Source: Eubacteriales bacterium
Lineage (GTDB): Bacteria > Bacillota > Clostridia > Oscillospirales > CAG-272
Assembly (NCBI GenBank): GCA_045587785.1
Contig: JAZNDA010000008.1
Coordinates: 1-49,644 of the forward strand
Direction: 5' to 3'
Length of the DNA stretch: 49,644 nucleotides
This document shows positions 1-49,644 of this stretch, in pieces. How positions within the stretch are numbered: the first letter of the stretch is position 1; each line of letters opens with the position of its first letter. The position numbers were made by a program, and so were the translations under genes. The notes beneath the pieces were generated by a model. That model saw only the letters and a program-made list of their open reading frames with translations, was not told the DNA's origin and made no database searches.

Positions 1-711
1 GCGGCTGACGGCCCCACCTCTATCGTGGTTGCCAATAAGCTTGGCTCAAGCTACGTCGGTGCGATCACGGTTGCGGCATACTCGTATATGGCACTCGTAC
101 CCATCATCCAGCCGCCTGTGATCAAGCTTCTTACCACCAAGAAGGAACGTATGATCCGTATGTCTTATAAGCAGACCGACGTTTCCAAGACCACCAAGAT
201 CCTGTTCCCCATCATCATTTCCATCGTAGCATGTCTGTTTGCCCCCGGCGCAGGCTCGCTGATCGGCTTCTTGATGTTCGGTAACCTTATCCGTGAGTGC
301 GGCGTTTTGGATGCACTGTCCGAGACCGCGCAAAAGGTTCTTGCTAACCTTGTCACCATCTTCCTTGGTATCACCATTGCCTTTAATATGTCTGCCGACC
401 AGTTCCTGAACCCCCAGACACTTCTTATCATGGGTCTTGGTCTGATCGCATTCACCGTGGATACCGCGGGCGGTGTTCTGTTCGCTAAGCTCTATAACGT
501 GTTCGCAAAACTATTCCGCGCGGAGCTTATCAACCCCATGATCGGCGCGGCAGGTATTTCCGCATTCCCCATGTCGGGAAGAATCGTTCACAAGATGGGT
601 ATGAAGGAGGATCCGCAGAACTTCCTTCTCATGCACTCCATCGGTGTCAATGTTTCGGGTCAGATCGCTTCGGTCATTGCGGGCGCACTGGTTCTCGGAT
701 TCTTTATGTAA
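1..711 (+). CDS. Na+-translocating decarboxylase beta subunit (OadB/GcdB/MmdB family), 5' end cut by window edge
   Basis: Frame 1 is open from nt 1 (AADGPTSIVVANKLG...). It is a polytopic membrane protein with family-like segments (GISAFPMSGR, SVIAGALVLGFF). Stop at 709-711. Confidence 0.85.
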   Translation, partial: AADGPTSIVVANKLGSSYVGAITVAAYSYMALVPIIQPPVIKLLTTKKERMIRMSYKQTDVSKTTKILFPIIISIVACLFAPGAGSLIGFLMFGNLIRECGVLDALSETAQKVLANLVTIFLGITIAFNMSADQFLNPQTLLIMGLGLIAFTVDTAGGVLFAKLYNVFAKLFRAELINPMIGAAGISAFPMSGRIVHKMGMKEDPQNFLLMHSIGVNVSGQIASVIAGALVLGFFM

Positions 712-725
712 GGGAGGAATAAAAC

Positions 726-881
726 ATGAACGAAATGTACTTTAACCCAACCGCGTTTGTTGACAATCTCAAATATATGGGAATCGGCATGATCGGCGTT
801 TTCCTTATCATCGGTATTAATGTTCTGGCAACCTCTCTTCTCAAGACGTTTACCAAGAACAAAAAGAATCAAGATCAGTAA
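726..881 (+). CDS. 51-aa single-TM protein, OadG-like small decarboxylase subunit candidate (absent from ORF track)
   Basis: ATG at 726 lies 7 nt after a strong RBS GGGAGGA (712-718). Sequence MNEMYFNPTAFVDNLKYMGIGMIGVFLIIGINVLATSLLKTFTKNKKNQDQ has one hydrophobic helix and a basic tail. A terminator follows directly. Confidence 0.45.
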   Translation: MNEMYFNPTAFVDNLKYMGIGMIGVFLIIGINVLATSLLKTFTKNKKNQDQ

Positions 882-885
882 AAAT

Positions 886-920
886 AAAAAATCAGCCTCA
901 CATTCGTGGGGCTGATTTTT
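886..920. terminator. Bidirectional rho-independent terminator between convergent genes
   Basis: 11-bp stem ATCAGCCTCAC/GTGGGGCTGAT (891-901/906-916), flanked by an A-run (883-890) and a T-run (917-920). Confidence 0.7.
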
Positions 921-1623
921 ATAATGAAAGCACGATTTTTACTTCTTTGTCCGCTTCGATGGTATCTTCGGTCACGTTACAGTCTATTGCCAATATCCGA
1001 ACGCCTTTTTCTCTTGCCTCCCTCAATGTGTCACCAAAGGCTTTATGTGTCAAGTCATTCGGGCGAAGCTCGGCTATTTCCTTCATTTGTATGACAAACA
1101 GAATATAGGCTTTGTACCCTTGTTCCACAGCTGATATCAGTTCTTTGATGTGTTTTACACCGCGCTCTGTGGGCGCATCGGGAAACATGGCAATGCCGTT
1201 TTCTTCCAGTGTCACACCCTTGACCTCCATGAAAGCCTTGACCGTACCATCTTCCACGTAGAAATCAAATCTTGAATTCTCAAAAGTTACTTCCCTGCGT
1301 ATAACGGCATTTTTTGAAAACAATTTACCTTTTTTAAGCCACTGGGCCGCAACGTCGTTGGGAATTTGCGAATCCATGTTAATAAGTATCGGCGGTTTGC
1401 CGTCGCGTTTTTTATATACTGCCACAAGGTCATATTTTGTTTTTCTTGAGGAATGATCGGATTCGTATAAAATCACATCACTTTCGGGGATGAGCAGTTC
1501 CTTGCAACGCCCGGTGTTTTTCACGTGCACAATCTCCTCTTTGCCGTCAAGTAAAACCCTAGCGATAAAGCGATTTGGGCGGCTTATAAACGCCGCGCGT
1601 CTGATTTTGCTGTATTTAATCAT
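919..1623 (-). CDS. sfsA: Sugar fermentation stimulation protein SfsA
   Basis: MIKYSKIRRAAFISRPNRFIARV...VHVKNTGRCKELL...FPDAPTERGVKH is typical SfsA. The start is taken at the internal ATG at 1623 (8-nt overlap with the upstream stop), not the ORF-track start at 1650. Confidence 0.9.
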   Translation of the reverse strand: MIKYSKIRRAAFISRPNRFIARVLLDGKEEIVHVKNTGRCKELLIPESDVILYESDHSSRKTKYDLVAVYKKRDGKPPILINMDSQIPNDVAAQWLKKGKLFSKNAVIRREVTFENSRFDFYVEDGTVKAFMEVKGVTLEENGIAMFPDAPTERGVKHIKELISAVEQGYKAYILFVIQMKEIAELRPNDLTHKAFGDTLREAREKGVRILAIDCNVTEDTIEADKEVKIVLSL

Positions 1624-2092
1624 TACGCGACTGGGAAATAACGGCGTCAATAATCAGCGCCACACTAAGTACGTCAATCTCTCTGACACCAAAACTTATG
1701 TCAATGGCGTACGCATCACCAAAGGTAAACCACTCTCTGTATACCGACGCGATGGTTCTGTCGCCGTCGGTGATTTCATATTCATGTTCCCAAAAATCTC
1801 CGTGAACGCTCCAACCAAAGCCCTCCACACTGTATTCATGCTTAAAAAAAGTAAAGTGCTTTTTGACTTCCGCCACGTCATTACCGCCGATATTTATGTA
1901 GTATTTGGGCAAAAAACTGAAAACCTCTTGATGTATAAATGCCGCTTCATTTCCGCCAAGGTCATACACGTGCAATTTTTTGCCAAATGAAAAAATTTCT
2001 CCCTCAACGTAATACTTGTCGTTTCCATCCTCGTCATAAACGGTAAATTTATCTCCCCAACTGAAAACCTTTTGCTTCAGATACAGTTTCAT
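1616..2092 (-). CDS. LURP-one-related / DUF567 (tubby C-terminal-like) family protein
   Basis: 158 aa. MKLYLKQKVFSWGDKFTVYDEDGNDKYYVEGEIFSFGKKLHVYD... matches the repeated beta-strand pattern of the YxjI/LURP1 family. Confidence 0.7.
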   Translation of the reverse strand: MKLYLKQKVFSWGDKFTVYDEDGNDKYYVEGEIFSFGKKLHVYDLGGNEAAFIHQEVFSFLPKYYINIGGNDVAEVKKHFTFFKHEYSVEGFGWSVHGDFWEHEYEITDGDRTIASVYREWFTFGDAYAIDISFGVREIDVLSVALIIDAVISQSRND

Positions 2093-2180
2093 TTCGGCAC
2101 CTCCTGCGTTTTTTCACAAACAGTTTATCATAAAAGCGTATGATTGTCAACTTTAGGGGGCTGTTTTTTATCCCCATCCC

Positions 2181-2209
2181 TTGACTTGATACAAAAATAG
2201 TGTTATAAT
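2181..2209 (+). promoter_or_regulatory. Sigma-A type promoter for the GHMP kinase gene
   Basis: TTGACT (2181-2186), 17-nt spacer, TGtTATAAT (2201-2209). Confidence 0.6.
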
Positions 2210-2246
2210 ATATTGGTATTTTGTCAGAATAGAAAGGAATAATGAT

Positions 2247-3524
2247 ATGAACTGTTCCGAACTTATAAAAAAATTGCAGAATGGCAGTGTGGATGCCGCA
2301 TTGACCGAGCTGTACGGCGCGGAAAATCTTGATAAACAAAAGGCGCGCTATATTGCCGCAATCGGTGAATTCAAGGCTCTTTACGGCGAGATGGAGGATG
2401 TCGGCATCTACTCGGTATCGGGCAGAAGCGAGCTTTCGGGCAACCACACCGACCACAATCACGGCTGTGTCATAGCCGCCTCTATCGACCTTGATATCGT
2501 TGCTGTCGCCGCAAAGACAGGGGGCAACGTCATTCGTCTCAAGAGCGAGGGCTTTTCCGAGGATACCGTTGACTTTACCGCTTATTCCGCTCCCGACGCA
2601 TCCAAGTTCGGCTCCTCTGCCTCGATCATTGCAGGTATGTGCCAAGGCTTTTTGAAGGACGGCTACAAGATCGGCGGTTTTTGCGCCTATACCACCTCAA
2701 GCGTGCTCAAGGGCTCGGGACTTTCTTCCTCCGCCGCATTTGAGGACATGGTAGGAAATATCCTCAATCATATGTATAACGACGGCAAAGTGCTCAATGT
2801 CGAGATCGCCAAACTGGCACAGTACGCCGAGAACGTCTTCTTCGGCAAGCCCTGCGGTCTGATGGATCAGGTGGCTTGCGCGGCAGGCGGCATCGTGGCT
2901 ATCGACTTTGCCGATACCGCATCCCCCATCATTGACATCATGAAGGTGGATATGAAGGACTACAAGCTTTGTATCGTCAACACGGGCGGCAACCACGCCG
3001 ATCTGACCGACGACTATGCCTCTGTCCCTGCCGAGATGAAAGCCATTGCGGCACACTTCGGTAAGCCCTACCTTCGTGAGCTTACAAAGGATGACGTGAT
3101 CGCCAACATTCCCGCGCTTCGCGAGAAATACGGCGACAGAGCCATTTTGCGCGCCATGCATTTCTTTGCCGAAAACGATCGCGTTGCCGAGCAGAAAAAG
3201 GCTCTCCAGAACGGCGACCTTGATAAATTCTTCGACGGCGTGATCGCTTCGGGACGCTCCTCCTTCTGCTATCTGCAGAACGTCTACACCACCAAAAATG
3301 TAAACGAGCAAGGACTGTCCCTGGCTCTGTGCCTTGCCGAGCAGTATCTTGGCGGCAAAAAAGCGGCATGGAGAGTGCACGGCGGCGGCTTTGCGGGTAC
3401 CATCCAAAGCTTTGTTCCTGCCGCTGAGGTGGAGGGCTACCGCTCTTTGATGGATTCTGCCTTTGGCGAGGGTGCCTGCGTGGTTCTGAAGATCCGCTCC
3501 AAGGGTGCGATCCGCGTACTTTAA
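2247..3524 (+). CDS. Galactokinase-family GHMP sugar kinase
   Basis: GRSELSGNHTDHNHG is a variant of the galactokinase signature, and GSGLSSSAAFE is the GHMP ATP motif. 425 aa. Confidence 0.8.
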   Translation: MNCSELIKKLQNGSVDAALTELYGAENLDKQKARYIAAIGEFKALYGEMEDVGIYSVSGRSELSGNHTDHNHGCVIAASIDLDIVAVAAKTGGNVIRLKSEGFSEDTVDFTAYSAPDASKFGSSASIIAGMCQGFLKDGYKIGGFCAYTTSSVLKGSGLSSSAAFEDMVGNILNHMYNDGKVLNVEIAKLAQYAENVFFGKPCGLMDQVACAAGGIVAIDFADTASPIIDIMKVDMKDYKLCIVNTGGNHADLTDDYASVPAEMKAIAAHFGKPYLRELTKDDVIANIPALREKYGDRAILRAMHFFAENDRVAEQKKALQNGDLDKFFDGVIASGRSSFCYLQNVYTTKNVNEQGLSLALCLAEQYLGGKKAAWRVHGGGFAGTIQSFVPAAEVEGYRSLMDSAFGEGACVVLKIRSKGAIRVL

Positions 3525-3541
3525 GTAAAAGAGATAAAACT

Positions 3542-3574
3542 CGTCAGCCTCGCCTTTGGCGAGGCTGACGTTTG
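3542..3574 (+). terminator. Rho-independent terminator
   Basis: CGTCAGCCTCGCC-TTTG-GCGAGGCTGACG followed by TTTG. Confidence 0.75.
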
Positions 3575-3588
3575 ATTGAAGGAAACAT

Positions 3589-4002
3589 ATGAAACAACAA
3601 TATTCACTGAAGCTCGCACTTTCGCGTTTCAACTTTAAGCTGGTCATTTCTTTGGCTGTCAGCATCATCTTTTTCCTCGGGGTCTTTTTGGTGGTGTGGG
3701 AGCTTGGATATCCCCTTGTCATCAGCCTTATATACGGCGTGATGACACTTGCCGCCGCCCTTTGGTATATCATCTACAACAAGGGCATGATCGGCAAGCT
3801 CCCGAGCGCCGAACAGCTTCCCATGACGTGGGACAAGCAGACACGTGAAGACTTTCTCGCGGATCTTAAGCAAAGACGCAAGAAAAGCAAACGCGCCATG
3901 CTTATCATCGTCCCCATGATCTTTACCTTTTGCTACAAGATACTCGACTTGTATCTGTTCCCCGACTTTTCGCTGACCGCACTTTTTGAATCACTCTTTT
4001 AA
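3589..4002 (+). CDS. Hypothetical membrane protein (3 predicted TM helices)
   Basis: ORF with an RBS-like GAAGGAAACATATG context and hydrophobic segments. No family recognised. Confidence 0.5.
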   Translation: MKQQYSLKLALSRFNFKLVISLAVSIIFFLGVFLVVWELGYPLVISLIYGVMTLAAALWYIIYNKGMIGKLPSAEQLPMTWDKQTREDFLADLKQRRKKSKRAMLIIVPMIFTFCYKILDLYLFPDFSLTALFESLF

Positions 4003-4016
4003 AAGGAAAACTATAC

Positions 4017-4817
4017 ATGCAAATTTGTTCTCTTTATTCGGGCTCTAAGGGAAACAGTATGTTTCTGAGGCTGTCGGGCGTACCCATCCTTGTGGACGCG
4101 GGCAAAAGCGCACGCGCGCTCTGCCGTTCGCTGTCCGATATCGGGCAAAGCATTGACGATATCCGCGCTGTGTTTCTGACACACGAGCATACCGATCATA
4201 TTTCGGCGCTTTCCACGCTGGTCGGCAAGCATCCGCTCCCCATACATATTCCCGAAGGCTCCCTGCCTCGCTTTCCCGATGCCGATATGCCTGCGGTCGC
4301 CGCTTGTCTGAAGCCACATCCGCTTCTGTATACCGAACAGCTGGAGTCGCTGACCGTCCGTTCTTTCAGAACCTCGCATGACAGCCTTGCCAGTGTTGGC
4401 TTTCGCTTTGACTTTGTCGAAAACGGCATCCCCAAAAGCGTGGGCTACGCCACCGACGTGGGCTATGCGTCGGACGCGGTATGCGAGGGACTTATGGGCT
4501 GTGAAGCAGTGGTTTTGGAATGTAACCACGACGTTGATATGCTGATGGAGGGGCCTTACCCTTACCTACTTAAGCAACGCATCCTTTCAAGGCGCGGACA
4601 CCTTTCCAATTCCGACTGCGCCGCGCTCGCCGTAAAGCTTGCGGAGAGCGGAACAAAGCACATTCTTTTAGCACATCTGAGCGAGACCAACAACACACCG
4701 AGCGCCGCTTATGACGAGGTGTTCGGGGCACTGGCGGGTAGCGGCGTCCACGTGGAGATCGCCTCCCCGTGTGAGCCAACGTGGCTGATAAATGAACGGG
4801 AGGAAACAGCATGCTGA
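4017..4817 (+). CDS. MBL-fold metallo-hydrolase (YycJ/WalJ-like)
   Basis: HEHTDH metal-binding motif (FLTHEHTDHISAL). 266 aa. Overlaps rlmH by 7 nt. Confidence 0.85.
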   Translation: MQICSLYSGSKGNSMFLRLSGVPILVDAGKSARALCRSLSDIGQSIDDIRAVFLTHEHTDHISALSTLVGKHPLPIHIPEGSLPRFPDADMPAVAACLKPHPLLYTEQLESLTVRSFRTSHDSLASVGFRFDFVENGIPKSVGYATDVGYASDAVCEGLMGCEAVVLECNHDVDMLMEGPYPYLLKQRILSRRGHLSNSDCAALAVKLAESGTKHILLAHLSETNNTPSAAYDEVFGALAGSGVHVEIASPCEPTWLINEREETAC

Positions 4818-5290
4818 ATTTCAGGATCGTTTGCGTAGGCAGTCTCAAAGAAAAATATCTGAAAGATGCGGCGGCGGAATACCAAAAACGTCTCGGCAGT
4901 TTTTGTTCTCCTTCCGTCGTGGAGCTGAAAGAATATAAGCTGCCCGAAAATCCCTCCCCCGCCGAGATACAAAATGCGCTTGACGAGGAAGCCGAGCTTA
5001 TCCTCAAAAACTGCTTACCAAAAAGCTATAAGATCGCGCTTTGTGTTGAGGGCAAACAGTTTTCGTCCGAAAAGCTTGCCGAAAAGCTCTCGGACATCGA
5101 ACAAAGTCACGGTGCCCTCACCTTGATTATTGGAAGCTCCCACGGGCTTTCCGACAAGGTAAAAAATGCCGCCGACCTTAAGCTCTCGATCTCCGAGCTG
5201 ACCTTTCCGCATCAGCTGGTGCGCGTGATGCTGCTTGAGATCTTTTATCGGTGCTTCAACATCAACAAGGGCACAAAATATCACAAATAA
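4811..5290 (+). CDS. rlmH: 23S rRNA (pseudouridine1915-N3)-methyltransferase RlmH
   Basis: 159 aa SPOUT-type protein: MLNFRIVCVGSLKEKYLKDAAAEYQKRL...LTLIIGSSHGLS...LSISELTFPHQLVRVMLLEIFYR. Confidence 0.9.
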   Translation: MLNFRIVCVGSLKEKYLKDAAAEYQKRLGSFCSPSVVELKEYKLPENPSPAEIQNALDEEAELILKNCLPKSYKIALCVEGKQFSSEKLAEKLSDIEQSHGALTLIIGSSHGLSDKVKNAADLKLSISELTFPHQLVRVMLLEIFYRCFNINKGTKYHK

Positions 5291-5304
5291 AAGGAATACA
5301 TATT

Positions 5305-6219
5305 ATGAAAAGACAAACCAAGGGAAATATTCTTCTCTTTATCACCACGCTGATCTGGGGCTGTACCTTTGTGGCACAGGATATGGCGATGGAGTTCATA
5401 GGACCGTTTGAATACCAGACCGTGCGCTCCATTATCGGTGCGTTGGTGCTCATCCCCGTTATTCTCGCCACCGATCTTGGAAAAAAGAAAAACGGCACTT
5501 ACGTCCCCATGACAAAACTGCAAACAAGACAACTGCTTACGGGCGGTGTGATATGCGGCTTTTGCCTCTCTGTGGCATCCTGCTTCCAGCAAACGGGAAT
5601 CGCGTACGGCACCTCGGCAGGCAAGGCAGGCTTTATCACCGCCATGTACATTATCTTTGTCCCCATCATCGGGCTGTTTTTCGGAAAGAAAGTGGCGCCC
5701 CACTTCTGGCTTTGTCTGGCACTTGCCGTGGTCGGTCTGTATCTGCTTTGCATCACGGGCGCAGACACGGGCATTTCCCTTGGCGACCTGCTTACGCTGA
5801 TGTGCGCGGTCTCCTTCTCTTTTCAGATCCTTGCCATTGACCATTTTGCACCAATGGTTGACTGTATCAAACTCTCTTGCCTGCAATTTTTTATGTCGGG
5901 CGTGTTTGCATCTATCCCCATGTTTATTTTCGAGGGTCTGAGCTTCGCCAGAATCCACGCCGCCCTCGGACCCATCCTGTTTGCGGGCGTGCTGTCCTGC
6001 GGCGTGGCGTACACCTTGCAGACCATAGGGCAAAAATATACCGAGCCTGCCATCGGCTCGCTGATCATGAGCTTTGAATCCTTCTTTGCCGTGCTTGCGG
6101 AGTCGGTCATGTTCCTGTCGCTCCCTGCCACGCGCGAGATCTTGGGCTGTCTGTTGATGCTGACCGCTATTCTGCTCTCACAGGTTCAATTTAAGAGGAA
6201 ATTAAAGAAAAATGCATAA
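5305..6219 (+). CDS. DMT superfamily (EamA-like) transporter
   Basis: Ten hydrophobic segments arranged as two EamA-like halves. The start is moved to ATG 5305 (MKRQTKGN), after the rlmH stop. Confidence 0.8.
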   Translation: MKRQTKGNILLFITTLIWGCTFVAQDMAMEFIGPFEYQTVRSIIGALVLIPVILATDLGKKKNGTYVPMTKLQTRQLLTGGVICGFCLSVASCFQQTGIAYGTSAGKAGFITAMYIIFVPIIGLFFGKKVAPHFWLCLALAVVGLYLLCITGADTGISLGDLLTLMCAVSFSFQILAIDHFAPMVDCIKLSCLQFFMSGVFASIPMFIFEGLSFARIHAALGPILFAGVLSCGVAYTLQTIGQKYTEPAIGSLIMSFESFFAVLAESVMFLSLPATREILGCLLMLTAILLSQVQFKRKLKKNA

Positions 6220-6221
6220 CG

Positions 6222-6248
6222 AAAAGGCTCCCGATGGGAGCCTTTTTT
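6222..6248. terminator. Bidirectional terminator
   Basis: AAAAGGCTCCC-GAT-GGGAGCCTTTTTT between convergent genes. Confidence 0.75.
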
Positions 6249-6265
6249 CATATATACTTGGGAAA

Positions 6266-6925
6266 TCATAGCTTCCCCGGAAGCTCGTAATGCTCGACGA
6301 TCTTGGCCGCCTCCTTGATCTCCAAAAAGGTATAGCCGTGGCGGACGAGGCCCGAAATGACCTTCTGCCTCTCCTTCTCATCCTTGGGGAGCGTGCGGTA
6401 TTTTTGGCGGATGAGCTTCACGCAAAGCTCCACAAAATCCACCGTCTCCAGATAAGCCATCGCAGTCGCGAACGCCTCGCCGTCATAGCCCTTTTGGTGC
6501 AGGTGCATCATAATGCGCTTCTTGCCCCACAGCTTATTCACACAACACTCCGCTTCTCGCTCGGCGTCGCCATTCTCCTTGATATAGCCGTTTTTCTCCA
6601 TGTACTCGGCAGCCATGGCGGCAACCTCGTCCGAAAAGCCGCGATGTCTGAGCTTGTCAGTCAGCGTTTTGACCGAATTCCTTCCAAACGCCAAAATATC
6701 AAATGCTTTTTTAATGGCGCGATACTGCTCGTCGGCAGACATGATCTCAAAGACGTTCTCCCTTGTGATCTCTGCGGGCGGCAGGGGCAACTCGAGTGCC
6801 TCAAAAATGCCGCGCGGCAGGGTGAATTCCTTACGCTCGCACTTATCCCCCTCGCGGATCTCCACATGGAGAAAGACCTCTTTGCCCTCGTTTATGATCG
6901 CGCCCGATTTCAGTTCAATTATCAT
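6266..6925 (-). CDS. recX: RecX-like recombination regulator
   Basis: Lies immediately downstream of recA with an 11-nt overlap. The C-terminal half shows RecX three-helix repeats ([25 protein letters not shown]..., [12 protein letters not shown]..., [12 protein letters not shown]). Confidence 0.75.
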
Positions 6926-8033
6926 CTTGTTCGCCGTTCAGCGCGCGAATGTCAAAATCGTCATCGCCGTCCTCATCCATATCAAAATCGTCATCTTCCA
7001 CGTTCAGATTGGCACTCATCTCTCGGACCTTGGCATTGAGCGTTTCAAACATCTCGGGGTTGCCTTCCACAATCTTTCTGACGTTGTCCTTACCCTGGCA
7101 AAGACGCTCGCCCTCGTACGAGAACCAAGAACCGCTCTTTTTGATCAGATCGAGAGCAATGGCGATATCCACCACCTCACCGATCCTTGATATGCCCTTA
7201 CCGTAGAGAATATCAAACTCTGCCACCTTAAAGGGCGGTGCCACCTTGTTTTTAACGATCTTACACTTGACACGGTTTCCGTAAATATCGTTTCCGTTTT
7301 TGAGCTGTTCGGTCTTTCGGATATCAATACGCACCGATGCGTAGAATTTGAGCGCACGACCGCCCGTTGTGGTCTCGGGGTTGCCGTATATGACACCCAC
7401 CTTCTCACGAAGCTGGTTAATGAAAATCACGATGGCGTTGCTCTTGGAGATGACTGCCGACAGCTTTCTCATTGCCTGCGACATCAAACGAGCCTGCGCG
7501 CCGACCTGCGACGAGCCCATATCTCCCTCCAGCTCTTGTCTTGGAACCAGTGCCGCCACCGAGTCGATAACCACCACGTCGATCGCGCCCGAACGCACAA
7601 GCGCCTCGGTGATCTCCAGTGCATCCTCGCCGCAATCGGGCTGGGAAACCAGAAGATTATCAATATCCACGCCCAGCGCCTTGGCATACACGGGGTCAAG
7701 CGCGTGCTCCGCGCCGATAAACGCCGCCTCGCCGCCTGCCTTTTGAACCTCGGCTACGATATGAAGTGCCACGGTGGTCTTACCCGAGGACTCGGGGCCA
7801 AAGATCTCAATGATCCTTCCTCTCGGAACGCCGCCGATGCCAAGAGCCAGATCCAGTGCGATCGAGCCTGTGGACACCGCCTGCACTGCCATATGGGTGT
7901 TGGCGCCCAGCTTCATCACTGTTCCTTCTCCGTAATTGCGCTCAAGCTGCGCGATCGCGGTATCCAGTGCCTTGAGCTTGGCTTGCTTATCGTCTGTAAC
8001 AAGAACTGTCTTGGGTGCTTTTTTGGTTGCCAT
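6915..8033 (-). CDS. recA: Recombinase RecA
   Basis: [14 protein letters not shown] is the Walker A motif, and the RecA core is conserved throughout. The C-terminal tail is long and acidic. Confidence 0.97.
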
Positions 8034-8082
8034 ATCTTATTTTCCTTTCCAAAATTCAGCATTGCATAACTTTGATGATATG

Positions 8083-8111
8083 ATTATACCTCACTTTTTT
8101 CTGTTTGTCAA
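8083..8111 (-). promoter_or_regulatory. Candidate recA promoter
   Basis: Minus strand reads TTGACA (8111-8106), 17-nt spacer, TATAAT (8088-8083), about 45 nt upstream of the recA ATG. Confidence 0.55.
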
Positions 8112-8358
8112 TAGTTTTTTGTGTTATTTTTTCTTAAAAAGGAAAATTTTATTTGTTTTTTCTCAAAACTGATAAAATTTGTTCCCCTTTTAGAACTTGT
8201 TCGACAAAATGTAAATTATTCTTAAATCGGAATATTTTCGAGCATTTCCAAACATCATTTTCCAAAACAGAAACAAATTTGGTGTTCTACCCTCCTGAGC
8301 ACAACGCCGTTTTGCAAGTTTTTCAGTTCTTTAGTTCCTCTTAACTGCGGATTGGATA

Positions 8359-8387
8359 GAAAAAAGCACGCTTATGCGTGCTTTTTT
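8359..8387. terminator. Terminator downstream of tRNA-Arg
   Basis: A-run, GCACGC-TTAT-GCGTGC, T-run. Confidence 0.7.
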
Positions 8388-8388
8388 C

Positions 8389-8463
8389 TGGCACCCGCAA
8401 CAGGAATCGAACCTGTAACTACCCCTTAGGAGGGGGCTATTATATCCATTTAACTATGCAGGC
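8389..8463 (-). tRNA. tRNA-Arg (anticodon CCU), CCA-encoded
   Basis: The reverse complement GCCTGCATAGTTAAATGGATATAATAGCCCCCTCCTAAGGGGTAGTTACAGGTTCGATTCCTGTTGCGGGTGCCA folds as a cloverleaf. Acceptor stem GCCTGCA/TGCGGGT, anticodon loop CUCCUAA, T-arm ACAGG-TTCGATT-CCTGT. Confidence 0.9.
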
Positions 8464-8522
8464 TTATTATTCAATTTTTGATTTTTCCGACTGCGGCATA
8501 TGCCGCAGTCAGAATTAGTTCT

Positions 8523-8720
8523 CTACGTTATGGAAAACAAAACGATGATCTTCCGAAGAATACAGTCATCCTTCGCAGTCTTCACCAAGCGCGTGCCGCC
8601 GATATGACCGTCACCGTAAGGCTCAACGGAAACAATATCACCCTCAAGACAGAATTTCTCGGCTTCAGTCATTCGCAGTGGGTGCCCCCTTGGCTTCAAA
8701 TTATGTGCCTTCCACTCCAT
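8523..8720 (-). pseudogene. N-terminal remnant of an APH/NahK-like sugar or aminoglycoside kinase
   Basis: MEWKAHNL...FCLEGDIVSVEPYGDGHIGGTRLVKTAKDDCILRK resembles the N-terminal nucleotide-binding strand region (xEPYGDGHINxTYxV) of N-acetylhexosamine-1-kinase-like phosphotransferases. It stops after about 65 aa, whereas the family is about 350 aa. Confidence 0.45.
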
Positions 8721-8866
8721 ATTAGTATAACACATTTTTCCAAAATGTCAATCCCTTAAAATTGACAAGACGTTATTTTTTTCACAAAATCTTCCACCGT
8801 TTTGCTATTTTTTCAGATTCTTGCAAAAATCCGACAATTCCACGACGGTTAATTTTTTAAAAACAC

Positions 8867-8895
8867 TTGACAACCCGAAAAAAATGTGATAGAAT
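8867..8895 (+). promoter_or_regulatory. Sigma-A promoter of the Leu T-box operon
   Basis: TTGACA (8867-8872), 17-nt spacer, TGaTAGAAT (8887-8895). Confidence 0.65.
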
Positions 8896-8915
8896 ATAAA
8901 ATCATTATGAAAAAA

Positions 8916-9170
8916 GGCTGTGAAGGAATTAAGTCCAATCCCTCTTCGGCATAGAGAACCGTCGGTTGGTGTAAGACGGTGCGAACGGATCCGGTCTGTC
9001 TCACTCCCGAGCTGAACCGCAGAAATCAGTAAGCGGTTACGGTTGGCACCGTTATTCTGCCGAGGATTTGTCAGAATCCTTAAGAGGTGATTGCCATGGG
9101 GCAATAACCGGGGTGGTACCGCGAAAGTATTTTCGTTCCCGAAACAGCTGGGCTGTTTCGGGGATTTTTT
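8916..9170 (+). promoter_or_regulatory. T-box leader, specifier CUC (Leu) at 9000-9002
   Basis: Stem I: base GGC/GCU, a 6-nt GA-motif bulge, AG bulge AGAGA (8953-8957), and distal hairpin ACCGTC-GGTTGGTGTAA-GACGGT. Specifier loop reads ...UGU-CUC-A then CUCC-CGA-GCU. T-box core GGTGGTACCGCG at 9112-9123. Terminator CCCGAAACAGC-TGG-GCTGTTTCGGG plus T6 at 9138-9170. Confidence 0.9.
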
Positions 9171-9188
9171 ATTCGAAAGGAGAACAAC

Positions 9189-10568
9189 ATGAAACACATT
9201 GTCATTGCAGACAGCACGCTTTGCAGAGAAGGAAGCGTATTCAGCTTCAAAGAAAGAATAGAGATGGCACGTCAGCTTGAGCGACTTGCCGTTGACGTCA
9301 TTGAACTACCCGAGATCAAGATCGGAAAAACCGATATTTTGCTTGTCAAGACCGTTTCGTCCTTTGTCAAAAAGAGTATCCTTTCGGTAGGTGCAGGTCT
9401 TACCGAGCAAAGCGTTACGGATGCCGCTACGGCACTCTCGCACGCCGAAAAGCCCAGGATCCGCATTGAGCTTCCCATGTCCCCCGTCGGCATGGAATAC
9501 GTATGCCACAAAAAGCCCGAGAAAATGCTGGCGTGGATCTCCCACATCGTAGCTATGGCAAAATCTCTTTGCCCCGACGTGGAATTTTGTGCGATAGATG
9601 CCACGAGAGCCGAGGCTGATTTTCTTGCCTCTGCCATAGAGGCGGCAGAAAAGGCGGGCGCAACAAGTCTTGCCGTTTGTGACAGTGCCGCCGAGCTTCT
9701 TCCCGACGACTTCGCGGCATTTGCCGAGGGCGTGATCAAAAACACCGCGCTTCCCCTCTCCGTACATTGCGACAACAAAAACGGGCTTGCCTGTGCCGAG
9801 GCGATCTTGGCGATCGGCAAGGGCGCGTCGGGCGTCAAGACCGCCGTGGGCGGAGACGGCATTCCGCTTGAGGTATTTTCCAATATGGTAAGAAACTGCG
9901 GAACAAGATATGACTTTTGCTCCTCGATCCGCTATACCGAGCTTCACAGGATCATAGGACAGATCAGCTGGATCTCGGACAATGCGAAAAACGAAAAGAC
10001 ATTGACCGCCCTTGTGGGCAAGGAAAAGGACGATTGGTATCTGGATGACGCGGATGACAAAGAGGCGGTTGCGGCAGCCATCGCAAAACTTGGATATGAT
10101 CTTAGCGACGAGGATATTACCAAGGTATTTGAGGAGTTTTTACGTGTTGCCGCCAAGAAAAAGGTGGGTGCCAAGGAGCTGGAAGCCATTGTGGCAAGCG
10201 TAGCATTGCAGTGCCCTGCCACCTACGTGCTTGAAAATTACGTGATCAACAACGGCAATATTATCTCGTCAAGCGCACAGATCACCCTTGTCAAGGGAGA
10301 CACCCGTCTGCAGGGCGTTTGCATCGGCGACGGTCCCGTGGATGCGTCCTTCCGCGCCGTGGAGCAGATCATCGGCCACCATTACGAACTGGACGATTTC
10401 CAGATCCAGGCGGTCACACAGGGCAAGGAGGCTATGGGCTCGGCACTGGTTCGCCTGCGCTTTGGCGGCAAGCTGTATTCGGGCAACGGCATCTCCACCG
10501 ACATCATCGGTGCTGCCATCCGCGCATATCTCGGTGCGGTCAACAAAATCGTATATGAGGAGGCATGA
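9189..10568 (+). CDS. LeuA-like protein: diverged DRE-TIM (HMGL-like) domain plus LeuA C-terminal allosteric/dimerisation domain
   Basis: The N-terminal domain aligns with 2-isopropylmalate/citramalate synthases, but its motifs are altered (DSTLCREGS for DTTLRDGEQ, HCD for HxH). The C-terminus GDGPVDASFRAVEQIIGH...GKEAMGSALVRLRFGGKLYSGNGISTDIIGAAIRAYLGAVNK is a clear LeuA_dimer domain. Confidence 0.8.
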   Translation: MKHIVIADSTLCREGSVFSFKERIEMARQLERLAVDVIELPEIKIGKTDILLVKTVSSFVKKSILSVGAGLTEQSVTDAATALSHAEKPRIRIELPMSPVGMEYVCHKKPEKMLAWISHIVAMAKSLCPDVEFCAIDATRAEADFLASAIEAAEKAGATSLAVCDSAAELLPDDFAAFAEGVIKNTALPLSVHCDNKNGLACAEAILAIGKGASGVKTAVGGDGIPLEVFSNMVRNCGTRYDFCSSIRYTELHRIIGQISWISDNAKNEKTLTALVGKEKDDWYLDDADDKEAVAAAIAKLGYDLSDEDITKVFEEFLRVAAKKKVGAKELEAIVASVALQCPATYVLENYVINNGNIISSSAQITLVKGDTRLQGVCIGDGPVDASFRAVEQIIGHHYELDDFQIQAVTQGKEAMGSALVRLRFGGKLYSGNGISTDIIGAAIRAYLGAVNKIVYEEA

Positions 10569-13084
10569 GCATGAAGCTTTCTTTTTCAACCAAAGGTTGG
10601 CATGGGCTTGGCTTTGATGAATTTTGCGACATGGCGGAAAACGTCAAATTTCAAGGCATTGAGCTTCACAATATCTATAATGAACTGTTTACCGACAAGG
10701 ACGGTGCATTTCACGATTATACCGCCGCAGCCACGCGCAGACGTCTTTATGAGCGTGGGCTGAGCATCCCCTGTATTGACGTGATCGGCGACATTGCCGA
10801 CGGCGAAAAGGCAGATGCTACAGTGGCAGAGATTGAAAAATGCATGGAAATTGCAGGCAATCTGCAAATTCCGTACGTCCGTCTGCGCGCTTCGGCGGCA
10901 GAGGACAGCGAAAAGGCAGTTGCCGCCACCGAAGCATTGCTCTCTCGCGTGCTTCCCATGGCTGAGCAAAACAAGATCACTCTTTTGGTGGAGACCGCGG
11001 GACTTTTCTGCCGCACCGCCCTGCTTCGCGGATTGCTTGACGGCTTTGCGTCCGATAATCTGGGCGCGCTTTGGGACATGTCGGCATCCTTCTTCGAAAG
11101 CGGAGAGACCCCCGAGCAGATCATTCAAAACCTTGGCGCCTACGTCCGCCACGTGCATATCAGCGATGCCGAAATGGTGGATGGTGAGCTTCGCCACTGT
11201 CTGATGGGCGAGGGCGCACTGCCCATCGCCGATATGATGTTGGCACTCCGCTCTGTCAATTACGACGGCTTTATCTCGCTTGTCTGGGCACCCGAATGGT
11301 GCGACGAGCTGGACGATATGGAGATCATCTTTGCCCAATTCGTTAACTATATGAAGCAATTTGGCAACACTTCACGCAATCAGAAGGCGCTTTACTACAA
11401 CCGTGCTCATACGGGTAAATATATTTGGGAAAAGGACCGTTTGATCGATGCCACCTTCTCTGAGGTTCTTGACCGCATGGTGGAGGAATTCCCCGACCAG
11501 TACGCCTTCAAATATACCACGCTGGACTACACACGTACCTACAGCGAGTTCCGCGATGACGTGGACACCTTCGCCCGAGCACTCATTGCGCTTGGCGTTA
11601 AGGCGGGCACACACGTGGCAGTGTGGGCATCCAACGTACCCCAGTGGTACATTGCCTTCTGGGCTACCGTCAAGCTTGGCGCGGTGCTTGTGACGGTCAA
11701 CACCGCGTATAAAATTCACGAGGCGGAATATCTGTTTAAGCAGTCAGATACGCATACACTCATTATGACCGAAGGAGCAAAAGACTGCAAATACGGCGAT
11801 ATCATTGCCGAGCTTTGTCCCGAGCTTGCAAGCAACAAGACGGGCAGTCCGCTTCACTCCAAACGCTTGCCCTTCCTGCGCAACGTCATTACCGTCGGCT
11901 TCCGTCAAAAGGGCTGTATGGACTGGAACGAGGCACTTGAGCACGCCTCGCAGGTGCCGCTGGAAGAAGTACACCGCATGGCGGCACTGGTCAACAAGGA
12001 TGACGTGTGCAACATGCAGTACACCTCGGGTACCACGGGATTCCCCAAGGGCGTTATGCTTACTCACTACAACGTTGTTAACAACGGAAAATATATTGGC
12101 GACCATATGGATCTGTCCACCGCGGACCGCATGATGATTCAAGTGCCGATGTTCCATTGCTTTGGCATGGTGCTTTCGATGACAGCATCGATGACGCACG
12201 GTACAACCATGCTGCCGTTGCCGTATTTCTCCCCGAAGCCTGCGCTTGCCTGCATTCACAATGAGCATATCACTGCCTTTAACGGCGTACCCACAATGTT
12301 CATTGCCATGATGCAGCATGAGGATTTTGAAAAGACCGACTTCTCGTACATGCGCATTGGTATTATGGCAGGTTCCAACTGTCCCGCGGACCTTATGAAG
12401 GAGGCGGCGACGGGTCGTATGCAAATGAAGGAGATCGTTTCGGTATACGGACAGACCGAGGCTTCGCCCGGATGTACGATGAGCAGCTACTACGATTCGC
12501 TTGCGGTGCGTACCGAGACCGTTGGAAGTGCCTTCGCAAATGTCGAGTGTAAGGTCATCGATCCCGAAACGGGCGAGGAATGCCCCGACGGTGTCAACGG
12601 CGAGTTTGTGGCACGCGGCTACAATATCATGAAGGGCTACTACAAGATGCCGATGGGCACTGCCTCCGCCATCGACGCTGAGGGTTGGCTTCATACGGGC
12701 GACCTTGCATGCCGTACCCCCGAGGGCAACTATCTGATCACGGGAAGACTGAAGGACATGATCATCCGCGGCGGCGAAAACATATACCCCAAGGAGATCG
12801 AGGAGTTTATTTATACCTGCCCGAAGGTACGCGACGTACAGGTCATCGGCGTGCCCGACGAGAAGTACGGCGAGGAGATCATGGCTTGCATCATTCTCAA
12901 AGAGGGTGAGGAAATGACGGCAGAGGAAATGAAGGCATATATCGCCGCCAACATGGCAAGACATAAGGTGCCGAGATATATCGATTTCGTCAAATCCTTC
13001 CCCATGAACGCGGCAGGAAAGATCCTCAAGTACAAGATGCGCGAGGAAGCCGTGGAAAAGCTGGGACTTCAAAAAGCAAAATAA
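10565..13084 (+). CDS. Fusion protein: xylose-isomerase-like TIM barrel (sugar phosphate isomerase/epimerase family) + AMP-dependent acyl-CoA synthetase/ligase
   Basis: The first ~270 aa carry AP_endonuc_2-type motifs (LLVETAG, ALWDM, VRHVHISD, ISLVWAPEW). From about aa 300 the adenylate-forming motifs appear (MQYTSGTTGFPKGVMLTH, YGQTEASP, GWLHTGDLA, GENIYPKEIE, AAGKILK). The ATGA start overlaps the upstream stop. Confidence 0.85.
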   Translation: MSMKLSFSTKGWHGLGFDEFCDMAENVKFQGIELHNIYNELFTDKDGAFHDYTAAATRRRLYERGLSIPCIDVIGDIADGEKADATVAEIEKCMEIAGNLQIPYVRLRASAAEDSEKAVAATEALLSRVLPMAEQNKITLLVETAGLFCRTALLRGLLDGFASDNLGALWDMSASFFESGETPEQIIQNLGAYVRHVHISDAEMVDGELRHCLMGEGALPIADMMLALRSVNYDGFISLVWAPEWCDELDDMEIIFAQFVNYMKQFGNTSRNQKALYYNRAHTGKYIWEKDRLIDATFSEVLDRMVEEFPDQYAFKYTTLDYTRTYSEFRDDVDTFARALIALGVKAGTHVAVWASNVPQWYIAFWATVKLGAVLVTVNTAYKIHEAEYLFKQSDTHTLIMTEGAKDCKYGDIIAELCPELASNKTGSPLHSKRLPFLRNVITVGFRQKGCMDWNEALEHASQVPLEEVHRMAALVNKDDVCNMQYTSGTTGFPKGVMLTHYNVVNNGKYIGDHMDLSTADRMMIQVPMFHCFGMVLSMTASMTHGTTMLPLPYFSPKPALACIHNEHITAFNGVPTMFIAMMQHEDFEKTDFSYMRIGIMAGSNCPADLMKEAATGRMQMKEIVSVYGQTEASPGCTMSSYYDSLAVRTETVGSAFANVECKVIDPETGEECPDGVNGEFVARGYNIMKGYYKMPMGTASAIDAEGWLHTGDLACRTPEGNYLITGRLKDMIIRGGENIYPKEIEEFIYTCPKVRDVQVIGVPDEKYGEEIMACIILKEGEEMTAEEMKAYIAANMARHKVPRYIDFVKSFPMNAAGKILKYKMREEAVEKLGLQKAK

Positions 13085-13199
13085 CCCCCTCACCGAGTAA
13101 AATCTTTATATTTTGATAGTCGTAGCAAAACCATAGAGGTTCTGTTATAGCCGAAGAGAATCGAACCCACCAAAAAACTCTTGCAAACTGAAAACCAAT

Positions 13200-13231
13200 G
13201 CGGATCCCCATAAGTTCGGGGATCCGCTTTT
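13200..13231 (+). terminator. Rho-independent terminator ending the Leu T-box operon
   Basis: GCGGATCCCC-ATAAGTTC-GGGGATCCGC followed by TTTTG. Confidence 0.8.
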
Positions 13232-13287
13232 GTCATGAACCCTCCCACTGCCCATCTCATATATTGGAAGTGAAGGAGGTGAAAATC

Positions 13288-13665
13288 ATGAATTGCCAAA
13301 GAAATACCTGCGTATGGCTGTCGATCATTGTCGGCGTTGTGGCGGGCATACTGCTCGGCGTACTCTACTCGCAAGGTCTGTTCCCCATCGGGTCGATCTT
13401 CCCGTTTTATATTGCATTCGGGTTGCTTAGCTTGCTTTTGTATCCGCTTTATGCCGCGCGCAAGGACGGCGGCTGTTTCTGCCGCTTAAAGGCACTGTTG
13501 CTGACAGCGACGATCGGCACGGTCGTCAGCGCCGCGATCGGTCAGCTGCTTCTTTTGACCACATCCGTAACCGCGACTGCCATTTTGCTGAGCTTTGCCA
13601 CACTCTTTGCCACTATCGGGGCAGTATCTCTTATCTGCCTTGCCGATTGCCATTGCAATAACTGA
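13288..13665 (+). CDS. Hypothetical 125-aa membrane protein with Cys-rich C-terminus
   Basis: ATG at 13288 follows the RBS GAAGGAGG. It has 3-4 hydrophobic helices and ends in ...CLADCHCNN. The ORF-track start at 13198 lies inside the upstream terminator and is rejected. Confidence 0.5.
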   Translation: MNCQRNTCVWLSIIVGVVAGILLGVLYSQGLFPIGSIFPFYIAFGLLSLLLYPLYAARKDGGCFCRLKALLLTATIGTVVSAAIGQLLLLTTSVTATAILLSFATLFATIGAVSLICLADCHCNN

Positions 13666-13668
13666 TCT

Positions 13669-13713
13669 CAGAGAGCCGAAAGACCGTCTATCCAAGACGG
13701 TCTTTCAGCTCTC
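13669..13713 (+). terminator. Long stem-loop, probable terminator
   Basis: AGAGAGCCGAAAGACCGTC-TATCCAA-GACGGTCTTTCAGCTCTCT, with about 18 bp paired. The U-tract is weak. Confidence 0.5.
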
Positions 13714-13747
13714 TTGTGGCTTTTCTGTATTTTTTTCGAAAAACCTC

Positions 13748-13776
13748 TTGATTTTTTCAAAAAAGTGTGATACAAT
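13748..13776 (+). promoter_or_regulatory. Sigma-A promoter for secG
   Basis: TTGATT, 17-nt spacer, TGaTACAAT. Confidence 0.6.
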
Positions 13777-13837
13777 ATACGGGCATATGAAAAAATGTGC
13801 CTTTGGCACTTAGAAATCTCATGGGAGGACCAAAAAA

Positions 13838-14080
13838 ATGACCACGATCGAATACGTTTTCGGAGGCCTGCTTCTTCTTATGGCACTCGCCCTTGTCGGT
13901 CTTGTTATGAAGCAGACGGGTAAGGATAAAAAGCTTTCGGGTGCAATCGGAGGCGGTGCGGAAACCTTCTTCGGCAATGGTAAGGCAACAAGAATAGAAA
14001 AGATTCTTTCCAGAATTACCGCTGTTATTTCCGTGCTTTTCGTTGTCTCCGTTGTTGTCATGTATATTATCGTTTCCTGA
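13838..14080 (+). CDS. secG: Preprotein translocase subunit SecG
   Basis: 80 aa with two TM helices separated by a Gly-rich loop (KKLSGAIGGGAETFFG). Confidence 0.88.
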   Translation: MTTIEYVFGGLLLLMALALVGLVMKQTGKDKKLSGAIGGGAETFFGNGKATRIEKILSRITAVISVLFVVSVVVMYIIVS

Positions 14081-14092
14081 CAAAACGAAAAA

Positions 14093-14126
14093 GAAAAACT
14101 GTCCGATGGCGGGCAGTTTTTCTTTT
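14093..14126 (+). terminator. Rho-independent terminator
   Basis: AAAAACTGTCCG-ATGG-CGGGCAGTTTTT followed by CTTTT. Confidence 0.7.
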
Positions 14127-14156
14127 CAAACACTCCCCCCGAAAGGATAGATTATC

Positions 14157-15083
14157 ATGAGCTTTGATATTGCGCTTGGGAACGTCCTTGTGACACTGTT
14201 TTATATTCTTCCCGGCTTTATTATCTGTAAAATGAAGCGCGCCTCCACCGACCATCTCTCTACGCTGTCGGGCATTCTGGTATACGTGTGCGCCCCCTGC
14301 ATGGTCATTTCGGCGCTTCTTTCGCTGGATTTCAGTATGGAGGTGCTTGCCAACATGGGATTGTTCTTTGTCATCACACTGATACTCCAGTGCGCTTTTA
14401 TGGGTATTGTATATGCAATCATCCGCAAAAAAAGCGCTGACCCCAAATACCGTCTGATGACCATAGGCATGGTGCTTGGCAACGTGGGCTTTTTCGGGCT
14501 TCCCATCGTCCGCGCGCTTTTGCCGAATAACCCCGAGGTCGCCTCATACTCGATCGTATACATCGTCACCATGAATATTTTGGTGTTTACGGTGGGCGTG
14601 TTTTGCCTTACGGGAGACAAAAAATATATGTCGATCCGCCCCGCCATCTTCAACCCCACTATATTCGGCTTTGCCATTGGCTTCCCACTCTTTATTTTGG
14701 GTGCCAAACAAATTTTGCCGAGCCTTCTGACCGACAGCATTTCCCTGCTTGGCAACATGAGCACACCGCTTTGTATGCTGATCCTTGGCATACGCCTTGC
14801 CACCGTGTCACTGCCAAAGCTGTTTGCCCGTCCGAGCGTGTACGCTATCTGCATCGGCAAGCTGCTGCTGTTTCCCCTCTTTGCCTTTTTCGCCGTCAAG
14901 TGGCTTCCCTTGCCCGAGGCGTTCAAGGCAAGTATACTCATTCTTTCGGCAACACCGTGTGCCTCGGTGGTGTTCAATCTTTCCGAGATGCACCGCGTGG
15001 ATGCCGAGCTTGCGGCAAACTGCGTTCTGCTCAGCACTCTTATGTGCTTTCTGACCATTCCCACGCTTACCCTTTTGCTTTAA
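14157..15083 (+). CDS. AEC (auxin efflux carrier) family transporter
   Basis: 308 aa, about 10 TM helices. N-terminus LFYILPGFI... and the overall pattern are typical of AEC/malate-permease-like proteins. Confidence 0.75.
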   Translation: MSFDIALGNVLVTLFYILPGFIICKMKRASTDHLSTLSGILVYVCAPCMVISALLSLDFSMEVLANMGLFFVITLILQCAFMGIVYAIIRKKSADPKYRLMTIGMVLGNVGFFGLPIVRALLPNNPEVASYSIVYIVTMNILVFTVGVFCLTGDKKYMSIRPAIFNPTIFGFAIGFPLFILGAKQILPSLLTDSISLLGNMSTPLCMLILGIRLATVSLPKLFARPSVYAICIGKLLLFPLFAFFAVKWLPLPEAFKASILILSATPCASVVFNLSEMHRVDAELAANCVLLSTLMCFLTIPTLTLLL

Positions 15084-15128
15084 AAACAAAATAATCCTTG
15101 CATTTTTCGCAAAAATATCCTCAAACCC

Positions 15129-15157
15129 TTGACAAACCGCGTTTTGTGTGGTATCAT
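15129..15157 (+). promoter_or_regulatory. Sigma-A promoter of the pheST T-box leader
   Basis: TTGACA, 17-nt spacer, TGgTATCAT. Confidence 0.65.
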
Positions 15158-15168
15158 ACTGTGGATAA

Positions 15169-15404
15169 TGCAAGGATGAAGTTTGCGCTTTCATACCCGT
15201 ACCGCAGAGAAGGTGCCTTTGGCTGTGAGCACCCGTACGAATGAAATGCCGCGTTTCGCTTCGGAGCAGATTCCGTGAGGCATTGGCATGTAGCGGAATA
15301 CGGTGACACCGTTATATGTCTAAAAAGTGTTGGCTTTGGCTGAAAATACGGGTGGTACCGCGAGTGCTTTTTGCACCTCGTCCTGTTGTGGACGGGGGCT
15401 TTTT
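15169..15404 (+). promoter_or_regulatory. T-box leader, specifier UUC (Phe) at 15255-15257
   Basis: Stem I: base UGC/GCA, a 6-nt bulge, GAAG/CUUC, AG bulge AGAGA (15206-15210), distal loop CTTTGGCTGTGA. Specifier reads U-UUC-G then CUUC-GGA-GCA. T-box core GGTGGTACCGCG at 15351-15362. Terminator CCTCGTCC-TGTTGT-GGACGGGG plus T5. Confidence 0.9.
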
Positions 15405-15448
15405 GTTTATTATTTGATGCTTAATAAAGAAAGGAAAGGATTTTCAAA

Positions 15449-16462
15449 ATGAAAGAAAAACTGGAAAAGATCCTTGATGACGCGATTGCTGGGATCGGCA
15501 ACGACAATGCAGACCTTGAGCAGATCCGCATCCAGTACCTTGGTAAAAAGGGTGAGCTGACAGCGGTTCTGCGCGGCATGGGACAGCTTACACCCGAGGA
15601 GCGTCCCGTCATCGGTCAGCTTGCCAATGACGTACGCGCAAAAATTGAAGAAGCTCTTGACAAGGCAGGAGAGACCCTTAAGGCAAAACAGCTTGAGCAA
15701 AAGCTGAAGGACGAAAAATTGGACGTCACCATGCCCACCCAGGCCATCGGAAACGGTCACCATCATCCTCTCTCCCTCACACAGAGAGAAATGGAGGAGA
15801 TCTTTATGGGACTTGGCTTTTCCATCATCGAAGGTCCCGAGGTCGAGTACGATTACTATAACTTCCAAGCACTCAATATCCCCGAAAATCACCCTGCACG
15901 CGATACGCAGGATACCTTCTACATCACCGACAACATCCTTCTGCGCTCACAGACCTCTCCCGTTCAGGTGCACGCCATGGAAACAAGACGTCCACCCCTG
16001 AGAGTAGTCTCGCCCGGACGCGTATACCGTTCCGACGCGCTTGACGCCACCCACTCGCCTCTGTTCCACCAGTTCGAGGGTCTTGTGGTAGATAAAGGCA
16101 TTACCATGGGCGACCTGAAGGGCGTTCTGGATGCGTTTGCCAAGAAAATGTTCGGCGAGCAGACACGCACCCGTTTCCGCCCCCATCACTTCCCCTTTAC
16201 CGAGCCGTCAGCAGAGGTTGACGTTTCTTGCTTTGCGTGCGGCGGTAAGGGCTGCAGACTTTGCAAGAACGAAGGATGGATCGAAATTCTCGGTGCGGGC
16301 ATGGTTCATCCGTTCGTACTTTCCAACTGCGGCATCGACCCCGAGGAGTATTCGGGCTTTGCCTTCGGTATGGGCATTGAGCGTGTTGCCATGATCAAAT
16401 ACGGCATCGATGACATCCGTCTGTTCTACGAGAACAATCAGAGATTCCTCGAACAGTTCTGA
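15449..16462 (+). CDS. pheS: Phenylalanine--tRNA ligase alpha subunit
   Basis: Class II aaRS motifs are present ([40 protein letters not shown]). Confidence 0.97.
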
Positions 16463-16479
16463 GAAAGGAGATAAGGCAT

Positions 16480-18867
16480 ATGAATCTTTCTATGAAATGG
16501 TTGGCTGACTTTGTAGACGTCAGCGATATCGATATCAAGGACTACTGCGACCGCATGACCGACACAGGCTCCAAGGTCGAGGGCTACGAGCTGCTCGGCA
16601 GTGACATTGAAAACGTTGTGGTTGCCAAGATCCTTTCCATCAAGCCCCACGAAAACAGCGATCACCTTCTGGTCTGCCAGATGGAGGTGGGCAAGGATGC
16701 GCCCGTACAGATCGTGACGGGAGCGCAAAATATTTTTGAAGGTGCCATTGTCCCTGCGGCTCTGCCCGTGGCAAAGCTCCCCGGCGGCGTGGTCATCAAG
16801 TCGGGCAAGCTCCGCGGCGTGCCGTCCGACGGCATGCTGTGCTCCATGGGCGAGCTGGGACTTACCTCTCACGATATGCCGGGTAAGGCAGAGGACGGCA
16901 TCCTGATCCTCGATGAGGAATACGCCAACAAGATCGGTATGGATATCCGCGAGGCTTTGATGCTTGACGATAAGGTGGTGGAATTTGAGATCACCTCCAA
17001 CCGTCCCGACTGCCTGTCGGTGATCGGTCTTGCACGCGAGACCGCTGTGTCCTTTGACCGGGGGTACAATATCCCCACCCCCACTGTCAAGGGCTCGGGA
17101 GACGATATCAAAAATCATCTGAGCGTTAAGATCGACGCACCCGACCTTTGCCTGCGCTATGCCGCAAAGGTGGTCAAAAACGTGCGCATTGCGCCCTCTC
17201 CGCTGTGGCTCAGAATGAGACTGCGCGCCGCAGGCGTCCGTCCCATCAATAACATCGTAGATATCACCAACTACGTCATGTTGGAATACGGTCAGCCCAT
17301 GCATGCGTTTGTTTACCAGTGCCTTGACAGCGCGGAGATCATTGTCAGACGCGCAAAAGACGGCGAGTGCTTCAAATCGCTTGACGATACCGATCATACG
17401 CTTGACAGCTCCATGCTGGTCATCGCCGACAAAAACAAGGCTTGCGCACTGGCGGGCGTTATGGGCGGTGCCAACAGCGAGATCACTGAAAAGACCTCCA
17501 CCGTGGTCTTTGAGAGTGCTTGCTTTGACGGCGCATCGGTGCGCGTGACCGCCAAGAAAAACGGCATGAGAACCGAATCCTCGGCACGCTTCGAAAAGGG
17601 ACTTGACAGCGAAAACTGCATGGCAGGTCTTATGCGCGCATGTGAGCTTGTGGAACTTCTTGACGCGGGCGACGTGGTAGATGGTGTGATCGATGTTTAC
17701 CCCGGCAAAAAGGATGCCACCACCCTTCCCTTGGATGCTGAGCGCATCAACCGTTTCCTTGGTGTTGATCTCACCGAAGATTATATGAAGCAGGTGCTTA
17801 TGGGCCTTGAATGTAAGATCGAAGGCAACACGATCACCGTTCCCTCCTTCCGCGCAGACCTTGGCTGTATGAATGACATCGCCGAGGAGATCATACGCAT
17901 CTACGGCTACAACAAGATCGAAGCCACCCGTATCAAGGCGGAGACCACCGAGGGCGGCAGAACGCCCAAGCAAAAGCTCAAGGTGGACGTTACCGATCTG
18001 CTTTGCAATCTGGGTCTCAACGAAATTCAGACCTATTCCTTCATCAGCCCCAAGTATTACGATAAGATCCGTATGGCAGCAGATGACCACAGACGCAAGT
18101 CCATCGTCATTTCCAATCCCCTTGGTGAGGACACAAGCATCATGAGAACCACGGCACTTCCCTCCATGCTGGAGGTAGTTGCCAGAAACAACAATCTCAG
18201 CAATGAAAACGTGTCCCTGTTCGAAATGGCAAGCACTTATATTCCGCACGAGAACATGGACGAGCTTCCCGATGAGGGCGTTTCGCTGACAGTGGCTATG
18301 TACGGCGACACCGACTTCTACAAGCTCAAGAGCGTATGCGAGGCGGTTCTGGCTGCGGCAGGCATTTACGGAGCAACGTACACCGCCTACGGCGAGGACA
18401 ACGCGTTCCATCCCGGACGCTGTGCCACAGTCACTGCAAACGGCAAAACACTAGCAACACTTGGTCAGATCCATCCTCTGACCGCCGAGAATTACGGCTT
18501 TGATATGCCCGTATATGCTGCTGTGATCGACTTTGACGCACTGTTCGAAGCATCCAACCAAACCAAGCACTATACCCCCCTGCCTAAGTACCCTGCCTCG
18601 GTGCGCGACTTCTCGTTCGTTTGCGAGGAAGCACTGGAAGTCGGCAGTATCTTTGAGTCGGTTCGCCGCGCAGGCGGAAAGCTGGTAGAGGACGTCAAGC
18701 TGTTTGACATTTACCGCGGCGCGCAGGTCGGCGAGGGCAAAAAGAGCGTTTCCATCCGTGTCACGCTTCGCGCCACCGACCGAACACTTACCGTGGAAGA
18801 AGCCGAAAAGACCAGCCGCAAGATCCTTGGTGACCTTGAGCACAAGCTTGGCATCACGTTGAGGTAA
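16480..18867 (+). CDS. pheT: Phenylalanine--tRNA ligase beta subunit
   Basis: 795 aa with an N-terminal tRNA-binding (EMAP/OB) domain, B3/4 and B5 domains, and a C-terminal FDX-ACB domain. Confidence 0.96.
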   Translation: MNLSMKWLADFVDVSDIDIKDYCDRMTDTGSKVEGYELLGSDIENVVVAKILSIKPHENSDHLLVCQMEVGKDAPVQIVTGAQNIFEGAIVPAALPVAKLPGGVVIKSGKLRGVPSDGMLCSMGELGLTSHDMPGKAEDGILILDEEYANKIGMDIREALMLDDKVVEFEITSNRPDCLSVIGLARETAVSFDRGYNIPTPTVKGSGDDIKNHLSVKIDAPDLCLRYAAKVVKNVRIAPSPLWLRMRLRAAGVRPINNIVDITNYVMLEYGQPMHAFVYQCLDSAEIIVRRAKDGECFKSLDDTDHTLDSSMLVIADKNKACALAGVMGGANSEITEKTSTVVFESACFDGASVRVTAKKNGMRTESSARFEKGLDSENCMAGLMRACELVELLDAGDVVDGVIDVYPGKKDATTLPLDAERINRFLGVDLTEDYMKQVLMGLECKIEGNTITVPSFRADLGCMNDIAEEIIRIYGYNKIEATRIKAETTEGGRTPKQKLKVDVTDLLCNLGLNEIQTYSFISPKYYDKIRMAADDHRRKSIVISNPLGEDTSIMRTTALPSMLEVVARNNNLSNENVSLFEMASTYIPHENMDELPDEGVSLTVAMYGDTDFYKLKSVCEAVLAAAGIYGATYTAYGEDNAFHPGRCATVTANGKTLATLGQIHPLTAENYGFDMPVYAAVIDFDALFEASNQTKHYTPLPKYPASVRDFSFVCEEALEVGSIFESVRRAGGKLVEDVKLFDIYRGAQVGEGKKSVSIRVTLRATDRTLTVEEAEKTSRKILGDLEHKLGITLR

Positions 18868-18872
18868 GAGCT

Positions 18873-19076
18873 ATGGTCAAGGAAAAAATCGACAGGATCA
18901 ATTACCTTGCCGCAGAGTCCAAGGTGCGTGAACTGACCGCAGAAGAGCGCGAGGAACAAGCCGCTCTCAGACAGGAGTATCTTGCCGAGATCCGCGCTTC
19001 GCTCGGTGCCACACTTGGCAACACCGTTATTCAGCGTCCCGACGGCACCAAAGAAAAGCTGGAAAAGAAAAAATAA
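18873..19076 (+). CDS. DUF896 (UPF0291/YnzC-like) small protein
   Basis: 67 aa: KIDRINYLAAESKVRELTAEEREEQAALRQEYL..., a helical hairpin family. Confidence 0.75.
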   Translation: MVKEKIDRINYLAAESKVRELTAEEREEQAALRQEYLAEIRASLGATLGNTVIQRPDGTKEKLEKKK

Positions 19077-19082
19077 GACAAC

Positions 19083-19124
19083 AAAAAAAATCCGTCTGCA
19101 AAATACTTGCAGACGGATTTTTTT
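19083..19124. terminator. Bidirectional terminator
   Basis: A-run, TCCGTCTGCAA-ATAC-TTGCAGACGGA, T7. Confidence 0.8.
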
Positions 19125-20871
19125 AGGCGAAATGAAAAAACTTTTCCGAATATTCGGCATACTTTTGCTTATAGAATTCGCTCTCGCCGCGCATGACCTT
19201 AAGGGATTCATGCAAATTCATGTTGTTCTTGGAAATATCGATAACGCAGCCCGCAATGTTGGAGCAATGGTCGGAAACGCGCTCCATGTTGGTAATCAGA
19301 TCGCTCCACACAAAGCCTGCCTCGATACTGCACTTTCCGCCGCGCAAACGCTCGATGTGCTGTGCACGAAGGAATTCCTTCATCTTGTCGATCACCTGCT
19401 CCAAAGGCTCAACGCATTCTGCCGTCTTAAGATCGTTTTCTGTAAACGCCGAAAAAGAAAGCTCTAAAATTTCAAGCGTGGCGTCGCACAGCGACCGCAT
19501 TTCCTTATCCGCTACGTCGGTAAAGGAGATCTCCTTTTCCCGAAGCTCTTCGGCAGACTCCAGAATATTGACCGCATGGTCGCTGATCCTCTCAAGATCT
19601 CCGATCGCCTTGAGAAGCATGGACGCTTTGGCACCCTCACCCTCATTCAGCGTTTTGGCACTGATCTTGACAAGATAGCTTCCTATGATATCCTCATAAT
19701 GGTCAGTCTTATCCTCGATCTCTCGGATCTCTCTTGCGTAATCCTCATTGTATTCTTTAAGACAGCTAATGCTTTTCTTCAAGGCATCGGTAGAGATCCT
19801 CGCCATTTCCAAAGTCAGCGCATGGCTTCTTTCAAGCGCCACCGCAGGTGTAGCCAACAAACGCTCGTCAAGCTCGGAGACCACCTCGGGCTGTTTTGCC
19901 TCGGGAATCAGCTTATACGCCAATTTTTCAAGAAGTCCCGACATGGGAAGGAGAAGCAAAACGCATGCCACGTTAAAGACCGAGTGTGCGGTAGCAATAC
20001 CCGTCAGCGACGCCGCCTCGCCAAAGAGTGCGGGAGCCGCCACAAGATCAACGATCCAGAAAGCAGCCAGCCACACCACCGTGCCAATGACGTTAAAGCA
20101 AAGGTGAACGAGCGAAGCCCGTCTTGCATTTTTGGTAGCGCCCACCGATGCTAAAAGCGCAGTCACACAAGTACCTATATTCTGACCCATGATAATCGGA
20201 ATGGCGGCGCCGTAGGAAATCGCGCCCGTCATGGCAAACGCCTGCAAAATACCGACAGAAGCCGAGGAGGATTGAATGATCGCCGTCAAAACAGCACCGA
20301 CCATCACACCCAAAATGGGATTTTCAAACATAATGAAAAGCTCACGGAATGCAGGAAGCTCGGCAAGCCCCTTCACCGAATCGCTCATGGTATCCATACC
20401 AAACATCAGAACCGCGAAGCCAAGCAAAATGGTGCCGACTTCCTTTTTCCTCTTGCTCTTGGTAAACATATAAAGCGCAATGCCGATCAAGGCAAGCACG
20501 GGCGTGAAGGACGTGGGCTTGAGCAGCTTTATCCACAGGCTGTCACCCGAAATACCGCTGAGACTGAGAAGCCACGCCGTAACGGTGGTACCAACGTTGG
20601 CACCCATGATAACGTGAATGGCTTGTCTTAAACACATCAGCCCCGAGTTGACAAAACCCACCACCATAACCGTGGTTGCCGAGGAGCTTTGGATGACCGC
20701 CGTCACGCCAAGACCCGTCAAAAGACCTGCCAAGCGGTTGGTAGTCAGCTTGCCCAGCATGATTTCAAGCTTACCGCCTGCGCTTCGCTCAAGCGACTGC
20801 CCCATAACGCTCATGCCAAACAAAAACAAAGAAAGTCCGCCTATCAGTGCCAACAAATCAAAAATCGTCAT
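19123..20871 (-). CDS. Na+/phosphate cotransporter family protein with C-terminal PhoU-like domains
   Basis: 582 aa. The N-terminal half has duplicated Na_Pi_cotrans motifs (QSSSATT, QSSSAS). The C-terminal ~230 aa are a soluble PhoU-like helical repeat. Confidence 0.85.
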   Translation of the reverse strand: MTIFDLLALIGGLSLFLFGMSVMGQSLERSAGGKLEIMLGKLTTNRLAGLLTGLGVTAVIQSSSATTVMVVGFVNSGLMCLRQAIHVIMGANVGTTVTAWLLSLSGISGDSLWIKLLKPTSFTPVLALIGIALYMFTKSKRKKEVGTILLGFAVLMFGMDTMSDSVKGLAELPAFRELFIMFENPILGVMVGAVLTAIIQSSSASVGILQAFAMTGAISYGAAIPIIMGQNIGTCVTALLASVGATKNARRASLVHLCFNVIGTVVWLAAFWIVDLVAAPALFGEAASLTGIATAHSVFNVACVLLLLPMSGLLEKLAYKLIPEAKQPEVVSELDERLLATPAVALERSHALTLEMARISTDALKKSISCLKEYNEDYAREIREIEDKTDHYEDIIGSYLVKISAKTLNEGEGAKASMLLKAIGDLERISDHAVNILESAEELREKEISFTDVADKEMRSLCDATLEILELSFSAFTENDLKTAECVEPLEQVIDKMKEFLRAQHIERLRGGKCSIEAGFVWSDLITNMERVSDHCSNIAGCVIDISKNNMNLHESLKVMRGESEFYKQKYAEYSEKFFHFA

Positions 20872-21043
20872 GTTTTCTCCTTTATTTTCATATTATAGAT
20901 GTTTTCGACTACGCGAACGTTTTCATTGTAACAAAAAACGCTTGATTTTGCCACAGAAAAAACAAAATCTTTTGTAAACTATATGTAAAATCGTAAAAGT
21001 CAGGTCATATTTCCTTCAAACATATAAAAATACCAAAAATCCC

Positions 21044-21072
21044 TTGCAATTCGGGAGAAAATGTGATACAAT
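21044..21072 (+). promoter_or_regulatory. Sigma-A promoter
   Basis: TTGCAA, 17-nt spacer, TGaTACAAT. Confidence 0.6.
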
Positions 21073-21106
21073 AATGGCGTATGTATAGAAAGGGGGACGG
21101 TACCCA

Positions 21107-22264
21107 ATGGAACACCACGATGATGGCAAAACTATGATCATCGAGCTTAAAAAAGACGATGACAAAAAACATAATAAAGAAGATGACGTAACGCTGACAC
21201 ACAGCAGTCTCTTTCCCGTAAAAGTTAAGGACGGTACATTTTTCCGAAACCCGCTGTTTCTATCCTGCGTTCTGCTGATCCTGCTTATCGTTGCGGTCTT
21301 TTTGCTGATATCGGGCATGGGAAATAAAAAGCCGCCCGCAGAAACCACCGCAGATACATCGAATGAGACCACGCTCGCGCCGCCCAAGACCGATGAGCAA
21401 CAGGATCCTCCCGCCGTGCCCGTGGGCTCCCTTCACGTGTCGGGACTTTCCGAAGCGGTGCGCGTAGGTGGGGATATTTCATCTGACTTTGCCCTGCTGA
21501 CCGATGCGACCTCACTCAAAGCCGTGGCGGCAAAAAATGCCAACGAAAGAATGTACCCCGCATCGCTCACTAAGATTATGACCTTTTTGGTTGCGTATGA
21601 TGCACTTTCCGACAATCTTGACAGACAGCTGACACTGACCGACAGTATCAAAAGCCAATACCCCGAGGGCTCAAGAGTGGGCATTGACAAGGGCGATATT
21701 CTCACGGTCGAGCAGTGTATGTATGCCATGCTTCTGGAATCCGACACCGATGCGGTTCTGATGCTTGTAGAAGCAACTGCAGGCAATGAAGCCGCTTTTG
21801 CCGCTCTGATGAACCGAAAGGCGGAAGAATTCGGTCTTACCGGAACGCATTTCACGGGTGCCAACGGACTTCACGATAAGAACCACTACACCACCCCCGC
21901 CGAAATGGCTGTCATTTTTGCCAAGGCACTGCAAAATGAGCTTTTCCACAAGATCATCACCACACAAATCCACGTTACCCATCTCGGATATTATAAAGAC
22001 GGCATTTATACGACCTACCGTATGACATTCTTTAATTCCACCATCAAAAACCGCTTTGAGGGCAATAACATTTCCACCACCCTTCCCCGCGGCATACAGA
22101 TCACAGGCGGCAAGACAGGCTATACCAATGAAGCCGCATACTGCCAGGCGGCACTTGCTACCGACGCTTCGGGAAAAGAGTATATCGCCATTTTGGGGCA
22201 CGCCTCATCCTCAAGTGCCAGCGCCTCCGATACGGCATGCCTTTATACGAACTATCTGAAATAA
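21107..22264 (+). CDS. D-alanyl-D-alanine carboxypeptidase (peptidase S11) with charged N-terminal extension and membrane anchor
   Basis: SxxK motif in YPASLTKIMT, and KTGYT (KTG box). Confidence 0.8.
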   Translation: MEHHDDGKTMIIELKKDDDKKHNKEDDVTLTHSSLFPVKVKDGTFFRNPLFLSCVLLILLIVAVFLLISGMGNKKPPAETTADTSNETTLAPPKTDEQQDPPAVPVGSLHVSGLSEAVRVGGDISSDFALLTDATSLKAVAAKNANERMYPASLTKIMTFLVAYDALSDNLDRQLTLTDSIKSQYPEGSRVGIDKGDILTVEQCMYAMLLESDTDAVLMLVEATAGNEAAFAALMNRKAEEFGLTGTHFTGANGLHDKNHYTTPAEMAVIFAKALQNELFHKIITTQIHVTHLGYYKDGIYTTYRMTFFNSTIKNRFEGNNISTTLPRGIQITGGKTGYTNEAAYCQAALATDASGKEYIAILGHASSSSASASDTACLYTNYLK

Positions 22265-22296
22265 ATCGCTTTATAGCCGAAGAAAGGAGAACGCCC

Positions 22297-23775
22297 ATGA
22301 TCCGTACAGGTGTCAGCTTTTCTACCACCGACAGAAAGCTGCAGCATCTTTATGACAGCGCAAAGGATACGCTTTTTGCCTCTGTCAAGGACTTTGGTAA
22401 CCGCAAGATTCTTACCGACGCGCCAAACTGTGATACTGCCACGCTGAACTATACACCCATGGTAGCACAAACGCTTGCCGATTACGATGCCGACATTGCC
22501 ATGGATTCGGTGCGTGCCTTTCTCGTTACCCTCAGGCGTGACGGCAGAATGCCGTGTTCGCTTACCGCACACGGAAACAATATCATTCCAAACTACGATA
22601 TTCTCACAGGCTTTTGCTTTGCCGAGGAGGCAGTGAAGCTCTGCCATTTGGTAAAAAACAAACACTCCTCTTACGCAAAGCGTCTTTACGAGGCACTTTG
22701 TCAATTTGACGAGTATTTATGGACAAGACACGATCTCAATGCCAACGGTTGCCTTGAGATCTTTGAAGAAAAAGATTCCGAGGAAGGCGTCGGTGCAGCA
22801 CGCTTTATGCCCATCACTATGATGATCAGCGGTGCTGAGCGTTCGGTCTCGCCCTTCCCCGTGGAGCCCTTTGATCTGATGGGTGAGGCTTACAGCATAC
22901 GTCTGGCACTCTCGGAGCTTGCCGACATGCTCGGGGACAAAGAGCAAGCCGAAGCATGGCGCGCAAAAGCCATGGCCGTTGCCGAAAAGGTCAGAGGCTA
23001 TCTTTGGCTCGGAAGCTTCAATGCTTGCTTTGACCGCGACTACAGAGGCAGCATCATCAGCACCATGACGGTCAATAATTTGTATCTTCTCTACTACGGC
23101 GTCGCCACCCCCATGATGGCGGATGCGATCATGAAGCATCATATTATGAACCCAAAGGAATTCTGGACGCCCATGCCCCTGCCCTCGGTGGCACGGAGTC
23201 ATTCGGCATATGACGGCGAAAATGATAACCCGTTCCGCGGACATCCGAGAGCAACCACCTACCGCCGCGCCCTTCGCGCTTTTGAAAAATACCGCTATTT
23301 CTCAGCAACCACCGCACTTGGTGAAAAATTGCTCGAAAAGGTGACGGCAGGGTGTGTATTCCCCACTGCGTTTGACACCGTAACGGGCGAGCCGCTCTAC
23401 ACCGATAAGCAAGACCGCTATGCCCCCACGGCGTCGGCAGTCCTTGAATTCATCAAACGCTTCTACGGCGTGTATGCCGACCGCGACAACATTTGCTTTG
23501 GGTGTCTCGGACACGGGAACGAGACCTCGGAATACAGCTTCACCTGGGGCAACGACGTCTACCGCACACTGACCGAAGGAAACACGATCACTGCCGATAT
23601 CAACGGAAAACGGCTGTTCACCATTACAGCAGGCACCCGTGTGTTTACCGATATATACGGCATGTCCATGCGTGTGGCAAACGTAACAAGTGAGCCGATC
23701 GACTGCATTTGTGTCACAAGAAATCAGACCTACAGCCTGCGTCTTGAACCAAATGAAATTGCACAGTTGAAATAA
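22297..23775 (+). CDS. (alpha/alpha)6-barrel glycoside-hydrolase-like protein (GH63/MGH1/trehalase-like fold), function unknown
   Basis: 492 aa starting from ATG 22297, which has the RBS AAAGGAG. The family call rests on loose similarity and is tentative. Confidence 0.4.
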   Translation: MIRTGVSFSTTDRKLQHLYDSAKDTLFASVKDFGNRKILTDAPNCDTATLNYTPMVAQTLADYDADIAMDSVRAFLVTLRRDGRMPCSLTAHGNNIIPNYDILTGFCFAEEAVKLCHLVKNKHSSYAKRLYEALCQFDEYLWTRHDLNANGCLEIFEEKDSEEGVGAARFMPITMMISGAERSVSPFPVEPFDLMGEAYSIRLALSELADMLGDKEQAEAWRAKAMAVAEKVRGYLWLGSFNACFDRDYRGSIISTMTVNNLYLLYYGVATPMMADAIMKHHIMNPKEFWTPMPLPSVARSHSAYDGENDNPFRGHPRATTYRRALRAFEKYRYFSATTALGEKLLEKVTAGCVFPTAFDTVTGEPLYTDKQDRYAPTASAVLEFIKRFYGVYADRDNICFGCLGHGNETSEYSFTWGNDVYRTLTEGNTITADINGKRLFTITAGTRVFTDIYGMSMRVANVTSEPIDCICVTRNQTYSLRLEPNEIAQLK

Positions 23776-23868
23776 TGGAAAGATTATCAAAGAGAACTTA
23801 TTGCAACGAAACGTCTTGTCGGAAATTCCATCGGTAATTTAGATTACGACAAAAATTTCAAAAAATAC

Positions 23869-23897
23869 TTGACAAAATCCCCAAACTGTGATAAAAT
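23869..23897 (+). promoter_or_regulatory. Sigma-A promoter of the Val T-box operon
   Basis: TTGACA (23869-23874), 17-nt spacer, TGaTAAAAT (23889-23897). Confidence 0.65.
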
Positions 23898-23913
23898 GAT
23901 TCATGTTTTCAAA

Positions 23914-24176
23914 GGCGTCGACGAAGAGGTCGCAGCGAGAGTTCCCCAAAGAGAGATGGCGGTAGGTGCGAGCCATCGGGAATGCGCCGCGTTTGTAGCT
24001 TCCGAGCCGAGAGGAAGAAAGCAGTTTTGCCGTAGACCCTCTCCGTGATTGCTGCGTCAAGGCATAGGAATTGATAGATTCCAAGAGTGGCGGACTTCCG
24101 CAATTTGAGTGGTACCGCGGGTGTAGTATTTTTACACTCGTCTCAAAGTCATTTCACTTTGGGACGGGTGTTTTTT
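23914..24176 (+). promoter_or_regulatory. T-box leader, specifier GUA (Val) at 23995-23997
   Basis: Stem I helices: GGC/GCC, GAAG/CUUC, CGCAGCG/CGCCGCG, TTCCC/GGGAA, GATGGC/GCCATC. AG bulge AGAGA at 23950-23954 and distal loop GGTAGGTGCGA. Specifier loop reads UUU-GUA-G then CUUC-CGA-GCC. T-box core GAGTGGTACCGCGG at 24107-24120. A 15-bp terminator stem at 24135-24170 is followed by T6. Confidence 0.9.
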
Positions 24177-24199
24177 CGTTCCAAGGAAAGGTAGGAAAA

Positions 24200-26488
24200 A
24201 TGGAAAAGATTACAGGACTTGATTTTAAGATCCAAGAAATGGCGGCAAGAATCCGCGAGCTTCGTGAGATCGAAGGCATCTCTATCGAGGATATGGCGGC
24301 AAAGACAGGCGTTACGCCCACAGAATATGCCGACTGCGAAAGCGGAAAAAGCGATCTGAACTTTACTTTCATTTATCGCTGTGCCCTTGTGTTCGGTGTC
24401 AACGTCACTGATATTATCGAAGGCTACAGCCCCAATCTGCGCTCGTACACCGTAACGCGCGCAGGCGGCGGTCAGCACATTGCGCAGGCGCACGGTATGA
24501 CCTATTATAACCTTGCCTACGCGTTTCAGAACCGTATTGCAGAGCCGCTTTACGTACGAAGCGTTTACGATGAGGGTGCACAGCACCGCGACATCGAGCT
24601 TACCTCCCACGCAGGTCAGGAGTGTGACATCGTGGTTGAGGGACAGCTGATGGTGCAGGTAGGCGACCATAAAGAGATCTTAGGTCCCGGCGACAGCATG
24701 TACTACAACAGCGAAACACCCCACGGCATGATCGCCGTTGGCGGCAAGGACTGTATCTTCTACGCCATCGTTCTCAACCCCACGGGCGAGCCCATCCCCG
24801 AGCTTGTCACGCCCAAGGCGATCGCAAGCACCAGCCAGATCAAATTCGATACCAAGGACCGAATTTACAAGAAATATATTGACGTTACCAAGAACGACAA
24901 AGGCACGCCCACGTCGATCACCTTTAAAAACACGGAGAATTTCAACTTTGCGTTTGACCTTGTGGATGCGCTTGCCGAGCGCGAGCCCGAAAAGCTGGCA
25001 ATGCTCCATATTTCGAAGGATCATACCGAACGCCGTTTCACCTTCCTTGACATAAAGAAGGCATCCGCACAGTGCGCCAACTACTTTAAGTCGCTGGGCA
25101 TCAAGAAGGGCGATAAGGTCATGCTGGTTCTCAAGCGTCACTATCAGTTCTGGTTTGCTATGCTGGGTCTGAATAAGCTGGGTGCCATCGCAATTCCTGC
25201 GCCCAATCAGCTTCAGGAGCATGACTTTGAGTACCGCTTCCGTACCGCAGGCATCAGTGCGATCCTCTGTACGGCAGACGGTGACACAGCATCTCAGATC
25301 GAGGGTGCCGCCAAGGATATTCCCGAACTTAAGCACCGCATCATGGTTGGTGGCGAGCGTGAGGGATGGCGTAATTTCGACGAGGAATACACGCTTTACA
25401 GCACGCGCTATAACCGCACGGAGGACGCCCCGAGCGGCGACGATCTGCTGCTGATGTTCTTCACATCGGGCACGTCTGGCTATCCCAAGATCGCGGCACA
25501 TAATCACAAATATCCGCTTGGTCACTTCCATACGGCAAAATATTGGCACAACGTGGACCCCGACGGACTTCACTTCACCATTTCGGACACGGGATGGGCA
25601 AAGTCCATGTGGGGTAAGCTCTACGGTCAGTGGCTGTGTGAGGCTCCAATCTTTGTTTACGATTTCGACCGTTTTGATGCCGCCGACATTCTTCCGCTGT
25701 TTGCCAAATATCAGATCACCACGTTCTGCGCACCGCCCACCATGCTCCGCATGATGGTCAAGCAGGATATCTCCAAGTATGACCTTTCCTCCGTGCGTCA
25801 CATGACCACGGCAGGCGAGGCACTGAACCCCGAGGTCTACCGCCAGTTTGAAAAGGCAACGGGTCTGCAGATCCTTGAAGGCTTTGGTCAGACCGAAAGC
25901 ACCATGATCATTGGTAATATGCGCGGCGCTTCGCATAAGATCGGCTCTATGGGTAAGCCCGCTCCCATTTACAAGGTCAGCCTTGTGGATACCGAGGGCA
26001 ACCCCGTTCCCGACGGTGAAACGGGCGAGATCGTCATCGACGTTCGTGACGGCGCACCCTGCGGTTTGTTCACGGGCTACTACGGCGACGAAGAAAAGAC
26101 CAAAGAGGTATGGCATGACGGCTTCTATCATACGGGCGACACCGCATGGCGCGATGAGGACGGCTTCTATTGGTACGTCGGACGTGTGGATGACGTCATC
26201 AAGTCCTCGGGCTACCGCATCGGTCCCTTTGAGATCGAGAGCGTTATTATGGAGCTTCCGTACGTCCTTGAATGTGGCGTTTCCGCCGCACCCGATGAGG
26301 TCAGAGGTCAGATCGTCAAGGCAAGCATCGTGCTGACCAAGGGCACAGAGGGCACTGAGGAGCTCAAAAAAGAAATTCAAAACTACGTCAAGGAGCATAC
26401 CGCTCCCTACAAATACCCCCGTCTTGTGGTGTTCCGCGATGAGCTTCCCAAAACCACAAGCGGTAAGATCCAGAGAAACAAGCTATGA
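24200..26488 (+). CDS. Fusion: XRE-type HTH + cupin domain + medium-chain acyl-CoA synthetase (ACSM/MACS clade)
   Basis: The start is set at ATG 24200, after the T-box terminator, with RBS GGAAAGGTAGG. HTH region: AARIRELREIEGISIEDMAAKTGVTPTEYADCESGK. Cupin region: HAGQECDIVVEGQL...GDSMYYNSETPHG. ACS motifs: FFTSGTSGYPK, EGFGQTES, YHTGDTAWRDEDGFYWYVGRVDDVIKSSGYRIGPFEIES, SGKIQR. Confidence 0.85.
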   Translation: MEKITGLDFKIQEMAARIRELREIEGISIEDMAAKTGVTPTEYADCESGKSDLNFTFIYRCALVFGVNVTDIIEGYSPNLRSYTVTRAGGGQHIAQAHGMTYYNLAYAFQNRIAEPLYVRSVYDEGAQHRDIELTSHAGQECDIVVEGQLMVQVGDHKEILGPGDSMYYNSETPHGMIAVGGKDCIFYAIVLNPTGEPIPELVTPKAIASTSQIKFDTKDRIYKKYIDVTKNDKGTPTSITFKNTENFNFAFDLVDALAEREPEKLAMLHISKDHTERRFTFLDIKKASAQCANYFKSLGIKKGDKVMLVLKRHYQFWFAMLGLNKLGAIAIPAPNQLQEHDFEYRFRTAGISAILCTADGDTASQIEGAAKDIPELKHRIMVGGEREGWRNFDEEYTLYSTRYNRTEDAPSGDDLLLMFFTSGTSGYPKIAAHNHKYPLGHFHTAKYWHNVDPDGLHFTISDTGWAKSMWGKLYGQWLCEAPIFVYDFDRFDAADILPLFAKYQITTFCAPPTMLRMMVKQDISKYDLSSVRHMTTAGEALNPEVYRQFEKATGLQILEGFGQTESTMIIGNMRGASHKIGSMGKPAPIYKVSLVDTEGNPVPDGETGEIVIDVRDGAPCGLFTGYYGDEEKTKEVWHDGFYHTGDTAWRDEDGFYWYVGRVDDVIKSSGYRIGPFEIESVIMELPYVLECGVSAAPDEVRGQIVKASIVLTKGTEGTEELKKEIQNYVKEHTAPYKYPRLVVFRDELPKTTSGKIQRNKL

Positions 26489-27153
26489 GAAACTATAAAC
26501 GTATCACGCTTGTTTGCGGTCATTACGGAAGCGGAAAAACAAACGTCGCTGTCAACATGGCGTTTGACCTTAAAAAACAGTTTGATAAGGTCGCGCTTGC
26601 CGATCTGGACATCGTCAATCCCTATTTCCGTGCCAAGGACAGCCAAAAACAGCTTCTTGAGGCAGGCATCCGCTTTATCGGATCGGAATACGCCAACTCC
26701 AACGTGGATATTCCCGCGCTTCCGCAGGATATGTACGCCATCACCGATGATAAGACCATGAAATGTATTCTGGATATCGGCGGAGATGACCGCGGTGCAT
26801 TAGCACTTGGGCGTTTGGCTCCTGCCATTCTTGAAGAAAACGATTACGAGATGCTGATGGTGATCAACCGTTCCCGTCCGCTCTCGCACGACGCCCCCTC
26901 GACCATCGAGATCATGAGAGAGATCGAAACGGCAGGCGGCATCCGCTTCACGGGGCTTATCAACAACACCAATCTCGGCGTGGAAACCACCGTGGAGGAT
27001 ATCCTTGATTCTATCCCCTATGCAAAAGAGGTCTCGGCACTGTCGGGACTGCCCCTTGTGGCAACCTCCGTACGGCAGGACCTTGCCCCCGCCCTTGAAG
27101 GAAAAGCGGAAAACATCTTCCCTCTTGTCCTTCATCAATTTCAAAACATTTGA
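26485..27153 (+). CDS. P-loop NTPase (SIMIBI/CooC-MinD-like), function unknown
   Basis: Walker A GHYGSGKTN, followed by LADLDIVNPYFR. 222 aa. The ATGA start overlaps the ACS stop. Confidence 0.6.
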   Translation: MRNYKRITLVCGHYGSGKTNVAVNMAFDLKKQFDKVALADLDIVNPYFRAKDSQKQLLEAGIRFIGSEYANSNVDIPALPQDMYAITDDKTMKCILDIGGDDRGALALGRLAPAILEENDYEMLMVINRSRPLSHDAPSTIEIMREIETAGGIRFTGLINNTNLGVETTVEDILDSIPYAKEVSALSGLPLVATSVRQDLAPALEGKAENIFPLVLHQFQNI

Positions 27154-27179
27154 TTTTACACAGAAAGGAAAAATAAATC

Positions 27180-27386
27180 ATGGCAAAACTGACATTCAAA
27201 ACCGATTTCTGCAAGGGCTGTGGACTTTGCGTGGATGTTTGTCCCAAAAAGGTTCTCAGACTTGCCACAGACAAGATCAACAAAAAAGGACACCATCCCG
27301 CCGAGGCGATCGACGAGAGCGCTTGCGTTGGCTGTGCATCCTGCGCAATGATGTGTCCCGACTGCATTATCAAAGTGGAAAGGTGA
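27180..27386 (+). CDS. 2-oxoacid:ferredoxin oxidoreductase delta subunit (2x[4Fe-4S] ferredoxin)
   Basis: CKGCGLCVDVCP and CVGCASCAMMCP motifs. 68 aa. Confidence 0.85.
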   Translation: MAKLTFKTDFCKGCGLCVDVCPKKVLRLATDKINKKGHHPAEAIDESACVGCASCAMMCPDCIIKVER

Positions 27387-27395
27387 GTGAAAACA

Positions 27396-28463
27396 ATGTC
27401 TGAAAAAGTACTTATGAAAGGTAACGAAGCCATTGCCGAGGCGGCGATCATTGCAGGCTGCCGTCATTACTTCGGTTACCCCATTACCCCCCAGACCGAG
27501 ATCGCCGCATATATGGCAAAGAGAATGCCCAAGATCGGCGGTACGTTCCTTCAGGCAGAGAGTGAGATCGCTGCCATCAATATGGTTTACGGCGTTGCCG
27601 CTGCAGGCTACCGCGTTATGACTTCCTCCTCCAGCCCCGGTGTATCGCTTAAGGGCGAAGGTCTATCTTACCTCGCGGGTGCGGATCTGCCTTCTTTCAT
27701 TGTCAACGTACAGCGCGGAGGCCCCGGTCTTGGCGGCATCCAACCCAGCCAGTCGGACTACTTCCAGGCAACCAGAGGCGGCGGACACGGTGACTATCAC
27801 ATGATCGTGCTTGCTCCCGCATCGGTACAGGAGATGGCAGAGCTTACCGTTCGCGGCTTCGAGCTTGCCGATACCTACCGCATGACCACCATGGTGCTTG
27901 CAGACGGTACCATGGGACAGATGATGGAGCCCGTTTCGCTTGACTTTGACGTAAAGCCTCAGATCGAAAAGCCCTGGGCAACCACGGGCACGGGAATGAA
28001 ACGTCCCCACAATATCGTCAACTCGCTCTTCCTTGACCCCGAGGAGCTTGAGAAATTTAACTTTGACCGCTATAAGCGTTATGAGCAGATCGAGAAGAAC
28101 GAGGTACTCTATGAGGAATATCTCATGGACGATGCCGAGATCGCCATCGTTGCCTTCGGTATTGCCGCACGTGTGGCTAAGAGTGCCATCAACGAGGCAA
28201 GAACCCTTGGCATCAAGGCAGGTATGATCCGTCCGATCACCCTTTGGCCCTTCCCCAAGGCTCCCTTCAAGAAGGCCGCCGGCAAAGTAAAGCAGTACAT
28301 ATCGGTTGAGCTTTCCATGGGTCAGATGATCGAGGACGTAAAGCTTGCAAGCGAATGTCGCGTGCCTGTCACGCTTTGCAATCGCGTGGGCGGTATGATC
28401 CCCTCTCCCGCACAGGTGCTTGAAAGCATCAAGAATGCCGCAAAGAACGGAGGTAACAACTAA
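27396..28463 (+). CDS. 2-oxoacid:ferredoxin oxidoreductase alpha subunit
   Basis: LMKGNEAIAEAAIIAGCRHYFGYPITPQTEI is a typical KorA/VorA N-terminus. ATG 27396 lies 9 nt after AGGTGA. An in-frame GTG at 27387 is an alternative start. Confidence 0.85.
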   Translation: MSEKVLMKGNEAIAEAAIIAGCRHYFGYPITPQTEIAAYMAKRMPKIGGTFLQAESEIAAINMVYGVAAAGYRVMTSSSSPGVSLKGEGLSYLAGADLPSFIVNVQRGGPGLGGIQPSQSDYFQATRGGGHGDYHMIVLAPASVQEMAELTVRGFELADTYRMTTMVLADGTMGQMMEPVSLDFDVKPQIEKPWATTGTGMKRPHNIVNSLFLDPEELEKFNFDRYKRYEQIEKNEVLYEEYLMDDAEIAIVAFGIAARVAKSAINEARTLGIKAGMIRPITLWPFPKAPFKKAAGKVKQYISVELSMGQMIEDVKLASECRVPVTLCNRVGGMIPSPAQVLESIKNAAKNGGNN

Positions 28464-29218
28464 TGGCTGTAGTATTTGATAAACCCCATGCACTTGCCGA
28501 TGTGCCGCTTCATTACTGCCCCGGATGCACCCACGGTATCGTTCACCGCTTGGTTGCCGAGGTTCTGGATGAGCTTGAGATCGAGGGCAAAACCATCGGT
28601 ATCGCCCCCGTCGGTTGCTCGGTTATGGCATACAACTATTTTAACTGCGATATGATCGAAGCCGCTCACGGCCGTGCGCCCGCTGTGGCTACGGGTGTTA
28701 AGCGTGCCAATCCCGAAAACGTGGTCTTCACCTATCAGGGTGACGGCGACCTTGCGTCCATCGGTATGGCGGAGACCGTCCATGCCGCGGCAAGAAACGA
28801 AAACATCACCATCATCTTTATCAACAACGCGATCTACGGTATGACGGGCGGTCAGATGGCGCCCACGTCGCTTGTAGGTCAGGTCACACAGACCTCTCCT
28901 TACGGCAGAGATCCCAAGGCGTGCGGCTATCCCATCCGTGTGTGCGAAATGCTTTCGGAGCTGGAGGGCCCCGAGTATCTGGCTCGTGTGACCGTTAACA
29001 CCGTACCGAGGATCCGCGAGGCAAAAAAAGCAATCAAGAAGGCATTCCAGAATCAGCTTGAGGGCAAGGGCTTCTCACTGGTAGAAGTGGTCTCCACCTG
29101 CCCCACCAACTGGGGTATGACACCAAAGGCGGCTCTCCAGTGGATCGACGAGAAGATGCTTCCCCAGTATCCGCTCGGCGTATATAAGGACAGAACCGCA
29201 AAGGAGGAAACAAAATGA
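28463..29218 (+). CDS. 2-oxoacid:ferredoxin oxidoreductase beta subunit (TPP-binding)
   Basis: YCPGCTHGI plus the TPP motif GDGDLASIGMAE...NNAIYGMTGGQ. TAATG overlap with the alpha subunit. Confidence 0.88.
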   Translation: MAVVFDKPHALADVPLHYCPGCTHGIVHRLVAEVLDELEIEGKTIGIAPVGCSVMAYNYFNCDMIEAAHGRAPAVATGVKRANPENVVFTYQGDGDLASIGMAETVHAAARNENITIIFINNAIYGMTGGQMAPTSLVGQVTQTSPYGRDPKACGYPIRVCEMLSELEGPEYLARVTVNTVPRIREAKKAIKKAFQNQLEGKGFSLVEVVSTCPTNWGMTPKAALQWIDEKMLPQYPLGVYKDRTAKEETK

Positions 29219-29748
29219 GCACCAAACAACTTCTTTTCTCCGGCTTTGGCGGACAGGGTATTCTGTTTGCAGGAAAATTTATCGCCTATAAGGGCCTCAT
29301 CGACAATAAGCAGGTAAGCTGGCTTCCCTCTTACGGCCCCGAAATGCGCGGCGGTACGGCAAGCTGCGGTGTTATTGTCAGCGATGAGCCCGTTGGCTCT
29401 CCCATCGTTTCCGCTCCCGACGTGCTGATCGCCATGAACCTGCCCTCTCTTGATAAATATGAAGACTCGGTGGCATCGGGCGGCATCATTCTTCTTGACT
29501 CCTCGCTTATCGAGCGTAAGGTTAGACGCACCGACGTGACCGTGTACGCCATCCCCGCAACTCAGATGGCAAGCGATAACGGCATGCCTACCCTTGCCAA
29601 CATGATCCTTGTCGGAAAGCTGCTGAAGGCACTTGACGACTTTGGCGAGGAAAGCGTATCCGCGGCACTTAAGAAGGTAATTTCCGCAAAGCATGCAGAC
29701 ATGATGGACGTCAACCGCAAGGCGATGCAGCTTGGCGCGGACTATTGA
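29215..29748 (+). CDS. 2-oxoacid:ferredoxin oxidoreductase gamma subunit
   Basis: FSGFGGQGILFAGKF...PSYGPEMRGGTA is typical of the gamma subunit. ATGA overlap with the beta subunit. Confidence 0.85.
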   Translation: MSTKQLLFSGFGGQGILFAGKFIAYKGLIDNKQVSWLPSYGPEMRGGTASCGVIVSDEPVGSPIVSAPDVLIAMNLPSLDKYEDSVASGGIILLDSSLIERKVRRTDVTVYAIPATQMASDNGMPTLANMILVGKLLKALDDFGEESVSAALKKVISAKHADMMDVNRKAMQLGADY

Positions 29749-29763
29749 TCGGAGGAAATAAAA

Positions 29764-30828
29764 ATGGAAATCAGATTTGAAAAAAATACAGCTCCCAAGC
29801 AGAAGCCCGACAGCAGTATACTTGGCTTCGGTAAGTTCTTCACCGACCATATGTTCATGATGGACTATTCGGCAGATGAGGGATGGCATGACGCACGCAT
29901 TATCCCCTTTGGTCCTTTGGCGATTCACCCTGCCTGCACCGCACTTCACTACGGCTCGGAGATCTTTGAGGGTCTTAAGGCGTACAGACGTGCCGACGGT
30001 AAGGTGCAGATGTTCCGTCCCATGGAGAACATCCGCCGTATGAACAACTCGGCAGAGCGTCTTTGCCTGCCTCAGATCCCCGAGGATCTGGCACTTGAGG
30101 TTCTCACAAAATTTGTGGCAACCGAGCAGGAGTGGACACCGTCAGCTTCGGGCACCTCGCTTTATCTGCGTCCGTTTATGTTCGGAAACGATGAAACGCT
30201 GGGCGTTCATGCCGTTCACCATGCTACTTTTGTCATTATCGCCTCTCCCGTCGGAAGCTACTATAAAGAGGGCATCAACCCCGTCAAGATCATGATCGAG
30301 GACGAGGACGTCCGCGCTGTACGCGGCGGTACGGGCTATGCCAAGTGCGGCGGCAACTATGCCGCATCCAACCGCGCAGGCGAGCGCGCCGAGAAGAAGG
30401 GATACTCGCAGGTGCTTTGGCTGGACGGCGTGGAGAGAAAGTACATTGAGGAAGTCGGTGCCATGAACGTCATGTTCAAGATCGACGGCAAGATCGTCAC
30501 CCCCATGCTCAGCGGCTCCATCCTTCCCGGTATCACCCGTAAATCCTGCATTGAAGTGCTGAAAAAGGAGGGCTATGAGGTTGAAGAAAGACTTCTGAGC
30601 ATCGACGAGCTTGACGAGGCACTGAAGAGCGGCAAGCTGGAAGAGGCGTGGGGTTGCGGCACCGCAGCCGTTGTTTCCCCGATCGGCGAGCTTTGCTATA
30701 AGGATAATAAGTACATTATCAACGATGGCAAGATCGGTGCAGTCACCCAAAAGCTGTATGACACTCTGACAGGCATCCAGTGGGGCGCTCTTGAGGATTG
30801 CTTCGGCTGGACTTACGCTATTGACTGA
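29764..30828 (+). CDS. ilvE: Branched-chain amino acid aminotransferase (fold type IV)
   Basis: 354 aa: FTDHMF...LHYGSEIFEGLKAYR...GGTGYAKCGGNYAAS...EEVGAMNVMF...GITR. Confidence 0.9.
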   Translation: MEIRFEKNTAPKQKPDSSILGFGKFFTDHMFMMDYSADEGWHDARIIPFGPLAIHPACTALHYGSEIFEGLKAYRRADGKVQMFRPMENIRRMNNSAERLCLPQIPEDLALEVLTKFVATEQEWTPSASGTSLYLRPFMFGNDETLGVHAVHHATFVIIASPVGSYYKEGINPVKIMIEDEDVRAVRGGTGYAKCGGNYAASNRAGERAEKKGYSQVLWLDGVERKYIEEVGAMNVMFKIDGKIVTPMLSGSILPGITRKSCIEVLKKEGYEVEERLLSIDELDEALKSGKLEEAWGCGTAAVVSPIGELCYKDNKYIINDGKIGAVTQKLYDTLTGIQWGALEDCFGWTYAID

Positions 30829-30851
30829 CCAAGACAACCATAGATATTCAC

Positions 30852-30890
30852 AACCGTCGGAGAATGTATGCGCGTTCTCCGACGGTTTTT
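30852..30890 (+). terminator. Strong rho-independent terminator ending the Val T-box operon
   Basis: 13-bp stem AACCGTCGGAGAA/TTCTCCGACGGTT followed by TTT. Confidence 0.85.
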
Positions 30891-30973
30891 GTCGAGAAAA
30901 TGTTAAACTTTTTGAAAAAGCGGTTGACAAAACTACATTAGGTGGTGTATAATATAAGAAAGGCGGTGAAGGC

Positions 30974-31678
30974 TTGAAAAAATTACTGTTGCGTATACTC
31001 ATAGCTGTCGGCATACTTGTCGCGGCGATCGTTCTTTTCTTTGTTATAACCAATTTGATCATGTTGTTTGGCACAAAAAAGCGGGTGCTTACTCTTGCAG
31101 ACCTTTCCGATATCAAAGCATACGAGGACTCGTATGATGTCATTGTGGTACTTGGTGCCGCGGTGCGCGAGGGCGGCAGACCGAGCGATATGCTCAGGGA
31201 CAGACTGGAAGTGGGTAACGAGCTGTATTTTGCAGGTCTTGCCGACAAGATACTCATGAGCGGCGACCATATGTCAAAGGACTATGACGAGGTCAGCAAC
31301 ATGAAAAAATACGCAATCGAGGCAGGCATCCCCAGTCAGTACATCTATCTTGACCACGCAGGGCTTTCGACCTATGACAGCATGTGGCGTCTTTCGCATA
31401 TATACGGTGCCAAGAAAGTGCTCATCGTCACGCAAAGCTATCACCTGCCGCGCGCGCTGTATTTGGCAAAGAGTTTCGGCATGGATGCCTTTGGCATTTC
31501 GGCAGATCTGCGTCCGTACACAAACCAGCTTTACCGCGACATGCGCGAGTTCTTAGCCAGAAGCAAGGACGTCATGTTGGCGATCATAAAACCCGACGCC
31601 ACTTATGTAGGTGACCCCATTTCGCTTGACAAGGGCGGCGATATGACCAATGAAAACCCATTTTGGAAAGAAGGATAA
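30974..31678 (+). CDS. SanA/YdcF (DUF218) family membrane-anchored protein
   Basis: TTG start. N-terminal TM helix, then DVIVVLGAAV...GRPSDMLRDRL...ILMSGDH...VTQSYHLPRALYLA. Confidence 0.8.
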   Translation: MKKLLLRILIAVGILVAAIVLFFVITNLIMLFGTKKRVLTLADLSDIKAYEDSYDVIVVLGAAVREGGRPSDMLRDRLEVGNELYFAGLADKILMSGDHMSKDYDEVSNMKKYAIEAGIPSQYIYLDHAGLSTYDSMWRLSHIYGAKKVLIVTQSYHLPRALYLAKSFGMDAFGISADLRPYTNQLYRDMREFLARSKDVMLAIIKPDATYVGDPISLDKGGDMTNENPFWKEG

Positions 31679-31683
31679 TATTT

Positions 31684-32358
31684 GTGGTAAGAACCAAACT
31701 CAAGGACAGAAAGCTCCCCGAATACACGCGCGGAGAAGAAATATTCAATATGGTCTCGCATATTGTAGGCGGCAGCATTGGCGTTGTGGCACTGGTGCTT
31801 TGCGTGATCGTTGCCGCTTTGCACCAAAGCGTCTGGGGCGTGGTGGGCAGTGCCATTTACGGCACTACCATGATCGCGCTTTACACCATGTCAAGCATCT
31901 ATCACGGTCTCAGACCAAATCTCACTGCCAAAAAGGTTCTTCAGATCATGGATCACTGCTCCATATTCCTTTTAATTGCAGGCACTTATACCCCCATCGC
32001 ACTGACAGCTCTGCGCTCGTATTCCCCTAAACTCGGCTGGACTGTCTTTTCCGTTGTGTGGGGGCTTGCAGTGATCGGCATTACCTTAAACGCTATAGAC
32101 CTAAAAAAATACAAGGTGTTCTCCATGATATGCTATCTCTTTATGGGCTGGTGTATCGTGTTTGCCGCAAAGCCCACCTATCTTGCCATCGGCAAAGGCG
32201 GCGTGACGTTTTTGGTGGCAGGCGGCGTCGCCTATACCATCGGCGCACTGATCTATATGCTCGGCAAGAAAAAACGCTATGCCCACTCCATTTTTCATAT
32301 TTTTGTGGTGCTTGGCAGTATCCTTCAATTCTTCAGTATTTTATTCTATATCATTTGA
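31684..32358 (+). CDS. Hemolysin III / PAQR family channel protein
   Basis: Seven TM helices, with EEIFNMVSHIVG near the N-terminus and HIFVVLGS near the C-terminus. GTG 31684 is preferred because RBS GAAGGA lies about 9-10 nt upstream. The ORF-track TTG at 31663 is the alternative. Confidence 0.8.
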   Translation: MVRTKLKDRKLPEYTRGEEIFNMVSHIVGGSIGVVALVLCVIVAALHQSVWGVVGSAIYGTTMIALYTMSSIYHGLRPNLTAKKVLQIMDHCSIFLLIAGTYTPIALTALRSYSPKLGWTVFSVVWGLAVIGITLNAIDLKKYKVFSMICYLFMGWCIVFAAKPTYLAIGKGGVTFLVAGGVAYTIGALIYMLGKKKRYAHSIFHIFVVLGSILQFFSILFYII

Positions 32359-32440
32359 TTTAGCCTCTCTCCCCCCGATAAAGGGAGGTGGCACGGCGTG
32401 CCGTGACGGAAAGATCGCTCAACGGCAAAAGCCTCTTTTG

Positions 32441-32466
32441 AACCACCCGCTTAGCGGGTGGTTTTC
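32441..32466 (+). terminator. Rho-independent terminator
   Basis: AACCACCCGC-TTA-GCGGGTGGTT followed by TT. Confidence 0.75.
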
Positions 32467-32473
32467 GCGAATC

Positions 32474-32513
32474 CATAAAACAAACAAGCAATATCTCCTC
32501 TCGGTGATATTGC
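32474..32513 (-). terminator. Terminator for spoIVB (minus strand)
   Basis: Minus strand reads GCAATATC-ACCGAGAGGA-GATATTGC followed by TTGTTTGTTTT. Confidence 0.6.
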
Positions 32514-32540
32514 CCGTTTGCCTTGTATTGCCACCCTTTT

Positions 32541-33782
32541 TTACTCCGCGAGGTCACCCATCTGATTCAGCATATTCTCAATAAATATCCCATATCCCGT
32601 AGCAGGATCTCCCACCATAACGTGCGTCACCGCCCCCACGATCTTGCCGTTTTGTATGATTGGACTGCCGGACATGCCCTGCACGATACCGCCCGTTTTT
32701 TCGATCAGAGCTTTGTCGGTAACTTTGACAATAAAGCATTTTCCTCCCGTCGCATCGCGATTGATGTTTTGGATCTCAATACGGTATTTGCCGATGCAGT
32801 TATCGTCCAAGGTGCAGTAAATATATGCCTCCCCCTCCTTGACCTCATTTCTGAGAGCCAACGGCAGTGGTTCTTCGGCTGTCTTTGGGCACTGGGCAAA
32901 CACGCCAAACACGCCGCACTCATCGTTTCCAACCAGCGTACCCGTTTTACCCGCATTGAAAAATCCCCTCAGCTCTCCCGGTGTTCCGCTGACACCTTTA
33001 TTGATACCGCTGATGGTCACATCCACGACGTTGCCGCGTGCAATGGGGACCAGCTCACCCGTATCGGTGTCGCAAATGCCGTGACCAAGCCCTGCAAAGC
33101 AGTTGCTTTCGGGGAAAATAAAGCTGACCGTGCCGATGCCCGCACCGTTGTCCTTTACCCACATGCCTGTTTTATAGATGCCTTCACTCTCCGAAAAGAT
33201 GGGCGTCACGATGGTCTTGTGGGTCTGCTCCCCCCGTTTATACTCGATCGTAAGCGGCTTGCCCTCGCACGCTTCTACCATCTCAGTCAGCTCAAGGGCG
33301 CTTGCCGGCTCCTTGCCGTTCACGTGCGTGATGATATCCTTTTGCCTCAGACCCGCACTGTAGGCAGGATTGACCTTGCCATCCTTTGTATCTATGTCGC
33401 AAAAGCCGATCACGGGAATCCCTTTGGTGAAAAACTTCACCCCGAACGGCATGCCGCCGGGATAGAGCTTCATATCTTTATAGGATGTCAGCTTGGCGGT
33501 CTTCAGAGGGATCACACCAAGCAGCCTGTATTCCGCCTCACACTCATAAAACAAGCTGTCCTTATACTCAAAGCACTGTGCGTCATCGCCGATCAGCAGA
33601 GCATCCGCACCGAGAAAGGACGGAATGTCCTCTCCCTCAAGCACCGAGATGCGGTCGGGGATCATGCACCGATATATGCCAAGCACCGTAAGCAGCACAA
33701 GCATGAGCGCCACGGTGGCTCGGAGCACAAATTTCATTTTTGGGTTGTACTTATATTTCATTTGCCTACGCTTCCTTATCAT
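32541..33782 (-). CDS. spoIVB: SpoIVB peptidase (S55) with PDZ domain
   Basis: GIGTVSFIFPESNCFAGLGHGICD and QGMSGSPIIQNGKIVGAVTHV carry the catalytic His and Ser contexts. The PDZ segment is GLRQKDIITHVNGK. The start codon is uncertain (33782, 33761 or 33737). Confidence 0.9.
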   Translation of the reverse strand: MIRKRRQMKYKYNPKMKFVLRATVALMLVLLTVLGIYRCMIPDRISVLEGEDIPSFLGADALLIGDDAQCFEYKDSLFYECEAEYRLLGVIPLKTAKLTSYKDMKLYPGGMPFGVKFFTKGIPVIGFCDIDTKDGKVNPAYSAGLRQKDIITHVNGKEPASALELTEMVEACEGKPLTIEYKRGEQTHKTIVTPIFSESEGIYKTGMWVKDNGAGIGTVSFIFPESNCFAGLGHGICDTDTGELVPIARGNVVDVTISGINKGVSGTPGELRGFFNAGKTGTLVGNDECGVFGVFAQCPKTAEEPLPLALRNEVKEGEAYIYCTLDDNCIGKYRIEIQNINRDATGGKCFIVKVTDKALIEKTGGIVQGMSGSPIIQNGKIVGAVTHVMVGDPATGYGIFIENMLNQMGDLAE

Positions 33783-33942
33783 TCAAATGTTTTTTGCATT
33801 GGGTTGCATGGGTTAATCTGTGTCAAAATGACCGCTTTCATGTCTAACAAATTTGATTCAAAGTGGCAATTTTTTATTACGGTTACTGTTTTTTATTTTA
33901 TGATAAAAGCCAAAAAGATATACAGCCAAAAGGAGTGTAAAT

Positions 33943-34710
33943 ATGGTAAGCGAACAAGAAAAAGTTAAATTCGAAAAAATTTGCCAAGGCGTATCCGAAA
34001 AAAACAGTGAGTGGCAAGGTATAGGTACATATCAAGAAAAAACACTGCACAGGGTCCTCAAAAGCTATCTGTGTCCCGACACCGACTTCCACGAGACCGC
34101 AGTGGGACCGTACGTTGCGGATATCGTTTTGAACGATACGATATACGAGATTCAAAGCGCGGGGCTGTTTCCCCTCAAAAAAAAGCTGGCGTATTATCTG
34201 TCAAACACCGATAAGCAGATACAAATCGTCTGTCCCGTGCTCAGTGCCAAGCGCGTCATTTGGGTAGACACGCAAAGCGGAGAAACGTCAACACCCAGAA
34301 AAAGCCCCGTGGGGCACGGCAAAATGCGCGTTTTGCCCGAACTGTTCTATCTTCTGGACGTTCTCGATTTTAACAGAGTTTCTCTTGCTATTGTTAGCAT
34401 AACAGCCGACGATTATAAGCTTCTTGACGGAAAAAAGGGCGACAAAAAGCGCGGTGCCTCCCGTCTTGAGAGACTGCCGCGCGAGCTCACAGATCTTGTG
34501 TATATCCGCTCCGCCATAGATCTTGCCAATTATTTTTTGCCCGAAAATTTGCCAACGACCTTCACTGCTGCCGAATTTTCCCGTCTGACGCATTTGCGTC
34601 GCCGAACGCTCAGTGCCGCCCTCAAGGTACTTTTGCACTTTGAGATCATCAATCGGGGCGACAAGATCGGAAACGCCATACGCTATCAGATAGCACAAAA
34701 AAATTGCTGA
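33943..34710 (+). CDS. Hypothetical protein with PD-(D/E)xK-like nuclease motif
   Basis: 255 aa. GPYVADIVLNDTIYEIQSAG fits a D...E-x-Q/K restriction-endonuclease-like core of the CoiA-like type. The C-terminus could be a winged-helix domain. Confidence 0.45.
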   Translation: MVSEQEKVKFEKICQGVSEKNSEWQGIGTYQEKTLHRVLKSYLCPDTDFHETAVGPYVADIVLNDTIYEIQSAGLFPLKKKLAYYLSNTDKQIQIVCPVLSAKRVIWVDTQSGETSTPRKSPVGHGKMRVLPELFYLLDVLDFNRVSLAIVSITADDYKLLDGKKGDKKRGASRLERLPRELTDLVYIRSAIDLANYFLPENLPTTFTAAEFSRLTHLRRRTLSAALKVLLHFEIINRGDKIGNAIRYQIAQKNC

Positions 34711-34733
34711 AGCTCACGCCTCAGCAATTTTTT
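34697..34733. terminator. Bidirectional terminator
   Basis: A-run, ATTGCTGA, 10-nt loop, TCAGCAAT, T6. Confidence 0.7.
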
Positions 34734-34734
34734 G

Positions 34735-34977
34735 TTATTCAGCGATAATAAACTTTGCGATCTTCCCGAGAAGCTCATCGGCAAGCTTATCATCCGCATG
34801 AACGGTAAGCCGGATGGGGGAAAGAAGATCCAGACTGAAAATACCCATAATGGATTTCCCGTCTACAATATAGCGGCCCGAGGACAGATCGACGTCGCCG
34901 TCAAAAGCGGCAATATCGCCCACAAACTCACGTACGTCTGCAATCGTCGAAAGACGGATCATTGCTGTTTTCATCAT
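34735..34977 (-). CDS. HPr-like domain protein lacking the His15 phosphorylation site
   Basis: GRYIVDGKSIMGIFSLDLLSPIRLTV aligns with the HPr region around Ser46 (KGKSVNLKSIMGVMSLG). The N-terminal IRLSTIADVREFV replaces the GIHARPA motif. Confidence 0.7.
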   Translation of the reverse strand: MMKTAMIRLSTIADVREFVGDIAAFDGDVDLSSGRYIVDGKSIMGIFSLDLLSPIRLTVHADDKLADELLGKIAKFIIAE

Positions 34978-35071
34978 TAAAACCTCCGATTTGTTATTTT
35001 TTCAAAGCTCATTTTGGCTCTCATACATCTTCATTATACTGCACTTGAATAAAATTGTCAACATCCGCTTA

Positions 35072-35830
35072 TCACTTTTTCTGTTGCTTGCACCATATTT
35101 TCATAACCAATCGGTGCGGCAGGAGCTTAGTGAAAAAGACCTGAATCCGTATTCTCAGACCGCATATGGAGACGTCCCTGCCTCGCTCCATATCGTAAAG
35201 CGCGCGGGAAACCACCTGCTCCGGTGTATAAAAGTGATTGTAGTAGGTAATGGTATCGTCGCACACCGCACGGTCGAAAAATTCGGTCTTGACCCAGCCG
35301 GGGCAAACTGCCATCACGCGAATTCCTCTGTTTTTCAGCTCTACGCCCAGTGCCCTTGAAAAGCTCAGAACAAATGACTTAGTAGCGCCATACACCCCAA
35401 TATACGGAACAGGCTGAAACGAAGAAAGCGAATCGATCTGATAGATCTTTCCCTCCTCCTTCATGTAAGGCAAGGTCATATAGGTCATAGCTACCAGAGC
35501 CTTTACGTTGAGGTCGATCATATTCATTTGCTCATCAAGCGGAATATCGCAAAACGCACCGAACTTACCAAAACCGCTGCCGTTTACCAGCACCGCCACC
35601 TCGGGTTTTTCGCTCTCAAGAAGCGACGCGTAACTGTCAAGGCTCGCCCTGTCCGACAAGTCAAGCGAAATACATCTGGTTTTGGTAGTCAGCTCATTTT
35701 TAAGCTGCTCTAAACGATCCTGCCTGCGGGCGATCACCCAGATCTCATCCAAGATCTCGGTCTCATCGATCCTCAGCGCAAATTCTCGCCCCATTCCTGA
35801 CGAGGCACCCGTTATGACTGCTATTTTCAT
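35072..35830 (-). CDS. SDR family oxidoreductase
   Basis: TGASSGMG is the cofactor motif, and YGATKSF is the catalytic YxxxK. Confidence 0.88.
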   Translation of the reverse strand: MKIAVITGASSGMGREFALRIDETEILDEIWVIARRQDRLEQLKNELTTKTRCISLDLSDRASLDSYASLLESEKPEVAVLVNGSGFGKFGAFCDIPLDEQMNMIDLNVKALVAMTYMTLPYMKEEGKIYQIDSLSSFQPVPYIGVYGATKSFVLSFSRALGVELKNRGIRVMAVCPGWVKTEFFDRAVCDDTITYYNHFYTPEQVVSRALYDMERGRDVSICGLRIRIQVFFTKLLPHRLVMKIWCKQQKK

Positions 35831-35839
35831 AAAAAAACC

Positions 35840-37075
35840 TCAAAGAATGATATGAACGGGCAAACCATCCTTGTATTTCACGGCTCTCTCGCCCTCGATC
35901 AGCGGAAGCAAATAGCGACAGCATTCGTCTGTTACACCGTTGCCGCGCGCATTGATATAGTCCAGCGGCACTTTTTTGATCTGATTGGCAATGGTCTGCA
36001 CGTCCGCCATGCCAACACGGGATGCATACGGCGCATCCGACACACGGTCGGTGGTCATCATCACACAGCTTGCGCCGTCCATGGCCGCACTGACCGCACC
36101 GCGCCCCACACGTACCGACTCCTCAATATCTACTGCTGACAGCAAATGCCCCGCGCAACGCTGGGGAATATTCAGCTCGACCGAGCGCACCTTGCATCCG
36201 ATCTCCTGCTTGACAGCCATCTCCAGCATCTTGCCCGTGCCCGACAGGTAACGGTGCCCGAACACGTCGGTCGCGCCGCTCTGCTGTCCCTCGCCCACGT
36301 ATCTGCCGTCTGCGAAGTGTATACCCTCGGACACCGCTACCACGATATTGGGCTTTTCGGCAAGCTTTGCCTTGACGTCCTCAAAAAATTCCTCCATAGA
36401 GAAATCACGCTCGGGAAGATACACAAGGTCGGGCTCCACACCGCTCACAAGGCGTCCGAGTGCCGAAGCCGCCGTCAGCCAGCCCGCATCTCTGCCCATG
36501 ATCTCCACGATGGTTACCGCAGGCTTTGTATACACGGCACAGTCGCGAATGATCTCAGACATCGTCGCCGCAATATATTTTGCCGCCGAACCAAAGCCAG
36601 GGGTATGGTCGGTTCCCACAAGGTCATTGTCAATGGTCTTGGGGACACCCACAAAGCGCATTTCATAATCGCTCTTTTTGGAATATGCCGAAAGCTTGGC
36701 AACCGTATCCATGGAATCGTTGCCGCCTATGTAAAAGAAATAGCGGATATCGTATTTACGGAAAAGAGCAAATACATTCTCATAAAATTCGTCATTTCCC
36801 ATGACATCGGGAAGCTTTTTACGGCAAGAGCCAAGTGCCGCCGCAGGTGTGTTCTCCAAAAGTTCAATGTCAGACTCGTTCGAAAAACGCGCGGAAAGAT
36901 CGATCAGACGCTCCTCAAGAAATCCCTCCATACCGTTTCTCATGCCGTACAGCTTATACTCTGTACCAAGGCTCAAAAATCCGCGGACAACGCCCGCAAG
37001 CGTTGCATTGATGGCGGCGGTCGGTCCGCCCGACTGCCCTACGATCGCATTTCCGTTCAGTTTCATTGTTGCCAT
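35840..37075 (-). CDS. pfp: 6-phosphofructokinase, long PfkA-family form with PPi-type signature residues
   Basis: QSGGPTAAINA; FFYIGGNDSMDT, with Asp at the position that is Gly in ATP-PFKs; VGVPKTIDNDL, with Lys in PKTIDND. Confidence 0.75.
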   Translation of the reverse strand: MATMKLNGNAIVGQSGGPTAAINATLAGVVRGFLSLGTEYKLYGMRNGMEGFLEERLIDLSARFSNESDIELLENTPAAALGSCRKKLPDVMGNDEFYENVFALFRKYDIRYFFYIGGNDSMDTVAKLSAYSKKSDYEMRFVGVPKTIDNDLVGTDHTPGFGSAAKYIAATMSEIIRDCAVYTKPAVTIVEIMGRDAGWLTAASALGRLVSGVEPDLVYLPERDFSMEEFFEDVKAKLAEKPNIVVAVSEGIHFADGRYVGEGQQSGATDVFGHRYLSGTGKMLEMAVKQEIGCKVRSVELNIPQRCAGHLLSAVDIEESVRVGRGAVSAAMDGASCVMMTTDRVSDAPYASRVGMADVQTIANQIKKVPLDYINARGNGVTDECCRYLLPLIEGERAVKYKDGLPVHIIL

Positions 37076-37078
37076 AGC

Positions 37079-38086
37079 TTACTCCTTAAACTCCTTTGCA
37101 CTTTTTTTCATCATTTCCCGAATGGGAAGGTGATACGGACACCTTTGCTCACACACGCCGCACTCCACACAAGCGGACGCCTTTACAGGTAGCGTCGCAT
37201 ATCTCTCTCTTGCCCAGTCCGCAAGACCGTATCTTTCAATATAGCCTGCAAACAAAAACACGCTTGGGATATGGATGCCCACCGTACACGGCGCACAGTA
37301 ATTGCATCTGCGGCAGAAATTGGTACCAAGCTGATCCCGAATCTGCTCGATCTTTGCAATTTCCTCACCTGAAAGTGGCGCGGGATCGTCTGCCGCCAGA
37401 CAGTTCATCTTGACCTCATCCACACTTGCCATACCTGGGATGACCACATCCACTGCGGGATTTTGGCAAATAAATCTCATTGCCAGTGTCGCATCCTCAA
37501 TGGCACCGCCCGCCAAAGGCTTCATGCAGATAAAGCCCACGTTTTTCCTTTGACATTGGTCGATCAGCTCCTGCCCCTGCGTTTCCACAATATTGTAAGG
37601 AAACATGATGGTCTCCACAAAGTCAAGCTCAAGAGCACGGCGGAAGGTCTCAAGCGAATGTGCCGTAAGACCGATATGCTTGATCTTCCCCTCTGCTTTG
37701 GCTTCAAGCAAAGCCTCTACAAGTCCGCCTTTTTCCAGTGCCGCATCTATTTTGTCGGGCGCAATATTGTGGATCTGATAAAGGTCGATATAATCGGTTC
37801 TGAGGTTCTCAAGACTGGTCTGAATGTCGGCGCGCATGCTCTCCGCCGTTTTCGCCATACTCTTGGATGCCAAAATAAACTTGTCCCGTCTGCCCTCAAG
37901 TGCCTTACCGATCAGTTCCTCGCTGACAGTATAAGCCCTTGCCGTATCGATAAAATTGATACCCTGCTCTATCAGACTGTCTATCAGTGCCACTGCACCC
38001 TCTGCATCCACCTTCTGAATGGGAATGCCGCCAAAGCCGACTGCGGACACCGAAAGTCCCGTTTTGCCGAGAACGTGATATTGCAT
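37079..38086 (-). CDS. Aldo/keto reductase with C-terminal 4Fe-4S ferredoxin-like domain
   Basis: MQYHVLGKTGLSVSAVGFGG...IDTARAY is an AKR N-terminus. Cys clusters are CRRCNYCAPC and CVECGVCEQRCP. The start is moved to ATG 38086, which has an RBS. Confidence 0.8.
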   Translation of the reverse strand: MQYHVLGKTGLSVSAVGFGGIPIQKVDAEGAVALIDSLIEQGINFIDTARAYTVSEELIGKALEGRRDKFILASKSMAKTAESMRADIQTSLENLRTDYIDLYQIHNIAPDKIDAALEKGGLVEALLEAKAEGKIKHIGLTAHSLETFRRALELDFVETIMFPYNIVETQGQELIDQCQRKNVGFICMKPLAGGAIEDATLAMRFICQNPAVDVVIPGMASVDEVKMNCLAADDPAPLSGEEIAKIEQIRDQLGTNFCRRCNYCAPCTVGIHIPSVFLFAGYIERYGLADWARERYATLPVKASACVECGVCEQRCPYHLPIREMMKKSAKEFKE

Positions 38087-38241
38087 ACTTTCCGTACCTT
38101 TCTCATCTGTGATTCTCACATCCGTACATATTGTAGCATATTTTTCGCCTTTTGGCAACCGGTATGAGAGAAAAAAACACAATTCATGTCAAATATTTTC
38201 TATAAAAATCACCTGCCCAAAAACGGGCAAGTGATCTTACT

Positions 38242-39303
38242 TTATTTTCTCTTATCCCTCTCGCGGGAAAGGTTGATAGCACCATCCTTGTAATATTCCA
38301 GCTTTTCAAGGCGCAGACCCGTTCCGATCGCCACACAGTCAAGCGGATTGTCCGCCACTCTCACGGGGATCTTGGTGATCTCGGAGATCATCTTGTCAAG
38401 ACCGCGCAAAAGACTGCCGCCGCCCGTCATCACGATGCCGTTATCCATAATATCGCCCACAAGCTCGGGCGGTGTTCTGGCGATCACCGAGCATATCGCA
38501 TCAATCACTGCCGTGATGGGCTCCATCAGTGCCTCCAGCATCTCGCGTGAGGACAGCCTCACCTTGTCGGGAAGTCCCGTTTTGACGTTTCTGCCGTTAT
38601 ATTCACCCACAAGCTCTTTCCCATGTCCGTAGACCGCGCCGACTTGACATTTGATCTGCTCTGCCGTGCTCTCACCAACCAAAATATTATATTTGGTTCT
38701 GGTGTAACGCATAATGGCTTCGTCAAATTTGTCACCTGCGATCTTGATCGACTCCGAGACAACGACCTCGTCAAGAGAGATCACCGCAATGTCCGTGGTA
38801 CCGCCGCCGATATCCACCACCATTTTTCCGTTTGCCTCCGAGATGTTAAGTCCTGCGCCCATCGCCGCCGCCACCGGCTCCTCCACAAGGAACAACTGAC
38901 GCGCGCCCGCGCCCGTAGCGGCATCGATAACAGCACACTCCTCCACCTCGGTAGCTCCCGTGGGGATACACACCATCACTCTGGGTTTGATCAAGGTGCT
39001 GCCGCAGGCACGGCGTATCAGATGATCCACCATCTGCAGCGTCACCTTGTATTTATCGATCACACCCTCCCTCAGCGGTCTTACCACCTCAAGGTTTTCG
39101 GGCGTTCTGCCGATCATGCGAAGTGCCGCGTGACCGAGCCTTACGATCTCATCCGTGTCTTTTTTGACCACGGCGATTGAGGGCTCACGAAGCACGATGC
39201 CTCGATCCTTGACATAGACAAGAATATTTGCCGTGCCAAGATCAATCCCCACGTCGTGACTGAGAATTCCGTTTTTCAGCTTATCAACAAAACCTCCTGC
39301 CAT
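38242..39303 (-). CDS. mreB: Rod shape-determining actin-like protein MreB/Mbl
   Basis: GIDLGTANILVY, VVDIGGGTTDIAV and GIVMTGGGSLLRGLD motifs. Confidence 0.95.
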   Translation of the reverse strand: MAGGFVDKLKNGILSHDVGIDLGTANILVYVKDRGIVLREPSIAVVKKDTDEIVRLGHAALRMIGRTPENLEVVRPLREGVIDKYKVTLQMVDHLIRRACGSTLIKPRVMVCIPTGATEVEECAVIDAATGAGARQLFLVEEPVAAAMGAGLNISEANGKMVVDIGGGTTDIAVISLDEVVVSESIKIAGDKFDEAIMRYTRTKYNILVGESTAEQIKCQVGAVYGHGKELVGEYNGRNVKTGLPDKVRLSSREMLEALMEPITAVIDAICSVIARTPPELVGDIMDNGIVMTGGGSLLRGLDKMISEITKIPVRVADNPLDCVAIGTGLRLEKLEYYKDGAINLSRERDKRK

Positions 39304-39366
39304 ATGCTCCCTCCTCTCTTTTTATTCATTATACAATATTTCGGATAAAAATGCAAGCCGTATTTT

Positions 39367-40134
39367 CTAATTTTTCTCGGTTTCTGCCAAACAAATACAA
39401 ATGATACGACCGCCAAATACCTTTTTCAGCTCACGGACACAGGACGCAAGGCTTGCGCCCGTTGTGATGACGTCATCCACCACCGCAATACACCTGTATG
39501 TTTTATTGATGGCAGAAAAATCCGCCTCACACAGCGCAAATGCGCCCTCCATGTTAGCCTGCCTTGCCGTTTTGTCCAAATGCTTTTGCTCTTTTGTCCG
39601 CCTTTTGACTCTGTAAACAAGTTCGCTCATATCGCACCCGAGGATACGGCTGACGCCTCTTGCCAAAAGCTCGGACTGATCAAGTCCGTCCTTCATCGCG
39701 TTTTTTCGGCTTCGAGGCAAATAGGTGACCAATACGTCCTTCGGGGAGGTATACGTCTCCTCAAGATATGCCCCGAGAAGCTCCGACAGCTGTCCCGAAA
39801 AGAAATCAAAGACCGCCCGCGTGTTTTTGCGTTTCATGTAAATGACGCACCGTCTGACCGTCGTGTCTCTCATTTTGTTATAGGAGACCATTTTGAGCGA
39901 AACCGCGCCGCCTGCCCGTTTCAGAAGGGGCGGAATGCAACGGCATTTTGACAGTTCCTCTCCGCACCTTTGGCAAACAGTCAGCTTGGCATATTCCCAT
40001 TTGCGCCGACACCTCTCGCAAAGCGCCCTCGGCTCGGTATCCAGCATATGCTCTCGCAAAAAGGTACCGCAAGCACAGCACTTTGGCGGAAACAGCAGTC
40101 CTTCAAGGATCGCCTTCAGTTTATTCTCATTCAT
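39367..40134 (-). CDS. comFC: ComF family protein (ComFC-like phosphoribosyltransferase fold with N-terminal Zn-ribbon)
   Basis: CCACG...CERCRRKW...CQRCGE Cys pairs, and the PRT motif IAVVDDVITTGASL. Overlaps the recD2 stop. Confidence 0.85.
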   Translation of the reverse strand: MNENKLKAILEGLLFPPKCCACGTFLREHMLDTEPRALCERCRRKWEYAKLTVCQRCGEELSKCRCIPPLLKRAGGAVSLKMVSYNKMRDTTVRRCVIYMKRKNTRAVFDFFSGQLSELLGAYLEETYTSPKDVLVTYLPRSRKNAMKDGLDQSELLARGVSRILGCDMSELVYRVKRRTKEQKHLDKTARQANMEGAFALCEADFSAINKTYRCIAVVDDVITTGASLASCVRELKKVFGGRIICICLAETEKN

Positions 40135-42358
40135 TTTGTGACGTTCCAAGCCTCATGCCGAGACCCGTATAGCGAAGTGTGTGCCTGTCATTTTCCACCA
40201 TGGTCGCCACTACCTCTGTCTTGCCAACAAGAATGACCATTTTCTGCGCCCTGGTCACCGCCGTATAAAAGAGATTGCGTGTCAAAAGCATGGGTGCCGC
40301 CGAATACATCGGAATGATCACCACGGGATATTCACTCCCTTGGCTCTTGTGCACCGTAATGGCATACGCCAGCTCCAACTCCTCCAGCATGGAAAATTCA
40401 TAGCTCACCATACGCTCGTCAAACCGTATCTCCATCAGCTTGTCCGAGGGGCGTATGGACAGAATCTCTCCGATATCACCGTTGAAGATGCCCATACCCT
40501 TTTGCGAGCCGCGCACCCATGCGATCTCATAATTGTTTTTGGTCTGCATGACCTTGTCGCCAACGCGGAATACCCTCTCGCGCATCACGTGCTCTGCTTT
40601 ACCCTCTGCCGCAGGGTTCAACACGTTTTGCAACAGACGGTTGAGGTTTTCGATCCCGCCCTCACCGCGACGCGAAGGGGTGATCACTTGAATTTGAGAT
40701 ATGATATCCGCGCCGTACGCCTTTGGCAGCCGTGTGTGACAAAGCTCGGCAATGGTAGAGGCGATGGCACTGTCGCTCTCTCGCGGCAAAAAGAAAAAGT
40801 CATTATCGCCCACGTTCAGAATGGGCATCTGCCCCTCATTGATGCGGTGAGCGTTGGTAATGATCAGACTCTCTTGTGCCTGTCTGAATACCTCAGTCAG
40901 CTTTACGGTAGAAAAGCGACCGCTCTCCAGAATATCGTGAAGCACGTTTCCCGCCCCCACCGACGGGAGCTGATCGGCGTCGCCAATGAGAATCAGATGC
41001 GCCCCAGGCTTTACGGCCTTGAGAAGCGCACAAAACAGATAGGTATCGGTCATGGACATCTCGTCAATGATGACAACACCTTCTTCAAGCAAATTGTTCT
41101 CATTGCGAAGAAATACCGCCGAATCCTCCTTTTCATAGGAAAACTCCAGCATACGGTGGATGGTCTTCGCCTCGTTTTGCGTGGACTCGGACAACCGCTT
41201 GGCGGCGCGCCCCGTGGGCGCGGCAAGTGCCACCCTCAGGCCCATGCTGTTGAATATACGAAGAAGTGCCTTTACCACCGTGGTCTTTCCCGTACCCGGG
41301 CCGCCCGTCAGCACCATAACACCGCTTGACATGGCATCCACGATGGCTTGCCTCTGAAGTCCCGCATAAGACAGACCGTTCGCTCTCTCCTCGCGCTCAA
41401 TAAATCGTCCGATCTCGCTGATATCCGCGCAAATGCAGGTCTTATCTATCAGCGCGAGCTTATCTGCAATATATTTCTCACACTCATAAGTGTGAGTGTC
41501 AAAAACGTAGGTTTGCTCCCCATTTTTGACGTTTACCAGCTGTCCCTGCCGCAAAAGCTCTGAAATGGCATTCTCCACTGCCTCACCATCTGCCCCCAGC
41601 GTCTCGCAAGCCGCCATGACGAGCTTTTCCCTTGGCAGACAGGTATGTCCGTTCTGAACGACATTATATGTAAGAACGTGGCGCACACCGCCCCTTAAGC
41701 GTTCGGGCGCACTCTCATCAAACCCGAGGGTCCTCGCAAACGCGTCCACCCTCTCAAATCCAATACCCTCTATCTGGTCGCAAAGCACGTACGGATTTCT
41801 CTTTGCTACCTCCACGGCGGCCGTGCCCCATCTCTGATACATCCTCACCGTTGCCGCCGCACCAAAGGCCTCACCGAAAAACATCATTGCCGAGCGCATG
41901 CCCGATTTGTTCTTAAAATCCTCCGCCGCTTCCAGCGCCTTTTTTCTCGAAACACCCTGTACCTGCGCCAGCCACTCGGGATGATTTTCCATCACATCGA
42001 AAGTTTCCTCGCCAAACTCCGCCACAATACGTGCCGCAAGCTTGGGGCCAATGCCCTTGATCGCCCCCGAGGCAAGATAACGAAGCATAGCCGCCTCACT
42101 CTTTGGCATCACGCTTTCATATTGCTCCACTTGAAGCTGTGTGCCGTACTTTGGACTATGCACCCATTTGCCGTACAGCACCATGGAGTCGCCCTCGGCA
42201 AGATACGGAAGCGTACCCGTGGCGGTGATCACCTCGCCCGAATCCAGAGCAAAGTCAAACACCGCGTAGCCATTTTGCTCGTTGGCATATATGATCCCCT
42301 CAACGCTGCCCTGAAGTTTCTCAAGACCGCCCATGAGATTTTTTTCATTTTCCTGCAC
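40127..42358 (-). CDS. recD2: ATP-dependent RecD-like DNA helicase (RecD2, SF1B)
   Basis: GTG start with RBS GAAAGGAG. Motifs: VLTGGPGTGKTT, VIIDEMSM, GDADQLPSVG, AITVHKSQGSE. Confidence 0.92.
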   Translation of the reverse strand: MQENEKNLMGGLEKLQGSVEGIIYANEQNGYAVFDFALDSGEVITATGTLPYLAEGDSMVLYGKWVHSPKYGTQLQVEQYESVMPKSEAAMLRYLASGAIKGIGPKLAARIVAEFGEETFDVMENHPEWLAQVQGVSRKKALEAAEDFKNKSGMRSAMMFFGEAFGAAATVRMYQRWGTAAVEVAKRNPYVLCDQIEGIGFERVDAFARTLGFDESAPERLRGGVRHVLTYNVVQNGHTCLPREKLVMAACETLGADGEAVENAISELLRQGQLVNVKNGEQTYVFDTHTYECEKYIADKLALIDKTCICADISEIGRFIEREERANGLSYAGLQRQAIVDAMSSGVMVLTGGPGTGKTTVVKALLRIFNSMGLRVALAAPTGRAAKRLSESTQNEAKTIHRMLEFSYEKEDSAVFLRNENNLLEEGVVIIDEMSMTDTYLFCALLKAVKPGAHLILIGDADQLPSVGAGNVLHDILESGRFSTVKLTEVFRQAQESLIITNAHRINEGQMPILNVGDNDFFFLPRESDSAIASTIAELCHTRLPKAYGADIISQIQVITPSRRGEGGIENLNRLLQNVLNPAAEGKAEHVMRERVFRVGDKVMQTKNNYEIAWVRGSQKGMGIFNGDIGEILSIRPSDKLMEIRFDERMVSYEFSMLEELELAYAITVHKSQGSEYPVVIIPMYSAAPMLLTRNLFYTAVTRAQKMVILVGKTEVVATMVENDRHTLRYTGLGMRLGTSQNE

Positions 42359-42444
42359 TTTGCCCTTCTCCTTTCATAGAGTATTTCTTTCCCTCTAAAT
42401 GAAGGATGGATTTTCGCCGCAAAACGAAAATCCATGCCCGTCCT

Positions 42445-42768
42445 TCACACCTCACTCTGACCGTTTTGCATGACGATCTCGTAAGGTATTCTTTTTCGGT
42501 TTAAGATCTCAAGCAATTCCGCCGTGGCGTATGGCTGTCGGATGACCGCCAAAAGCTTTCGACCGCCAAACAAAAAGCAAGCGTTTTTGGCTTCGTAAAG
42601 ATACATTTCGATCTCACTTGCCACCTGTGCGCTGTCAACCAAAAGCACGGTACCCACTTTGTCATTTCGGAAGATCACCGCACAAAGCGCATACGAAAAG
42701 GCATACAGCCCGAACACGGCAAACACCGCTGTTAAGATCTCAAGAAATGTTTCTATCATCGCGTACAT
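42445..42768 (-). CDS. Hypothetical 107-aa protein with N-terminal TM helix
   Basis: The ORF sits between metK and recD2. No family recognised. Confidence 0.45.
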   Translation of the reverse strand: MYAMIETFLEILTAVFAVFGLYAFSYALCAVIFRNDKVGTVLLVDSAQVASEIEMYLYEAKNACFLFGGRKLLAVIRQPYATAELLEILNRKRIPYEIVMQNGQSEV

Positions 42769-42809
42769 CCCCCCTATTAAAGGAGGATATGCCGCCTACT
42801 AAAAAAGTG

Positions 42810-43994
42810 TCAAACACCAAGCTCCGCACGAAGCACGGGTGCCAAGTCGGTCTTTTCCCAAAGGACCCCGAGATCCTCACGTCCCATATGACCGTATGCG
42901 GCAAGCTCGGAGTAAATGGGCTTGCGAAGATCAAACTTTTCAATGATCGCCGCAGGACGAAGATCCACGTGCTTTGTCACTGCCGCCGAAATACGTTCCT
43001 CGTCCACCTTGGCTGTTCCAAAGGTGTCGATGAGCACCGAAACAGGCTTTGCCACGCCGATGGCGTACGCCACCTGCACCTCGCATTTATCGGCAAGACC
43101 TGCGGCAACGATATTTTTCGCCACATAGCGAGCGGCATAGGATGCCGAGCGGTCCACCTTCGTGGGGTCCTTACCCGAAAAGGCTCCGCCGCCGTGACGG
43201 GAATAGCCGCCGTATGTATCCACAATGATCTTTCTGCCCGTCAGACCCGTGTCGCCTGCGGGACCGCCCACAACAAAGCGACCTGTGGGATTGACGTAGA
43301 TCTTGGTCTCGCTGTCAAGCAACTCCATGGGGATGGTGGTATGGATAACCTCTCTGATAATATCCTCGCGAATCTGAGACAACTCCACCTCAGCACTGTG
43401 CTGAGAAGAAATAACCACCGTATCCACACGCAGGGGCTTTCCGTCCTTGTATTCCACCGTCACCTGCGTTTTGCCGTCGGGACGGAGATACGGAAGCGTT
43501 CCGTTCTTGCGCACCTCGGTAAGCTTTTTGGCAAGCGCATGCGCCAAGGAGATGGGAAGCGGCATCAGTTCCTTTGTTTCATTGCAGGCATAACCGAACA
43601 TAAGCCCTTGGTCGCCTGCGCCGATATCAAATCTATCCTCAGTCTCGCCGTTCTTGGACTCAAGGGAGCGATTAACACCAAGCGCAATATCGGGCGACTG
43701 CTCATGAATGGAGTTTAAGACCGCACAGCTATCGCAGTCAAATCCGTATTTGGCACGGTCATAACCTATCTTTCTGACCGTTTCGCGCACCACCTCTTGA
43801 ATGTCCACGTAACCGCTTGTGGTGATCTCTCCCATCACCATCACAAGTCCCGTGGTACAGGTGGTCTCGCACGCCACGCGGGACATGGGGTCCGCGCGCA
43901 AAAATTCATCCAGAAGCGCGTCTGAAATTTTGTCACAAATTTTATCGGGATGCCCCTCAGTCACCGATTCACTGGTAAAAAGAATTCTTTCCAT
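42810..43994 (-). CDS. metK: S-adenosylmethionine synthase
   Basis: [33 protein letters not shown] and [16 protein letters not shown] motifs. The start is moved to ATG 43994. Confidence 0.97.
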
Positions 43995-44020
43995 GTTACG
44001 TCCTTTCTTTTTGTCATCAA

Positions 44021-44049
44021 GAAACAAAAATCCTTCCACCGAGGAAGGA
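44021..44049 (-). terminator. Terminator-like hairpin inside the metK 5' leader
   Basis: Minus strand reads TCCTTCC-TCGGT-GGAAGGA followed by TTTTTGTTTC. It lies between the predicted promoter and the metK RBS. Confidence 0.55.
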
Positions 44050-44089
44050 CACCGTCTCATCTCTCTGCTTTGATACTTTTTCAAATTAC

Positions 44090-44118
44090 ATTATATCACA
44101 CTTTTCCCCCGTTTGCAA
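44090..44118 (-). promoter_or_regulatory. Sigma-A promoter for metK
   Basis: Minus strand reads TTGCAA (44118-44113), 17-nt spacer, TGaTATAAT (44098-44090). Confidence 0.6.
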
Positions 44119-44141
44119 GACTTTTTACAAACAAAAAACTG

Positions 44142-44170
44142 TTGCATTCGAAAAGAAAATGTGGTAAAAT
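44142..44170 (+). promoter_or_regulatory. Sigma-A promoter for psiE-like gene
   Basis: TTGCAT, 17-nt spacer, TGgTAAAAT. Confidence 0.6.
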
Positions 44171-44196
44171 AAAGAAAAACCAAAAAAGGAGTATCC

Positions 44197-44610
44197 ATGC
44201 ATAAAAAGACAGCTCATTTTTTCGGCGTGCTGGTTCATATTCTTGAATATGTGATCGCCGCCATCACCCTTATCGTTCTGATCGGTCTTGTCGGTCTTGA
44301 GGTCTACAAAATGTTTACCTTGGCTGACTATTTTAGCTCAGCAGACACATATCTTCACAATATGTTGACCATTGTGGTCGGACTTGAATTTGTCCGTATG
44401 CTGACAAAGCTGACACCCGCCAACACCATTGAGGTGCTGATCGTCGCCATTGCCCGTCAGATCATCATTCTTCATGACGATCCTCTGACCAATATTGCCT
44501 GCGTGCTCTGCATTGCGGGACTGTTTGCCATCCGCCGTTTTCTCATTTCCAAAACCGAACTGAAAATGGAGCTTTCCGACAGCGAAAACGATACATCGAA
44601 CAATACATAA
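44197..44610 (+). CDS. psiE: PsiE-family (phosphate-starvation-inducible) membrane protein
   Basis: 137 aa, four TM helices. The segment ...LTIVVGLEFVRMLTK...IEVLIVAIARQIII is family-typical. Confidence 0.7.
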   Translation: MHKKTAHFFGVLVHILEYVIAAITLIVLIGLVGLEVYKMFTLADYFSSADTYLHNMLTIVVGLEFVRMLTKLTPANTIEVLIVAIARQIIILHDDPLTNIACVLCIAGLFAIRRFLISKTELKMELSDSENDTSNNT

Positions 44611-44623
44611 GTGCCAAAAAAAC

Positions 44624-44663
44624 AAAAGGGATCCCACAACCAAGTTGCCTCGGGATCCCTTTT
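44624..44663. terminator. Bidirectional terminator
   Basis: AAAAGGGATCCC, 16-nt loop, GGGATCCCTTTT. Confidence 0.7.
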
Positions 44664-44671
44664 ATATTCGC

Positions 44672-45958
44672 TTAATTTTCCGCAAGCAATTTTTCCACTG
44701 CCGCCAGTTTGACGCATACCGTAAGCACCTGCATGGCGATAGCCAGATCCTCATCGGAGGGATAGGTAGGCGCAATACGGATATTGCGGTCGCGCAGGTC
44801 GTTGCCGTAAGGATAGGTGGCGCCCACCGTGGTCAGCTGAACGCCTGCCTCAAGCGCAAGCGCATAGGCACGCTTAGCACAGCCGTCCATGGTGTTAAGG
44901 CTGACAAAATAACCACCCTTGGGCTTTGTCCAGCTTGCCGCCTCGCTGTCACCGATCTCTTTTTCCAAAATATCAAGAACGATCTCAAACTTCGGACGGA
45001 TCAGTTCTGCCAGAACCATCATATGCTTATGAATATTCTCGGCGTTTTTAAAATATTTGACGTGACGGATCTGATTGATCTTATCATAGCCGATAGTCTG
45101 CACACCGATAATGGGCTTGATCTGTGCAAGATTTGCCTCTGACGCGGCAAAAACAGCAACGCCTGAGCCGGGGAACGAGATCTTGGATGTAGACGCGAAA
45201 TAGAACACTCTGTCCTCTGTGCCAAATTTTTGACACGCCTCAAAGATATCGGCAAGTGTATCGCGGTCATCCTCATAAAGATCATGCACTGCGTACGCAT
45301 TGTCCCAGAAGATACGGAAATCGGGTGCGGCGGTCTTCATGGAAGCCAGACGCATCACCGTCTCGTCCGAATAGGTGATACCCTCGGGGTTGGAATACTT
45401 GGGACAGCACCAGATGCCGCGGATACTCTCATCTGCCGCGCAAAGTGCTTCCACTGCGTCCATATCGGGACCCGTGGGGGTCATGTCCACGGTGATCATT
45501 TCAATGCCAAGAGACTCGCAAATGGCAAAATGGCGGTCGTACCCGGGAGACGGGCAGACAAATTTTATCTTTTTCTCACGGCACCACGGACGCACACTGC
45601 CTCTGACGCCGTAAAGCATAGCTCTCACCATGGCGTCATACATCAGATTCAGCGAGGAATTTCCTGCCACAAAAATGTTCTTCTCGGGGATATTCAAAAG
45701 GTCGGAAAACAGCTTCTTAGCTTCTGGCACGCCGTCAAGAAGTCCATAATTTCGGTAATCCACGCCGTTCCCCGAACGGCAATCCTCACTCTCCGAAATG
45801 CAATCCAGCATTCCCGTCAAGAGATCAAGCTGCTTATGTCCCGGCTTTCCGCGCGAGAGGTCAAGCGAAAGACCCTTGGCAAGATAGGTCTTATATTCAT
45901 GCTCCAATTTTTCCTTTTCTGTGATCAGCGCCTCACGGCTCATAAGCGAATATTTCAT
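44672..45958 (-). CDS. PLP-dependent aminotransferase, class I/II fold (aspartate/alanine-glyoxylate aminotransferase-like subgroup)
   Basis: 428 aa: [41 protein letters not shown] (PLP lysine context). Confidence 0.75.
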
Positions 45959-46052
45959 CCAAAGCTCCTTTAACAGATCGTAATGCGGATATTATACCAT
46001 AACAGTACAAAAAAAGCAAGAGGTAAATGTAAAATTTGCAAAAAATCACAAT

Positions 46053-48419
46053 TTATTCGGTCTTTTCCCAGAATTTTTGCACGATTTCTGCAAGCGAGGA
46101 AGGATTTCCTGCATATTTCAGGTGTTCCCAGTGCTTTGGAAACAGCCTTTGATAGGTTGGCTCAGCATATCTGTCATCGATCAGCACCACGATGCCCCGA
46201 TCCTCGGCACGGCGAATGACCCTGCCCGCCGCCTGTAGCACGTTGTTCATGCCGGGGTAAGTGTAAGCATAGGCAAAGCCGTTTTCGTACCGATTTTCAA
46301 AATACTCGCGCATGATATTTCTCTCGCTGGAAAATGCGGGAAGCCCCACGCCCACGATGATACTGCCGATCAAACGGCTGCCGGGGAGATCCACTCCCTC
46401 GGAAAAGCTGCCGCCAAGCACCGCAAAGCCCACGCGCATTTTGCCAGCATCCTCGGCAAAGACCGACAAAAACGCCTCCCTGTCAGCGGCATTCATCCCC
46501 CTCTTTTGCACCACCGTCTGCACCGCGGGATATTTTTTGCAAAATGCCTCGTAAACTTTTTCCAAATAACTGTAGGACGGGAAATACGCCATGTAGTTAC
46601 CTGCCCTGCCCGATATCGCCGCAGCAATACAGGTTGCCGTTTTCTTATAAGAACGGTCGCGATCCGCCGAACGCGTGCTGATGCTATCCACCGCCGCCAC
46701 GCAAAGATTGCTTGTCTCATAGGGGGATGCAAGCTCCAAAAACATGGAACTCTTGTCGCCACCAAGCAGATCGGCAAAATAGTCGATGGGCGCAAGCGTT
46801 GCCGAGAACAGCACCGATGCTCTTGCCTTTGAAAGACAGTCGCCCACCACCTCGGACGGATCGATACACATCAGCGAGACCGTGACATCCTCGCCCTGCT
46901 CCTCAATATAGGTAATGAATTTCTCATCATAACGTGCAAGGATGGACAGATATCTCTGCGCCTCTCTCGACAGCGTACCTACGTCATCATACAGCTCGTC
47001 CTCACGGTTTTTACGGAGCCATATCCGTGCGTGCTCAAAAAATGTCTCAAGTGCCTTGTCAAGTCCCCAAACGCGGTCACGCCCGATATCATAGCCCACG
47101 ATTTTGCCATCCGATTCCGCCCTGCGATTTTCCGCGCACCGCGCCCTTGCCTCATCAAAAGAATCGAGAATGGGCGACAGCATACGGGAAAGCGTGCCGT
47201 TTTCAAGCGGCACTTTTTCATATATCTTTTTCACCTGCTGATAGGAAAACGTCGCGGTATACATCCCCCGTGCCCTGTCGGCAAGATTGTGCGCCTCATC
47301 CAACAAAAATACGTATCTGCCAAAACGCCCTTCCTCATCGAAATACCGCTTCAGATGCACCATGGGATCAAAAAGATAGTTATAGTCGCAAATGATAATA
47401 TCACAAAGCTCCGAAAGATCCAATGACAGCTCGTACGCACACACCTTGTGGCGCACAGCCACCTCGCGGATAACCGCAGGGTAAAACCCGTTTTGCCCCG
47501 AAAAAAGCTCCCGTACGGCATCGCGCATACGCTCCGCGCTGTTTTGGAGCAAAGGGCAGTCCCCTATGTTGCAGTTTTTTCCGCATCCGCCGCCTATGCA
47601 CATATTCTCCTTGGCACTCAGTACAATAGTCTTGAGATGCGCGCCCGCCTCGAACAATTTACCCGCGGCTCGGTACGCCTCAAGCGAGGTGCTGTTTTTG
47701 GCGGTCAGATAAAAGATCTTGTCGCAAAGCCCCGCACCAAACGCCCGTACCGCAGGATACAGTGCCGACACGGTCTTACCGATCCCCGTCGGGGCGCACA
47801 CAAACAGCTTTTTTTCTTTCTTGATCGCGCTCATAGAGGCACGGATCATCTGCTCCTGCCCCTCCCTGATCTCGGGATACGGAAACGCCATCCCGTCCGC
47901 CGATGGACGTATCTTTTGTTCCCGTTCGATCACAGACTGCACGCGAAAAGCGATCAGCGACAAAAGCGAACGGGCAAACCCGTCCAGTCTCTCAAAGCTG
48001 ACCTTTTGGCAAAAGGTTTTAACGTCGCCGCTTCTGCTAACCACGATCACACGGACACCAACCGATGCCGCGCCCTCACGCAAAGCCACAAGGAACCCTT
48101 GGAGCTTTGCGTAGCTTTTCCACTCGGTCTTGATCTTTGCGTCAGCATCCACCATGCGTACCACGTCCACCGTCCACGTCTTGCCGTCAAAAAACAAACC
48201 GTCCGCCTCGGCACGAAGCTCATACCGCCCCCCGTCGGCATTGATCACGCCGCACAGCGGTACATTTCGCACGTAGTCATTCGGAAAAAGCGTGCTTTGC
48301 TCCCGATAAGTAAAGAAATCCTCCGAGGGAAGCTCTCCGAGTGGACTTGCGCCGCCCACCGCCTCGCAAAGCTCATGCAAAAGAAGCTCGACCGTTTGCT
48401 CCGATATTTTGTATTTCAT
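46053..48419 (-). CDS. DinG/XPD-like DEAH-box DNA helicase with Fe-S Cys cluster and an unassigned ~175-aa N-terminal domain
   Basis: Walker A CAPTGIGKT. Cys cluster CIGGGCGKNCNIGDC lies between Walker A and the DEAH box (LLDEAHNL). The C-terminal helicase motifs are GSFSEGVDLPG and QAAGRVIR. Confidence 0.8.
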   Translation of the reverse strand: MKYKISEQTVELLLHELCEAVGGASPLGELPSEDFFTYREQSTLFPNDYVRNVPLCGVINADGGRYELRAEADGLFFDGKTWTVDVVRMVDADAKIKTEWKSYAKLQGFLVALREGAASVGVRVIVVSRSGDVKTFCQKVSFERLDGFARSLLSLIAFRVQSVIEREQKIRPSADGMAFPYPEIREGQEQMIRASMSAIKKEKKLFVCAPTGIGKTVSALYPAVRAFGAGLCDKIFYLTAKNSTSLEAYRAAGKLFEAGAHLKTIVLSAKENMCIGGGCGKNCNIGDCPLLQNSAERMRDAVRELFSGQNGFYPAVIREVAVRHKVCAYELSLDLSELCDIIICDYNYLFDPMVHLKRYFDEEGRFGRYVFLLDEAHNLADRARGMYTATFSYQQVKKIYEKVPLENGTLSRMLSPILDSFDEARARCAENRRAESDGKIVGYDIGRDRVWGLDKALETFFEHARIWLRKNREDELYDDVGTLSREAQRYLSILARYDEKFITYIEEQGEDVTVSLMCIDPSEVVGDCLSKARASVLFSATLAPIDYFADLLGGDKSSMFLELASPYETSNLCVAAVDSISTRSADRDRSYKKTATCIAAAISGRAGNYMAYFPSYSYLEKVYEAFCKKYPAVQTVVQKRGMNAADREAFLSVFAEDAGKMRVGFAVLGGSFSEGVDLPGSRLIGSIIVGVGLPAFSSERNIMREYFENRYENGFAYAYTYPGMNNVLQAAGRVIRRAEDRGIVVLIDDRYAEPTYQRLFPKHWEHLKYAGNPSSLAEIVQKFWEKTE

Positions 48420-48528
48420 CCTTTATCTGCCAAGCTCCTTTCGTTGTATTTATATCCAGTATATCATGAAATCCCCTTTTCGTCAATCAAAAAGCCGTAT
48501 TTTTGCAAATTTTCCATCATTTAAGGGG

Positions 48529-48557
48529 TTACATTTTGGTGCCAATGCGACTATAAT
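48529..48557 (+). promoter_or_regulatory. Candidate promoter for the mecA-like gene
   Basis: TTACAT, 17-nt spacer, TATAAT. Confidence 0.5.
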
Positions 48558-48620
48558 GTTAAAAGAAACCGACGCCCTACTTTTACCCTACCGCCACCCT
48601 ACCAAAAAGGAGGAACATTC

Positions 48621-49256
48621 ATGGAACTTATTCTGATCAGTTCGAGTAAGCTGAAGATCATGCTGTCAAGCGAAGACATGGCAAAGTATTCTTTAGATGC
48701 CAAGGCCGCTGATTATGATGATACAGCCACAAGACGTGCCTTTTGGAGCATACTTGACGACGTGAAGATCCAAACAGGCTTTAATGCCGCAGGCGACCGC
48801 GTGTTTATCCAGCTCTACCCCTTAAGAGAGGGGGGCTGTGAAATGTTTGTCACAAAAATGGGGCTTCTGTGCTGCGAGGATGACCCAAAAACAAAAAAAT
48901 CCTCCCGCAACGGGGCAAAAAACGGCAAAATGCTCGTTGATCGGCTCGGCACAAGCTGCGGCGGCGAGCGCGTGGAGGCGTATGTATTTGATGATTTGTC
49001 CGCACTGCTCGCCGTGTGTCGGCGATTGCATGCCAGAAAATGGCGGGGCAAAAGTGAAGCATACAAAGGGCGAGGCGGCAAATACTATCTCGTTCTCAGC
49101 GAGCGCACCGCACCGCCCGCGGGCACACTTGACCGCCTTTGCTTTATCGGCGAATACGGAAGAGTCGAAAATGCCGATACCGTGCGCCTATACATACGCG
49201 AGCACGCCACTTGTATCTGTCCCGAACGTGCTGTGCAGACACTGAGTGTGCTTTGA
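48621..49256 (+). CDS. mecA: MecA-like adaptor protein
   Basis: MELILISSSKLKIMLSSEDMAKYSLD...FWSILDDVKIQTGFNAAGDRVFIQLYPLREGGCEMFVTK resembles the MecA N-terminal domain. RBS AAAGGAGG. Confidence 0.6.
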   Translation: MELILISSSKLKIMLSSEDMAKYSLDAKAADYDDTATRRAFWSILDDVKIQTGFNAAGDRVFIQLYPLREGGCEMFVTKMGLLCCEDDPKTKKSSRNGAKNGKMLVDRLGTSCGGERVEAYVFDDLSALLAVCRRLHARKWRGKSEAYKGRGGKYYLVLSERTAPPAGTLDRLCFIGEYGRVENADTVRLYIREHATCICPERAVQTLSVL

Positions 49257-49283
49257 GTAGCCGTAGCAGAACCAAACTCATAA

Positions 49284-49638
49284 GCCCTACGCGGCAAATT
49301 TTTGCGTCTTTAGCCGTAGCTCGGCTTGTATAGTCTTACTTTGCTGCACCTCGCTCCGACCAAATTCGCTAAAAATTTGATCGCGTAGGCAAGAGGGAAT
49401 AATCTGAACCCGCCCTTGAGCCTGAATTTTCGGTGCTTTATGGCACTTGGCTCACTTGCAAAGTCCACACTTGGCGGCGTTCGCCAAGCACCAAAATCAT
49501 CAAAAAATTAAGGCTCGAGGGTCTTAGAGTTTTGAAAGAGCAAATATTGAGGATAGGCAAGGTAAATTTTCGCAGCAATATGAGGATATTGCAAGGAAAT
49601 TTACTGAAGCATATACCAATATTTGCCTTTCAAAACCG
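49284..49638 (+). other. Non-coding region made of three consecutive ~105-110-nt imperfect hairpins, cut by window edge
   Basis: Hairpin A spans 49284-49390 (arms GCCCTACGCGGCAAATTTTTGCG / CGCTAAAAATTTGATCGCGTAGGC). Hairpin B spans 49413-49521 (CCCTTGAGCC...GGTGCTT / AAGCACC...GGCTCGAGGG). Hairpin C spans 49529-49636 (GTTTTGAAAGAGCAAATATTG / CAATATTTGCCTTTCAAAAC, with nested GTAAATTT/AAATTTAC and GCAATAT/ATATTGC). No credible ORF. Confidence 0.6.
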
Positions 49639-49644
49639 AGTTCG

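Follow-up and report, generated by a model that had tools for sequence, protein, structure and literature searches.

A leucine T-box operon encoding a LeuA-like pseudoenzyme and a TIM-barrel acyl-CoA ligase, and its possible role in making leucine from isovalerate

Introduction

Why would a T-box specific for leucine stand before two genes that are not leucine pathway enzymes, one a LeuA relative with altered catalytic motifs and the other a TIM barrel joined to an acyl-CoA ligase? This question is raised by a 49,644-nt stretch of DNA from a Eubacteriales bacterium (here, the window). The Bacillus ilv-leu operon has a T-box with a Leu specifier, and in Firmicutes leuA often stands behind a T-box, an arrangement that is ancestral. 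Branched short-chain fatty acids serve as feed additives and are long-known growth factors of fiber-degrading rumen bacteria, and the isovalerate requirement of rumen bacteria has been known for decades. To our knowledge, the genes and controls by which such acids become amino acids are poorly defined. The answer that we favor, tentatively, is that the unit is an operon induced by leucine limitation, in which isovalerate, activated by the ligase, would be reductively carboxylated on the way to leucine, with the pseudo-LeuA as a leucine-sensing regulatory subunit.

Results

Transcription is predicted to start from a sigma-70-type promoter on the plus strand (8867..8895; TTGACA-17-TAGAAT with an extended -10 TG and 11/12 hexamer matches), the top-scoring plus-strand site within 8460-14200. 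The leader (8911..9143, plus strand) matches the full T-box model RF00230 (model positions 1-219) at 105.5 bits (E = 2.3e-22), above the gathering score of 93 bits. In the cmscan alignment, the specifier at 9000-9002 is the Leu codon CUC, and a purine, A, comes next at 9003. The conserved T-box sequence GGGUGGUACCGCG occupies 9111-9123, with the core GUGGUACCGCG and its UGGU bulge at 9113-9123. An intrinsic terminator (9135..9173, plus strand; hairpin at 9135-9165 with a 14-bp stem, then a U-run) shares sequence with the 3' strand of the antiterminator, the model match ending at 9143, and the two folds are thus mutually exclusive. At the other end of the operon, on the plus strand, lies a bidirectional hairpin terminator (13200..13231; stem at 13200-13227, then TTTTGT). 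An earlier note on this DNA had described each of these elements, from the promoter and CUC specifier to the competing structures and final terminator, and all were recovered, the specifier by the Infernal match. As judged by its alignment, the leader is a complete T-box with a Leu specifier, and antitermination by uncharged tRNA-Leu is predicted.

Relatives of the unit come from metagenome-assembled genomes of uncultured Acutalibacteraceae/Oscillospiraceae, Clostridia of the rumen and of the gut or hindgut, with ruminant and human sources. Of the 79 relatives that could be assessed, 75 carry a T-box, and wherever the specifier was readable it encodes leucine (CUC in 71, CUG in 2); orthologous leaders scored 111-132 bits with RF00230 in 7/7 diverse loci. 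ORF2 directly follows ORF1 in all 78 loci that extend past ORF1, and the tight coupling is kept down to 50% identity. The comparison thus supports, across the family, the leucine control that had been proposed from the window and the pairing of the two genes. No fused ORF1-ORF2 protein was seen among the relatives, which counts against the favored reading.

ORF1, the pseudo-2-isopropylmalate synthase (459 amino acids; 9189..10568, plus strand), joins an HMGL-like TIM barrel, now degenerate, to a conserved LeuA_dimer domain. ORF2, on the same strand, comprises an N-terminal xylose-isomerase-like TIM barrel (PF01261; 10571..11380) with a remodelled metal site and a C-terminal ANL (AMP-forming) acyl-CoA ligase of the PRK12583/ACSF2-like kind (PF00501 and PF13193; 11435..13084). 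Its end is at 13084, and there are two candidate starts, ATG 10565, which overlaps the ORF1 stop as ATGA, and ATG 10571. We prefer the latter because the Shine-Dalgarno sequence GAGGAGG at 10557-10563 is suitably spaced for it, the family consensus N terminus is MKLSFS, and the public gene call has 837 amino acids. The ATGA overlap, on which translational coupling had earlier been based, does exist, and the genes remain close (a gap of 2 nt with the start at 10571), but translation of ORF2 probably does not begin at the overlapping ATG.

The HMM searches that had been suggested for the domain boundaries matched throughout. In ORF1, HMGL-like (PF00682, E = 4.7e-31) and LeuA_dimer (PF08502, E = 1.1e-27) were found, the latter covering approximately residues 300-459. 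These matches agree with the LeuA fold noticed previously, and the altered catalytic motifs proved to be extensive. ORF1 scores under the cutoff of every LeuA equivalog model in NCBIfam, the best being NF002086 (272 bits against a cutoff of 532). An alignment to LeuA shows loss, replacement, or deletion of RDGEQ, of the Glu of cEDA, of HxH and GERAGN, and of the HSSGIHQDG subdomain; gone with them from ORF1 are metal ligands, catalytic residues, and the linker subdomain that bears the His (subdomain I). The former active-site positions vary freely across the ORF1 family. By these sequence comparisons, ORF1 is a LeuA paralogue that has lost the capacity for Claisen condensation.

Conservation in ORF1 is concentrated in its regulatory domain, the most conserved part of the protein (mean conservation in the family of 85%, versus 68% for the barrel). 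GDGPxDA and G417 are invariant there, and G417 aligns with G462 of Escherichia coli LeuA, at which G462D is a feedback-resistant mutation (PMC6345581). A sequence search of the PDB with this domain gave no useful match. The suggestion that the LeuA-like protein is a regulator thus gains comparative support from the catalytic loss, the conserved LeuA_dimer domain with GDGPxDA, and the Gly at the G462 position, and a leucine-binding role would be consistent with all of these. NCBI labels the relatives of ORF1 hypothetical proteins.

The absence of all LeuA catalytic features from ORF1, together with the ancestral pairing of T-box and leuA, could also mean that ORF1 is a decaying leuA left behind an old T-box, with ORF2 having landed downstream by chance and the two having no joint function. 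We regard such a relic as very improbable, and it comes close to being refuted by the selection data. The reading frame of ORF1 is intact in 80/80 loci examined (of at least 590 matches), its regulatory domain hardly varies, and coupling to ORF2 persists across the divergence given above. On a dN/dS of 0.02-0.08 for ORF1, we rejected a decaying pseudogene. All four domains of ORF1 and ORF2 are under strong purifying selection (dN/dS, 0.015-0.08).

The ligase domain of ORF2 matches AMP-binding (PF00501, E = 2.4e-89) and AMP-binding_C (PF13193, E = 1.4e-17). Core motifs A3, A5, A7, and A8 and the A10 Lys are present and invariant in 40 sequences (YTSGTTGFPKG, YGQTE, TGD, GRLKDMIIRGGENIYP, and the A10 Lys), and the ligase is the sole clearly intact catalyst of the unit in the window. 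ORF2 falls below the cutoff of the PRK12583 subfamily model NF009233 (634 versus 832 bits). It belongs to a medium-chain-type ANL clade with YGQTE rather than a Trp-gated short-chain pocket, which counts against isovalerate as the substrate. In the full-length AlphaFold model of ORF2 the ligase half is poor (mean pLDDT, 59.7), and a Foldseek search with that model returned generic ANL ligases and nothing else.

The N-terminal barrel matches AP_endonuc_2 (PF01261; E = 1.7e-23; 84 bits against a cutoff of 31.1), and ORF2 does join a TIM barrel to an adenylate-forming ligase, as had been seen from the sequence. The accompanying description of fused enzymes of unknown chemistry holds for the intact ligase and less well for the barrel, which has lost part of its Glu-Asp-His-Glu (E-D-H-E) metal site. 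The window barrel has E143, D171, H196, and V240 (E-D-H-V), an incomplete tetrad, and most relatives have E-N-H-V; in the family, position 171 is N in 39, D in 15, H in 6, and Q in 6 sequences, and position 240 is V in 48, E in 11, and I in 7. Two of the four canonical ligands are gone in most members. The full tetrad is retained by 11 more divergent relatives, and distant relatives keep LWDxHH and SLEW. Many polar residues on the catalytic (C-terminal) face are invariant (E33, H35, N36, D72, R106, E143, H196, and D201), and the barrels have a dN/dS of approximately 0.05. Because of the invariant polar face and the complete tetrads in those 11 relatives, the barrel may still carry out chemistry. 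A separate structure model of the N domain (pLDDT, 85) gave Foldseek matches to many xylose-isomerase-like barrels (TM, 0.68-0.77; 14-21% identity), all of them generic and none a functional lead; a PDB sequence search yielded weak matches, the best to MJ1311 (E = 1e-4).

A third operon gene, overlooked in the earlier note, encodes an Amidohydro_2 protein that retains HxH/H/H/D-type motifs. It follows ORF2 in 51 of 61 relatives at a spacing of 0-21 nt and is translationally coupled to it. The gene is absent from the window operon; the window and 10 other loci without it keep the T-box, ORF1, and ORF2. It is present at all 11 loci with the full barrel tetrad (0/11 losses, against 11/51 losses at loci without the full tetrad, both small numbers).

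More distant TIM::ligase fusions have no ORF1 or T-box within the 160-270 nt of upstream sequence present. For distant fusions (P0300 and P0301) and a stand-alone TIM protein (P0303), no consistent neighborhood was found in their short upstream DNA. The TIM::ligase fusion predates the ORF1/ORF2 operon.

These observations bear on an alternative that is unlikely in our view but carries real weight, namely, that an undescribed pathway related to leucine uses the remodelled barrel, the Amidohydro_2 protein, and perhaps ORF1 for catalysis or substrate handling, with a ligase substrate other than isovalerate (e.g., another leucine-derived or leucine-yielding acid or conjugate that is salvaged). The invariant polar face, the retained tetrads that always coincide with Amidohydro_2, the tight coupling and preserved motifs of that gene, the purifying selection on the barrels, and the greater age of the fusion all fit this alternative, and the conserved Amidohydro_2 gene has no role in an isovalerate-to-leucine scheme. 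The alternative accords less well with the loci that dispense with Amidohydro_2 yet keep the rest of the unit, with the missing metal ligands of most barrels, with the free variation of the former active site of ORF1, and with a unit that has neither a redox nor a C-C bond-forming enzyme. For the same reason, the idea that the three proteins turn 2-oxoisovalerate into 2-oxoisocaproate by a noncanonical route was considered and rejected.

The favored reading, isovalerate to leucine, draws on an operon elsewhere in the window (24200..30828, plus strand), which we regard as functionally linked. It is headed by a T-box with a Val specifier, GUA (23909..24148, plus strand; RF00230, 82.8 bits, E = 1.6e-18), and encodes, all on the plus strand, an HTH(XRE)-cupin::MbcS-like ligase (24200-26488; 439 bits as MbcS-like), a MinD/CbiA-like P-loop protein (26485-27153), a 2x[4Fe-4S] ferredoxin subunit (27180-27386), VOR alpha (27387-28463), VOR beta (28463-29218), VOR gamma (29215-29748), and a BCAT (29764-30828). 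VOR alpha exceeds the VorB cutoff (540 versus 399 bits) and the BCAT its own (485 versus 307 bits); the MbcS-like ligase is approximately 25% identical to that of ORF2. A third RF00230 T-box (15164-15388), specific for Phe, precedes pheST. The Val and Phe T-boxes score just below the Rfam cutoff, and neither appeared in the earlier note.

In 31 of the 44 loci whose upstream sequence extends for 5.5 kb or more (approximately 70%), the VOR/BCAT operon lies directly upstream of the ORF1/ORF2 unit on the same strand, and a T-box core with a GUA or GUC specifier precedes it in 59 of 75 metagenome relatives. The link to an OFOR/BCAT module that had been suggested from the window alone is thus strengthened. 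As the operon is headed by a Val T-box, we take it to be biosynthetic, and together the Val and Leu T-boxes would imply a biosynthetic direction for the branched-acid route. The linked genes form a complete set for that route: an acyl-CoA-forming enzyme, a VOR-type 2-oxoacid:ferredoxin oxidoreductase, and a BCAT. Other conserved neighbors at these loci are Amidohydro_2 and MetY/MetA; most remaining flanking ORFs are unannotated.

The ligase might instead use an external acid to form isovaleryl-CoA or a different branched acyl-CoA as a primer for iso-branched fatty acid synthesis when leucine is scarce, sparing leucine rather than supplying it. MbcS, the sole characterized case in Firmicutes in which short branched acids are taken up and activated, serves fatty acid priming (PMC10026030; PMC11167679), and a Leu T-box would also suit such a role. 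We nevertheless think it quite improbable: the unit is conserved beside VOR and BCAT under a Val T-box, which points to amino acid supply; the proposed leucine-binding subunit makes most sense with leucine as the end product; and no fab genes were recognized adjoining the unit among the annotated window genes and the conserved neighbor families, most other flanking ORFs being unannotated.

Discussion

The route from isovalerate to leucine may be pictured as follows. Uncharged tRNA-Leu reading CUC would stabilize the antiterminator, and ORF1 and ORF2 would be transcribed, a step supported at the level of the leader. The ANL domain of ORF2 would then convert a carboxylic acid, most likely isovalerate, into its CoA thioester. 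Synteny and the Val T-box suggest that isovaleryl-CoA would be reductively carboxylated to 2-oxoisocaproate by the neighboring 2-oxoisovalerate:ferredoxin oxidoreductase and aminated to leucine by the neighboring BCAT. ORF1 would be a noncatalytic subunit through which bound leucine restrains the ligase, possibly docked on the remodelled TIM domain. Leucine would thereby control the committed step twice, at the RNA level and allosterically, as it controls LeuA in the classical pathway. There is room for a separate isovalerate ligase, because the characterized MbcS uses isobutyrate and 2-methylbutyrate and handles isovalerate poorly (PMC10026030). The more specific proposal, that a dead isopropylmalate synthase now serves as an allosteric subunit by which an isovalerate-CoA ligase senses leucine and, with the Leu T-box, provides a doubly controlled committed step in a leuABCD-independent leucine route across a large family of Clostridia, uncultured inhabitants of rumen and gut, seems to us possible, though rather doubtful.

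At this locus, a Val T-box operon (ligase, VOR, and BCAT) and a Leu T-box operon (pseudo-LeuA and TIM::ligase) together make a concrete gene set that can be tested; it is conserved across hundreds of genomes of uncultured Acutalibacteraceae/Oscillospiraceae of ruminant and human origin. If the route is real, the isovalerate requirement of rumen bacteria would gain a basis at the gene level. Should the pseudo-LeuA be a leucine-sensing subunit, it would add a clear case in which a pseudoenzyme has moved an allosteric module between pathways, would help to annotate a protein now called hypothetical, and would improve metabolic models of amino acid auxotrophy and cross-feeding in gut communities. 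We found no description of the ORF1/ORF2 operon in the full-text literature searched, in which the useful items were those on MbcS and LeuA G462D.

Compared with MbcS of Staphylococcus aureus, the proposed activity of ORF2 is likewise an AMP-forming activation of external branched short-chain acids, whereas ORF2 belongs to a PRK12583-like ANL clade, carries an N-terminal TIM barrel, is under T-box control, and has as its proposed substrate the acid that MbcS handles poorly (PMC10026030). Relative to Firmicute leucine T-box leaders (RF00230), the present leader shares the full Stem I, the Leu specifier followed by a purine, the UGGU bulge, the competing terminator, and a LeuA-related first downstream gene; it differs in controlling a dead LeuA and a TIM::acyl-CoA ligase rather than leucine pathway enzymes. 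ORF1 shares with LeuA the HMGL-like barrel, LeuA_dimer, GxGPxDA, and the Gly at the position of E. coli G462, whereas the metal ligands, catalytic Arg and Glu, GERAGN, and subdomain I are gone, in line with its low model score (272 versus 532 bits).

A dead paralogue acting as the end-product-sensing subunit of a committed enzyme, as proposed here, would resemble HisZ, a dead HisRS paralogue that regulates the ATP-phosphoribosyltransferase HisG; the protein families are unrelated. In the literature searched, we found nothing that links rumen isovalerate physiology with such a gene set, a pseudo-LeuA, or T-boxes specific for amino acids. In the 1960s, Allison and co-workers reportedly described how rumen bacteria form leucine by reductively carboxylating isovalerate, and it is with this physiology that the loci agree in both gene content and habitat: an acyl-CoA-forming enzyme, a VOR-type oxidoreductase, and a BCAT are encoded together in Clostridia of the rumen and hindgut.

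Results

We conclude that ORF1 (the pseudo-LeuA gene) and ORF2 (the TIM barrel::acyl-CoA ligase gene) are preceded by a T-box of canonical form. On the forward strand, a promoter-like site (TTGACA-17-TAGAAT, TG-extended; 8867-8895) lies upstream of a full-length leader at 8911-9143 (Rfam RF00230, 105.5 bits against a gathering score of 93, E 2.3e-22). The specifier CUC, followed by A, that the earlier note had read from the sequence alone is recovered by the cmscan alignment (CUC at 9000-9002), and the T-box core GUGGUACCGCG lies at 9113-9123. A 14-bp terminator hairpin with a U-run lies at 9135-9165 onwards. The hairpin shares sequence with the 3' end of the antiterminator, so that each structure excludes the other, as had been claimed. 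The strong terminator described behind ORF2 is likewise present, as a hairpin at 13200-13227 (+). A small Cys-rich membrane ORF (13198-13665, +) starts inside this terminator, although translation probably begins at a Met within it, near 13288; Pfam gives no match for this ORF, and nothing corresponding adjoins the operon in related loci. On the other side of the unit, a tRNA-Arg(CCU) (8389-8463, -) sits between recA and the promoter. In L069, one of the related loci from other genomes, a tRNA in the corresponding place has a Gut-1 RNA (RF01706, 60.6 bits) beside it; no match to Gut-1 was found within the window.

The association of the gene pair with a leucine T-box, noticed in this one stretch, holds across its relatives. 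In a scan that covered each species by one genome, at least 590 loci encode ORF1 relatives, and 80 of these were fetched; the carriers are nearly all gut MAGs of ruminants and humans, assigned to Acutalibacteraceae, Oscillospiraceae, or "Clostridia." ORF2 directly follows ORF1 in 78/78 loci that reach beyond ORF1. Of the 79 loci that could be assessed, 75 have a T-box core upstream, and full T-boxes (111-132 bits) were confirmed by Rfam in 7/7 diverse loci, including the most distant (50% identity). Among the specifiers, CUC occurs in 71 loci (the window included) and CUG in 2, and the codon is unreadable in 1 locus that bears an insertion. Neither a non-leucine specifier nor a pair usually standing without a T-box and in unrelated contexts was found in these sequence data. 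In the 4 loci without a leucine T-box (L002, L007, L010, and L031), the pair lies immediately 3' of the branched-chain aminotransferase (BCAT) gene, and ORF1 and ORF2 may be read through from the valine-controlled operon to which that gene belongs. A conserved GC-rich hairpin, GGTCCCGGAGTCGG...CCGACCCCGGG, occurs there between BCAT and ORF1, ~120 nt before ORF1.

ORF1 (9189-10568, +; 459 aa) comprises an HMGL-like barrel and a LeuA_dimer domain, and it scores far under every NCBIfam LeuA cutoff (best, 272 bits versus 532). The earlier description of a LeuA fold with altered catalytic motifs is borne out by alignment against the LeuA proteins of Neisseria meningitidis (3rmj) and Escherichia coli: RDGEQ and GERAGN are absent, the Glu of cEDA is substituted, HxH has become HCD, and a 27-residue stretch carrying HSSGIHQDG is gone. 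The former active-site positions vary across 78 family members, the first His of HxH being K, R, S, or H. Mean conservation is highest in the C-terminal regulatory domain (85%, versus 68% in the barrel), where the GDGPxDA loop and G417 are invariant. G417 aligns with G462 of E. coli LeuA, and G462D is a change used to abolish leucine feedback (PMC6345581). At the sequence level, then, ORF1 reads as a LeuA paralogue that lacks the catalytic residues and conserves the leucine-regulatory domain. NCBI annotates its relatives as "hypothetical protein" and those of ORF2 as "AMP-binding protein."

ORF2 directly follows ORF1 and ends at 13084 (+). The ATGA overlap by which the earlier note coupled the two genes exists, but its ATG is probably not the start used; ATG 10571, 2 nt past the ORF1 stop, is favored because a Shine-Dalgarno sequence (GAGGAGG, 10557-10563) has the right distance from it, because MKLSFS opens the family consensus, and because the protein is 837 aa long in the public gene call. 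Domain searches agree that a TIM barrel, here xylose isomerase-like (aa 24-241), is joined to an adenylate-forming (ANL) ligase. The core motifs of the ligase are all invariant; among protein families it comes nearest to PRK12583, "fatty acid CoA ligase family" (634 bits, below the cutoff of 832). The predicted barrel model is confident (pLDDT 85) and has only a generic likeness to many sugar isomerases and epimerases (TM ~0.7, 14-21% identity). At the positions of the canonical Glu-Asp-His-Glu tetrad, the window has E143-D171-H196-V240 and most relatives have E-N-H-V, and the tetrad is still complete in 11 of the more divergent operon-bearing loci; LWDxHH and SLEW are retained in more distant fused and stand-alone relatives. 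Many invariant polar residues remain on the catalytic face, and therefore "remodelled" fits this barrel better than "dead."

All four domains of the two proteins are under strong purifying selection, with Nei-Gojobori dN/dS values, approximate because dS is ~1, of 0.05-0.08 (ORF1 barrel), 0.02-0.03 (ORF1 regulatory domain), 0.04-0.06 (ORF2 barrel), and 0.015-0.02 (ligase). These selection data essentially exclude the reading of the unit as an evolutionary relic.

Downstream sequence is available for 61 loci, and in 51 of them a third gene stands 0-21 nt behind ORF2. Its product (~268 aa; for example, L008 9887-10699) is an Amidohydro_2 protein (PF04909, E 4e-39); among solved structures, the uncharacterised BB4693 is closest to it, with non-oxidative decarboxylases next. 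The gene has no tblastn match in the window and is also missing in 10 other loci; loss was seen in 0/11 loci with the full E-D-H-E barrel tetrad versus 11/51 without it, numbers too small for a firm association. In L036, L057, L059, and L070, methionine genes lie on the same strand 3' of the operon, downstream of the Amidohydro_2 gene; those near the operon are O-acetylhomoserine sulfhydrylase-like and homoserine O-acyltransferase (HTS/MetA) genes. An HTS gene (L082 3863-4825) is also found near P0300, a distant TIM::ligase fusion.

The functional link that the earlier note suggested to an oxidoreductase/BCAT module 11 kb downstream gains support from other genomes, since in most relatives this module is directly upstream of the T-box unit on the same strand (31/44 loci whose upstream sequence spans at least 5.5 kb; 38/60 where it spans at least 1.5 kb). 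In the window its first gene joins an HTH(XRE)-cupin domain to an MbcS-like ligase (24200-26488, +; 439 bits to the MbcS model), an unusual fusion that resembles a transcription-factor-like sensor joined to an enzyme and is widely conserved (249 metagenome matches). This ligase is only ~25% identical to that of ORF2. There follow, all on the forward strand, a MinD/CbiA-like P-loop gene (26485-27153), a two-cluster ferredoxin subunit, 2-oxoisovalerate:ferredoxin oxidoreductase (VOR) alpha (VorB model, 540 bits versus a cutoff of 399), beta, and gamma, and, last, BCAT, which is above its cutoff. The P-loop gene is kept between the ligase and VOR genes in ~25 loci; its product is faintly similar to Mrp/ApbC iron-sulfur carrier proteins and may help to mature or assemble the oxidoreductase.

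Ahead of the module lies a T-box (23909-24148, +; 82.8 bits versus 93, E 1.6e-18) with the valine specifier GUA. The longest ORF of the HTH-cupin ligase (TTG 24071) extends into it, and translation probably starts at ATG 24200. In a metagenome scan, a T-box core preceded 59 of 75 relatives of this ligase, with specifiers GUA (most) or GUC. An operon induced by valine starvation should make valine, which argues that the oxidoreductase runs toward reductive carboxylation (acyl-CoA + CO2 to 2-oxoacid), followed by BCAT. The window holds a third T-box (15164-15388, +; 84.8 bits, E 4e-19, under the Rfam cutoff; specifier UUC, Phe), directly upstream of pheS/pheT (15449-18867).

Discussion

Judged from sequence, the unit combines a putative Leu-tRNA-sensing transcription switch, an intact adenylate-forming ligase tightly coupled to ORF1, and a conserved linkage to the valine-controlled VOR/BCAT operon. 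Very likely, it is an acyl-CoA ligase operon that leucine limitation induces and that is linked in function to VOR/BCAT. The full model has somewhat less than even odds, the narrower claim being much safer. The ORF2 ligase would activate isovalerate, the isovaleryl product would be carboxylated and transaminated to leucine, and ORF1 would bind leucine and hold the ligase back, perhaps via the remodelled ORF2 barrel. Characterised MbcS activates isobutyrate and 2-methylbutyrate, and isovalerate poorly (PMC10026030); a separate, leucine-controlled isovalerate ligase would complete the scheme beside the MbcS-like enzyme. That the acyl-CoA made by ORF2 serves instead as a lipid primer seems to us quite improbable. 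Extra undescribed chemistry with a different ligase substrate is unlikely, too, and is kept alive by the conserved face of the ORF2 barrel and by the frequent Amidohydro_2 gene, whose product has no role in the isovalerate-to-leucine model.

We found no description of this operon in the literature searched. Its parts (T-box, ANL ligase, LeuA fold, and TIM barrel) are each of a known kind; what appears to be new is the combination of a pseudo-LeuA and a TIM::ligase under a leucine T-box, adjoining a valine T-box VOR/BCAT operon. An old question, the conversion of branched volatile fatty acids to amino acids in rumen and gut anaerobes, thereby becomes directly testable. The arrangement proposed for ORF1 and ORF2 would parallel the classical pathway, where LeuA is under double control, and it would be alike in principle to HisZ-HisG.

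Follow-up and report, generated by a model that had tools for sequence, protein, structure and literature searches.

The gene at 9189..10568 on the forward strand of the window (the whole stretch of 49,644 nucleotides that was analyzed) is an open frame of 459 aa (P0001), and its product is, with good support from sequence comparison, a paralogue of 2-isopropylmalate synthase (LeuA) without catalytic activity. We propose, with a probability of about one half, that this dead paralogue acts as a leucine-sensing accessory subunit of an isovalerate-activating acyl-CoA ligase, encoded by the next gene, within a route of leucine salvage.

The LeuA-like protein begins with a degenerate DRE-TIM (HMGL-like) barrel (aa 1-224; 9189..9860), delimited by Pfam, Foldseek, the catalytic columns and dN/dS. 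It continues with a linker (aa 225-326; 9861..10166), placed by alignment to canonical LeuA, Pfam and pLDDT, and ends in a LeuA allosteric/dimerisation domain (aa 327-454; 10167..10550) that includes a GDGPVDA loop located by exact string at aa 380-386; all of these segments lie on the forward strand. Pfam assigns 108.6 bits to the HMGL-like domain (PF00682, aa 15-224) and 97 bits to LeuA_dimer (PF08502, aa 327-454), and it finds no DNA- or RNA-binding domain in the protein. Every NCBIfam LeuA equivalog scores less than half its cut-off: the highest, NF002086, reaches 272 bits vs a cut-off of 532, and TIGR00973 reaches 242 bits vs 599. The AF2 model has a pLDDT of 87.8, with predicted disorder (pLDDT < 50) at aa 268-281 of the linker, which also retains a helical remnant resembling subdomain II (LGYDLS...). 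Foldseek places the barrel on the LeuA barrel 3ewb with an rmsd of 1.8 A and a TM of 0.91, and in the fold search MtLeuA, including its leucine-bound structure 3fig, was matched over the full length of the model. JGI annotators have labeled the protein “2-isopropylmalate synthase.”

A preliminary description, made from the letters and translation, had listed four altered motifs, and an exact string check found each of them at the residues claimed: DSTLCREGS (aa 8-16), DSAA (aa 165-168), HCD (aa 193-195) and GGDGIPLE (aa 221-228). The catalytic columns were then read from an alignment of 38 members of the LeuA-like family against canonical LeuA. The Arg column of RDGEQ, a ligand of the 2-oxoacid, holds C12 in the window protein and Cys in 27, Lys in 4 and Arg in 4 of the 38 members; the neighboring Asp column, a metal ligand, holds R13 in the window and Arg (19), Lys (7), Ser (4) or Val (3) across the family. 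At the Glu of AED the window protein has Ile136, and the 38 members have Leu, Val or Ile. The HxH pair reads H193 and D195 in the window; its first column contains Arg (9), Ser (6), Ala (5), His (3) and other residues, with His in only 3/38, and its second contains Asp (16), Ser (11) and Glu (4), with His in 1/38.

These substitutions are accompanied by deletions. The RDGEQSPG loop is 4 residues shorter in the window protein and varies in length within the family. Five residues of GERAGN (GERAG) are lost in 38/38 members, and a deletion of about 29 residues (AFAHESGIHQ..TYE), likewise present in 38/38, removes all of accessory subdomain I and with it the catalytic His; in agreement, the Pfam domain HCS_D2, which corresponds to this subdomain, is detected in 0/38 family members vs 2/2 canonical LeuA proteins. 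Neither the RDGEQSPG, GERAG and subdomain I deletions nor Ile136 had been mentioned in the preliminary description. Catalysis in isopropylmalate synthase requires the accessory domain, and the leucine site lies in the regulatory domain (PMC9860122). We conclude that catalysis has been lost because the canonical positions are both substituted and hypervariable and every member lacks two catalytic segments. The possibility that the catalytic residues survive in shifted positions, which had been named as grounds for withdrawing the pseudoenzyme reading, was checked across the 38 members and is not a feature of the family. A one-residue register shift, in which R13-E14-G15 would stand for R-D-G and H193/D195 would form a re-tooled metal site, was rejected as a family trait on the hypervariability of these columns in the same 38 members.

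Compared with short-form LeuA (EC 2.3.3.13; TIGR00973/NF002086; 3EWB, 3RMJ, 1SR9/3FIG), the LeuA-like protein shares the DRE-TIM barrel and the LeuA_dimer domain with its GDGPxDA loop, and its family neighbors the order's own LeuA proteins on the tree. It differs in lacking the RDGEQ Arg/Asp, HxH, GERAGN, the catalytic Glu and HCS_D2, and its gene is never found beside leuBCD and always beside a TIM-barrel::acyl-CoA ligase gene. CimA and homocitrate synthase also have the DRE-TIM barrel, and the effector domain of CimA is homologous and binds Ile (PMC9860122); these, however, are active enzymes with the complete set of motifs, and the CimA-like neighbors of real LeuA in the same order retain RDG, HCHND and GERCGN.

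The pattern of constraint in the LeuA-like family, as judged from pairwise identity, is inverted relative to real LeuA. Compared pairwise, family members are on average 43% identical in the barrel, 35% in the linker and 68% in the regulatory domain; the corresponding values for a canonical LeuA pair are 64%, 66% and 51%. The regulatory domain keeps a GDGP(I/V)DA loop and has more than 20 positions in common with canonical LeuA; the earlier statement that the C-terminal LeuA domain is well conserved is borne out by its 97 bits to PF08502 and by its rank as the most conserved part of the family. With the variable catalytic columns and the two segments missing in 38/38 members, this distribution upholds the pseudoenzyme reading offered in the preliminary description.

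The barrel is nevertheless not free of constraint. For the gene overall dN/dS is 0.07-0.09, with 0.02-0.07 in the regulatory domain and 0.08-0.10 (about 0.09) in the barrel, which points to purifying selection there; in close comparisons the two are nearly equally constrained (0.087 in the barrel vs 0.074 in the regulatory domain). Several barrel residues are near-invariant and specific to the family (P96, E103, H107, K109, K217), and D8, E39, S98, Y104, E132, D137, R140 and D165 are kept. The barrel therefore has a specific function, perhaps the binding of a ligand or catalysis and not docking.

Homologues of the LeuA-like protein, with 64-97% identity, fall into over 100 sequence clusters, the frame being intact in every one, and the family is present in 34/151 sampled genomes of the order. 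A degeneration common to this many clusters and genomes can be due neither to chance nor to sequencing error. On the tree the family is one clan, set on a branch of length 1.15 with support 100/99, beside the canonical LeuA proteins of the order. A literature search turned up no publication that treats this family or any LeuA pseudoenzyme.

Expression signals connect the gene to leucine. A T-box leader (8911..9143, forward strand) matches the full-length Rfam model RF00230 with 105.5 bits vs a gathering score of 93, and its specifier, taken from the cmscan alignment together with the sequence, is CUC (Leu) at 9000-9002, with the purine A9003 as the next base. The expression platform is a terminator hairpin with a T-run (9135..9172, forward strand), in which a stem/T-run scan recognized 14 pairs at 9135-9165 and, behind them, TTTTTATT; the hairpin and the 3' end of the T-box match overlap. 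Sixteen nucleotides upstream of the leader, a consensus scan found a promoter-like site (8867..8895, forward strand; TTGACA, 17 nt, TAGAAT, with a TG extension; 11/12 matches), which is a pattern match only, and a terminator-like hairpin with a 10-pair G+C-rich stem followed by TTTTGT lies at the other end of the operon (13200..13227, forward strand). The Leu specifier CUC is present in 15/15 leaders of family members at 40-100% identity, that is, in the window and in 14/14 homologous loci with a leader, and the window's own genome has two copies of tRNA-Leu(GAG). Many Firmicutes leu operons are likewise under a Leu T-box. Through the CUC T-box, the LeuA-like gene would be transcribed, together with that of the ligase, only while tRNA-Leu is uncharged.

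The ligase gene (10565..13084, forward strand) encodes a xylose-isomerase-like TIM barrel (aa 24-241) fused to an ANL acyl-CoA ligase (aa 303-819), as defined by Pfam AP_endonuc_2, AMP-binding and AMP-binding_C; the top NCBIfam match of the fusion is PRK12583, of the fatty-acid CoA ligase family. Its start may lie at 10565, with an ATGA overlap, or at 10571 (MKLSFST), which leaves a 2-nt gap, and the second is more likely since homologues begin at MKLSFST. This gene is directly downstream of the LeuA-like gene and on the same strand in 34/34 carrier genomes of the 151-genome sample and in 22/22 loci inspected, and behind the pair there is frequently an Amidohydro_2 gene. In the fused TIM domain, too, the canonical ligand columns are non-conserved, and among PDB sequences this domain has only a remote match (MJ1311, E 1e-4).

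Stand-alone TIM::ligase genes that belong to the same family (58-63% identity) are found downstream of Leu (CUC) T-boxes where the genome lacks a LeuA-like gene, and genome G009 has such a stand-alone ligase alongside the full canonical pathway. The ligase can therefore work without the LeuA-like protein, which can be regarded as accessory and not core. A complex prediction for the LeuA-like protein and the ligase TIM domain gave a score of 0.00, below the mark, which weighs on neither side of the question of binding. A weak search among longer homologues for a fused LeuA-like/ligase protein, which would have favored a physical association, found none, and it returned only four LeuA-aconitase fusions of about 1000 aa.

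The pathway to which LeuA belongs is nearly absent from the genomes that carry the LeuA-like gene. The window's own genome, 86.8% complete, contains no LeuA, LeuB or LeuCD above cut-offs and no LeuB- or LeuC-type match, and has only a cluster of citrate-synthase-like, aconitase and ICDH-like genes on contig C129. Among the 33 other carriers, LeuB is above cut-off in 1, a LeuB-like gene lies below cut-off in 2, and no LeuB-type gene was found in 30; a LeuC-type aconitase was not found in 4/5 high-quality carrier genomes, and a second, canonical short-form LeuA was found in none of the 34 carriers among the 151 genomes. Strict mutual exclusion with the canonical pathway fails, since carrier genome G109 (100% complete) has a full leu operon as well as the LeuA-like/ligase pair, and the link of the family to pathway loss is for this reason not absolute. 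Two further ideas were discarded. The LeuA-like protein as a replacement for LeuA beside retained LeuBCD does not agree with the lack of leuB and leuCD in the window's own genome and nearly all carriers, and a malate-synthase-like condensation of isovaleryl-CoA with glyoxylate to 3-isopropylmalate was dropped, there being no LeuB for the product.

Many small-genome gut and rumen Clostridia need or use branched-chain fatty acids, and labeling experiments made decades ago established that isovalerate can become leucine; to our knowledge, the genes and control of the isovalerate-to-leucine route are undescribed. Conversion of branched-chain fatty acids to branched-chain amino acids by reductive carboxylation has been followed by labeling in rumen and gut anaerobes since the 1960s (PMC7356843). 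The gene set described here matches the needs of this route, with acyl-CoA ligases, a 2-oxoacid:ferredoxin oxidoreductase of four subunits, and IlvE; across the loci, the ligase modules would be switched by Val, Ile or Leu T-boxes depending on the module. The classical descriptions, by contrast, name neither genes nor an allosteric component, and our literature search found no described version of the salvage with a LeuA-derived accessory protein.

Part of this set lies in a companion module at 23909..30828 (forward strand), recognized by tblastn with the gene set of locus L006 (62-85% identity) and by open reading frames. It consists of a T-box at 23909-24148 with a Val (GUA) specifier, whose 82.8 bits (E 3e-18) do not reach the gathering score, and an operon for an HTH-cupin::acyl-CoA ligase, a CbiA-like NTPase, a ferredoxin-like delta subunit, the alpha, beta and gamma subunits of the 2-oxoacid:ferredoxin oxidoreductase, and IlvE. 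In the window this operon is 11 kb from the LeuA-like/ligase pair and has its separate T-box; in many homologous loci the cupin-ligase, the delta/alpha/beta/gamma oxidoreductase genes and IlvE directly precede the pair, and in several the LeuA-like gene comes directly after IlvE within one long operon. At locus L027 the cupin-ligase has an Ile (AUC) T-box. The occurrence of Leu, Val and Ile T-boxes on separate ligase modules suggests one ligase per branched-chain amino acid, and the companion module would provide what a route of leucine salvage requires downstream. The ligase behind the Leu T-box would activate isovalerate, its putative substrate judging from this context, to isovaleryl-CoA; the oxidoreductase encoded 11 kb downstream would carboxylate this reductively to 2-oxoisocaproate, and IlvE would transaminate the latter to leucine.

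On our proposal, the LeuA-like protein would form a dimer that binds leucine through its regulatory domain, and it would act in trans on the ligase as a feedback-sensing accessory subunit. Leucine binding, the physical complex and the direction of regulation are all points that we infer. The same role had been put forward in the preliminary description as a leucine sensor or partner of the ligase; it fits the 15/15 Leu T-boxes, the 34/34 adjacency and the near-absence of the isopropylmalate pathway. In real LeuA the allosteric signal runs through accessory subdomain I (PMC9860122), and as this subdomain is missing here, any signal from the LeuA-like protein to its partner would have to take another path. 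A search of PDB sequences with the C-terminal domain alone found no solved short-form regulatory domain on which leucine contacts might be placed residue by residue. It is possible, although we advance it tentatively, that after loss of the isopropylmalate pathway the LeuA regulatory module was kept and moved, in trans, to the step that commits fatty acids to salvage as leucine.

A known system offers the same logic. HisZ, an inactive paralogue of histidyl-tRNA synthetase, senses histidine as regulatory subunit of the short-form ATP phosphoribosyltransferase HisG, and both the complex and its allostery have been shown experimentally. By analogy, a dead paralogue drawn from the metabolism of the same amino acid, and still able to bind that amino acid, would exert end-product feedback on a non-homologous enzyme of the committed step. 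The cases differ in that complex and allostery are deduced for the LeuA-like protein, in their fold families, and in the partner, an ANL ligase that in the present case carries a second degenerate TIM barrel.

If the proposal is correct, the LeuA-like protein would extend the logic of HisZ to branched-chain amino acids and be the first genetic component to be assigned specifically to the leucine branch of salvage by reductive carboxylation; for the old isovalerate-to-leucine physiology, the locus indicates a leucine-specific ligase together with an accessory protein of its own. It also offers an example of pseudoenzyme evolution in which the catalytic half of LeuA has been relaxed and the effector-binding half has become more constrained, a change almost restricted to lineages without the rest of the pathway. 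The annotation “2-isopropylmalate synthase” wrongly credits such genomes with a step of the leucine pathway, which distorts predictions of auxotrophy and cross-feeding in gut communities. The putative isolated leucine-binding module could, in addition, serve as a sensor part.

Several other explanations were weighed against the leucine-sensing accessory subunit. The protein might be a structural adaptor without leucine sensing, which would dimerise or stabilize the ligase, or link it to the oxidoreductase so that isovaleryl-CoA is channeled, with the regulatory domain retained solely for dimerisation. The strict adjacency of the two genes would suit such a role, LeuA_dimer is, as its Pfam name says, also a dimerisation domain, and channeling complexes are known for DRE-TIM DmpG-type aldolases, of which 1nvm and 4jn6 were among the fold matches. 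We consider it unlikely, however, given that 68% pairwise identity in the regulatory domain goes beyond the usual need of dimerisation, that more than 20 positions are common with canonical LeuA, and that the protein is almost confined to genomes lacking the canonical feedback-regulated pathway.

The barrel, alone or with the TIM barrel of the ligase, might instead form a new active site from non-canonical residues and contribute a reaction to leucine supply, with isovaleryl-AMP/CoA or 2-oxoisocaproate, for instance, as its substrate. Such a re-tooled enzyme, which the preliminary description had offered as its second option, is weakened by our results and seems quite unlikely: all canonical pocket and metal positions are hypervariable, loop lengths vary within the family, no alternative conserved cluster of His, Asp or Glu is evident at the strand ends, the canonical ligand columns of the fused TIM domain are non-conserved too, and the ligase stands alone behind a Leu T-box in genomes without the LeuA-like protein. 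The purifying selection on the barrel (dN/dS 0.08-0.10) and its kept and near-invariant residues, D8 to D165 and P96 to K217 as listed above, leave it some room, and the Amidohydro_2 gene that often comes after the pair hints at chemistry beyond a simple ligase step.

A leucine-binding regulator with another target, whether the oxidoreductase, IlvE, a transporter or gene expression, would account for the intact regulatory domain and for an operon under leucine control, and the position of the LeuA-like gene directly behind IlvE in a single long operon at several loci speaks for it. The invariant neighbor is nevertheless the TIM::ligase (34/34 genomes) and not IlvE or the oxidoreductase, whose genes in the window are 11 kb away under a different T-box, and the protein has no DNA- or RNA-binding domain in Pfam, all of which makes this option distinctly improbable.

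A working but divergent isopropylmalate or citramalate synthase would agree with the JGI annotation and with LeuA models as the best family matches, yet it is highly improbable, as all LeuA equivalog scores fall below half of their cut-offs, the metal ligands, Arg, Glu and the subdomain with the catalytic His are gone, and LeuB/LeuCD to take the product are missing from the window's own genome and from nearly all carriers. Decay of a pseudogene left from a lost leucine pathway would explain the degenerate motifs and missing pathway partners, but its probability is negligible and the data on selection and conservation already refute it, with a frame intact in more than 100 clusters and 34 genomes, a dN/dS of about 0.07-0.09, a confident fold, a dedicated T-box and translational coupling to the ligase gene.

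The open frame at 9189-10568 (+) encodes 459 aa, within which Pfam matches an HMGL-like domain (aa 15-224) and a LeuA_dimer domain (aa 327-454). All NCBIfam LeuA equivalogs score far below cut-off (best 272 bits vs 532), and LeuA matches in a PDB sequence search are restricted to the barrel (aa 4-224). AF2 predicts the fold with confidence (pLDDT 87.8): the barrel overlays the Listeria LeuA barrel 3ewb at 1.8 A, and over its full length the model matches M. tuberculosis LeuA, with leucine-bound 3fig among the structures matched. The protein is LeuA by descent and fold, and on every catalytic criterion applied it falls outside the LeuA enzymes. Its family numbers over 100 sequence clusters (64-97% identity), mainly from Clostridia and Ruminococcaceae metagenome-assembled genomes, with members annotated as “hypothetical protein” by NCBI and “2-isopropylmalate synthase” by JGI; we found no description of it in the literature searched.

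The preliminary description had reported DSTLCREGS (aa 8-16), DSAA (aa 165-168), HCD (aa 193-195) and GGDGIPLE (located at aa 221-228) in place of the canonical active-site motifs. All four are present, and an alignment of 38 family members, which share 40-97% identity with the window protein, and two canonical LeuAs from same-order genomes revealed that the corresponding columns are variable or deleted throughout the family. The Arg of RDG is C12 in the window protein (C in 27 members, K in 4, R in 4) and the metal-binding Asp is R13 (R in 19, K in 7, S in 4, V in 3). Similarly, the Glu of AED is I136 (L in 12, V in 11, I in 6, plus others), the Thr of DTVG is S166 (S in 18, N in 10, D in 6), and the two His of HxH are H193 (R in 9, S in 6, A in 5, H in 3, plus others) and D195 (D in 16, S in 11, E in 4). 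Both GERAG and accessory subdomain I, a stretch of ~29 residues with AFAHESGIHQ, are deleted in 38/38 members, the window protein included; the RDGEQSPG loop differs in length among members, and HCS_D2 (Pfam) matches 0/38 of them vs 2/2 canonical LeuAs. The refuting condition named earlier, catalytic residues at shifted positions, was checked: a one-residue shift would align R13-E14-G15 with R-D-G, and H193/D195 would then be a re-tooled metal site, but these features belong to the close clade only, so the loss of the canonical site stands. The protein is very probably neither an isopropylmalate nor a citramalate synthase.

Despite this loss, the gene is not decaying. Comparison with two close homologues gives a dN/dS of 0.07-0.09 for the whole gene, 0.08-0.10 for the barrel and 0.02-0.07 for the regulatory domain. 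Mean pairwise identity within the family is 43% for the barrel, 35% for the linker and 68% for the regulatory domain, vs 64%, 66% and 51% in the canonical LeuA pair, a pattern of constraint that is the reverse of that in real LeuA and that bears out the well-conserved C-terminal domain first noticed in the window protein, where the loop GDGPVDA occupies aa 380-386. Five barrel residues (P96, E103, H107, K109 and K217) are near-invariant and family-specific. Maximum-likelihood analysis places all 38 members in one clan, set off by a long branch (length 1.15, support 100/99) and next to the canonical LeuAs of the order; taken with the deletions common to all members, this indicates a single origin.

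The gene is under leucine-starvation control. A near-consensus promoter-like site (8867-8895) lies upstream of a full-length T-box leader (8911-9143; 105.5 bits vs a gathering score of 93) that ends in a terminator hairpin (9135-9165). Read from alignment and sequence, the specifier is CUC (9000-9002), followed by A; CUC is likewise the specifier in 14/14 other leaders found immediately 5' of family members, including members with as little as 40% protein identity, and the genome itself encodes tRNA-Leu(GAG). A tRNA-Arg(CCU) gene lies at 8389-8463 (-), between recA/recX and this operon.

The downstream gene, ending at 13084, encodes a xylose-isomerase-like TIM barrel fused to a complete ANL acyl-CoA ligase (TIM::ligase). 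Its start could be ATG 10565, which shares an ATGA with the stop codon of the LeuA-like gene, or ATG 10571, 2 nt past that stop with GGAGG 8-9 nt upstream; the latter seems more likely, as it corresponds to MKLSFST, the N-terminus of all the homologues. The coupling of the two genes is obligate for the LeuA-like partner: TIM::ligase follows directly on the same strand in 34/34 carriers among 151 sampled genomes of the order, and also in 22/22 loci inspected. A search among longer homologues found no fused LeuA-like/ligase proteins; four proteins of ~1000 aa (P0122-P0125), in which HMGL-like, HCS_D2, LeuA_dimer and aconitase domains occur together, look like natural fusions of the LeuA-LeuC type. 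The TIM domain of the ligase (10565-11449) is poorly conserved (38% vs 74% for the ANL part), and its canonical metal-ligand columns vary among orthologues (E/K, D/N, H/R/K/L and E/V/L/D/A, with Val at the fourth in the window), so it may serve for docking and not for catalysis, possibly as a second degenerate barrel.

Carriers largely lack the canonical leucine pathway. In the window's own genome (86.8% complete), no LeuA, LeuB or LeuC-type genes exceed cut-offs. Its sole related genes form a cluster on another contig (C129:1665-7042) with an HMGL-like 464-aa open frame (citrate-synthase-like) and genes for an aconitase (650 aa) and an ICDH-like protein (400 aa). This cluster resembles an oxidative TCA branch of the Re-citrate-synthase type, and the other LeuA-like match in the genome comes from it. 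A second, canonical short-form LeuA was found in 0/34 carriers, and a canonical two-piece LeuA match in 56 non-carriers. LeuB exceeds its cut-off in one of the 33 other carriers, G109, which has a whole leu operon in addition to the pair; G012 and G071 have LeuB-like genes below cut-off, and the rest show ICDH-length matches only, or none. No LeuC-type aconitase was found in 4/5 near-complete carriers. The G109 member branches earliest in a midpoint-rooted drawing whose root is not established, which is only suggestive. Elsewhere, CimA-like paralogues with DxTLRDGAQ, HCHND and GERCGN adjoin intact LeuA (L042:4036-5652 (-) and L043:6746-8323 (+)) in genomes with no LeuB above the TIGR00169 cut-off, which may use a divergent dehydrogenase.

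In about 23 sampled genomes a TIM::ligase belonging to this family (58-63% identity) occurs with no LeuA-like gene. Among six such genes inspected, three (L036 in G009, L039 in G104 and L041 in G038) lie behind a T-box, with CUC in 3/3, and G009 also has canonical LeuA and LeuB, with the canonical leucine pathway complete. These stand-alone genes imply that the core leucine-related function resides in the ligase, with the LeuA-like protein as an accessory, present where the canonical pathway and its feedback regulation are missing, G109 excepted.

At many loci the pair extends a cluster of HTH-cupin::ligase, CbiA-like NTPase, ferredoxin-like subunit, 2-oxoacid:ferredoxin oxidoreductase alpha/beta/gamma and IlvE. 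In the window, as in L008, the HTH-cupin::ligase/oxidoreductase/IlvE cluster is separate (24200-30828), downstream of a second T-box (23909-24148) with specifier GUA (Val), which a default scan misses since it scores 82.8 bits, under the gathering score of 93. A T-box with specifier AUC (Ile) upstream of an HTH-cupin::ligase (L027:2132-2362 (-)) completes the Val/Ile/Leu set. On this view each branched-chain amino acid has its own ligase module, and the oxidoreductase and transaminase that these modules feed are common to all three, as would be expected of a route that reductively carboxylates isobutyrate, 2-methylbutyrate and isovalerate.

We propose, with a probability of about 0.5 for the model as a whole, that the dimeric LeuA-like protein uses its regulatory domain to bind leucine and modulates the activity of the ligase. 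In the simplest form, leucine would feedback-inhibit the activation of isovalerate, a rapid allosteric brake on top of the slower T-box response, and the five family-specific residues would be a candidate docking surface on the barrel. A PDB sequence search with the C-terminal domain found no solved short-form regulatory domain on which to map leucine contacts. In its logic the proposal resembles HisZ, a HisRS paralogue that has lost catalysis and regulates HisG.

A scaffold or channelling adaptor would also suit the fixed gene order, leaving the conserved regulatory domain without leucine sensing, and is unlikely. Somewhat less probable is a re-tooled enzyme: the barrel is under selection, and an Amidohydro_2 (PF04909) gene is often directly 3' of the pair (L006:11894-12709, L008:11903-12718, L033:10903-11712) or precedes it (L028:5379-6161); none adjoins the pair in the window, whose genome has only a 38%-identical homologue, on contig C25. 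A leucine sensor with a target other than the adjacent ligase is more doubtful still. An active synthase is effectively excluded by the lost residues, and a pseudogene by purifying selection.

Beyond the ligase gene lies a 155-aa ORF (13198-13665) with no Pfam or NCBIfam match, whose called start is doubtful because it overlaps the operon terminator hairpin (13200-13227).

Follow-up and report, generated by a model that had tools for sequence, protein, structure and literature searches.

The conversion of isobutyrate, a fermentation acid, to valine has been known through labelling since the 1960s, and T-boxes are known to induce their downstream genes in response to uncharged cognate tRNA. No paper linking a T-box to the isobutyrate-to-valine route was found in a full-text literature search. 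Two described acyl-CoA ligases bear on the first step. Macs from M. acetivorans (3ETC) prefers 2-methylbutyrate and depends critically on Trp259 (PMC10455477), and MbcS has Km values of 8.9 uM for isobutyrate, 5.5 uM for 2-methylbutyrate and >500 uM for isovalerate (PMC11167679). The ligase described here is encoded in a 49,644-nucleotide stretch of DNA (the window) from an uncultured gut Clostridium. It is 58% identical to Macs (E 1.7e-183) and conserves the KYW motif that corresponds to MacsMa Trp259. Its best NCBIfam model is MbcS, a preferential user of isobutyrate and 2-methylbutyrate, though the score (439) is below the equivalog cutoff (850). We propose that it is an isobutyrate-CoA ligase, the acid substrate being inferred. 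Relatives are present in 593 species genomes. The Val-T-box operon to which the ligase belongs most likely carries out the conversion of isobutyrate to valine, and so makes a pathway traced by labelling accessible at the level of genes.

The operon (23869-30892, forward strand) is a single transcription unit with one promoter, one terminator and overlapping or abutting genes (Table 1). The junctions are ATGA (ligase/P-loop), TGA|GTG (delta/alpha), TAATG (alpha/beta) and ATGA (beta/gamma), and the first gene starts with ATG. The promoter scores 11/12 with the TG of the extended −10 present (−10 hexamer at 23892-23897), and the −35, TGTGnTAnAAT and an A-tract UP element are all kept in 41 anchored orthologous promoters. 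An earlier, sequence-only reading had described this promoter and seven tightly linked genes with their domains, and both are confirmed, the latter by Pfam and NCBIfam models and by the junctions. The closing terminator it described is also present (dG −27 kcal/mol, z −6.4), but the hairpin folds as 16 bp rather than the 13 bp claimed. The next promoter lies at 30924 (12/12 matches).

Table 1. Features of the Val-T-box operon in window coordinates.
Feature	Position	Strand	Details
Sigma-70-type promoter	23869..23897	+	−35 TTGACA 23869-23874, 17-nt spacer, extended −10 TGaTAAAAT
T-box leader	23909..24148	+	RF00230 82.8 bits, E 1.5e-18, model positions 1-219
Specifier GUA (Val)	23995..23997	+	covariance-model register; purine G next at 23998
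Conserved T-box sequence AAUUUGAGUGGUACCGCG	24102..24119	+	invariant, 32/32 aligned leaders; covariance-model alignment
Leader intrinsic terminator	24134..24177	+	16-pair stem 24134-24171 and T-run
HTH_3/HTH_19 + Cupin_2 (aa 1-~237) :: AMP-forming acyl-CoA ligase, Macs/MbcS type, 762 aa	24200..26488	+	Pfam, NCBIfam
SIMIBI-class P-loop NTPase, 222 aa	26485..27153	+	Walker A GHYGSGKT; Pfam CbiA 30.8 bits
OFOR delta, 68 aa, 2x[4Fe-4S] ferredoxin-like	27180..27386	+	Pfam Fer4 x2
OFOR alpha, VorB type, 358 aa	27387..28463	+	NF005507 VorB; Pfam POR_N + PFOR_II
OFOR beta, TPP-binding, 251 aa	28463..29218	+	PF02775
OFOR gamma, 177 aa	29215..29748	+	PF01558 POR, 127.5 bits
Branched-chain amino acid aminotransferase, IlvE class II, 354 aa	29764..30828	+	NF009897, TIGR01123
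Operon-closing intrinsic terminator	30852..30892	+	16-bp hairpin 30852-30887, then UUUUU

The leader had been read as a complete T-box, and this holds, since it matches RF00230 end to end and strong covariation is found in 32 orthologous leaders. Stem I contains the GA/K-turn motif, the specifier loop, the AGAGA bulge and the distal loop, and is followed by Stem II, the IIA/B region, Stem III and the antiterminator. The default scan missed this T-box because its score is under the Rfam gathering score (93); orthologous leaders score 92-102 bits. In the 32 leaders, 96.3% of cells are paired against 87.2% in shuffles, and double-change cells number 243 against 68 expected; none of 500 shuffles matches these values. 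The covariation score is 0.41, compared with at most 0.13 when the partners are slid. The leader terminator overlaps the 3' half of the antiterminator to form competing structures, and pairing reaches 98.4% in its stem, which is helix 11 in the alignment. The UGGU bulge (24110-24113), which pairs with the tRNA 3' end NCCA, lies within the conserved T-box sequence. It is consistent with the discriminator A suggested by the sequence-only reading but does not discriminate, because UGGU also occurs in the other two T-boxes of the window. The leader probably acts as a T-box riboswitch of the transcription-attenuation type, specific for tRNA-Val, with tRNA binding and antitermination inferred.

With charged tRNA-Val, the leader terminator stem would form and transcription would stop. 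When tRNA-Val is uncharged, its anticodon UAC would pair with the GUA of the specifier loop in Stem I and its free 3' NCCA with the UGGU bulge, stabilizing the antiterminator and allowing RNA polymerase to enter the operon. The Macs/MbcS-type ligase domain may then convert exogenous isobutyrate, ATP and CoA to isobutyryl-CoA, which the four-subunit VorB-type OFOR could reductively carboxylate with CO2 and reduced ferredoxin to 2-oxoisovalerate. The IlvE-II aminotransferase (NF009897, 484.8 bits, cutoff 307; TIGR01123, 400.4 bits, cutoff 250) would form valine from this 2-oxoacid. We regard such a valine-starvation-induced route from isobutyrate to valine as the likely function of the operon, although its substrates, reductive direction and induction are inferred.

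The gene order ligase-P-loop-OFOR-BCAT recurs in 70 of the 78 informative loci. Of these, 48 show it in full, another 18 agree with it as far as a truncating contig end allows, and in 4 the BCAT stands second. The conserved association of T-box, ligase, OFOR and BCAT supports the isobutyrate-to-valine module proposed from the sequence alone. Five related genomes have a Val T-box and ligase without a nearby OFOR. A paralogous ligase behind a paralogous T-box lies just upstream in 67 of 80 loci, and the specifier of this T-box is AUC (Ile) in every readable case (61/61). Since the Val-operon leaders read GUN and the paralogue leaders AUC, the codon of the T-box follows the ligase paralogue, which one would expect if each of the ligases activated the acid matching one amino acid. 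This pairing is the strongest of the new arguments for the reading. Val leaders are 64-70% identical to Ile leaders, and both are 44-58% identical to Leu and Phe leaders. Six catalytic-domain positions tell the Val-linked from the Ile-linked ligase. The Val-linked enzyme is bulkier at four positions (A467/G, M470/L, A482/G and M569/L), with 467 and 470 located in the GWxKxxWG segment. A distant fusion pair (41% identity) with an aminotransferase also occurs behind an Ile T-box. Most related genomes carry the unit in the centre of an array of Ile-ligase, Val-operon and Leu-operon T-box units.

The array raises the possibility, which we hold tentatively, that OFOR and BCAT accept all three branched acyl-CoAs and 2-oxoacids, the Val T-box gating a common core supplied by dedicated ligases: the Ile-linked one, the Val-linked one and the ligase in the Leu T-box operon, which belongs to a different family. 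The Ile-linked ligase forms a single-gene unit that includes neither OFOR nor BCAT; hence the OFOR is not specific for valine, or there are other enzymes. The median distance between the stop codon of this ligase and the Val −35 is 31 nt, indicating that the Ile unit reads into the Val leader, and the Leu T-box unit often stands 3' of the aminotransferase. Characterized VORs and BCATs are active on all three branched substrates. MbcS-type enzymes take iC4 and aC5 but not iC5, which fits the use of another ligase family under the Leu T-box. However, isoleucine limitation alone would leave the Val terminator blocking expression of OFOR and BCAT, and the substrate ranges of both enzymes are only inferred. 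In the window, moreover, the operon adjoins no Leu unit and no Ile paralogue, and the latter is absent from all of its 49.6 kb. A shared core extends the isobutyrate-to-valine explanation and does not contradict it.

The direction of the isobutyrate-to-valine route is inferred from its regulation, because T-box induction on uncharged tRNA only makes sense for valine production. OFOR reactions can run either way, and VORs are known chiefly from the breakdown of amino acids. BCAT and OFOR might instead take valine to isobutyryl-CoA, with the ligase adding scavenged isobutyrate to the same pool. This isobutyryl-CoA would prime branched-chain fatty acids, as with MbcS in S. aureus, or feed fermentation. 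MbcS, the best NCBIfam match of the ligase, does serve branched-chain fatty acid synthesis, but the operon contains no fatty-acid synthesis genes and AMP-forming ligases conserve no ATP in the fermentative direction. Furthermore, the T-box would then induce valine consumption during valine starvation, which is counter-productive, and the same T-box logic recurs with Ile- and Leu-specific T-boxes. An oxidative or primer-supplying role is thus very unlikely.

The OFOR is most likely a VOR, an assignment that rests on an NCBIfam subfamily model and gene context, with the substrate inferred. The alpha subunit passes NF005507 VorB (540 bits, cutoff 399, covering positions 2-350 of 352) and fails the KorA/OorA models (237, cutoff 579), though it is far from the characterized archaeal VOR alpha model NF006232 (62.6 versus 646). 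The nearest PDB entries are 1YD7, 8YS5 and 6N2N for alpha, and 8YS5_C and 6N2N_B for beta. Among these nearest solved relatives, 8YS5 and 6N2N are 2-oxoglutarate enzymes and 1YD7 has no assigned substrate, and the best NCBIfam models for delta are OGOR_delta and OorD (OGOR_delta and PorD_KorD below cutoff). These matches would suit, for example, a synthase of 2-oxoglutarate or of 2-oxoacids in general; the genes would then be grouped with a BCAT and a Val T-box for nitrogen or 2-oxoacid supply and not for isobutyrate assimilation. We consider this very unlikely in view of the alpha scores. The first gene of the operon, moreover, encodes a ligase of the branched short-chain type; its product calls for precisely a branched-chain OFOR, and its paralogue tracks the Ile codon.

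The valine specificity of the leader depends on the register of the specifier. The covariance model pairs GUUUGUAG with GAAauucA and thereby places GUA, and no other codon, in the slot, as the sequence-only reading had it; G, the CUUC helix, CGA and GC follow. The pheST leader (15164-15388) gives UUC+G in the identical register, again as read before, and the third T-box of the window (8911-9143), upstream of a leuA-like gene, gives CUC+A. The GUA register is validated because UUC, CUC and the AUC of the paralogue leaders fall in the same slot. All 77 orthologous leaders carry a valine codon there, GUA in 74 and GUC in three, a synonymous change (L038, L042 and L050). UGU (Cys), one base upstream and kept in 76 of 77 leaders, would mean that the leader does not sense tRNA-Val, but this is scarcely credible, given the model placement, the right codons that the GUA slot yields for the pheST, leuA-like and Ile paralogue leaders, a locus (L002) with GGU in the −1 frame that retains GUA, the C instead of a purine that would follow a UGU codon in three loci, together with an extra base before the helix, and an operon without any cysteine-related gene.

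The HTH-like/metal-cupin module accompanies the ligase in every case, fused to it in the window and encoded in distant lineages by its own gene, which is translationally coupled. The cupin triad H137/E141/H175 is conserved. A repressor role is doubtful because the "HTH" segment is acidic and no operator is conserved; the segment is probably not a classical DNA-binding domain.

The P-loop NTPase is an OFOR-associated SIMIBI-class protein of unknown role, and all its homologues are named "hypothetical". The AF2 model (pLDDT 86) has its best Foldseek matches in SRP54/FtsY and ATPase-type HypB (TM 0.5-0.6). A homologue with 41% identity precedes delta-alpha in one locus (L085). In the related genomes, the NTPase is found wherever VOR is found and is missing from ligase-only loci.

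The T-box leader and the seven genes that follow it (the Val operon) form one unit, whose elements are listed in the table below together with related features. The sequence-only reading had laid out the same unit. The promoter that it proposed is present, and the tight gene overlaps that it noted are seen at the junctions as ATGA, TGA/GTG, TAATG, and ATGA. Its gene products are also confirmed by the searches, namely an HTH-cupin::acyl-CoA synthetase as the first gene (Pfam and NCBIfam), a P-loop NTPase (GHYGSGKT Walker A motif and SIMIBI fold), the delta, alpha, beta, and gamma subunits of a 2-oxoacid:ferredoxin oxidoreductase (OFOR; TPP-binding beta subunit, gamma subunit, and a delta subunit with two [4Fe-4S] motifs), and a branched-chain aminotransferase (BCAT) that passes two curated equivalog models. 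The sole correction concerns the closing terminator, which is present but has a stem of 16 bp instead of 13 bp.

Features of the Val operon and of related units (positions in the window unless a locus from another genome is named)
Feature	Position	Strand	Evidence or remark
Promoter TTGACA-17 nt-TGaTAAAAT	23869-23897	+	11/12 matches, extended -10 TG
Val operon T-box leader	23909-24148	+	RF00230 model positions 1-219, 82.8 bits, E 1.5e-18
Specifier GUA	23995-23997		RF00230 specifier slot
Leader intrinsic terminator, 16-pair stem and T-run	24134-24171	+	5' arm is the antiterminator 3' arm
First gene start, ATG	24200	+	
HTH_3/HTH_19 and Cupin_2 :: AMP-forming acyl-CoA ligase, 762 aa	24200-26488	+	Pfam, NCBIfam, 3ETC
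P-loop protein, 222 aa	26485-27153	+	weak CbiA match
OFOR delta, alpha, beta, gamma	27180-29748	+	PF02775, PF01558, Fer4 x2
IlvE class II aminotransferase	29764-30828	+	NF009897 484.8 (cutoff 307), TIGR01123 400.4 (cutoff 250)
Closing terminator, 16-bp hairpin then U5	30852-30887	+	dG -27 kcal/mol, z -6.4
Next gene's own promoter	30924		12/12 matches
pheST leader	15164-15388		specifier UUC + G; 84.8 bits, under Rfam gathering threshold
Leu T-box unit	8911-13084		T-box 105.5 bits
leuA-like operon leader	8911-9143		specifier CUC + A
leuA-like gene	9189-10568		
AP_endonuc_2 TIM-barrel::FadD-like acyl-CoA ligase fusion, 839 aa	10565-13084		
Upstream paralogue unit, L003	5099-7656		specifier AUC; absent from window
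Upstream paralogue unit, L001	5092-7648		specifier AUC; absent from window
Upstream paralogue unit, L009	4148-6694		specifier AUC; absent from window
Two tandem cupin::ligase fusions and aminotransferase, L082	1438-7978		769 and 758 aa fusions
Split module and ligase genes, L085	507-2342		
Split module and ligase genes, L084	748-2510		
Split module and ligase genes, L086	363-2077		
SAM-I/IV riboswitch, L081	3020-3152		60.3 bits, above gathering score

The best supported reading of this unit, and in our judgment a probable one, is the route from isobutyrate to valine induced by valine starvation, as the sequence-only reading had proposed; the substrates, the direction, and the induction are inferred. 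The ligase would convert isobutyrate to isobutyryl-CoA, from which the OFOR would form 2-oxoisovalerate with CO2 and reduced ferredoxin, and the BCAT would convert 2-oxoisovalerate to valine. The support comes from a Val specifier in all 77 orthologous leaders and from a paralogous ligase that tracks the Ile codon.

Alignment of the leader to RF00230 gives an end-to-end match with GUA in the specifier slot, and the leader is thus complete, as had been claimed. The match does not reach the gathering score (93 bits), and for this reason the leader is missed by the default Rfam scan, which reports just one T-box in the window (that of the leuA-like operon) and a tRNA-Arg. A permissive scan adds the Val operon and pheST leaders, so that two of the three window T-boxes are invisible by default. 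The orthologous leaders score 83-101.6 bits, and that of locus L003 exceeds the gathering score. In the covariance-model alignment, the GA/K-turn motif, the specifier loop, the AGAGA bulge, and the distal loop of Stem I are all present. The T-box sequence AAUUUGAGUGGUACCGCG, identical in 32 of 32 aligned leaders, carries the UGGN bulge within the antiterminator, for which the intrinsic terminator is the competing fold.

The fold of the leader is supported by covariation in an alignment of 32 diverse leaders, whose consensus structure consists of Stem I, Stem II, the IIA/B region, Stem III, and the terminator. Compensatory changes are found in helices 1-4, and changes on both sides occur at 35 of the 63 consensus pairs. 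Standard pairs are formed in 96.3% of the cells (87.2% after shuffling), and 243 cells are changed on both sides (68 after shuffling); none of the 500 shuffles attained the observed values. The covariation score is 0.41, as against 0.13 or less when the 3' partners are slid by 1-3 columns. Binding of uncharged tRNA-Val and tRNA-dependent antitermination by this leader are inferred without binding data. The window contains no tRNA-Val gene, its sole tRNA gene being that of tRNA-Arg(CCU).

The fused ligase has relatives in 593 species-level genomes of human and ruminant gut origin. The 80 best of these (78-94% identity), taken from species-representative genomes, are all from MAGs of such guts that are assigned to Oscillospiraceae or Acutalibacteraceae or are of the Ruminococcus type. 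In a survey of these loci for the combination of T-box, ligase, OFOR, and ilvE, the canonical seven-gene order is full in 48 of the 80 loci and consistent up to an intervening contig end in 18. The BCAT gene is shifted to second place in four loci, and in three the P-loop and OFOR genes are present without a BCAT gene at that place; five loci have the ligase only, and two have insufficient downstream sequence. The T-box core lies about 90 nt 5' of the ligase start in essentially all 80 loci.

The DNA upstream of the aligned promoters usually codes for the C-terminus of another ligase. In 67 of the 80 loci, a paralogous HTH/cupin-ligase (62-69% identical) with its own T-box is located directly 5' of the Val operon, and its specifier is AUC (Ile) by the covariance model in L001, L003, and L009 and by a register-matched scan in 61 of 61 usable loci. 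The median distance from the stop codon of the paralogue to the -35 element of the Val operon is 31 nt, indicating that the Ile unit reads into the Val leader and that two T-box units stand in series. The Val and Ile leaders share 64-70% identity, as against 44-58% with the Leu or Phe leaders. Judging from sequence comparison, the leader and the gene were duplicated together and the specifier was switched afterwards, which would make the pair a clean evolutionary example of such a switch. A Leu (CUC/CUG) T-box is found 3' of the BCAT gene in about 20 loci and divergently upstream in others, and these Leu units control the same atypical leuA-like gene as that in the window. The Ile paralogue is not found in the window (49.6 kb), where the Leu unit is 15 kb from the Val operon.

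The catalytic domain of the ligase is 58% identical over 516 residues (E 1.7e-183) to Macs of Methanosarcina acetivorans (3ETC). Its best-scoring NCBIfam model is that of MbcS, the short branched-chain acyl-CoA synthetase of Staphylococcus aureus (NF047394, 439.4 bits), though the equivalog cutoff of 850 is not reached, and the ANL fold is supported by PF00501 (218.5 bits) and PF13193 (75.6 bits). The C-terminal PKTTSGKIQRN, with the catalytic Lys, aligns with PKTISGKIRR of 3ETC. The two enzymes prefer short branched acids: Macs, with Trp259 as an alternate pocket residue, prefers 2-methylbutyrate (PMC10455477), and MbcS shows Km values of 8.9 uM for isobutyrate and 5.5 uM for 2-methylbutyrate, with isovalerate above 500 uM (PMC11167679). 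The window ligase resembles them in keeping the KYW motif with this Trp (TAKYW in both the window ligase and 3ETC). It differs from them in an N-terminal HTH-like/cupin module of about 237 aa, which neither characterised enzyme has, in the occurrence of Val- and Ile-linked paralogues, and in serving, by its context, an amino-acid route and not lipid synthesis. A catabolic or lipid-primer role of the operon is improbable, since a T-box induces upon uncharged tRNA.

Comparison of 81 Val-linked with 61 Ile-linked ligases shows clean separation at only six positions of the catalytic domain, as listed below.

Catalytic-domain positions that separate Val-linked from Ile-linked ligases
Position	Val-linked	Ile-linked	3ETC
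325	N	H	H132
467	A	G	G278
470	M	L	V281
482	A	G	C293
569	M	L	V380
572	G	A	A383

At four of the six, the Val-linked ligase carries the bulkier residue; at three, the Ile-linked residue agrees with that of 3ETC, which prefers 2-methylbutyrate. The GWxKxxWG segment, which we take to be the GWVTG acyl-pocket segment of acetyl-CoA synthetase, contains positions 467 and 470, whereas 569 and 572 come after the GQTE motif. As far as sequence comparison goes, these residues would fit a smaller pocket for a C4 acid in the Val-linked ligase. The preference of the ligases for isobutyrate or 2-methylbutyrate is inferred, and the paralogue-specific residues are only indirect evidence for it. The TIM-barrel::AMP-binding fusion of the Leu unit was rejected as a further paralogue because its identity to the Val-linked ligase is only 25%, which puts it in another subfamily.

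The main rival to the isobutyrate-to-valine reading is really an extension of it, in which one core of OFOR and BCAT handles all three branched acids and the ligases confer the specificity. The serial Ile and Val units may be read in this way; we hold the extension to be quite possible, at somewhat below an even chance.

The substrate of the OFOR should be considered separately. Its alpha subunit passes the VorB subfamily model NF005507 (540.1 bits against a cutoff of 399) but does not meet the equivalog model of the archaeal 2-oxoisovalerate enzyme (VOR) alpha subunit, NF006232 (62.6 bits, cutoff 646). The nearest PDB entries (1YD7, 8YS5, and 6N2N) are 2-oxoglutarate-type or without an assigned substrate, and solved structures were therefore set aside as a guide. 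Since the subunit is distant from archaeal VOR and its solved relatives are uninformative, the substrate call depends on the subfamily model and the context. Activity with 2-oxoisovalerate and isobutyryl-CoA, including the carboxylating direction, is inferred without an assay. An OFOR that is not of the branched-chain type would fit the nearest solved relatives and is opposed by the VorB match and by the branched short-chain type of the ligase; we regard it as no less improbable than the catabolic role.

A specifier in another register is the weakest alternative, and is very improbable in view of the covariance model and the control leaders. The model pairs GUUUGUAG with the consensus GAAauucA, which places GUA in the slot where the sequence-only reading had it; GUA and the following G directly abut the CUUC helix in the specifier loop. 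In each control leader, the codon in this slot is the expected one: UUC, which this reading had used as an internal control, in the pheST leader, CUC in that of the leuA-like operon, and AUC in the upstream paralogue leaders. Among 77 orthologous leaders, the slot holds GUA in 74 and GUC in three, followed by G in 68 and A in nine. The triplet UGU, one base upstream, is likewise conserved (76 of 77), and the assignment thus rests on the model register and the controls and not on conservation alone. In L002, GUA is retained although the triplet one base upstream is GGU. A UGU (Cys) register was rejected on the same two grounds. The UGGU bulge, which had been taken to fit the tRNA, is present but carries no specific information, as all three window T-boxes have it. 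The T-box at 8911 was also considered as the pheST leader and rejected, being the Leu (CUC) leader of the leuA-like gene. In the ten genes that were counted, GUA is the rarest Val codon (37 of 260; GUG 86, GUU 70, and GUC 67).

The P-loop protein is annotated as hypothetical in every source. Its GHYGSGKT motif is invariant among the homologues, and the AlphaFold model (pLDDT 86) has SRP54/FtsY and ATPase-type HypB as the nearest Foldseek folds (probability 1.0, TM 0.5-0.6). The protein shares the SIMIBI P-loop fold with HypB, UreG, CooC, Mrp/NBP35, and SRP54/FtsY, and its gene adjoins metallo/Fe-S enzyme genes, as those of the metalloenzyme-assisting members do, whereas the signatures of these subfamilies are absent. 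The alignment shows neither a deviant Walker A KGG nor NKxD (NNxNL instead), and Cys pairs are not conserved; except for C11 and H13 close to the P-loop, there is no conserved metal-binding motif of Cys or His. With the low TM values and without subfamily motifs, the protein fits none of these subfamilies. A function as an Fe-S carrier or a NifH-like ATP-driven reductase is unsupported, given the lack of a Cys pair and of a deviant Walker A and the generic fold neighbours. In the 80 loci, the gene is there when the OFOR is there and missing when it is missing, and a homologue with 41% identity precedes the delta-ferredoxin and OFOR alpha genes in the distant locus L085. The P-loop protein is a conserved companion of the OFOR, with no role assigned.

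The N-terminal module of the ligase consists of an HTH-like domain and a cupin (PF12844, 39.9 bits; PF01381, 35.4 bits; PF07883, 45.7 bits). This layout of an HTH-like alpha domain and cupin_2 is shared with HppE and with XRE-HTH/cupin regulators such as PuuR, but the module differs from both in its link to a ligase, by fusion or by translational coupling, and from the DNA-binding regulators in a strongly acidic HTH region. The net charge is about -6 for residues 1-78 and about -4 for the recognition-helix region, and the acidity holds for the 81 and 61 fused ligases and 42 stand-alone relatives. The 41 anchored orthologous promoters share the -35, the -10, and a UP element, with no other conserved operator-like motif, and no clear palindrome is found in the divergent intergenic regions of the split versions. 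Judging from sequence alone, the DNA-binding surface and conserved operator expected of a PuuR-like regulator are therefore missing. The best match of solved structure is HppE, which covers both domains weakly (E about 1e-3) and whose metal triad, His-Glu-His, has its counterpart in the conserved H137/E141/H175 of the module. The acidic charge, the lack of an operator, and the HppE match argue against a classical repressor or autoregulator. We regard the module instead as a partner of the ligase, possibly a metal- or ligand-sensing domain, as far as sequence allows such a call; DNA binding is not excluded but finds no support in these data.

Six paralogue-specific positions and a 2-residue indel also fall in this module, and fusions of module and ligase persist in clusters down to 41% identity. 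In locus L082, two tandem cupin::ligase fusions behind a T-box (65 bits, specifier AUC) are followed by a class I/II aminotransferase; P0289, the protein matched there, is 41% identical to the window module. L084, L085, and L086 have a 190-aa gene for the module alone, which overlaps or abuts an AMP-binding ligase gene. The split gene of L085 is divergent from a P-loop-Fer4-OFOR alpha operon at a distance of 87 nt, which is too short for a T-box, so that regulation there must differ. In L081, a SAM-I/IV riboswitch lies about 600 nt 3' of the distant cupin::ligase fusion P0261 and is probably unrelated to it.

The chemistry proposed for the Val operon is old. Rumen and gut anaerobes form branched-chain amino acids (BCAAs) from branched-chain volatile fatty acids by reductive carboxylation, as was reportedly established by the labelling studies of Allison, Bryant, and Peel in the 1960s-70s. 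This conversion, known from labelling for sixty years, underlies the use of isoacids as ruminant feed additives. Methanogens have an anabolic VOR (EC 1.2.7.7). To our knowledge, the genes and control of the conversion in gut Firmicutes are poorly defined. The proposed conversion of isobutyrate to valine with reduced ferredoxin and CO2 is the classical one, whereas the labelling work defined the physiology and neither genes nor regulation, and the operon adds to the classical scheme a SIMIBI NTPase and a cupin module, both conserved. A Prevotella paper of 2020 regards the reverse reaction via EC 1.2.7.7 as unproven but possible in theory (PMC7709123).

In regulation, the leader shares its RNA family and mechanism (specifier-anticodon pairing, UGGN with the uncharged 3' end, and antiterminator against terminator) with T-boxes of the ilv-leu type, the ilv-leu operon of B. 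subtilis having a Leu-specific T-box. T-boxes of that type act on the acetolactate pathway (ilvBHCD/leuABCD), none of whose ilvBHCD genes lies within the window, whereas the Val operon encodes an acid-salvage ligase, a ferredoxin-dependent 2-oxoacid synthase, and an aminotransferase, and its leader belongs to a set of paralogues with switched specifiers (GUA/AUC) on paralogous ligases. T-box control of BCAA biosynthesis is documented in Bacillales and Clostridia (PMC2494555), and two T-box regulon surveys, this one among them, do not mention ferredoxin, oxidoreductase, or acyl-CoA genes. In open-access full text, no description was found of a T-box on a ligase-OFOR-BCAT operon or of paired ligase and specifier paralogues, though a prior report elsewhere is not excluded. 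T-box control of BCAA biosynthesis and the classical chemistry are thus known already, and the T-box on the ligase-OFOR-BCAT operon is apparently new.

The locus offers a complete candidate gene set for the old pathway, including the sensor and paralogue-specific ligases, and is open to testing. The specifier codons (GUA, AUC, and CUC) name the amino acid of each unit and predict the substrates of the ligase paralogues before any assay. Public annotation of these proteins is generic (acetyl-CoA synthetase, cupin protein, HTH regulator, or hypothetical protein); metabolic reconstructions probably overlook the route and may wrongly class its carriers as auxotrophic for BCAAs. The ties of a SIMIBI NTPase to the OFOR and of a metal-cupin module to an acyl-CoA ligase are both conserved and unexplained.

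The Leu unit of the window could be the leucine/isovalerate arm of the same system. Taken together, the locus would then belong, as one of three arms, to an isoacid-salvage system of a large clade of uncultured Oscillospiraceae/Acutalibacteraceae from gut and rumen, a reading that we offer as tentative and, as a joint whole, rather unlikely. Uncharged tRNA-Ile, -Val, and -Leu would each switch on a dedicated carboxylate-CoA ligase via its own T-box, and the products of all three ligases would enter a single core of a reductive VorB-type OFOR and the BCAT. This core would depend on the SIMIBI NTPase, hitherto unrecognised, acting either in assembly or as an ATP-coupled aid to uphill carboxylation, and gating of the ligases would fall to a metal-cupin sensor module of the HppE kind and not to a repressor. 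If this three-armed reading is true, the organisms depend partially or wholly on branched-chain fermentation acids for their BCAAs, and the system explains at the molecular level why fibre-degrading anaerobes classically require isoacids.

The leuA-like gene of the Leu unit has a remodelled active site, in which RDGEQ is lost or shifted to CREG and HCHND is replaced by HCDNK. It scores below the cutoff of all IPMS models, keeps the LeuA regulatory domain, and is translationally coupled to the TIM-barrel::ligase fusion. Elsewhere in the window, three ORFs (481, 255, and 366 aa) at 32523-34710 and 42618-43718 have no Pfam match. At 37079-38182 (minus strand), a gene for an aldo/keto reductase with a fused 4Fe-4S dicluster domain adjoins those for a PFK-family kinase and a short-chain dehydrogenase.
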